From an uncultured Thermococci archaeon (GTDB taxonomy: Archaea > Methanobacteriota_B > Thermococci > Thermococcales > Thermococcaceae): a DNA stretch of 38,356 bases. A program made the translations under genes and the position numbers. Numbering within the stretch: position 1 is the first letter of the stretch; each line of letters begins with the position of its first letter. Below the pieces are notes generated by a model, which was given only the letters and a program-made list of their open reading frames with translations, made no database searches and had not been told where the DNA came from. This document shows positions 1-38,356 of this stretch, piece after piece. The stretch spans positions 1 through 38,356 of the forward strand of contig CAZAPD010000033.1 in the NCBI GenBank assembly GCA_964487115.1, given 5' to 3'.

Positions 1-420
1 TTCTTTAAGGGCTTGAGGGAGCTTTTAAGAGAGTGTCATGGCAGAGAATGCAATTTAACTGACGTTCAGAATATCTTTGAGAGGGTTAGTAATCAAGATT
101 TGAACTGGTTCTTCAAAGAATGGTTTTATACTGCAAGAGTGCCCGATTATGAAGTAAAAAACCTAACCCTAATGCAGAAAGACAGTAAATATTCCCTAAC
201 TTTTGAAATTATTGACAAGAATAACTTCACAATGCCCCTCGAAGTTGAAGTAATAACACCAAAAGAAAAACTTGTCAAAAGGGTTTGGATTAAAGGAAAA
301 GCAAAGGTAAGTTTTGAATTAAATGATAAACCCACAAAAATAATCCTTGACCCAAACGAATGGATGGTGAATGAAAACAAAGAGCTGAAAGTTGAGGGTA
401 TACTGGTAACAATTGAGTAA
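1..420 (+). CDS. 3' part of an M1-family (aminopeptidase N-like) protein; gene begins before the window
   Basis: Frame is open from base 1 (FFKGLRELL...). 'F..GLR.....G....TD....FE..S.QDL.WFF.EW......P' is the typical end of the M1 helical region. It is followed by a beta-rich tail with 'PLEV' and 'IILDPNEW'. Confidence 0.75.
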   Translation, partial: FFKGLRELLRECHGRECNLTDVQNIFERVSNQDLNWFFKEWFYTARVPDYEVKNLTLMQKDSKYSLTFEIIDKNNFTMPLEVEVITPKEKLVKRVWIKGKAKVSFELNDKPTKIILDPNEWMVNENKELKVEGILVTIE

Positions 421-495
421 CAACAAACCAAAATATTATTGAGGCAAAATATTTTTCACAACGATACAATTAAAACATATAGTGAGGGCACAACA

Positions 496-2472
496 ATGAG
501 AGGTATAATATTTTCATGCCTCTTAGTTTTTCTCATTATAGGAATTTCGTTTGGCTGCATTTCAGGCAAACATACGTCACCGACTTCCACTGTAGAAAAT
601 ATTCAGACTTCAGAAAGCTTGCAACACATTAATGCAGATGCTTACAAAGACTGGCTCTACAACTCCACAAGGTACTTTGAAATTTATTATCCAAAAGAAG
701 TCTATGAAAACCCAATATTACAATCAAAGCTCAACATGCTCATTCTTGGAGCAGACAGCACTTATGAAAGCTATTCCAAGATTTTTGGAACCGAACCACA
801 GAAAGCAAAAATTTATCTTTACTCCTCAAAAGAAGAGCTCGAAAACATCACCGGGAGAAGCACCTTATGGTTTGTGAATTATCAGAAAAAGGAGATACAT
901 GTTGCTCTGATTGAAGAAAGTGGAATGTATGCATCTTTTGAAATCGCTTCAGCACTCTTGGAATTCGCAGCTGGCAAAAGGCTTCCAGATGTTCTTGCCG
1001 TTGGATTTGGAGTGCTGGACTTCAGGATACCAATGAGCACCCAAGAAAAAACTATCAAGTATGTGAGCATAAAGCAGTTAAAGTCATTGAAGCTGAGAGA
1101 AGAATACAATGAAACCTTATATGCTGAAGCAGGGGATTTGTTAAAATACATTGCAGATGTTTACGGTCCTCAAGCCCTAATAGAAGCACTAAGAGATGAA
1201 AATATCCCGAGTGTCAATGAAAAAGAATTCTGGAAATTTTTGGAAGTGGAAGAACATGAGACAGGCAACATAGAAAAAACGACAATAACTCTGAACATCA
1301 CAATGAAGCAGAAGAACTTTGAGGGCGCCGTAATTTACAGCAACGTTACCTCACAGCCGTACATATACTTCAGGAGAACACCGAGAATTAACATTAAAGA
1401 AATTAAAGTAAATGGTGAAAATGTTGACTTTATCCAGAGCTTTACACTGGTTATCTCCATGAAGAACTTCAAAAAGGGGAACATCGAAATCAAATACAGC
1501 GGAGACTATTCAAAAATCGAGAAAATAGCACCTAAAAGGGGATACATAGAGGGGCAAATTAAGGAGAATATTGCATTTTTAAGAGGCACATTTCTGCGTC
1601 CTATGCTGAACTCTGTTGAGCTGTTCAATGTCATCGAAGTTAGGGCTAAGACAGATTGGGGAATAGTTGTAGCTCCGGGTGAATTAATTTCCTCCAATGG
1701 AATGTTTGTCTGGAGAATTTCATTCCCTCATGGCTTTACCGGAGTAATCCCGGTATTCGCTGGAGAATTCAAAAAGATGGAGCTAATGAATGGTTACTTA
1801 ACGGTGTATTACATGGATATCGATGACGAAATCGCAAAGAAATACGCCAACCTCACTGCAGAAATCCTGAAGTTTGGAATACAGCATTTGGAAAGCCAGG
1901 ATATGGTAAAGTTAAAGTTGTTTTATCCTGAGGAAATAAGCATATCAAGCGTAATGCTCGACACACTTGCATACTCCCATAATCCACTGAAGTACAGATA
2001 CGGCTATGCCTATGAGATAGCACACTGGTGGGTTCCCGGAACAGTGACATTTGACGCAAACATGAGTCAATTCTGGTTCAATCTCGCATTTCCATGGTAT
2101 TATTCTCTAAAATATTCCCAAGCCATTTCACAGGAGAGTTATCGTGAATTAAGGAACTATGGAATTTCGAGATACCACAAAGCAACAAAATACGGAGAAA
2201 AAGACGTTCCATTAACAGAAATATGGAAAGTATGGAGAACAGATATCAACCTCTACTATGCCGTTGGTGCTTACAAAGGAGCATTAGTCCTTGAAAAACT
2301 TGAAGGGTATGTGGGTGAGAGGGTATTCCTCCAGTCTCTCAGAGAGTTCTTTGAAAAATACAGATTCAGAGAGGGAGATTTAAACGATTTTGTGGCAATA
2401 TTAGAAAAGAACTCAGGAAAGCCAGTTAAAGGACTCTTCCAGAATTTGACAGCGAGCACAGGGTTGCCTTAA
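496..2472 (+). CDS. Membrane-anchored (lipoprotein-like) gluzincin/M1-fold protein with degenerate zinc motifs
   Basis: ATG at 496 follows GAGGG. The signal peptide ends in a lipobox-like SFGC. Motif remnants are FEIAS (937-951), YEIAH (2011-2025), WFNLAF and YKGA. The C-terminus aligns by eye with the upstream paralog. Confidence 0.7.
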   Translation: MRGIIFSCLLVFLIIGISFGCISGKHTSPTSTVENIQTSESLQHINADAYKDWLYNSTRYFEIYYPKEVYENPILQSKLNMLILGADSTYESYSKIFGTEPQKAKIYLYSSKEELENITGRSTLWFVNYQKKEIHVALIEESGMYASFEIASALLEFAAGKRLPDVLAVGFGVLDFRIPMSTQEKTIKYVSIKQLKSLKLREEYNETLYAEAGDLLKYIADVYGPQALIEALRDENIPSVNEKEFWKFLEVEEHETGNIEKTTITLNITMKQKNFEGAVIYSNVTSQPYIYFRRTPRINIKEIKVNGENVDFIQSFTLVISMKNFKKGNIEIKYSGDYSKIEKIAPKRGYIEGQIKENIAFLRGTFLRPMLNSVELFNVIEVRAKTDWGIVVAPGELISSNGMFVWRISFPHGFTGVIPVFAGEFKKMELMNGYLTVYYMDIDDEIAKKYANLTAEILKFGIQHLESQDMVKLKLFYPEEISISSVMLDTLAYSHNPLKYRYGYAYEIAHWWVPGTVTFDANMSQFWFNLAFPWYYSLKYSQAISQESYRELRNYGISRYHKATKYGEKDVPLTEIWKVWRTDINLYYAVGAYKGALVLEKLEGYVGERVFLQSLREFFEKYRFREGDLNDFVAILEKNSGKPVKGLFQNLTASTGLP

Positions 2473-2543
2473 ACCTCTAGTTTTTCCATTTCATCCAATC
2501 ATTCCGAACTCTGCCTTTCTTGAAGCCTACTACTGTTTTTGAT

Positions 2544-2603
2544 TTAACATTTTTCTGTTAAGATAAACCTTAAAAACTTTAAATTTTTACATTTTTCTGG
2601 TAA
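2544..2603 (+). promoter_or_regulatory. purL promoter: BRE/TATA-like element flanked by two copies of an 18-bp imperfect palindrome
   Basis: TTAACATTTTTCTGTTAA at 2544-2561 and TTTACATTTTTCTGGTAA at 2586-2603 are 16/18 identical. AAACCTTAAAAA lies between them, and the RBS GGAGGTG precedes ATG 2620. Confidence 0.6.
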
Positions 2604-2619
2604 TAAAGGAGGTGTTTTC

Positions 2620-5759
<3,140 letters not shown>

Positions 5760-5811
5760 ACATGCTTATAAATGGTTAAATTTTATGCAAAAGAAAGTAA
5801 AGGTGATTGGC

Positions 5812-6735
5812 ATGTGGGAGAGATTCATAGATGAAAAGGTAAATGAAGTTAAGGAAAAGGTTGGGGATGGAAAGGCGATTATAGCTTTATCAGGAGGGGT
5901 TGACAGCTCAACGTGTGCAGTTTTGGCCCACAAAGCTATCGGTGATAAGCTCTATGCCGTCTTCGTTAATACAGGCTTCTTGAGGAAGGGAGAGCCGGAA
6001 TTCGTCATAGAGACATTCAGGAACGAGTTTGGCATAAACCTCATCTACGTCGACGCTCAGGAGCGCTTCTTTGAAGCGTTGAAGGGAGTGACAGACCCGG
6101 AGGAGAAGCGCAAGATAATCGGGAAAGTTTTCATAGACGTCTTTGAAGAGGTTGCCAATGAAATAAATGCTGACTTCCTAATTCAAGGCACCATAGCTCC
6201 GGACTGGATTGAAAGCCAAGGAAAGATAAAGAGCCACCACAACGTTGGTGGTCTGCCTGAGAGACTAAACTTGGAGTTAATTGAGCCGCTGAGGGATTTA
6301 TATAAAGATGAGGTTAGGGAAGTTGCTAAAGAACTTGGCCTTCCAGAGAGAATATACAGCAGGATGCCGTTCCCGGGGCCGGGCTTGGCTGTGCGCGTGC
6401 TTGGTGAGGTCACGCCCGAGAAGGTTGCGATCGTTAGAGAGGCCAACGCTATAGTTGAGGAGGAAATTGAGAAGGCTAAGCTAAAGCCGTGGCAGGCCTT
6501 TGCCGTCCTCTTAGGGGTTAAGACCGTCGGCGTGCAGGGAGACATAAGGGCTTACAAGGAAACAATAGCCGTTCGCGTAGTGGAGAGCCTTGACGGAATG
6601 ACTGCCAACGCTATGAATGTGCCTTTTGAAGTGCTACAGAAGATTGCCTTCAGGATAACGAGCGAGATCCCCGAGGTTGGAAGGGTGCTCTACGACATAA
6701 CAAACAAGCCTCCAGCGACGATTGAGTTTGAGTGA
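5812..6735 (+). CDS. guaAB: GMP synthase subunit B (ATP pyrophosphatase domain)
   Basis: PP-loop [36 protein letters not shown] and a C-terminal [23 protein letters not shown] precedes ATG 5812. Confidence 0.97.
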
Positions 6736-6778
6736 ATTTCGATACTTTTATCAATTTTTAAAGTGAGATACCATTGGG

Positions 6779-6979
6779 GTGAAAGAGGTGGAGGTTATAG
6801 AAGTCGTGTATGAAAACGGCGTTCTCAAACCCCTGAAAAAGCTCAACCTTAAAGAGGGTGAGAAACTCAAAATTAAAATAATCACTGACAACATAGCAGA
6901 CTTCATCAGGAGTCTTGGGGGGGAAATCGAAAGACCACAGAAAGATCCGCTTGAAATACTTGCCGATGTGAGGGAGTAA
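6779..6979 (+). CDS. AF2212/DUF104-like antitoxin
   Basis: 66 aa with the family signature IEVVYENGVLKPL...L.EGE. Lies 1 bp upstream of a PIN-domain gene. The start codon is uncertain. Confidence 0.85.
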   Translation: MKEVEVIEVVYENGVLKPLKKLNLKEGEKLKIKIITDNIADFIRSLGGEIERPQKDPLEILADVRE

Positions 6980-6980
6980 T

Positions 6981-7418
6981 ATGAAGTTCGTGATTGATGC
7001 ATCTCTGCTCATTGATTCATTTTCGCTCTTTGATAAATCCCGAAGAGAGCTCTCTCTAAGGGTTTTTGATGCAATTAAGGCTCACGAGCTGTATGCACCG
7101 AAGCTATGCCAAGTTGAGTTTGTGAGTGTTCTCAGGCGTTTTACACCAGAAGAGAAGGTTCGACGATTCATGAACGTGTTCGACTTCATCACCCTTGTGG
7201 GCGAGTCAGAATTCTTTGAAGATGCTCTGGAACTTTCCTTCAAAATTCATTCTCGCGCGGCGGATTCTTACTATATATCAACCTCAAAAATTCTGAATGC
7301 CATTCTTTTAACCAATGATAGAAAAATGGCAGAAAATGCAAAAAAGTCTGATGTCAAAGCTTTTTACATTCTTGAGGAATTCGAAGAGTTTTTCGAATCG
7401 CTGGAGGTGGCAGAATGA
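6981..7418 (+). CDS. vapC: VapC-like PIN-domain ribonuclease toxin
   Basis: N-terminal VIDAS, a conserved E (QVEF), RAADSYY and LLTND give the PIN acidic tetrad; 145 aa. Confidence 0.88.
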
Positions 7419-7984
7419 TAATCATAATGGACAACCACGGACAATATGTGCACAGGATTTGGCGCACTTTGAGGTATTTGGGAGTTGAGGCGAAGATAAT
7501 CCCAAACACCACACCCTTAGAGGAAATTAAAGCCATGGAGCCAAAGGGTATAATCTTCTCAGGCGGACCTGACATAGAAAGAACTGGAAACTGCAGGGCA
7601 ATCTTGGAGCATTATGATGAGTTCAACGTACCTATTTTGGGCATCTGCCTCGGCCATCAGCTCATAGCCAAGCACTTTGGAGGCAATGTTGGACGTGGTG
7701 AAAAGGCGGAATACAGCCTCGTTGAGGTGGAAATCTTGGACGAAGATGACATATTTAAGGGCCTTCCAAAGCATCTCAAAGTCTGGGAGAGTCACATGGA
7801 TGAGGTTAAAACACTTCCCAGAGACTTTGAACTTTTGGCCAAGAGTGAATTTTGCCCAATTGAGGCTATGAAACACAGAGAACTGCCGATTTATGGAATA
7901 CAGTTCCACCCAGAGGTTGCACATACCGAAAGAGGGAGCGAAATCTACAAAAATTTTGCAATGCTCTGCGGCGAGCTTGAGTAA
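7415..7984 (+). CDS. guaAA: GMP synthase subunit A (class I glutamine amidotransferase)
   Basis: SGGP oxyanion motif, GICLGHQ nucleophile elbow, WESH.DEV and QFHPEV.H triad. Confidence 0.96.
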
Positions 7985-8081
7985 TTCTTTTCTACTCCCC
8001 TTTTTACAATCTCGACATGTAAAATAGAAAACTTTTTAACGTTTTGTATATTACTAATTTTTATCGTATGGAGGTGCGACT

Positions 8082-8357
8082 ATGGGTTACACCATATATT
8101 TCAAGACAGAAGTATCCAAATGGAATGAACTGAAAGGGTTTCTGGTAGAGATCTGCCACAACATCGGATTTGATATCGAAGTTCGAGAGGACGAGATTAT
8201 AGTGCAACCTCAGTTTCAAAAAGTTGAACCCCTCATAATAAGGAAAAAAGGGAAAAGCTCTGTAAAGACATACGGACTCGAACCATATACCTCACTCTAC
8301 AGGCTGATTCTCTATTCTCTCGCTTTATTTGGCTCAGTTGGTATCTCAGAGGATTGA
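8082..8357 (+). CDS. Small hypothetical protein (91 aa)
   Basis: Strong RBS GGAGGTG before the ATG, AT-rich promoter-like region upstream and protein-like composition. No motif recognised. Confidence 0.65.
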   Translation: MGYTIYFKTEVSKWNELKGFLVEICHNIGFDIEVREDEIIVQPQFQKVEPLIIRKKGKSSVKTYGLEPYTSLYRLILYSLALFGSVGISED

Positions 8358-9073
8358 GTATCAAAGAAAACCTCTATTATCCTCTTCGGCACTGCACCTT
8401 TTAACATTCTCTCCTCTATGAGGAGTTTCACAATTCTGCCCTTTTCCAAGTCCCCAACTTTGTCCACCCAATAATAACCCGGTTTCACATTTGCTGCAAT
8501 ATCATCATGAACATACACTTTGACAACGTCACCTTTTATCTCCTCTACAACCCCATATGTCCAATCACGGCCGTATTTTTCTTTAAAGAACTGTCGAAAC
8601 ATAAAAACAAGTATAAAAACTACTATCAGGTATGCATAATAATAGTAAGCAACTTTTGTCATTAGTTTAAGTATGACATATCCTTCAAAAGCCAAAAATG
8701 CTATAACCGAAATTCCATAATAAAAGTATCTGTAGGGTCTGAAATCCAAGAAGAAATACTGATTATTCAGTAAAATTTTGCGGATATAAAGGAAGTATAT
8801 AACTGAAACTACGAACAACCACATAAACTTATCCTGAATAAACAGTACAATAAGAAAATCAACAAATAAATAGCACAAAAATGCAAGCTGAAGCTTTAAA
8901 CTTAAAAACTCGTGAATAGTCACGTTTTTTCTTATTATTTTCCTTAAAAATCTAAACTTTGGCGGCGCTTTTTTGGGAACTGGAAAGAGCAGCTCTTTTA
9001 ACAACAAGATTAGTTTCATTGTAATTGATTCCACTCGCTCACCGATTATATAAAAAAAATCTACTATGTTCAT
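8312..9073 (-). CDS. DUF2101-like membrane protein (4 TM segments plus C-terminal beta domain), last gene of the pilin operon
   Basis: RBS GAGGTGA before ATG 9073; four hydrophobic segments; C-terminal 'KYGRDWTYGVVEE...V.V.DDI.ANVKPG.Y'. Confidence 0.75.
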   Translation of the reverse strand: MNIVDFFYIIGERVESITMKLILLLKELLFPVPKKAPPKFRFLRKIIRKNVTIHEFLSLKLQLAFLCYLFVDFLIVLFIQDKFMWLFVVSVIYFLYIRKILLNNQYFFLDFRPYRYFYYGISVIAFLAFEGYVILKLMTKVAYYYYAYLIVVFILVFMFRQFFKEKYGRDWTYGVVEEIKGDVVKVYVHDDIAANVKPGYYWVDKVGDLEKGRIVKLLIEERMLKGAVPKRIIEVFFDTQSSEIPTEPNKARE

Positions 9074-9077
9074 GATT

Positions 9078-11513
9078 TCACCTCTGAAGCAAATCTTGGG
9101 CTCCTTGTGTTCCAAATATAGCAATGGCAGTTTGGTTATCTAGGAATAGATACACATCGGATCTATCCGGCGTATCGGAAATTCCATAAACTCTATATCC
9201 TAAGACAGTTGATGCACTTCCAAAGTACTTCTGCAAGAAGTAGTAATCCACACTGCTTTCTTTATTGGAGCTTAAATCCGTTCCTGAAACACCAATAGTA
9301 GCCAACAAATTAAGGAGATTCTGGTCATATGGATTAGGCCCCGGGACCATAAAGCTTATCAGCCCTATGGGATAGTACTGGCTTCCGTATTTAACACCCA
9401 ATTCATCCTGCAATTGATCTGCAAGTAGTACATAGGCATTATGGTTTACATCGGTTCCTTCTAAACGCTCGAAGAATGACCATCCCCCATATACCCCAAA
9501 GTAACGGTTATCCAGTATGCAGTTTATGAAGGGCTGAATATCGTAGGCTCTGGCAGGGCCCACTGTTATAACGGTCTGAACAGGTCTTTGTTCTATTTGA
9601 TTGGATATTGTGGTTGTTGGCGGAATTGAGGCATATTTGCGGACACGTATCCAGTCAATGTATCCATATCTTGTAGTTGAATCTGTATCTGCTGCAATTT
9701 GAAGATAGAATGGATTGAGAGACGGAGAAACTGCTGCTGTAAGCCACGAATCAGTATAGGAATCCCAGAATTGTATCTGGGATCCAGTGTATATAATCTC
9801 AAATTCCTGCCAAGCTGTAGAGTATATCGGACTTCCCACTGCAGGATATGAACCATATATTCTGAGAGACTTGGCATCGTATGCAGTATAATACCAAAAT
9901 CCTCCATATCCATCATACCAAGCATACAGAGCAGAATTGCTAAGCCAAGGCGTAATGTTTGTAGGTACAAGTCCAATAGTCAAATCAGTATCGTAATAAT
10001 AGTAGCCTCCCAACCGCCAAACACCTTCAATTATTACATTCGGAGAAAAGGACCTGATTGTATTTATATAGTATCTATTATTCCAATTGCCCCACATCTC
10101 AATATATCCATTCGAAACAGCATATTGGTTTGTGTTAGTTATCCATTTTGTTGTGTTCAATGATGTACCACTGAAATCATCATAGAAGTCAAACACCTTA
10201 TTTGGATCTCCCAATGTTTCCGTTCCTGTTGAGTCAAAATAAATCTCAATGGTTATTGAAGAAGCGGCTGGAATTGTCACATTAACCCATATTATTGCTT
10301 CTCTATTAAGAGTATCCCATTTTTCAACCCAGAAATTAACTGGAACACAAGTATCATATGTTATGTATATAATGGGAATATTATCCCCATCGCTGTCTGC
10401 AGTAGTGAAAAATTCATTTAGTAGAGTTAGATTTGTAACATGAGAGCTATCAATATATATTGGAACTTGGAAATTTACTAAATTTGTAGCTAGATTATTT
10501 TGGATTGTGACATTAAACCTATATCCAAGAGAAGGATAGCACCAGCTGGAGTAGGCACTGCTACTTACACTTCCAAAGACCAGAACGCCCATATCACCAT
10601 CATTAAACACATCACTTGGAGATGTCCTCCTTCCTTCCAGAGTTGTGTTAAAAATAACTGGAGCAGTTGCATTAGTGGTTTCATTTGCAAGAACATAAGC
10701 TTCGGCACCGGTACCGGGATAGCTATCACCGAAATAAATCTTGTTGCTGGCTATAGTTGTAGAAAGTTCCCCAATGACCGGAGATTGAGTACTACTCCCA
10801 TTTCCATCTAATATTTTTAAGGGTTTGTTAAATAGCTGGGGAAACGCAAACTGACACGCTTTTATAGATCTTTGATATTTTCCTCCGGTATATGCTGAGA
10901 ACATAGGATCTTCAAGATTCCGAATGTCAATTATGGAATAGGTCCATCCACTTCTTGGTATTGTTCCAGAATAAACTACATTACCGTCTTCACTGCGTAT
11001 GGTAACATTTAATATTCTGGCTTTTATAACAATTCTAAACGAGTCTAACGGTGCCACTATTATCTCTACATGGTCCGCAATTGTTGAAGAATTGGGTTGT
11101 ATAAGAAATCCCTGTCTCTTGAGCACTAAACTTATATTAGATATCCAACTTTTAATATCTTGACCTGCCATAAGTGTGGATAACCTTGGATAATTCTGTA
11201 TTGAAGGGGAGGTACTGTTTATTATCAAATCTCTGATAGTATTATTAACTTTATATGTTGAATCAATAAAATTCCCACTTACTGCAACATAATCAACAAC
11301 AGCAACAATAGCCCTCTTACCTGAAATTTCTAACGCTCGTTGAAAATCCAGTTCCAAATAAGACACCATGTCAAAAGTACTCTCAAATTGCATCCGCTCA
11401 CTTTGGGCATGGATTATCTGATAGGACACATCCTCATACGTAGCTAACAGTAACATAAGAGGTATTAAAAGCAAAATAACAGTTGAATTTATTAAAAAGG
11501 CTCTCCTTTTCAT
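9078..11513 (-). CDS. Large class III-signal (pilin-like) surface protein with an internal DUF2341 plus ConA/LamG-like module
   Basis: N-terminus MKRRA|FLINSTVILLLIPLMLLL. Internal 'NFQVPI...FWVEKWD...IIWVNV.IPA......IYF' and 'FDFYDDFSG..L...KW ... DWIRVRKY'. Confidence 0.75.
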   Translation of the reverse strand: MKRRAFLINSTVILLLIPLMLLLATYEDVSYQIIHAQSERMQFESTFDMVSYLELDFQRALEISGKRAIVAVVDYVAVSGNFIDSTYKVNNTIRDLIINSTSPSIQNYPRLSTLMAGQDIKSWISNISLVLKRQGFLIQPNSSTIADHVEIIVAPLDSFRIVIKARILNVTIRSEDGNVVYSGTIPRSGWTYSIIDIRNLEDPMFSAYTGGKYQRSIKACQFAFPQLFNKPLKILDGNGSSTQSPVIGELSTTIASNKIYFGDSYPGTGAEAYVLANETTNATAPVIFNTTLEGRRTSPSDVFNDGDMGVLVFGSVSSSAYSSWCYPSLGYRFNVTIQNNLATNLVNFQVPIYIDSSHVTNLTLLNEFFTTADSDGDNIPIIYITYDTCVPVNFWVEKWDTLNREAIIWVNVTIPAASSITIEIYFDSTGTETLGDPNKVFDFYDDFSGTSLNTTKWITNTNQYAVSNGYIEMWGNWNNRYYINTIRSFSPNVIIEGVWRLGGYYYYDTDLTIGLVPTNITPWLSNSALYAWYDGYGGFWYYTAYDAKSLRIYGSYPAVGSPIYSTAWQEFEIIYTGSQIQFWDSYTDSWLTAAVSPSLNPFYLQIAADTDSTTRYGYIDWIRVRKYASIPPTTTISNQIEQRPVQTVITVGPARAYDIQPFINCILDNRYFGVYGGWSFFERLEGTDVNHNAYVLLADQLQDELGVKYGSQYYPIGLISFMVPGPNPYDQNLLNLLATIGVSGTDLSSNKESSVDYYFLQKYFGSASTVLGYRVYGISDTPDRSDVYLFLDNQTAIAIFGTQGAQDLLQR

Positions 11514-13705
11514 CAACGCTCCCTCCAGACCCTTAATGTCATCTGGACTGGTGTAAACAATCCACTAGGAATGTTACCCATATTAGCGAATTCGATATTT
11601 ACTGTAGAAGGTAGCTCCACTTGAATTGGGTCTGTAGACGTTCCATCTCCTCCAAGATTGTTAAACAACCTTATAATTGCATCATCCACAGCATAAGTAG
11701 TTCTTCCTTGTAATAAATCTGCAGCTGTTACATTACAATATGGTGAAGTACCCGCATAGATATAATGGGGGTTTGTATCCCCAACCCAATAATATGTTAT
11801 ATTATAACCATTACATCCCCCGCGTAGTAACTTTGGGAAAACCTTTCCATAACCAGCATAAGCTTGTATTAAATACGTGAATTCACCTTGACCATTACTA
11901 GGTTGGAGATAGTAACCATATCCCAAGTCAACTGAGAGAGTATTTGTTCCAGTTGAAATCGCATTGTTCAATGGTTGAGAGTTCCAGTCAAATGTATCAG
12001 CCATGTATCCAATTTGTGCCAGATGGATAAACGGACTCGAAGGGACACAGCTGTCACCGTAACAATGTATATATGTTGGAGTTATATTCTGACTATCCAC
12101 TTCAATTTTTTGATATGGATCGGTTCCGGTATAATATAACCATGGATTTTGAATAAATGCCCAGAGAGGCTGTGTTCCATTTGGGATATCAAACGTCCAT
12201 TCAATATTGCTACAATACCCATATGAATTACAATTTGTAGCAACATAATTTGTTAAGGGTTTTGTTATGTCAACTGAATACTGGCTGAGAAGTATGTTGG
12301 ACACATAATCCAAATTGATGTATGATTGGGAGCCTATCAAATGTACCCGATAACCATTATAATAAGTATCCTTGTCTCCAATAAAGACTTTTACAACCGT
12401 TGTTTTTGCTGAAATATATCTATAATCATAACCACTGTTTTCAATAGCGGTTGAAAGAGTCGAATTATCCCAATAACATGTTTTAATTCTATTAACGCTG
12501 TCATAAGAACATGAAGTTGGATTTATAAGAATACCATCAGCGCTCGTACCAAGCATGAACCTTAGACTTATTGGCATGGTACTTGACACATTTCCCGCTG
12601 CAACCTGAATTTCCATAGAGTTTAACTTGCCCGGGACAAATAGGAATTTCCACAGTTCAATTCCATAATATGAGGAAACATCTTCCAAATAAACTTTCTT
12701 TTTTAACTGCAATGTCGTAGGTTGTGTTGTTGTGTAGTTTATTATTATACGTTGAGCTCCATCTTCTCCTCCTCTATTCACATAACCCCCAGAATACCAA
12801 CTATAGCCATAATACGGATTGTAAACCCAGACCTCAAATATATTTTCCCTATTTGGATCAAAGTTTTCTATTAAGTTACAAGTTGTATCTGTTGGGGTAT
12901 CTATGATCTCGTCATTGTATTGTACATAGTTCCATGTATAATATCCATTACATGTAACTGGATTACCATTAATAAAAAGCCGATAGTAAGAATCAGTCCA
13001 TGCAGGCTCGATAAACCACTTTATTTCTTGGATCTGAGCATCTGATGGAATATCGCCTCGTGGAATTATATATTTAATGACAACATATTCAGAACTACTG
13101 GGGGCTGCTGATTCAATATATCCGCCCCTTAGGATATAGAGATTCTCCTTACTCCCAAGTTTTGTTAAATATGCCCGTGCCATGTATCCTCTCGGCGTCT
13201 GATTGTATGCATATCCAGTTAAAGATATCGTAGAAGCTGATACATCACGGGCTTCCACATAGTTCGCACCTATTTTTGAAAGATATGGGCTGGTATAGTT
13301 ATTGATAATTAGCTGATAGTTATACCCTTTTAATGTGTTATTAAGTATATATCCAAGAATTATTTCAGCCTTATTTGTCAGGTTTGCAGAAGGATAGACT
13401 GGAGAAGCGGCCCAGTATGTTGCAGCGATTTCAAGGGGTGACATTGTAGGATTTACAAGGCTTGAATTTAATATTCCATTACTAATCCAATCTTCTATTT
13501 TTTGGGATGGCACCAAATTCTCTAACGGAGTTGTTCTCAGTAGTTCTAATACATTTTGAGCAGTATAAGCATTTTGAGAGCGTATATATGTGGAATAAAC
13601 ATTTATACTCTGGGATTGGATGGATATAATGCTAGTGACAAATATAACAACTAAAACCAGAGATAGGAGAGCATCCAATGTAAATACAAATCCTTTCCTC
13701 CTCAT
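11513..13705 (-). CDS. Large class III-signal (pilin-like) putative adhesin, rich in Tyr/Asn/Cys
   Basis: N-terminus MRRKG|FVFTLDALLSLVLVVIFV; C-terminus 'TLRVWR'; several closely spaced Cys pairs; ATGA overlap with the upstream gene. Confidence 0.75.
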   Translation of the reverse strand: MRRKGFVFTLDALLSLVLVVIFVTSIISIQSQSINVYSTYIRSQNAYTAQNVLELLRTTPLENLVPSQKIEDWISNGILNSSLVNPTMSPLEIAATYWAASPVYPSANLTNKAEIILGYILNNTLKGYNYQLIINNYTSPYLSKIGANYVEARDVSASTISLTGYAYNQTPRGYMARAYLTKLGSKENLYILRGGYIESAAPSSSEYVVIKYIIPRGDIPSDAQIQEIKWFIEPAWTDSYYRLFINGNPVTCNGYYTWNYVQYNDEIIDTPTDTTCNLIENFDPNRENIFEVWVYNPYYGYSWYSGGYVNRGGEDGAQRIIINYTTTQPTTLQLKKKVYLEDVSSYYGIELWKFLFVPGKLNSMEIQVAAGNVSSTMPISLRFMLGTSADGILINPTSCSYDSVNRIKTCYWDNSTLSTAIENSGYDYRYISAKTTVVKVFIGDKDTYYNGYRVHLIGSQSYINLDYVSNILLSQYSVDITKPLTNYVATNCNSYGYCSNIEWTFDIPNGTQPLWAFIQNPWLYYTGTDPYQKIEVDSQNITPTYIHCYGDSCVPSSPFIHLAQIGYMADTFDWNSQPLNNAISTGTNTLSVDLGYGYYLQPSNGQGEFTYLIQAYAGYGKVFPKLLRGGCNGYNITYYWVGDTNPHYIYAGTSPYCNVTAADLLQGRTTYAVDDAIIRLFNNLGGDGTSTDPIQVELPSTVNIEFANMGNIPSGLFTPVQMTLRVWRER

Positions 13706-14733
13706 GGCTCCCACATCCACAATTTTAATATGGCCGGTTCAAGTCTTGGACCAAGAATCACACCTAATCCATTTAAATCACGCATTATTACGGTCCCTGT
13801 AAAGGTATTCTCATATACCCATATATTAACGATTTTAATTGTGTTTTCAGAATTAAACTCCTCAAATAGAGAACTCCACGGAATTGCCACAGTGGTGAGA
13901 TTACCTACATAGGAAATAACACTATTATTCTCTGTAATAATTGTGGCATTTACATTAGAAGTCGCAGATTTTTTCTGAATTACCAAGGCTTTTCCCTGAT
14001 TCCCATCCAACACGGAAAATATAATATGCCCCGCTTCATTCAAAGGCACATCTATCTCAAACATCGAATATGGGGGCACATTATTTTTCAATATCCCAGA
14101 AAGAATCTCATGATGTTGTGATATGTTGACCTGAGCATAATATACCCTTCTCGCAAGGATTATGTTTTTATGCTGATATAATATCCATCTTGCATTTGAT
14201 TTTGAACTGTTTATAATACCTTCGTTGGTCACTAAAGATCCGTTTATAAAAGTTATATTAAATGTGGGCTTAGACAAGTTTGAGGCATATACATACGACA
14301 CATTCACCACCTGAACATTGAGAGGTGAAGTAGAGATAACATTGAGGTCGACACTGATGTTTGTTAAATATATATTTAGTTGAAAATTCCTGTGAGAGCT
14401 TAAGTTGAGAAGACTACTTCTTATATTAGATGAATTGATATTCTTCACAAGTGTTATTAATTTTATGTAATCATCAGCATAAGCATATTCATTGCTCCGC
14501 AATCCAATAGATTTCAAGGTTGAAACATTAAGCTCCCAATTTTCAGGTTCTCCAGGACTCTTCGTGAGCACGTCTAACATGTTATTAGCCAAATTAGCTC
14601 TATTGTACCATCCAACAAGATCTGTTATCTCCGTTGTTATCGTCTCGCTTGTATTTAAAACTACTCCAAGCACCATTATAACCAAGACCATTGATAACAG
14701 AGCATCTAATGAAAATATTTGAGCCCTTCTCAT
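13702..14733 (-). CDS. Class III-signal minor pilin-like protein (343 aa)
   Basis: MRRA|QIFSLDALLSMVLVIMVLGVV; 'LD.L..SPG.PENW' motif; C-terminal 'LKLWMW'. Confidence 0.8.
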   Translation of the reverse strand: MRRAQIFSLDALLSMVLVIMVLGVVLNTSETITTEITDLVGWYNRANLANNMLDVLTKSPGEPENWELNVSTLKSIGLRSNEYAYADDYIKLITLVKNINSSNIRSSLLNLSSHRNFQLNIYLTNISVDLNVISTSPLNVQVVNVSYVYASNLSKPTFNITFINGSLVTNEGIINSSKSNARWILYQHKNIILARRVYYAQVNISQHHEILSGILKNNVPPYSMFEIDVPLNEAGHIIFSVLDGNQGKALVIQKKSATSNVNATIITENNSVISYVGNLTTVAIPWSSLFEEFNSENTIKIVNIWVYENTFTGTVIMRDLNGLGVILGPRLEPAILKLWMWEP

Positions 14734-15209
14734 TGTATCTTCACTTCCACAATTATAATAACCTTTTTGCCGTTATAAATTAAATTATTATAAGCATCAA
14801 TCTTAGCAGAGGAGTGCTGGACAACGTATGCTCTGATAAAATTTAATATCCCATTACTAACGGCCTGTTCATTCTGTACAAACCCAGAGCTCATTATATT
14901 GACTCTAATATAAATTGTGCCATTGACTTCTGAATACTGCACATTCTTTAAATAAAGATTATATTTCATTCCTGAAGTCAGCAGTGGATTTAAATAAAAG
15001 TAGGTATCATTAGTATCTTTTACAACAACACCCATGTTGAGATAGTCACACGCAATGTCAGCAGAGGAACGAATCAGGGATATAATCGAAGTACTAATAT
15101 TACTACTGAGATAATTTGGGATTACAACCGCTACCCCAAACAGTATTATGCTTAGTATTAACAAAAGTTCCAGTGAAGTCTGCGCTTTTCTATGTCCTAA
15201 AGGTAACAT
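14730..15209 (-). CDS. Class III-signal pilin-like protein
   Basis: RKA|QTSLELLLILSIILFGVAVV (QxSxE motif). Start is 15209 or 15218. Confidence 0.8.
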   Translation of the reverse strand: MLPLGHRKAQTSLELLLILSIILFGVAVVIPNYLSSNISTSIISLIRSSADIACDYLNMGVVVKDTNDTYFYLNPLLTSGMKYNLYLKNVQYSEVNGTIYIRVNIMSSGFVQNEQAVSNGILNFIRAYVVQHSSAKIDAYNNLIYNGKKVIIIVEVKIQ

Positions 15210-15627
15210 AGATGACATCCCCCGTTCTATTAACTTCAATCCAAAATGATGTGACAGTACTATTTAATACAACACGAGAATCAACATAAATCGGAACGGT
15301 GATATTCTGAACAACATAATATCGAACATTATCTATAGTAGCATTGATCTGAAGAACATTTAGTGTGGAGTTTAACGTTACAATTATGTTATCTCCCGCA
15401 TTCAAGGTAAATGGTACTTGCTTCCTTAAAGAATATCCCTCCCCAATTGAATAGGCTTTTATAACAGTGTCCCTTAAATCAATCGAGAAAATCTTCAGTC
15501 GAGCTGTTACATCAAGAGTCTGTGTGTAGGTAATCTGCTCATCAGCAGTGTATATTATATTTAACATTGTTATAGCTATGAGAGTTACAGCGAATAATAA
15601 ATCTAAGCTAAGCTGCCCACGTTTCAT
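15190..15627 (-). CDS. Class III-signal pilin-like protein
   Basis: MKRG|QLSLDLLFAVTLIAITMLNII. Confidence 0.8.
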   Translation of the reverse strand: MKRGQLSLDLLFAVTLIAITMLNIIYTADEQITYTQTLDVTARLKIFSIDLRDTVIKAYSIGEGYSLRKQVPFTLNAGDNIIVTLNSTLNVLQINATIDNVRYYVVQNITVPIYVDSRVVLNSTVTSFWIEVNRTGDVIYVTFRT

Positions 15628-15628
15628 C

Positions 15629-16249
15629 TCAACCACCCGGGTTGATGTTTATATACAAATATCCCACAGTAGAATTAAAGCTCCAGATTTCGCCTGAGTC
15701 AGGATTCCACTCAACTATAACCCGCATGGTTGAGTTGAGGTCGGAGGGTGGTATTCTCAAACCATAAACTGTTGTTCCATTTATTAGGATAGAACTCCCA
15801 AATGTCGCATCCCAGATATTTGAATTGTTATACAAGACAGCTGGATATAACGAAGGAGACCAAAACACATTTTTATCAGGTCCATTGAAATTTAAGACTG
15901 GAGTTGTAGAATTAATAACCGTTATATTTACTCCTCTATCATACGTTACAAAGATATAAGGACTATTTAATCCATATGCCTTTCTGAGCATTCCTGCATC
16001 CTTGAGATAAGTCAGTTTAACATATGCAGTAGCCTTTGATCCGGGTCCCTGAGCATAAACTTGAGAAATTGTGTTCGATATAATATTAGCAAAGTTCTTC
16101 TCTTCAAGGCTTATTTGAATTATAAGCGTCTGTTGAGAAGCAGAATTATTACTGAACGAAATGTTATTGATAGAATACACTAACATTACAACAAGAATCG
16201 CAAAGACCAGCATAAATTCAAGGGAAACTTGACCTCTACGCCCATACAT
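15629..16249 (-). CDS. Class III-signal type IV pilin (QxSxE type)
   Basis: MYGRRG|QVSLEFMLVFAILVVMLVY is a canonical cleavage site with +1 Q and +5 E; also 'VYAQGPGSK'. Confidence 0.87.
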   Translation of the reverse strand: MYGRRGQVSLEFMLVFAILVVMLVYSINNISFSNNSASQQTLIIQISLEEKNFANIISNTISQVYAQGPGSKATAYVKLTYLKDAGMLRKAYGLNSPYIFVTYDRGVNITVINSTTPVLNFNGPDKNVFWSPSLYPAVLYNNSNIWDATFGSSILINGTTVYGLRIPPSDLNSTMRVIVEWNPDSGEIWSFNSTVGYLYININPGG

Positions 16250-16252
16250 CTT

Positions 16253-16915
16253 CTAACCCTCTATTGAATGATTAGAAGAGGTCATATTTAACAGTTGCCT
16301 CTCTCCATCCAAAGAAACAATCGCATACCTCTGATTCCTGATCTTTTTAGTTGAGATACCAAAGTAGTCATAATTGAATATCTTAAATTTATAGCCGGTT
16401 GGATTAAGTGCATACCTCTTAACAAGTTCTCCCATTTCATCTATAAAAAACTGAGAAAGCTCGTAATATATCAAATCAAGTCTATTCTTCTGGTAATCTT
16501 TCATATAAAACAGCAAAGGTAAATATGCTACCCCTATAATGATCCATGGGATTCCGGTAGCTAATGTTCCGATGCCAGTAATAAGAATTATTATTCCAAA
16601 GACAAAATAGGCAATCTTAACAATTCTTTTTATCTTTTTAGCCTCATAGACCTTGTTCTCCCATATGTCAAGAAGCATGGGGTTATAGAAGTCAAAAGCC
16701 GTGTGCCTTTTTCCCTTTGCAATTCGTTGCCTGATAAGCTCATCCCAATCATCCTCGTAGTAAATAACCTCCCCTTTATTCCTCGCTCTCTCCGCATCCA
16801 GGGAAGATATAATCCTTATTATATCCTCGGCGCTTTCATGAGCAATATGAGAGTAGACCCCCTTCTCATCAAGATCCAAAGCAACCTCCACTGAATCCCT
16901 CACCTGCTCAGCCAT
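16253..16915 (-). CDS. Hypothetical membrane protein (central 2-TM hairpin)
   Basis: Charged ~100-aa N-terminal domain, then hydrophobic IAYFVFGIIILITGIG and IPWIIIGVAYLPLLFY. Start overlaps the end of the cetZ-like gene. Confidence 0.75.
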   Translation of the reverse strand: MAEQVRDSVEVALDLDEKGVYSHIAHESAEDIIRIISSLDAERARNKGEVIYYEDDWDELIRQRIAKGKRHTAFDFYNPMLLDIWENKVYEAKKIKRIVKIAYFVFGIIILITGIGTLATGIPWIIIGVAYLPLLFYMKDYQKNRLDLIYYELSQFFIDEMGELVKRYALNPTGYKFKIFNYDYFGISTKKIRNQRYAIVSLDGERQLLNMTSSNHSIEG

Positions 16916-18002
16916 CTACCTCACCTGGATATATATCATCAAAGTCCGGCAAACCTTCAAGGAGTTCGGTTTTTCTTATTTCAGCCTCCTTCTTCGCTTC
17001 CATAAACGACTGAGCATACTTCTTGGCAGTTATTACAATGTTCTCTATGCTCTTACTTTCATAAATCCCGCTCAGCAGAGTAACTACTTCTATATCCCTT
17101 TCCCTTGGGTCTGGATAGAATCCACGGAAAATTTGCTTTCCTCTTATCTTCTTTGTCAGATAATCGAGAGCTTCGAATATCTCACTCGCCTTAAGAACCT
17201 CAGGCGGTCCATGAATTGCAACAAGTCCATAGAGGGCAGATTCAATGTTAGCTTCCAGATAAAGCCCTTCAGATTCAAATGATTTTATTATGAGTTTGGA
17301 TAGATTTCTTATCCTGCTGGCATCAGCTTTTGCATAACCCACTGTGGCAAAGCTTCCAAATGCTTTGAGAACAAACTTCAAATCGCTGGCATCAAGAGTT
17401 TGTTCTCCGGGAATATCAATAAGAGCCAGAAGCGAGGCTATTCTCTCCACAATAGTGTAGTTTATCTTTTCATATGCCCTTGTTATATCCTCCCCGCTTT
17501 CCTTGAGCTTGTTGTTGTCTATAGCTATTATGGAGTCTGCAACTTTGGAGAGCTTGTCTATAGTTATCGCTGCATTTATTGTAGGTCTTATCCCCTCCTC
17601 CCTGAGTGGCAGTGCACCGATGGCAACGACGAGGGATTCTGGATACTCTTCCTTTAACGCCTCAGCTAAAACAGGCGTTCCACCAGCTCCTGTACCTCCA
17701 CCAAAGCCAAATGTTAAGAAGAAAATGTCAACATCCTCATAACCAATCAGGGAGTTTATCTTTCTCATGACAAGCGGCAGGTCCCTTTTCATAGCTTCTC
17801 TTCCAAGCACAGGATTAGCGTTTACTCCTTTACCTCCAGTTAGGGATTCTCCTATCAATATTCTTCTTTCATGCGGTATGTGCTTTAGATATTCGAGATC
17901 CCCTCGGGATGTGTTTACTGCCAGTGCCTCAAAGTCGACCAGTGCAAATATATCAGCTATTTTAGTTCCACTCTGTCCTATTCCTATTATCAGTGCCCTC
18001 AT
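16908..18002 (-). CDS. cetZ: Tubulin/FtsZ-superfamily GTPase, CetZ-like (non-canonical FtsZ)
   Basis: GGGTGAG tubulin signature. The N-terminal loop is GIGQSGTKIA (GQ type, unlike FtsZ GGGG/GAG). Also G.GVNANP..G and IDNN. The T7 loop is TLDASD instead of FtsZ NxDFAD, and there is no FtsZ N-terminal extension. Confidence 0.85.
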   Translation of the reverse strand: MRALIIGIGQSGTKIADIFALVDFEALAVNTSRGDLEYLKHIPHERRILIGESLTGGKGVNANPVLGREAMKRDLPLVMRKINSLIGYEDVDIFFLTFGFGGGTGAGGTPVLAEALKEEYPESLVVAIGALPLREEGIRPTINAAITIDKLSKVADSIIAIDNNKLKESGEDITRAYEKINYTIVERIASLLALIDIPGEQTLDASDLKFVLKAFGSFATVGYAKADASRIRNLSKLIIKSFESEGLYLEANIESALYGLVAIHGPPEVLKASEIFEALDYLTKKIRGKQIFRGFYPDPRERDIEVVTLLSGIYESKSIENIVITAKKYAQSFMEAKKEAEIRKTELLEGLPDFDDIYPGEVDG

Positions 18003-18010
18003 TTATTTAA

Positions 18011-20257
18011 TCACCCCACCAACATAGCCTCCATTTCCCGAAGCTCTACCTTCCCATCCCTATTTTTATCAGAATATTTTATTACTAAATAGTCGTTGTG
18101 AAGATAGCGTATAAATCCAGACTCAAACAGAGTTCTAACGGCACTTGTGCCCAAGGCACCACTATAAAGGACGAACAACACGTGGCCTTTTTCAGTTACT
18201 CCAGGTATAATGACAATGGTATATTCCGTGCTGTACTTTCTACCCTCAATGCTTATATAGCTCCCGTTAACTTCGTAGGAGATATAGGGGTTGTATGCAT
18301 CTATGTTGAATGTATTAAACGTGCCCAACGCAATATAGTTTCCCTCTCCAACAGTACTTTCATTGGAAATAGTAGCGTTTGTACCAAAAAATTCATGAAT
18401 TGCCTGTGTTACAACCTCAGCAGTGGCACTATCATTATTTGGAGCTATTATCTTAAACTCCTCCTTGGACAAAGCAATAATCAGATCATACAAACTTACA
18501 TGGGGAATAAACTTGAGTTTTATTAGATATGGAACAGCAAGGCCAATATCAACTGGATTATCCAATTCAAGCTTGTCCTCAAGGGTCCAGTTCAAAAGCA
18601 GGTTCGTTGTGTCAGAAGTGAAATCATAACCAAACTTCTGAAGTAGATTCGTTATCCGCACTGTTGTTTCAATCTTCATGTTATTATAACCCTTCCGATA
18701 ACTCCAACTACCATCCGGATTACGCTGGGAGATAATCCATTTGATATAAGGCTGTAACTCCTTCTTGGAAGATATTGGATACAAAGCATTTAGCACGTTC
18801 ATTGTTGTTATCACGTCTGGTATTGTCATGTAGGAGTAGAAATAACCTGATATGTAAGTTCCCCAACCATGTTTTGATAAAGAGAGAAGCCATGATTTTG
18901 CTCTTTGAATATCTGAATCGTTTGCAGGAACACCAAGTTCTAAGAGTGTAGCAACAGCAAATGCGGTATTAATGGGTTGAGGTCCTATAACCTCACTTCC
19001 CCATAGACCGGATTGCAGCTTCACACTTTTTATCGCATCAATAGCTTCTTTCCTCTCCTTATCAGTGAGAGCATTAAACTCCACAAGAGTTTTTATTAGA
19101 TAGTAGTATGATTCAGTTGCCGTATGTAGTTCCCTAAGTCTCAGGGTTTCCTCATTAAAAGCATTTTTCGTCCAATTTAGACCTTTTAATATGTTAGAGG
19201 TTTTTAAATAACAGCTCTGAAGACCTTTTAAGGCGTAATATGTGCTCTTAGGGTCAGACCCATGGAGTGTTGGATAACCCCATCCCCCATCAGAATTTTG
19301 AATTACCTTTAGATACACGCAAAGGCTTGAATACGGAGTCTGGGGTCGTTCTTCGGGGTTTAAGAAGGATCCTGTGATAGATAGTGCCATTAACGCATAA
19401 GCGGATGTTGTAATGGTGTCAGGAGAAGAAAACATCCACGTCTGAGTGTTCCAGAAAAACAAACTGTTACCTTTTTTCTCATTTTCTAAGAGAAGCAGGG
19501 CCTTAGCCATATCAAAATCAAAGGGTTCATACAGTGTTAAAGCATAGGTCAAAATCGCTCTTGCACGGGTGGTGAGAGTTTCATTGAATAATTTTTCTTT
19601 TAATCTTTGAATGGTTCTATTATCAACAGGGTAATCAATGCTTTTATATGCAATAAGTTTTAAACCAAATGCTTCATTCTCTGGTAATTCACAGGAGGAA
19701 ATATTATTCAAATATCCAACCGAGTTCTCTATAACGGAATTATACCATGTATATCCAAGCTCTCCCAATGCCCACACTGCCATTATGGTTGGGTAGCATT
19801 CCTCTTTTGTGTTTGAAACATATCCCCATCCAACTTCACCCTTACTATTTAACAGAAACATCTTTCCCTTTTCAATAGCATCTAATATTTTAGAATATAT
19901 GTTCTGTTGATACATGTATGAACCCTTTATTTTAGCCAGAGCTATGAGAGCATACGCAGTATCGACAACATTGCTGGGACTCCGCGGATAATACCCCCAA
20001 CCTCCATCAGAGTTTTGGTCTTGAAGAAGTTTTTGGGTAAGTTCGTCCAACACAGGTTTCAGATCAATTTCTGTTTTGTCTTTGACAGAATTTAGGGCCA
20101 TTAAAGTCAAACTTAATTCTTGGATTCTTGAGATTTTATCTGAGTTCATGGCTAAAAACTTTGCTGAGCCTTCAAGAAGAGGAACTGCTCCTACATTTAC
20201 ATAAGGGATAATCATGATTGCTACGATTATAAAGACAATTACTCTTTTCCTTTTCAT
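18011..20257 (-). CDS. Secreted prenyltransferase/squalene-oxidase-repeat (alpha/alpha toroid) protein
   Basis: Sec-type signal MKRKRVIVFIIVAIMIIPYVNVGA. Repeats QNSDGGWG (twice), GWGY, SGLWG, HGWG and RNPDGSWS, mostly followed by T(A)xA helices. RBS GAGGTG. Confidence 0.85.
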   Translation of the reverse strand: MKRKRVIVFIIVAIMIIPYVNVGAVPLLEGSAKFLAMNSDKISRIQELSLTLMALNSVKDKTEIDLKPVLDELTQKLLQDQNSDGGWGYYPRSPSNVVDTAYALIALAKIKGSYMYQQNIYSKILDAIEKGKMFLLNSKGEVGWGYVSNTKEECYPTIMAVWALGELGYTWYNSVIENSVGYLNNISSCELPENEAFGLKLIAYKSIDYPVDNRTIQRLKEKLFNETLTTRARAILTYALTLYEPFDFDMAKALLLLENEKKGNSLFFWNTQTWMFSSPDTITTSAYALMALSITGSFLNPEERPQTPYSSLCVYLKVIQNSDGGWGYPTLHGSDPKSTYYALKGLQSCYLKTSNILKGLNWTKNAFNEETLRLRELHTATESYYYLIKTLVEFNALTDKERKEAIDAIKSVKLQSGLWGSEVIGPQPINTAFAVATLLELGVPANDSDIQRAKSWLLSLSKHGWGTYISGYFYSYMTIPDVITTMNVLNALYPISSKKELQPYIKWIISQRNPDGSWSYRKGYNNMKIETTVRITNLLQKFGYDFTSDTTNLLLNWTLEDKLELDNPVDIGLAVPYLIKLKFIPHVSLYDLIIALSKEEFKIIAPNNDSATAEVVTQAIHEFFGTNATISNESTVGEGNYIALGTFNTFNIDAYNPYISYEVNGSYISIEGRKYSTEYTIVIIPGVTEKGHVLFVLYSGALGTSAVRTLFESGFIRYLHNDYLVIKYSDKNRDGKVELREMEAMLVG

Positions 20258-20293
20258 TGTACACACCTCTACCATAGTGATGCGGCTTTAGAA

Positions 20294-20309
20294 TAAATAA
20301 ACTTTTTCC
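20294..20309 (-). promoter_or_regulatory. Putative BRE/TATA promoter of the toroid-cetZ-pilin operon
   Basis: Minus strand reads GGAAAAAG-TTTATTTA about 37 nt upstream of ATG 20257. Confidence 0.55.
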
Positions 20310-20313
20310 AAGT

Positions 20314-20330
20314 GGGGAAAGAGAAAAACC
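20314..20330 (-). terminator. Pyrimidine/oligo-T terminator after taw1
   Basis: Minus strand GGTTTTTCTCTTTCCCC just after the taw1 stop codon. Confidence 0.45.
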
Positions 20331-20341
20331 TTTATCGACAT

Positions 20342-21328
20342 TCAATGTTTTATAAAGCGCTCTTCTTTTGGAACATCGTCCCGCATTATAAGTACAACCC
20401 TGCTCGGTTCATATTCATCCTCCAAATGGTATCCGGGAAGATGTCTGAGAAGTTCTTCCGCAAAGATTTTGATATCCTCATGATTTGGCATGTTGTTTAT
20501 AGTGAGTCTGTTCCGTGAGTATCCCACGAACATATATGCCTTCGCTTCCACGAACATAGGATTGGCAAGTTTAATCAATTCCGCATATTCCCTTGCACCG
20601 TGCATATTTTCCCCTTTAACCAGTGTTAACCTGACCACCGTTCTTGTGGAGAACCCGTTCATCAGTTTTAGGAACTCCCGTATTCTCTCCCAACCTTTGG
20701 GGATCATGGGAACGTTGACGCGATTATAGGTTTCAATATCGGGTGCAGTGAGTGATACGTATAACTGAGTTGGAAGCTTGTCCTCTTTTATCATTTCTTC
20801 GAGTCTCTCAGGGACCGTACCATTGGTAACTATGAAGGTGGTGAAACCTCTCTTATGAAACTCTTCCACGAGATCTCCCATGTATGGATAGAGCATTGGC
20901 TCGCCGGAAAGGCTTATGGCTGCATGTTTCGGATTCCATGCTTCCTCAAATTTTTTCATATTAATCCCTGGCATGCCCTTATAACCCACTATAAGCTTTC
21001 TCTGAGCTTTAATGCTCCCATCAACGATGAAAGCAGGATCATCCCATGGTTCAGGTAGTTCCGTTCCAAGGAAGCCCTCCATCGGACGCCAGCAGAATAT
21101 GCAGTTATGGGTGCACCATGCAGTAACCGGTGTCATTTGGAGACACCGGTGACTCTGTATCCCGTAAAACTTCTGCTTATAGCAGAACCTGTTTCTCTTT
21201 ATGCTTTCCTTGAGCCAATGACAGAGTTTAACAGAGCTGTGATGACCAACGAAAGCGTAATGCTGTTTTTGAAACAGTCTCGCAATCTCTTCCGGCATGT
21301 TTGGATCAGCGACAACTTCAATCGCCAT
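20342..21328 (-). CDS. taw1: 4-demethylwyosine synthase Taw1/TYW1 (radical SAM)
   Basis: HSSVKLCHW, CYKQKFYGI.SHRC.QMTP, CxxxCxxC (CTHNCIFCWR), ISLSGEP and EAKAYM.VG.SR. Confidence 0.95.
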   Translation of the reverse strand: MAIEVVADPNMPEEIARLFQKQHYAFVGHHSSVKLCHWLKESIKRNRFCYKQKFYGIQSHRCLQMTPVTAWCTHNCIFCWRPMEGFLGTELPEPWDDPAFIVDGSIKAQRKLIVGYKGMPGINMKKFEEAWNPKHAAISLSGEPMLYPYMGDLVEEFHKRGFTTFIVTNGTVPERLEEMIKEDKLPTQLYVSLTAPDIETYNRVNVPMIPKGWERIREFLKLMNGFSTRTVVRLTLVKGENMHGAREYAELIKLANPMFVEAKAYMFVGYSRNRLTINNMPNHEDIKIFAEELLRHLPGYHLEDEYEPSRVVLIMRDDVPKEERFIKH

Positions 21329-21442
21329 TAGACTCACCTAATTGAGTGTCTTGTAGACTATTTAAAAATATGTTGGCTTGCCGATTCCACATTAAACAGC
21401 GTGAGCTTAAAAAGAAAAGGAATGTAGTGTTGAAATTAAAAA

Positions 21443-22294
21443 TTAACGTGGAAATATAGACCTATAATGAAACGCACCAATTTTTGGATAACTCTGTGAT
21501 TTGACAACCGGCTGTGGTTTTTTTAAGACCATCACATAACTATTCTGATGTCCAACACTCCATAGCCCACTTTCACCAACCCGAGAGGCTGAAATATCAA
21601 CAGAATAACCATACGTCCCCGATACGGGATACCAGACTTTGAACATAAGTTCTTTTTCGGAATGGGGTGGTATAATAATCTTCCCGTGCCTATGAATGGA
21701 ACCGTAGGTATTTCCTATCGCCGCATCAAACTTATAATGCACAAGAGCAGAAATTGAGTTAGCATTACCCACAATTATCCTCACTGCTAAATTCTTCCCC
21801 TCATAGATGGTCTTATTGCTCCTGACGGAGAATGTTATTCTCCTGTTGCTAAATTCAACGGGAAGAAGTATATCTCTGCCATAATTAAGCTTTAGTCTAT
21901 GTATAGCAGAGCAATACAGGAATGAAGTATCAGTGCATGTTCTATACTGGGCAGAGACAATACCGGCAACATGGACAAGGCCATCCCTATCAACATCATT
22001 GATTTTTGAACTTGTAATTTCCCATATTCTCAAGGTATGGTCCGAGGAGTTCCCGTTTAAGAGTTCAGGTTGGCTCAATACGAAGTTATTGAATCCAGTG
22101 CCGTTAACCTGTATCTTGATATCCTTGAATATGTACGAATCTGTAGGAATCTCTATTTCCAGGGAATAAATGACAGAATTTGAATCGTAATTATCAATAA
22201 AAACATTTATTGCTGGAGAATTCACTGCCTTTGTCTGTGTGGAAAAGGAAAGTGTCATCAGAAGAATGCAGATGAAAACAACCATTTTTCTCAT
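21443..22294 (-). CDS. Hypothetical secreted beta-rich protein (283 aa)
   Basis: RBS GGGGTGA before ATG 22294; signal peptide MRKMVVFICILLMTLSFSTQTKA; the C-terminal half resembles an Ig/CARDB-like strand pattern. Confidence 0.65.
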   Translation of the reverse strand: MRKMVVFICILLMTLSFSTQTKAVNSPAINVFIDNYDSNSVIYSLEIEIPTDSYIFKDIKIQVNGTGFNNFVLSQPELLNGNSSDHTLRIWEITSSKINDVDRDGLVHVAGIVSAQYRTCTDTSFLYCSAIHRLKLNYGRDILLPVEFSNRRITFSVRSNKTIYEGKNLAVRIIVGNANSISALVHYKFDAAIGNTYGSIHRHGKIIIPPHSEKELMFKVWYPVSGTYGYSVDISASRVGESGLWSVGHQNSYVMVLKKPQPVVKSQSYPKIGAFHYRSIFPR

Positions 22295-22555
22295 TCGAAT
22301 CACCCCCATTTTTACGGTATTTAGTATTTTTATTTTTAAATTTTTTGGAGTAACTATGAATGATATTTTATCGCCGAAAAATATTTCGGCAATCGCCAAA
22401 AAGTTTAAAAAGGGTTGTTGAATATGCATATCCATGTTACATGTAAAACCAGCAATAAGCATCAAACACCGCGAATTTAAATTTAATATCCCGGAAGAGG
22501 AGTACGAAACTCCGGAAAAGCCGAGGGTTAGGTTTCTTCAGGAAGTTAAGAGAGT

Positions 22556-23134
22556 TCATTTGGCCTGAGCGGTTATAAGAACTATATCTTCGAAGAACAT
22601 GTGTTTTCTTGCCACAACTTTAGCCCTGAACCCCAAATTTCCGAGTTTCTGTAGTGTCTCCTCAACCCCTGTTATCGAGCTCTGGACAATCTGAATCCTC
22701 CCCCCGGATTTTAAGTATTGTTTTGCCTGAGTAATGAATCTGTCAAGAACTTCCCTGCCCCTTTTTCCACCCACCAGAGCCGCATCAATCAGCTCTTCAG
22801 GCTCACCCGGAAGATAAGGGGCGTTGAATGTTATTAAATTAAATTTCCTGTTTATGTTGTTAAAAAGATCACTCAGACGGAATTCCACATTCCCCATCCC
22901 GTTTAGCCGTGCATTTTCCCTTGCCAGTTTGACAGCTATGGGGTTTATATCAACTCCAAGGACGGATTTCGCTTTCCGTGCCATTAGAAGTGCAATTATT
23001 CCAGTCCCCGTTCCCATATCAAGGGCAATATCCCCTTTTTTAACATCCAGATTCTCAGCGAGGAGAAAAGTATCCTCAGCCGGCTCATATACTTGGGGAT
23101 GAAGTTTGAGTTTAATGCCTTTATAGATGAGCAT
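22556..23134 (-). CDS. HemK2/Mtq2-type (release factor) glutamine methyltransferase
   Basis: VYEPAEDTFLL, motif I LDMGTGTG, DINP.A, NAPY (NPPY-like) and GG..GRE. Confidence 0.9.
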   Translation of the reverse strand: MLIYKGIKLKLHPQVYEPAEDTFLLAENLDVKKGDIALDMGTGTGIIALLMARKAKSVLGVDINPIAVKLARENARLNGMGNVEFRLSDLFNNINRKFNLITFNAPYLPGEPEELIDAALVGGKRGREVLDRFITQAKQYLKSGGRIQIVQSSITGVEETLQKLGNLGFRAKVVARKHMFFEDIVLITAQAK

Positions 23135-23189
23135 AAATGAACACCTCGATATTCTGAAATCCTAAAATCCTGAAAAGAAAGAAGAAGGT

Positions 23190-23834
23190 TCATGCCTCTG
23201 CTCTGGCTTCAATTAAAGCTTTAACCCTCTTTAGCCTGAAGAAGTTTTCTCTTTCCATTTCATCAAGGCGCTGTTTTATGAACTTAACTGTTTCCTCCAT
23301 CCTCGGAATTATGATATATTCCAGTGCATTAACCCTTCTTTTGGTCTTCTCAATTTCGTTTGCAAGCCTCTTCAGTGTCTCCTCGACCTCCGCAAGACGT
23401 ACTGCAAGCTCAAGTACTTCCTCAAATTTTTCTGCTGCTGAATCAACCCGTGGAGAGCTGGAAACAAACGCATATCCCCTCTCATCCGGTCTTCTCTGAA
23501 AGCTCTCAGCCTCTATGAGAGGAACAGGCACTCCCATTATGTTTCTTCTCTTTATCTCGACTTCTTTGTTCGGCTTGATACTCAGACCGATCTCTCTAAG
23601 CTTTAAAATGCCAACATCAATCTCTGCCAAACGCAGTATGTCAAAGGCCTCCACCATCTTGTTGTTCAATTCCTTTCTTAGGTTTAAGGCTTCATCATAA
23701 ATTGTGAAGAACTCCATGATCAGGGCATCCTGTTTATCCTTTAGGAGCTTGTGGCCTTTTTTAGCTAACTGGATTCTCTTCCTGAGTTTTAGGAGTTCCA
23801 TACGAGTAGGTTTGACGTTTAGTATGTTTGGCAT
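23190..23834 (-). CDS. atpD: A1Ao ATP synthase subunit D
   Basis: [25 protein letters not shown] and TKRRVNALE. Confidence 0.96.
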
Positions 23835-23853
23835 TGGGATCACCTAAAGGAGC

Positions 23854-25245
23854 TCAGTGCTCCCTCTTCCTGTACTTCGGGTGATATTTGAGTATATACT
23901 CCTTCCTGACACGCTTGAGCTCGCTCTCAGGAAGTGTTGCTAAAAGTTCCCAGCCGAGGTCGAGGGTTTCCTCGATACTCCTGTCCTCATCATACGCCTG
24001 AGCAACGAATTCTTTCTCGAATCTATCTGCGAACTTGAGATACTTCCTGTCGGTCTCGCTCAGAGCTTCTTCACCGACGACTGCAACGAGGTCTCTCAGA
24101 GAACGTCCCTCAGCATAAGCCGCATAGAGCTGCTGGGCAAGCTGTGGATGCTCTTCCCTCGTCCTCCCCTTCCCTATACCATCCTTCATTAGTCTTGAGA
24201 GTGATGGCAAGACATCAATCGGCGGATAGATACCCTTTCTATGCAGATCTCTGCTGAGAACTATCTGGCCCTCTGTGATGTAGCCAGTTAAATCGGGAAT
24301 CGGATGTGTTATATCATCGTCGGGCATCGTCAGGATGGGCATTTGAGTGATGCTCCCATTCTTTCCTCTAACTCTACCTGCCCTCTCATAGATTGTCGCA
24401 AGGTCTGTATAGAGGTAGCCCGGATAACCTCTTCTCCCCGGAACCTCTTCTCTCGCTGCTGAAATTTCTCTTAAAGCCTCACAATAGTTAGTCATGTCGG
24501 TGAGTATAACTAAGACTTGCATATCGTAGTCGAACGCCAAATATTCAGCAACTGTCAGTGCCATTCTCGGCGTAATTATACGCTCGATGGCTGGGTCGTC
24601 CGCCAAATTCAGGAAAAGCACAGCCCTTTCAATTGCTCCCGTTTCCTCAAAGCTCTTTTTGAAGAAGTTTGCTTCCTCATACGTTATACCCATTGCAGCA
24701 AAGACGACCGCAAACTGCTCCTCCTCACCTAAAACCTTAGCTTGCCTTGCAATCTGTGCTGCGAGCATGTTGTGAGGCAAACCTGAGCCACTGAAGATTG
24801 GTAGCTTCTGTCCTCTGACGAGAGTGTTCATGCCATCTATGGCCGAAACACCTGTCTGAATGAAGTCCCTCGGATAAGCTCTTGCAACTGGATTGAGAGG
24901 GGCACCATGCACATCCCTTCTGTCCTCAGGGATTATCTCAGGCCCACCATCTATAGGCCTTCCTGTCCCATTGAAGACTCTTCCAAGCATGTCCATTGAA
25001 ACAGGAACCTTGAGGGTCTCACCTGTGAAGCGCACGCGGGTTGTTTTAACATCTAAATCACGAGTTCCCTCGAAGACCTGAACTATCGCCATGTCTTCTC
25101 TGGCTTCAAGAACTTGTCCCTTTCTCTTCTCTCCACCTTCGGTTTCTATCTCAACGACTTCACCATAAGCGACGCCTTTAACACCCTGCACGATCATGAG
25201 CGGCCCGTAAATCTTGCTAACGGTTGAATACTCCATTCCCGGCAT
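23854..25245 (-). CDS. atpB: A1Ao ATP synthase subunit B
   Basis: [30 protein letters not shown] and [12 protein letters not shown]. Confidence 0.98.
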
Positions 25246-25250
25246 CAGCA

Positions 25251-27008
25251 TCACGCTCCATACTTCCTGAGAAGTTCTTCAAACTGTTCGTTTGTCTCCT
25301 CTATGAGAGCAGCGATCTTCTCAATATCAGGCTCAAACTTCATTCTTCCTATCTTTTCCCTTACAGGAAGTTTTGCTATTTCTTCAACAGGAACTCCCTT
25401 GTCCACGGCTTCCATGGTCTTATCATAGAAGTTGAGCAAAATCCTCATCATTGTGACCTGCTTCTTTGGCGGACAGTATGTGTCGACTTCATCGAAAGCA
25501 TCCTGCTGGAGGTAGTCTTCACGTATCATCCTCGTGACAATAAGCACAGCCCTTTCCTTCTCAGGCAACGCATCCGGCCCGACTATCCTCACGATTTCCT
25601 GGAGTTCCGCCTCCTTCTGGAGTAACCCCATAGCCCTGTCTCTCATGGCCTTCCATTCGGGGTCGACGTTCTGATGCCACCAGTCCTTAATGGCATCTAT
25701 GTAGAGGGAGTAACTTGTAAGCCAGTTGATGGCCGGGAAATGCCTCCTTCTGGCTAAATCAGCGTCAAGAGCCCAGAAGACTTTGACAACCCTCAACGTG
25801 TTCTGAACTACTGGCTCACTGAAATCCCCACCCGGGGGTGAAACTGCTCCGATAACGGAAACACTCCCTATTCTCTCGTCACTTCCAAGTGTCTTAACCC
25901 TTCCAGCTCTCTCATAGAACTCGGCTATTTTGCTCGCAAGGTAAGCAGGATAACCCTCTTCACCGGGCATCTCTTCGAGACGGCCAGAGATTTCACGCAA
26001 TGCCTCAGCCCATCTGCTGGTTGAGTCTGCCATCAGAGCAACATCGTAACCCATGTCACGGAAATATTCGGCTATTGTAATGCCAGTGTAGATTGAAGCT
26101 TCTCTTGCTGCGACCGGCATGTTTGAGGTGTTAGCTATCAAAACAGTTCTCTCCATAAGAGGTTTCCCTGTCTTCGGATCCTTGAGTTTCGGGAACTCCT
26201 CAAGCACATCCGTCATCTCGTTTCCGCGCTCACCGCAACCGATGTAAACCACAACCTGAGCATCACTCCACTTAGCCAGCTGGTGCTGGGTAACCGTCTT
26301 TCCCGAACCAAAGGGGCCCGGAATAGCTGCAGTTCCACCCTTTGCCTGAGCAAAAAATGTGTCTATCGTTCTCTGGCCTGTTATAAGCGGGACCTCTGGT
26401 GGAAGTTTGCTCTTGTATGGCCTTTTCTTTCTAACTGGCCACCTCTGGTACATCTTAACCTCCTGAGTTTCCCCTGTTGGAGTTCTGATCTTCGCTATAG
26501 TCTCTTCAATTGTGTATTCATCCTCATCAGCTATTTCAACTACCTCACCTTCAATCCCCGGCGGAACGAGGATTTTGTGCTCTATTATGCTGGTCTCTGG
26601 AACCACACCGAGTATATCACCGCTAACAACCCTATCCCCAGCATTGATCCTTGGAGTGAAGTGCCACTTCTTGTCCCTCGGCAGTGCAGGAGCAGTAAGT
26701 CCTCTGGCTATAAAGTCACCGCTCTTTTTCCTGAGAATCTCAAGAGGTCTCTGAATACCATCATAGATCGATGTTAGCAGTCCGGGTCCAAGTTCAACAC
26801 TCAGAGAAGCACCTGTTCCAATAACAGGCTCTCCGGGTTTTATACCTGCTGTTTCTTCATAGACCTGAATGACAGCTTTATCTCCCTCAAGCCTGATGAT
26901 TTCCCCAATAAGGCCCATTTCACCGACTTTAACAACCTCATACATCTTGGAACCTTTCATATCATCCGCAACAACCAAAGGCCCCGTAACCCTAATTATC
27001 TTCCCCAT
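25251..27008 (-). CDS. atpA: A1Ao ATP synthase catalytic subunit A (no intein)
   Basis: Walker [31 protein letters not shown] and DSTSRWAEA; 585 aa. Confidence 0.98.
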
Positions 27009-27014
27009 TTTCCT

Positions 27015-27323
27015 TCACCTCTTTAACTCAACACCTATGGCTTTTCTTACAATTTCCCTAAGCTGTTCCTCACCGAAGCGTGAGCCAGTTTTATCAGGGA
27101 TTTGAAGGATTATCGGAAATGCAACTGCAGGAATTTCAATCCTCCGGGCTAATTTTTCTGTTATAAGTATGATACCGACGTCCTGCCTGTCAACGAGCTC
27201 ATTAATCTTGTTCTTAGCTCTCTCCGTGTCAAGCTCACTTTCTCCAAACGCATAGACCTCATGAGCACCCGCAAGTTTAAAACCCAATGCAGTGTCCTTG
27301 TCACCCATGACAACAATTTTCAT
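27015..27323 (-). CDS. atpF: A1Ao ATP synthase subunit F
   Basis: [19 protein letters not shown] ... VRKAIGV. Confidence 0.95.
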
Positions 27324-28429
27324 GCCAGCTCACCTATAATTTCTTTTATCTTCTCAGGGAATATATCATCTTCAATAAGCTTTGCAATAGCTTTGAGCTT
27401 TTTAATTTCAACTTCCTTTTGGAGTATGAAGTTCAACGGTATGGCCACACTTAATGGATAGAATCTGGTTAATTCCTTTAGCCTGTCCCTTATATATCTA
27501 TCAAACTCTCTACCGAGAACTGATAGATCAGTTTCAATTTCTTCTCGGACATTCTTTATTATGCCACCATATTTCGTTGAATCTAACTCAGCTAATGCCA
27601 TACTGAGATCTTCCACATTAAGCAGGGTTTCAAGAATCTTCTTATTTATAGTCCCTCCAGGAATCAAGAAGGACTTAACAACATCAGCTTTTAAATTATG
27701 AGCTTTGGCTCTTAAAATTGTAAGGATATTAAGTTTGTCTATTCTGAGATTAACAAATTCTTCAAGGATTATTTTCTCTTCATCCTTCCTGGAGCTTGCA
27801 TAATCGAGGAGTTTCATATAATGCATTCTGTAAAGCTGGGTCTCAAACTCATCGACACTTATCTCTCCAAGGAGGAGCCTTTGATAGATCTCCTCGTATT
27901 CGGTCCCCTCAAGGATAACTAAAATTTCTTCCATGCTTTTGGCATCTGCCATTGCCTTTATCTTAGGAACCATAGTACCAAGCTCTGTTATATAATTAAC
28001 AGCCGGCTCCCCACTGATTTTAGCCTTAACAATACTCGAAATGTTCCTGATATCCCATTCCTGCAGGAGCAGTTTAAAGAAGGGATTAACCCGTTTAGGT
28101 AAGATTTTAAACATCAAACTGTAAATGTCTGCAAAGGCTGTATCCAGAGCTCTTTCTATTGATTCAGCGTCATAAGAAGGAAGATTCGCTAAATAGTCTT
28201 TATAATCACTATCCTCAAGATTTATTATGAAATTGTTCAGTGTTTTGGATTCTGCAAGCTCGTTGAACTTCTGTTCATTGAAAAGTCTCGCCTCCATAGC
28301 CCTAATCCTGGCGTTTGGATAAGAGTAGGGAGTATATTTCCAGAGGATTCTGGTCGTTTTATATCCCACCCATGCAAATACCAGAGCAAGAGTAGTATCA
28401 AGGATTCCAGTCACAGCAGTTACTTCCAT
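27320..28429 (-). CDS. atpC: A1Ao ATP synthase subunit C
   Basis: [15 protein letters not shown]...I.RAK and E.EI..L; operon position. Confidence 0.93.
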
Positions 28430-28434
28430 CTTGA

Positions 28435-29046
28435 TCACCTAAATAGAACGTTAGCAATTTCAGTCCTAAGTTCACTCCTAAGTCTGTCCATCCTTGCTTC
28501 AAACCTGTTATCCACCCTAACAGTTCTATCAGAATTTTGGATTAGGATTCCACCTATTGTGGCTATCTCATCACCAAGTTTTATCTCAACGTCCCTACCG
28601 ATTTTTTCTATGATTTTGCTCCTGAAATCTTCAAAGTTTTCTCTAATGAGTTCCAGAGTAGCTCTGTTAGAGCTTATGAGAACTTCAGTCTCATTAATTT
28701 CTCTGATCCCCTGTACAGCCAGATCAATCAATATGGGGTAATACTCTTCCTTGGAGAGATTTGAGAGTCTCTCTTTAAGAGCCTTAAGAACCTCCGTAAT
28801 CATTTCTTCTTGGAGAGCGAGTTTTTTCTTTCTTGCTTCAAGGCGAGCATTTGCAATAATTCTCTGTTTCTCAATCTCTGCCTGTGTCTGAGCTTTTCTA
28901 AGTATCCAGTCTGCTTTAGCGTTTGCTCTCTTCTTAGCCTCAGCTTTAATTTTTTCAGCTTCCTCCTTAGCTTGATTCAGGATATAGTTTATCTTCTGCT
29001 CTGCTTCCCTGTTGATCTCCTCAATGATGAGCTTTGCACCTTCCAT
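28435..29046 (-). CDS. atpE: A1Ao ATP synthase subunit E
   Basis: N-terminal coiled coil; C-terminal IGGILI...D....VDNRFEAR. Confidence 0.93.
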   Translation of the reverse strand: MEGAKLIIEEINREAEQKINYILNQAKEEAEKIKAEAKKRANAKADWILRKAQTQAEIEKQRIIANARLEARKKKLALQEEMITEVLKALKERLSNLSKEEYYPILIDLAVQGIREINETEVLISSNRATLELIRENFEDFRSKIIEKIGRDVEIKLGDEIATIGGILIQNSDRTVRVDNRFEARMDRLRSELRTEIANVLFR

Positions 29047-29083
29047 TGTTTCTCCTCCCATTATGGATTAAAGGAGAGCTGGG

Positions 29084-29575
<492 letters not shown>

Positions 29576-29586
29576 TTAACACCTCC

Positions 29587-31575
29587 TTAAGCTTCAAGTT
29601 TTAATTCTAACTCCAATTTTGAGACTTCTCTCTTAGCCCGGAAAGGCTCAAACCTTCTACCTTCACCTGAGTAAAACGTTCCAAAAAATTCAACATAATG
29701 CAGACGGAGAGCATGAACGAAAGCTCCAAGGGCATTTATTGCAGTTGAAAAGAACTGACCACCAATGAACAATACGATTCCAATTGCAATCCCTATGGGA
29801 ACTGATCCTATTTTAACGCCCCATATCATTTGAACAAGGATGTTAACAACCATTGCTATTCCCGAAGTGGCCAAAGCCAATGCCATTAAACGGGCATAGC
29901 TGAGCCAGTTACCCACAAATCCAAAGAAGTCAGAGATAACAAGTAGTGCTGCCAGACCACCGTTCTTGAGCTCACTGAGCACAAAGAGTACAAAACCTGC
30001 ACCGAAGATGCCCTTGGACAGTATCATAAGTTCTGGATAACGTGATGAAATTACAAACAGAACTACTGCAATTATGATGAGCATCCATGAGAGCTGATCT
30101 AAAATTGCGTCCTTCACTTCACCGTTCTTGAGCTTGACTATGAACCCAAGGGTGTATCCTATGAACATGTGTACAAGACCAATTGCAAGTGCTATTTCAA
30201 GAACTGTGAGAGCCTCTCTCATAGTGTCTAAAAGCCGTGGAACATGAAATCCAGCTAAATCAAGTGCATTCCCAAAGTAACTCCCAAACATTATCCCAAG
30301 GGACATCGTGAAAAACGAACTGAATAACAATATGTTTGCAAATCTCCACGTGCCATCCCTGAGGTGTTTATGCCCCTTGATCAAGAGCGCAGCGACGATG
30401 CCTATTATGAGGCCATACATGAAGTCTGTGAGCATAAATCCAAAAAAGAACGAATATGTAAAGGCCATTATCGGTGTCGGGTCAAACTCATTATACTTCG
30501 GAACGCCGAACATCTCTGTGAGCATCTCAAAGGGCTCTATGAACTTCGGATTTTTGAGTTTTATGGGAATTTCATCAAGTTCCTCAGGCTCCGGATCTTT
30601 AATGTTTATATATGCCTTGTTTTCAGTTATCTGTTTTATTCCATTAACAACGTCGGGAACATTTTTCTTTGGAAGCCATCCTGTTAGAGCAAATGTCATG
30701 TTCGTTCTTGCCAAATTGTTTAATATCGTGGCCTTGTCTCTTTCATTCTCCATTAACTCATGGTAGAAGAGGATTTCCTCATAATACTGTTCAGAAAGCC
30801 ATTCTGCTTCTTTTTTAGTTTTTTCAAGCTCTTTTTCCTTCTCTTTAAGTCTCGTGCTGTATCTGTTTATTAACTCCCTCGGAGTGCCTTTGCCTTCAGG
30901 AATCTCAAGACGTTCTAAGGAATGCTTTGCCAAGATTGGATTGGCCTTCTCATAATCCTCCTTAAGGAATACAAAAACTGTGAGATATTTATCTTTGAGT
31001 TCTTTTGAAATACTTACAAATTTCGTGTCAAGAGCTTCCTTTAAGTCTGCCATAAGAGGTTTGTATTTATCCCTTTCAACAAGGCCAACAACAATTTCCA
31101 GCATGTCCGTTGATTTAAGATACTCAACCTCAATGTTTAGGGTTGAAAGGAGCTCCAATATCGCAATGTCGCTCTTTATCCTTTCTATCTCTGTTTGGGT
31201 TGCGTTTAATTTCCCCTCAACTGCCTTTATTTCTGGCTCAACTTTTTCCAGAAATGTTTCCACATCCTTTATCAGTTCTTCAATGCCCCTGTATTTATAT
31301 ACTCTCTTTTTCTTCTCTGGAGGAAAGAAAAATTCTTTAATTCCCCCACCTTTCTCTTTTTTGTGTGCTTTGAGAAAATCAACGAGACGTGAAATGCTTA
31401 TACTATAAGAGGCGGCCTTCCTGTAGAATTCATTGGGCACATCTTTTTGAGCAAGTTTAACATCAACTTCCCTAATCTCAACTGCACCCTTCTCATGGAG
31501 ATAAGTCAGGAGTTTATCTTTATATCGACCAAGGCTAATGAGTTCAATTTTAGCCATTTCTTCAGGTTTAAACAT
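29587..31575 (-). CDS. atpI: A1Ao ATP synthase subunit I (a)
   Basis: P.Y.E.DPTP, FFFG.M..D..YG, LSYARLMALAL and LRLHYVEFF. Confidence 0.96.
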   Translation of the reverse strand: MFKPEEMAKIELISLGRYKDKLLTYLHEKGAVEIREVDVKLAQKDVPNEFYRKAASYSISISRLVDFLKAHKKEKGGGIKEFFFPPEKKKRVYKYRGIEELIKDVETFLEKVEPEIKAVEGKLNATQTEIERIKSDIAILELLSTLNIEVEYLKSTDMLEIVVGLVERDKYKPLMADLKEALDTKFVSISKELKDKYLTVFVFLKEDYEKANPILAKHSLERLEIPEGKGTPRELINRYSTRLKEKEKELEKTKKEAEWLSEQYYEEILFYHELMENERDKATILNNLARTNMTFALTGWLPKKNVPDVVNGIKQITENKAYINIKDPEPEELDEIPIKLKNPKFIEPFEMLTEMFGVPKYNEFDPTPIMAFTYSFFFGFMLTDFMYGLIIGIVAALLIKGHKHLRDGTWRFANILLFSSFFTMSLGIMFGSYFGNALDLAGFHVPRLLDTMREALTVLEIALAIGLVHMFIGYTLGFIVKLKNGEVKDAILDQLSWMLIIIAVVLFVISSRYPELMILSKGIFGAGFVLFVLSELKNGGLAALLVISDFFGFVGNWLSYARLMALALATSGIAMVVNILVQMIWGVKIGSVPIGIAIGIVLFIGGQFFSTAINALGAFVHALRLHYVEFFGTFYSGEGRRFEPFRAKREVSKLELELKLEA

Positions 31576-31576
31576 T

Positions 31577-31888
31577 TTAACTCCCTCTTATGAGCTTTAT
31601 TCCAACAATAATGGCCTTCTCAAAGTTTTCAACTGCCTTGACTCTTAGCTGTTCAAGCTCCTCATCACTTTGTCTGAGAATCATTTGAGCCTCTTTTTCA
31701 CCTTCCTGTCTCTTTTTCTCAATCAGAAGAGTGCCCTCTTTCTCTGCGTTTTCAAGAATCTGTTTTTCGAGAATCTTTGCATCTTCTTTAGCCCTCAAGA
31801 TAATCTGCTTAGCATCTTCTTTGGCTTTCTCAATTCTCTCTTCAGCTGCCTTTTCAGCCTCAACAATCTGTTTGATGACATCCTCCAT
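31577..31888 (-). CDS. atpH: A1Ao ATP synthase peripheral stalk subunit H
   Basis: 103-aa Glu/Lys/Ala coiled coil (MEDVIKQIVEAEK.AEERIEKAKE); first gene of the atp operon. Confidence 0.85.
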   Translation of the reverse strand: MEDVIKQIVEAEKAAEERIEKAKEDAKQIILRAKEDAKILEKQILENAEKEGTLLIEKKRQEGEKEAQMILRQSDEELEQLRVKAVENFEKAIIVGIKLIRGS

Positions 31889-31945
31889 GATGAGCCCCCC
31901 AATGAATGTGAAAATAGATACACCAACTTTGGCTTCCTTAATCAC

Positions 31946-31961
31946 CTTAAATAGTTTATGG
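31946..31961 (-). promoter_or_regulatory. Putative BRE/TATA promoter of the atp operon
   Basis: Minus strand CCATAAAC-TATTTAAG about 58 nt upstream of the atpH ATG. Confidence 0.45.
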
Positions 31962-32089
31962 TAAAGCATGGGGCACAGGGAAAGTTGCAGTATTCCTTAG
32001 ATAATGCCCCCCAATAGCAATAAAGACCTGTTGTGAGCAAACATCCTGAGAATATGAACAAAAGTAAGAATAAAAAGCAGAGTGAATTC

Positions 32090-32785
32090 TCACTCGTGTT
32101 CCTCTTTTTTCTTTCTTTCAAGTATGGATTTAATTTCATTCAATGCATTGTTTTTTGCAAAGACTATTATCTGTCCCTTACTGGGTAATTTAGTATCTCC
32201 CGAGGGTATGGTTAGATTACCCTTCTCATCATAAACAGCTATTATCAAAGAATCCCTCGGAAGATTAAGATCTCTAACAACTTTTCCTGCTATTTCTTTT
32301 TTATCATCTATTCTGAATTCGACTATCTCAGCGCCTTCACGCGGGAAGAGTACGCGATTGAATCCCGGGGTTATTATGTTCCTGAAGATGTACTCTGCGG
32401 CTATCTCTTCTGGCGAGATAATAAAATCAAAATATCTGCGGAAGTCTTCAATTTCCTCAAACAGAGCTTTGTTTTTAGGATTACTTATTCTCAGTACAGT
32501 TTTAATTTTTGGATTAAGGTGCTTGGCAAGGATACAGGCAAGCAAATTGGCATCATCTTTTCCTGTCAAAGCCGCAAAAGCTGCTGCCTGCTTTATATTA
32601 GCCTCCTCAAGGATTTTCTGATCTGTAGCATCGCCCTCTATAACGAGACCGTTGAGGAGGAAGGAGAGTTCTTTAGCCCTCTCCTTGCTCATCTCGATTA
32701 TGGTGACATCATGTCCCTCATTTTCAAGCATCTTAGCCACGAGATAACCTACCCTGCCAGCCCCCATTATGATTACGAACATCAT
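32090..32785 (-). CDS. trkA: TrkA-family RCK (KTN) potassium-transport regulatory protein
   Basis: Rossmann motif IIMGAGRVG, GDAT, D.ANL and ISPE; C-terminal TrkA-C domain (IPSGDT). Confidence 0.9.
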   Translation of the reverse strand: MMFVIIMGAGRVGYLVAKMLENEGHDVTIIEMSKERAKELSFLLNGLVIEGDATDQKILEEANIKQAAAFAALTGKDDANLLACILAKHLNPKIKTVLRISNPKNKALFEEIEDFRRYFDFIISPEEIAAEYIFRNIITPGFNRVLFPREGAEIVEFRIDDKKEIAGKVVRDLNLPRDSLIIAVYDEKGNLTIPSGDTKLPSKGQIIVFAKNNALNEIKSILERKKKEEHE

Positions 32786-34323
32786 TTCTCACCCGCGAGT
32801 AGGTACTTGGCAATTTCGGCATATGCAGGTCTGGTTATCCCTATTCCTATGAGAACACCGAGTATTGTGGTTACAGCAAAACCTTTGAGGCTTCCGACGA
32901 AATACACCAACAGGAAGGACATTGCAACTACAGTTGTCGTTGCTGAAGCTAAGATGACGAAGAATGCCCTACCCATCCTTCTCAGCATGCCGAGTCTCTT
33001 GGAGATTCTACCGGCTCTCTTTCCTCCGAGGAGCTCATCAGTTATAACTATCTGCTGATCAACACCAGTTCCTATGGCCGCGATTATACCAGCTATACTC
33101 GGCAAATCAAGGTTCCACTTTATAAGCGACGCCACTCCAAGTATTATTATAACCTCAAAGAGACTTGTTGAAGCTATGGGAATCGCTATCTTAAAATTCC
33201 TGTAGTGGAGGTAAACTATTAAAAGTACGGCAATTAGTGCTCCTATCCCGGCATAAACAGCCTGATTCTTAAAGTTTTCACCCAATCTCGGGGATATGAA
33301 CTCCATACCAACAACTTTGAGCTTAACTGGTAAGGAGCCTGTTTGAAGAACTGTAGCTATCGTATGCGCCTCCTGCATTGCACTAATCCTGTCAGGAGCC
33401 GAACCCTCTATCTGAACATCCTGTCTTGGAATACCTTCAGCCAAACCGGAACCAACTGCATAAGGGCCATATAAACCGAGAACTCTGGTTATCAAGGCAT
33501 TTTCACTTTCACCTTTAGCCTGAGTTACAGTTCTAACTGTAAGGTTCTCAGCGGTGGCTTTCTCTTCCACCTGCTTCGCAACATTGCTATTCACATTGAT
33601 TAGGACTATCCTTTCCTTTTTCAATTGCTTAGCCATTTTAATTATCTCATCCGCACTTTGATTGTTGTATACAACCGGAGTTATGTGAAACGCTTTTTTA
33701 ACCCTCTCCATCAGAGTAGGAGCTGTTGGAACCTTAGAATTGAAGTCAGTGCTGTTCATTTTATCATAGATGTTCTTCGGCATTACCATGAGCGAATTCT
33801 CTGGAACGTCAAGGAAGAAATCGACAGGGTATCCCGCCTTCCCTTTGGCGAGTTCTGCAAACTTTTCAGCAGCAGTTTTTGATATTCTGAACGGAACTTC
33901 CCATTTATTATCCTGAATCTTGTATGGAAACACCTGTTCAACATCCTTACCTGTTGCAAATACCGTGCCTAAAAATTCCATATAGAATACACCTTGTTGC
34001 TCGATTACCTGTTTTATCCCCTGAGCTTGCTCTGCAGTGCTCACATTAGCAACTTTAACAAGGATTATCTGGTTTCCCTGAGCTTCCACTGTTATATCCT
34101 TAACACCAAAAGTGTTGAGTCTGTTTTGGAGAGAGAGAACAACTGTGTTCATGACATCTGTTGTAACAGGCTTTTCTGTTTCTACTATGAGAGCGACCCC
34201 ACCACTGATATCTATTCCATATGTTAAAGGCCTAACCACGAGAGTAGCAATTGAACCTATCAACACTAAGGTTAAAAATATGATCCTCCAGTTTTTAAGC
34301 AGGCTTTTTTTCCTCTTTCTCAT
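32782..34323 (-). CDS. secD: Protein translocase subunit SecD
   Basis: GIDISGG, RLN..G, L..GSLP, ISPRLG, L.LPSIAGII.AIGTGVD and TTILGV. Confidence 0.93.
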   Translation of the reverse strand: MRKRKKSLLKNWRIIFLTLVLIGSIATLVVRPLTYGIDISGGVALIVETEKPVTTDVMNTVVLSLQNRLNTFGVKDITVEAQGNQIILVKVANVSTAEQAQGIKQVIEQQGVFYMEFLGTVFATGKDVEQVFPYKIQDNKWEVPFRISKTAAEKFAELAKGKAGYPVDFFLDVPENSLMVMPKNIYDKMNSTDFNSKVPTAPTLMERVKKAFHITPVVYNNQSADEIIKMAKQLKKERIVLINVNSNVAKQVEEKATAENLTVRTVTQAKGESENALITRVLGLYGPYAVGSGLAEGIPRQDVQIEGSAPDRISAMQEAHTIATVLQTGSLPVKLKVVGMEFISPRLGENFKNQAVYAGIGALIAVLLIVYLHYRNFKIAIPIASTSLFEVIIILGVASLIKWNLDLPSIAGIIAAIGTGVDQQIVITDELLGGKRAGRISKRLGMLRRMGRAFFVILASATTTVVAMSFLLVYFVGSLKGFAVTTILGVLIGIGITRPAYAEIAKYLLAGEK

Positions 34324-35249
34324 TTTTTAACCCTCCCTGCATCCTTGCGGAGGATATACCACCTCAGTACCCCTGCGTTGAATATCCATGTGTTCATGAA
34401 ATCCGCTAAGAGACCGAATATCAGAACTACAGCAATACTGTCTATAACTTGGGATGTTGAGACCAAGAGAAGCACTACAAGAGCACCAAGAGTTGTCGTA
34501 CTCATGGTGAAACCTGTTGAAACCGCTGAGAGATATGCATCCTCTACGGTATCCTCCTTCCGCTTCAGTAAACGGGTTGTTAGTAGGATGTTGCTATCAA
34601 CGGTATAACCAATAAGCATCAGTAATGCTGCAATTGTGGCTGTTGTTAGCTGAATTCCGAACACGGACATCAAAGCCAGAGCTATTGTCATATCTGATAA
34701 AGCTGAAAAAACTATGGCGCTTGAAGACACTGGATTTCTGAAGAAAAGGAAGACTACAACAGCCATTCCAAGGAAGGCAAAGATTATAGCTTTAATACCC
34801 TGCTGCTGGGCGATTTTACCAAAGGTAGGTTGCACCTCACTGTGAGTGTATTCTGCATTAGGATACTTCACCCTCATGATCTTTATTATTGTAGTTGGAT
34901 CGGTTCCCACTGGAGCGTATATCCTAACACCTTTCTGGCTGATGCCAGAAAAACTCTCAACCCTAACCTGAGTACCAATTTCTCTACTTACATACTTGGC
35001 TAAATCATCAGGATTCGCATTAACACCATATGCTGTTACAACAACACCACCTTGAAGATCGATTCCAAGTGTTGGAAAATGAACTGTAAGCAACAGAGCG
35101 GCAATAATAAAAATCGCCAGTGGTATCATTATCATGCTTTTATGATTCATTCTCACTAGAAATCCCAGCTTTTTTTGTTTCTTCTGCCATATATTATCTG
35201 TAGCAGATTGTGGCTTTTTTTTATTAGCTTTAGTCTTGGCTTTTGCCAT
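34320..35249 (-). CDS. secF: Protein translocase subunit SecF
   Basis: GIDLQGG, V.PTFG, IAALLMLIGYTVDSNILL and MS.TT. Confidence 0.93.
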   Translation of the reverse strand: MAKAKTKANKKKPQSATDNIWQKKQKKLGFLVRMNHKSMIMIPLAIFIIAALLLTVHFPTLGIDLQGGVVVTAYGVNANPDDLAKYVSREIGTQVRVESFSGISQKGVRIYAPVGTDPTTIIKIMRVKYPNAEYTHSEVQPTFGKIAQQQGIKAIIFAFLGMAVVVFLFFRNPVSSSAIVFSALSDMTIALALMSVFGIQLTTATIAALLMLIGYTVDSNILLTTRLLKRKEDTVEDAYLSAVSTGFTMSTTTLGALVVLLLVSTSQVIDSIAVVLIFGLLADFMNTWIFNAGVLRWYILRKDAGRVKK

Positions 35250-35437
35250 AATCACACCCCTCTTAAGATTTTACATAACTCTGAATTTCTCTGTGCTCGA
35301 TAGTTGGGGATAATGAGTTTTAAAATTAATGGTCAAGCTTAAGTTACTGTTTGGTAATTGTGCAGGCTATCATTATTCCAAAAGCATGGGCTTAAGTTTA
35401 AAAGGCAAATGTGGAAAGTGGGGAATAGGTGAGAGCC

Positions 35438-35857
35438 ATGGAGACAATAGGATTTCACTATGTTGTCGAGGCAGCGGGCTGTGATGAGGAACTCCTTCAG
35501 AATGCTGACAAAATCCGACAGATTTTTCTTGAGGCTGCTAAAATCGGCAACATGGAAGTTAAAGCAAGCTACTTTTTTAAATTCTCCCCAACCGGTGTGA
35601 GTGGCATGGTTATAGTTGCTGAATCCCATATATCAATTCACACATGGCCCGAGAAGAGATACGCCGCGATAGATGTTTATACATGCGGCGAGACGGCTGA
35701 TCCTGAAAAGGCTGTAGATTACATACTCGATGCTATCAAAGCTGAATACGCCCATGTCTCTGAGATCAAGCGGGGTATAGAGGAGGATGACAACACATTT
35801 ACCCACATGATACTTACATGGGAGGAGAAACTCGACAGGAAAAATGGAAAGGGATAG
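35438..35857 (+). CDS. speD: Pyruvoyl-dependent S-adenosylmethionine decarboxylase proenzyme
   Basis: FSPTGVSG, AE|SHISIHTWPE self-cleavage site and DVYTCG. RBS AGGTGA. Arginine-decarboxylase activity, known for some archaeal paralogs, is not excluded. Confidence 0.88.
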   Translation: METIGFHYVVEAAGCDEELLQNADKIRQIFLEAAKIGNMEVKASYFFKFSPTGVSGMVIVAESHISIHTWPEKRYAAIDVYTCGETADPEKAVDYILDAIKAEYAHVSEIKRGIEEDDNTFTHMILTWEEKLDRKNGKG

Positions 35858-35858
35858 T

Positions 35859-36362
35859 TCACTCCAAGAGCCTCTCTATCTCATCTTTTAACTTCTCAAT
35901 CTTTTGCCGGAGTTCTTCGAATTTAATTTTATATGCCTCAAGCTCATCAACCTTCCTCCTGAGCTTATCATTTTCAGCTTTAAGTCTCTCGTATTCTTCT
36001 TTGCTTATGAATTCCCCTCTCTCTATGAGCTCTATGGTTCTCACAAGCTCGTCGAGCTTGCCCTTTTTGATGAGTTCGTATGTTTCTCTGACAATTTGGC
36101 CGGCCTTGGTCTCGCCTTTTAGATGTTTTCTAATAGTGTGCTCAGTTCTACCAAGCTCTTCTGCAATTTCTCCAACTGTCATTCCAGCCTTTTCTCTCGC
36201 AATAGCACCGGCGGCAACTGCCAAGCTGTCGACCCATGTGAGTCTTTCCTCCGGGTTCTTTATCATTTCCACTACCTCTGGCCTGAAAAGGGATGCAAAC
36301 AACAGAATGCTTTCAAGCTGGTGTATCTCACTCCTTCCAAGCGGATTCAGTGGCACCTCCAT
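35859..36362 (-). CDS. HTH transcriptional regulator-like protein with C-terminal coiled coil ('near-KaiC' regulatory domain family)
   Basis: ERLTWVDSLAVAAGA, HTH 'MTVGEIAEELGRTEHTIRKHL' and a heptad tail; directly downstream of the KaiC-like ATPase. Confidence 0.8.
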   Translation of the reverse strand: MEVPLNPLGRSEIHQLESILLFASLFRPEVVEMIKNPEERLTWVDSLAVAAGAIAREKAGMTVGEIAEELGRTEHTIRKHLKGETKAGQIVRETYELIKKGKLDELVRTIELIERGEFISKEEYERLKAENDKLRRKVDELEAYKIKFEELRQKIEKLKDEIERLLE

Positions 36363-36395
36363 ACTCTCACCCCCCAGTTTTTCACTCACCCTCAA

Positions 36396-37127
36396 CTACC
36401 CCTTTCTCCTGAGAACCTTATCAGGATAAACGACTATTCCCTTATCGGTTATCTCAAAGGGATGCCTCCGCATGGAATGACTCGTCCCGCGCATCTTCCA
36501 GACTATAAGCGAACGCTTCAGCTCGCCATCTATCTCATCAAGGTCAAGGCGAATTATTCCATCAACGCCGTGCTCAACACCAGGCCCACCGAAGCCGCGC
36601 TCACCGACACTTATCTGGCTCACCAGTATGCTGGTAACCCCAAGGCCGGCCAAAACCCTCTTGAGCTGCATGACTACGCTCCTCGCCATGGCAGGTTTGT
36701 TGATGTAGAGGGTTGTAACCGAGTCTATAACGACCCTCTTGGCACCGATGTCCTTGATGGCTGTTCTAAGGACGTCTATAAACTCGCGGATGTCGGTAAG
36801 GTCGTGGACGATGTATTTCTCATACTCCTTGCTCTTGCCGATTCCGGTTGTGAATGCGTCAACCATGGCAAAAAGACCTCCCTCCTCATGCTTCTTGACG
36901 TCCCAGCCAAACTGGGCCATGTTCTGCCTGACCTGGACGGGATGTTCTTCAAGCGCCACATATATTCCAGGCTCGCCGTTTTGTAAGCCGTTCCAGAGGA
37001 ACTGCTGGCTAAAGATAGACTTGCCCGTTCCAGGGCCGCCGCTGAGCAGAACCACGTTCCTCTCAGGAATTCCACCGTGGAGAACTTCGTCCAATCCGGG
37101 GATGCCCGTTCGCACTCTCTTCATCAT
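36396..37127 (-). CDS. Single-domain KaiC/RecA-superfamily ATPase (PH0284-like)
   Basis: TGIPGLD..L.GGIP, Walker [12 protein letters not shown], Walker B VVIDS and KMRGT.H. Confidence 0.92.
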
Positions 37128-37204
37128 CGGGCATCACCTCCGGGCATTTTTAGTTACCAATAGTTATTTAATAGGCATGACTTATAAAACTTACGATGTA
37201 TTGC

Positions 37205-37708
37205 TCACCGAACCCTTCGTATAAACTCTCCAATATCAGTAACATTCAGTATAAATTTCCTCCGGCTTTCAGGATTTATCCTCCCTATTCCAAGGATAAC
37301 TCCATTTTCATCGAATACCACCAGCTTCTTCGTCCCCTGCCATACATATCTTCTCACACCGCTTCTGGGCACATCCTTGCCAGTTGTGAATAGAAAACCC
37401 GCTTTTGGCGTTAAAACAGCGTAATTCTTGATGACATTAACGAAGTAGAAAAACTCAACATTGGGATAAAATTTTTCAACGAGATTTTTATCGACCTTTA
37501 TGGTTCCTACAAACGTTCCATAGGAGTATGGCTTCATTCTGAGATTCTCGATTTCCCTCCAAACCTCTTCATTGACAGCATACACATCCCTGAACTTACC
37601 CTCGACGACCGCAAAAAACTCATGCTTAAGCTCTCCATATTTTTCTGCTTCTCTCAAAATTAAGTCGAACTCCCATGAGGAAACTCTTCGATATCTCAAC
37701 TCCATCAT
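37205..37708 (-). CDS. Nip7-like PUA-domain RNA-binding / ribosome biogenesis protein
   Basis: C-terminal PUA-like 'FLFTTGKDV...VV.DENG..LG.G' and the Nip7 terminus 'DIGEFIRR'. TATA (37729-37736) lies ~20 nt from the ATG with no RBS, suggesting a leaderless mRNA. Confidence 0.8.
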
Positions 37709-37803
37709 GTTTAAAATTCGAGGTAGATATTATAAGCTTTTTAGTCCTTTTCTATCCCAGAAAAGGTCATTGTAGCTTGATAAAAAAGATTAAGAAGAAA
37801 TAG

Positions 37804-37980
37804 TTACCAGTCTTCATCTTCTTCATCAATATCCCAATCTTCGGACTCATCCCAACTTTCTTCTTCAAAGTCCTCGTCTTCTTCCCAGCTTTCCTCTTCA
37901 AATTCTTCTTCCTCAATTTCCTCTTCTACCGGCTCCTCTTCGTATTCCTCAACTTTCTTCTTTCTCTTTGGAGGTTGCAT
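37804..37980 (-). CDS. Small protein with basic N-terminus and Glu/Asp/Trp-rich tail (58 aa)
   Basis: Perfect RBS GGAGGTG, BRE/TATA GCAAAAAGTTTATAAA (38030-38045) and a T-rich terminator after the stop. Confidence 0.75.
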   Translation of the reverse strand: MQPPKRKKKVEEYEEEPVEEEIEEEEFEEESWEEDEDFEEESWDESEDWDIDEEDEDW

Positions 37981-38259
37981 TTGAGACACCTCCCACCCCT
38001 GAGGGGCATCAATATTGGTAAAACTTGGGTTTATAAACTTTTTGCTGGATAATGTTGGTTCTCAGCCGAGAACTAAAAATTTTAGGGTGAATTAACAAAG
38101 TTAAAACAAAATAAAAGTCCTATCCAGGAGAAAGGTTTATATACCCATAGCTTACCGTAAATTGGGTTACTTCAGATCTTAAAGAATCAGGCCATAGCAA
38201 ACCAAGATTAGAGCAATATGGCGGTAGTAATATTAGAATTAGGGGATTTGGTGGGAGAT

Positions 38260-38356
38260 ATGGAGGACAAAGAAAGCTCCGATAGTGAGACACCACTCAT
38301 AAGAGCCAGAAAATTGGAACAGTACGTGGGAATATCAAAAATATACCCCAAGTTCA
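38260..38356 (+). CDS. 5' fragment of a PLP-dependent fold type II enzyme (threonine synthase-like); runs off the window
   Basis: ETPLIRARKLEQYVGISKIYPKF resembles 'G.TPL.RA..L...LG...IY.K.E'. An in-frame upstream ATG is at 38218; BRE/TATA GAAAGGTTTATATA lies at 38130-38143. Confidence 0.6.
   Translation, partial: MEDKESSDSETPLIRARKLEQYVGISKIYPKF

Follow-up and report, generated by a model that had tools for sequence, protein, structure and literature searches.

What does a tubulin-family GTPase do among the pilin genes of a coccoid archaeon, and what is the pilus for? The window analysed here, a 38,356-nucleotide stretch of DNA from an uncultured Thermococci archaeon, contains ten minus-strand open reading frames in the order originally described: a secreted toroid, CetZ, a two-helix membrane (2-TM) protein, three small pilins, three larger pilin-like proteins and a DUF2101 protein (748, 364, 220, 206, 145, 159, 343, 730, 811 and 253 aa, respectively). 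The genes had been described as joined by overlaps or by gaps of no more than 8 bp; with the best RBS-supported starts, four of the nine junctions are gaps (8, 3, 1 and 4 nt) and five are overlaps (8, 20, 4, 4 and 1 nt), as described. The complete ten-position set is kept in 35 of 39 relatives' loci.

This ten-gene cluster is already catalogued, and the locus itself is no discovery. In the accessible part of their paper, Makarova, Koonin and Albers (2016; PMC4858521), with credit to Szabo 2007, describe a clade-1 (system-1, Epd-type) type IV pilus locus of Thermococci as a series of squalene-cyclase-like protein, FtsZ3/CetZ, 2-TM protein, three pilins, three large surface proteins and a 4-TM protein. 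The order is identical to ours and to that of T. kodakarensis TK1661-TK1670, from which the window differs only in insert sizes (TK1664, ~830 aa against 343 here; TK1662, ~372 against 811). Brown and Duggin (2023; PMC9856176) report, in the part available, that all 15 Thermococcales cetZ regions are pili-associated, and propose a scaffold role. As far as the accessible portions of the two papers go, both leave the function open; the former does not mention two promoters, and the latter contains neither a promoter analysis nor a link to DNA uptake. A functional test of any Thermococcales gene from the locus was not found in the searchable literature, in agreement with the original prediction, which knew of no functional characterisation. 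Our reading, to which we give a probability of about one half, is that a pilin module with DUF2101 and a separately started CetZ unit serve together, the latter placing a system-1 pilus that captures DNA and adheres.

The pilin module and its machinery

As had been claimed, each of the six pilin-like proteins has a K/R-G/A signal and, after it, a hydrophobic helix. Three are minor pilins of 206 aa (15629..16249, minus strand; RRG/QVSLE; Class_IIIsignal at 28.1 bits, above the cut-off), 145 aa (15190..15627, minus; KRG/QLSLD) and 159 aa (14730..15209, minus; RKA/QTSLE; Class_IIIsignal below the cut-off). They are followed by a pilin-like protein of 343 aa (13702..14733, minus; RRA/QIFSLD), a pilin-like surface protein of 730 aa (11513..13705, minus; RKG/FVFTLD) and a pilin-like protein of 811 aa with a Pfam DUF2341 insert (9078..11513, minus; RRA/FLINS). 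A signal pattern run over the genome's ORFs gave eight matches, six of them in this locus, and overlooked two small pilins shown by other searches. The pilin motif of Epd-type systems is QXSXE(XXXL) with Q at +1 (PMC2910488). The earlier description of QxSxE pilins holds for two of the six proteins, the remainder reading QLSLD, QIFSLD, FVFTLD and FLINS; Q is at +1 in four of six, and the full motif with L at +9 occurs in none. The 206-aa pilin has a QxSxE-type start in all 39 loci (QVTLE in one).

The large proteins are variable and sequon-rich. Relatives of the 343-aa protein range from 331 to 834 aa, with a central insert accounting for the variation, and over its first 70 residues it shares homology with the 730-aa protein (hhalign 96.9%). 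The latter matched unnamed archaeal clusters by Atlas features, and its Atlas structure rows had TM values of at most 0.30 by query. In the family of the 811-aa protein (359-1143 aa), the N- and C-terminal core is conserved and the insert variable, DUF2341 being present in 29 of 37 homologues; the 811-aa protein has no acidic residue at +5/+6. The model of a 359-aa homologue consists of a 78-residue N-terminal helix and an alpha/beta domain, an arrangement compatible with the type IV pilin fold, although Foldseek gave no match and a wide fold search only long-helix rows (Z < 6). We regard the 811-aa protein as a candidate tip adhesin. The module ends with the DUF2101 membrane protein (8312..9073, minus, 253 aa; Pfam E 8e-74), which is present in 91 of 94 Thermococcaceae genomes.

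The rest of the machinery lies in trans. A T2SSE ATPase at C10 is followed by two T2SSF platform genes; EppA is a single A24 peptidase with Arc_PepC (378 aa, eight predicted TM segments) and a small pilin directly upstream; and three small Class_IIIsignal ORFs of about 55-59 aa, at C36 and C122, are the presumptive major pilins. An ATPase with two platform (TadC) genes, a long-form EppA, small stand-alone pilins and a DUF2341 protein in the locus are the marks of system 1, and all were found; membership of clade 1 of the VirB11 ATPase tree is assigned from the gene layout, which agrees with listed clade-1 rows. The six pilin-like genes and DUF2101 almost certainly form a system-1 (Epd-type) type IV pilus module, and the Epd/EppA-type locus with cetZ that had been predicted is conserved across Thermococcales.

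Proposed roles in DNA uptake and adhesion

The predicted pilus resembles the Epd pilus of M. maripaludis in its EppA, two platform genes, DUF2341 protein and small presumptive major pilins, in having some pilins with Q at +1 and in an unlinked TctA gene with a putative OB-fold neighbour, a likeness by description rather than by direct sequence comparison, the Epd pilins belonging to other arCOGs. In M. maripaludis, however, eppA and epdF lie inside the pilin operon, and the Epd locus is without cetZ, 2-TM and toroid genes. The Epd pilus is needed for adhesion (PMC13705601) and for transformation, which is blocked by insertions in eppA, epdA, C, F, H, I, J, K and L and likewise in a DUF2341 gene and in the OB-fold and TctA-like genes (PMC10133366); deletions of the last two confirm the block. 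The 21 loci found by a pattern scan for the signal motif included none from Methanococcales; homologue searches returned Thermococcales-type proteins, and the phylum search covered the window's class. In our genome, a TctA-like gene lies at C62, on a contig other than that of the pilin locus, behind a 1-TM protein with a weak OB-fold profile match (E 5e-4, third hit; no Pfam OB match). Of 94 Thermococcaceae genomes, 93 have TctA and 93 have EppA; three families in which Arc_PepC was not found have TctA as well, in 16 of their 17 genomes, and TctA thus is not tied to this pilus.

A further comparison is provided by a DPANN phylum (that of G133, which includes a record under Ca. Iainarchaeum). 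Among 121 genomes searched there, 89 have both eppA and tctA, and 68 of these carry the two genes on one strand, with eppA upstream and no more than 3.5 kb away. Twenty such loci and L068 comprise an ATPase, two platforms, small pilins, EppA, two pilins, a small ORF and TctA, with a QxSxD-led series in 14 of them. These clusters share with our genome EppA, two platforms, QGAIEY-type small pilins, a similar signal series and, in some loci, DUF2101 (matched by three of six ORFs at one position; profile 98.4%, E 1e-14), and three of six pre-TctA ORFs tested are Pfam OB-folds; they differ in keeping everything including TctA together and in having short pilins without large inserts. Beyond the signal region, the window's small pilins show weak homology to the pilins of this phylum (E 7e-4, 7e-3 and 0.025); none was detected for the three large proteins, and whole-proteome searches with the DPANN pilin profiles did not return the window's pilins.

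Because eppA and tctA are so close in another phylum and a DUF2101 homologue occurs in some of these clusters, DNA uptake is our best functional guess for the locus, and one that we consider reasonably probable. The original prediction favoured an adhesive or cell-contact role, but uptake is indicated no less strongly by the gene neighbourhoods and by the genetics of M. maripaludis. A pilus for adhesion, biofilm or cell contact that has no part in uptake appears unlikely: it would fit with tip proteins that are large, variable, rich in sequons and equipped with DUF2341 inserts, the last a mark of proteins that Makarova 2016 (PMC4858521, accessible part) suggests as tip adhesins, with the description of the Epd pilus as adhesive (PMC13705601) and with the unlinked tctA, but transformation in M. 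maripaludis requires the Epd pilus including the DUF2341 gene, and the DPANN system-1 genes are clustered with tctA. In the DNA-uptake model, the six pilin-like genes and DUF2101 would encode the minor-pilin and tip module of a filament with two uses, DNA capture for natural transformation and adhesion. EppA would cleave the prepilin signals; the 811-aa protein, which is without an acidic +5 residue, would initiate the filament at the tip alongside the other five; and the C10 ATPase and platforms would insert the 55-59-aa major pilins beneath it. The variable inserts (DUF2341) may determine what the tip binds, and DNA would be handed to the OB-fold/TctA-like pair at C62. Natural competence is attributed to T. 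kodakarensis and P. furiosus COM1 in PMC10133366, and no paper assigning their uptake machinery was found in the literature searched; TK1661-TK1670 are named, deletable candidates for this machinery as well as for a role of CetZ in cocci.

Two conserved promoter boxes and the proposed CetZ unit

The original prediction placed all ten genes behind one BRE/TATA. The head promoter (P1, BRE/TATA-like, 20292..20309, minus), ahead of toroid-cetZ-2TM, is confirmed by conservation: its motif, in a pattern composed after the sequences had been inspected, precedes the toroid gene in 28 of 38 loci, against 0 of 305 internal gene starts, and cetZ in both loci without a toroid. In T. kodakarensis, a primary TSS maps 12 nt upstream of TK1670. 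It is not alone, however, since a second box (P2, TTAAATA, 16285..16291, minus) precedes the pilin module from within the 3' end of the 2-TM gene. A TATA-like counterpart of P2 stands just ahead of the first pilin gene in 38 of the 39 loci and often spans the 2-TM stop codon, whereas it precedes six other genes in only 1 to 7 of 36-40, and a T. kodakarensis primary TSS maps 18 nt upstream of TK1667. T. kodakarensis read counts (first count column) give 60 reads per kb for TK1669, 68 for TK1668, 281 for TK1667 and 655 for TK1664, by our arithmetic a roughly fourfold higher density from TK1667 on. Our scan of this DNA listed no terminator-like site between the 2-TM gene and the first pilin, so read-through is possible; a sigma-70 promoter scan was discarded as uninformative for archaea. 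The locus thus has two conserved promoter boxes, and P2 with its mapped TSS indicates that the pilins likely have their own promoter and form a separate unit from toroid-cetZ-2TM. Separate transcription of cetZ or loss of synteny had been named as evidence against the original prediction; the former is partly what we find, and synteny is kept. The two-promoter layout also shows how non-polar deletions could be designed to address CetZ and the pilus separately.

CetZ (arCOG02202, 364 aa; 16908..18002, minus) has Pfam Tubulin and CetZ_C domains, both above the cut-off, falls far below the FtsZ equivalog cut-off and is therefore placed with CetZ rather than FtsZ. Its top PDB sequence matches are 4b46, 4b45 and 3zid, listed as FtsZ, which we take to be CetZ structures; by sequence, haloarchaeal CetZ1/CetZ2 are thus the best solved matches. 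GGGTG, D204, D207 and the C-terminal LPDF are invariant across 34 sequences, and mean identity among relatives is 86.5%; with its motifs intact, CetZ may polymerise at the membrane in a GTP-dependent manner. Thermococcales CetZ proteins branch deepest among the CetZ groups and have catalytic residues some of which are FtsZ-like (PMC9856176, available part); in contrast to haloarchaeal CetZ, the protein is single-copy here and linked to clade 1, not 4F. The 2-TM protein (arCOG05790-type, 220 aa; 16253..16915, minus; TM 101-136) comes after cetZ in all 39 loci; its N-terminal domain is strongly conserved (column identity 0.78 over residues 1-95), unlike the TM part (0.30), and its predicted model (pLDDT 83) had no fold match at E <= 0.001. 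It is a candidate CetZ anchor: CetZ would bind its conserved cytoplasmic domain, and the membrane-tethered CetZ of this separately started unit would fix the site of pilus assembly, perhaps at the archaellar pole. A positioning role would not be strange in these cocci, which are polarised with a polar cap (PMC10117864, part available), and transformation in M. maripaludis requires a MinD-like positioning ATPase.

Whether CetZ acts on the pilus is a close question. The coupling drawn by the original prediction is matched by conserved adjacency, cetZ, the 2-TM gene and the first pilins being neighbours in 39 of 39 loci even where large genes or the toroid are lost. Synteny is weak proof, however, because the unrelated convergent 91-aa gene orf91 (39/39) and TYW1 (31/39) are also retained, and because the pilin promoter often straddles the 2-TM stop codon. 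Moreover, CetZ_C was matched in 0 of 61 genomes of the DPANN phylum, nor was it found in the M. jannaschii control, so the same pilus class occurs where no CetZ was found, and positioning by CetZ stands somewhat short of even odds. A plausible though slightly less favoured alternative keeps the pilin module as proposed and makes toroid-cetZ-2TM an independent unit for envelope or cell shape and polarity, adjacent to the pilins because their promoter overlaps the 2-TM gene end. The second promoter, the separate TSS with its higher read density, the CetZ-less system-1 clusters and the equally syntenic orf91 all argue for it; against it stand the possible read-through, the retention of the small pilins beside cetZ in split loci and a haloarchaeal cetZ2 that adjoins a different pilus locus (PMC9856176, accessible part). 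More ambitious, and rather doubtful, is the idea that this Thermococcales DNA-uptake pilus is the scattered remainder of a competence operon of ancestral archaea, in which the system-1 pilus, DUF2101, the OB-fold protein and the TctA-like channel were encoded together as they still are in the DPANN phylum, and that a 2-TM-anchored tubulin polymer places it at the cell pole.

The toroid protein

The first gene encodes a secreted alpha/alpha-toroid (arCOG03396-type, 748 aa; 18011..20257, minus) with Pfam Prenyltrans/SQHop repeats, a hydrophobic N-terminal stretch and a 'squalene cyclase' label. The catalytic motif of squalene-hopene cyclase is DxDD. It is absent from the toroid, and the two of 38 relatives that have it carry it at unrelated positions; a full-length family match was not found either. 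A role as a genuine squalene/terpene cyclase, remodelling lipids for the apparatus, is thus highly improbable: the arCOG label SqhC and NCBIfam cyclase matches speak for it, but those matches all fall far below the cut-off, DxDD is not conserved, a secretion signal is present and mean identity among relatives is just 36%. Also improbable, if less so, is a pseudopilus, short and without an external filament, that would serve to move or anchor the toroid and other large surface proteins across the S-layer. It would explain the clustering of five distinct non-canonical or large pilins with a secreted protein; however, three small stand-alone major-pilin candidates are present, and the toroid was not found, by a single-protein query, in two genomes that keep all pilins. 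An S-layer C-terminal domain at the toroid end, an Atlas lead at 0.77, was unsupported (hhalign 4%, no Pfam match). The toroid C-terminus carries a sub-threshold EF-hand-like loop, and EF-hand matches below the cut-off occur in 12 of 33 sequences.

Gene content and conservation of the locus

The original prediction placed ten minus-strand ORFs at 8312-20257, in the order toroid, cetZ, 2-TM protein, three small pilins (206, 145 and 159 aa), three large pilin-like proteins (343, 730 and 811 aa) and DUF2101; this arrangement was borne out, and the junctions are overlaps or gaps of at most 8 nt. Pfam searches over the locus returned Tubulin and CetZ_C (CetZ), toroid repeats, DUF2341 and DUF2101. 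The six pilin-like proteins carry a basic-G/A signal followed by a hydrophobic helix, and this signal pattern, run genome-wide, gave eight matches, six of them within the locus. Their predicted mature starts are QVSLE, QLSLD, QTSLE, QIFSLD, FVFTLD and FLINS, and the start types are preserved in relatives. An E5-less tip pilin would be comparable to bacterial GspK/PilX-type subunits.

The locus is already known, and a GTPase and a squalene cyclase in clade-1 (Epd-type pilus) loci are reportedly a subject of Szabo's 2007 work, to which Makarova's 2016 paper refers for them. The available part of the latter states that these loci, in most Thermococci, carry genes for a GTPase of the FtsZ family and for a squalene cyclase (PMC4858521), and the available part of Brown and Duggin (2023) describes all 15 Thermococcales cetZ regions as pilus-associated, with a role called unknown (PMC9856176). 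Encoding of the Epd pilus by Thermococcales is also reported in PMC13705601, and the term 'TctA' is absent from its main text. No functional study of the locus was found in the literature searched, which took in few subscription papers and parts of PMC6098224, PMC2910488 and PMC10117864. The value of the locus lies in its testability and in the two-promoter and DNA-uptake leads.

A CetZ query matched all 81 genomes of the order, with a close orthologue in 78 family members and the present genome and only weak matches in two genomes of another family. For synteny, 40 loci were taken from CetZ-matching genomes, mostly complete ones, of which one stops at a contig edge (n = 39). The cetZ gene, the 2-TM gene and the first two pilin genes are adjacent in 39/39 loci; the 159-aa pilin is matched in 37, a same-sized unassigned ORF occupying its place in the other two; the three large pilin-like genes are present in 38, and DUF2101 and the toroid in 37 each; all ten positions are occupied in 35/39. 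In G012 the block of three large genes plus DUF2101 sits at another site, and DUF2101 alone is relocated in G019; the P. furiosus COM1 rows available in PMC4858521 describe a split of the same kind. A single-protein query did not find the toroid in G021 or G009. Mean identity is 86.5% for CetZ, 59.5% for the 2-TM protein and 35-49% for the remaining locus proteins, and the large pilin-like proteins differ among relatives through central inserts.

The adjacency of cetZ and pilin genes expected across Thermococcales was found in all 39 loci compared, but the coupling that it was to show does not follow from synteny alone, because unrelated neighbours are about equally conserved (orf91, a convergent 91-aa gene, in 39/39 loci and TYW1 in 31/39) and related genomes are not independent. 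CetZ has invariant GTPase motifs and an invariant LPDF motif at its C-terminus, and the 2-TM gene, whose product has a highly conserved N-terminal domain, always directly follows cetZ; the 2-TM protein would be a natural candidate anchor for CetZ. The cyclase motif is absent from the toroid, which is likely a surface protein.

Two probable promoters

A BRE/TATA-like motif, whose pattern was fitted after inspecting the upstream sequences, precedes the toroid gene in 28/38 loci; it stands before none of the internal genes, and in the two loci without a toroid it precedes cetZ. A second box, mostly TTAAAT, lies before the first pilin gene in 38/39 loci, compared with 1-7 of 36-40 before six other genes; in the window it is found at 16285-16291, inside the tail of the 2-TM gene. 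The available T. kodakarensis dRNA-seq data (PMC4247193, file 8) list primary starts before TK1670 (toroid) and TK1667 (first pilin) and none for TK1669 (cetZ) or TK1668 (2-TM); the same set also assigns to TK1664 and TK1663 primary starts that lie within upstream genes, and it contains many internal starts. Reads fall on all six locus genes looked up; their density is raised between TK1667 and TK1664 and returns to a lower value at TK1661 (DUF2101; 104 per kb), the count column in PMC4247193 being identified by its position only. A single BRE/TATA serving all ten genes, as initially proposed, was not confirmed, and the initial observation is thus confirmed in part. The conserved second box and the TK1667 start, together with the read density, point to two transcription units as the likely organization, with read-through between them possible.

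Pilus machinery and a putative role in DNA uptake

Elsewhere in the genome, two secretion ATPases exceeded the cut-off: that of the archaellum cluster (contig C30) and a second on C10, which is followed by two platform genes. A single A24 peptidase with an Arc_PepC domain (EppA) lies on C36 behind a small pilin, two further small pilins on C122, and a TctA-like gene (putative DNA transporter) on C62, preceded by a 1-TM protein. The system-1 (Epd-type) ATPase (G000:C10:8933-11515, L041) bears an intein (Pfam Intein_splicing); several ATPases of a DPANN phylum exceed 1000 aa and may also carry inteins.

According to the available part of PMC10133366, transformation of M. maripaludis requires an OB-fold/TctA pair and a MinD-like ATPase as well as genes of the Epd pilus and a DUF2341 gene. 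In the DPANN phylum, system-1 genes surround a TctA gene at L068, a locus found by motif scan. Among 121 genomes of this phylum, TctA exceeded the cut-off in 94 and Arc_PepC was matched in 110, both in 89; the two share a contig in 79 of these 89, and eppA lies upstream of tctA within 3.5 kb in 68. Gene order, examined in 20 loci picked from those 68 plus L068, is in most loci ATPase, platforms, small pilins, EppA, two pilins, a small ORF and TctA. The cluster (L068:7459-17859 and L081-L100) also encloses an OB-fold gene and a JAB-domain gene, the latter after tctA in most of these loci. DUF2101 firmly ties the Thermococcales locus to these clusters; just 3/6 candidate ORFs there matched Pfam DUF2101.

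For the window's three small pilins, similarity to the proteins at corresponding positions in that phylum is only weak beyond the signal, and the three large pilin-like proteins show no match to the cluster pilins. TctA occurs without an EppA match in 16/17 genomes of three other families, and a class search found none of TctA, Arc_PepC and DUF2101 in 17/17 genomes of one genus (family f4). Set against the weak pilin matches and EppA-less TctA, the M. maripaludis genetics, the pilus-TctA clusters and the DUF2101 link nevertheless make a DNA-uptake role of the system-1 pilus likely; adhesion by the pilus is compatible with uptake. A search for CetZ_C gave no match in 61 genomes of the DPANN phylum, nor in M. 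jannaschii as a control; CetZ is therefore at most a lineage-specific addition to this pilus. No paper joining TctA, archaea, type IV pili and DPANN was found in the literature searched (few subscription papers).

Neighbouring genes

The conserved 91-aa ORF (8082-8357, plus strand) converges on DUF2101 and overlaps its end; it stays at the locus end in 39/39 relatives, even where the distal genes have moved. Upstream of the toroid, a gene of about 695 aa takes the place of TYW1 in eight loci (L017-L019, L032, L034-L036, L038), and in the published P. furiosus rows, as far as available, the corresponding position is occupied by a secreted DUF11 protein. Between a HemK-like gene and TYW1, a 340-aa ORF without a Pfam match (21443-22465, minus strand) had no match among 40 related loci and is therefore likely a recent insertion. 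At the contig start (13-2472, plus strand) lie a short ORF that matches a macroglobulin domain weakly and a 677-aa M1 peptidase. The other neighbours are ordinary: genes for purine and GMP synthesis flank a PIN-like ORF (2620-7984, plus strand), and an A-type ATP synthase operon, TrkA and SecD/SecF occupy 23190-35255 (minus strand).
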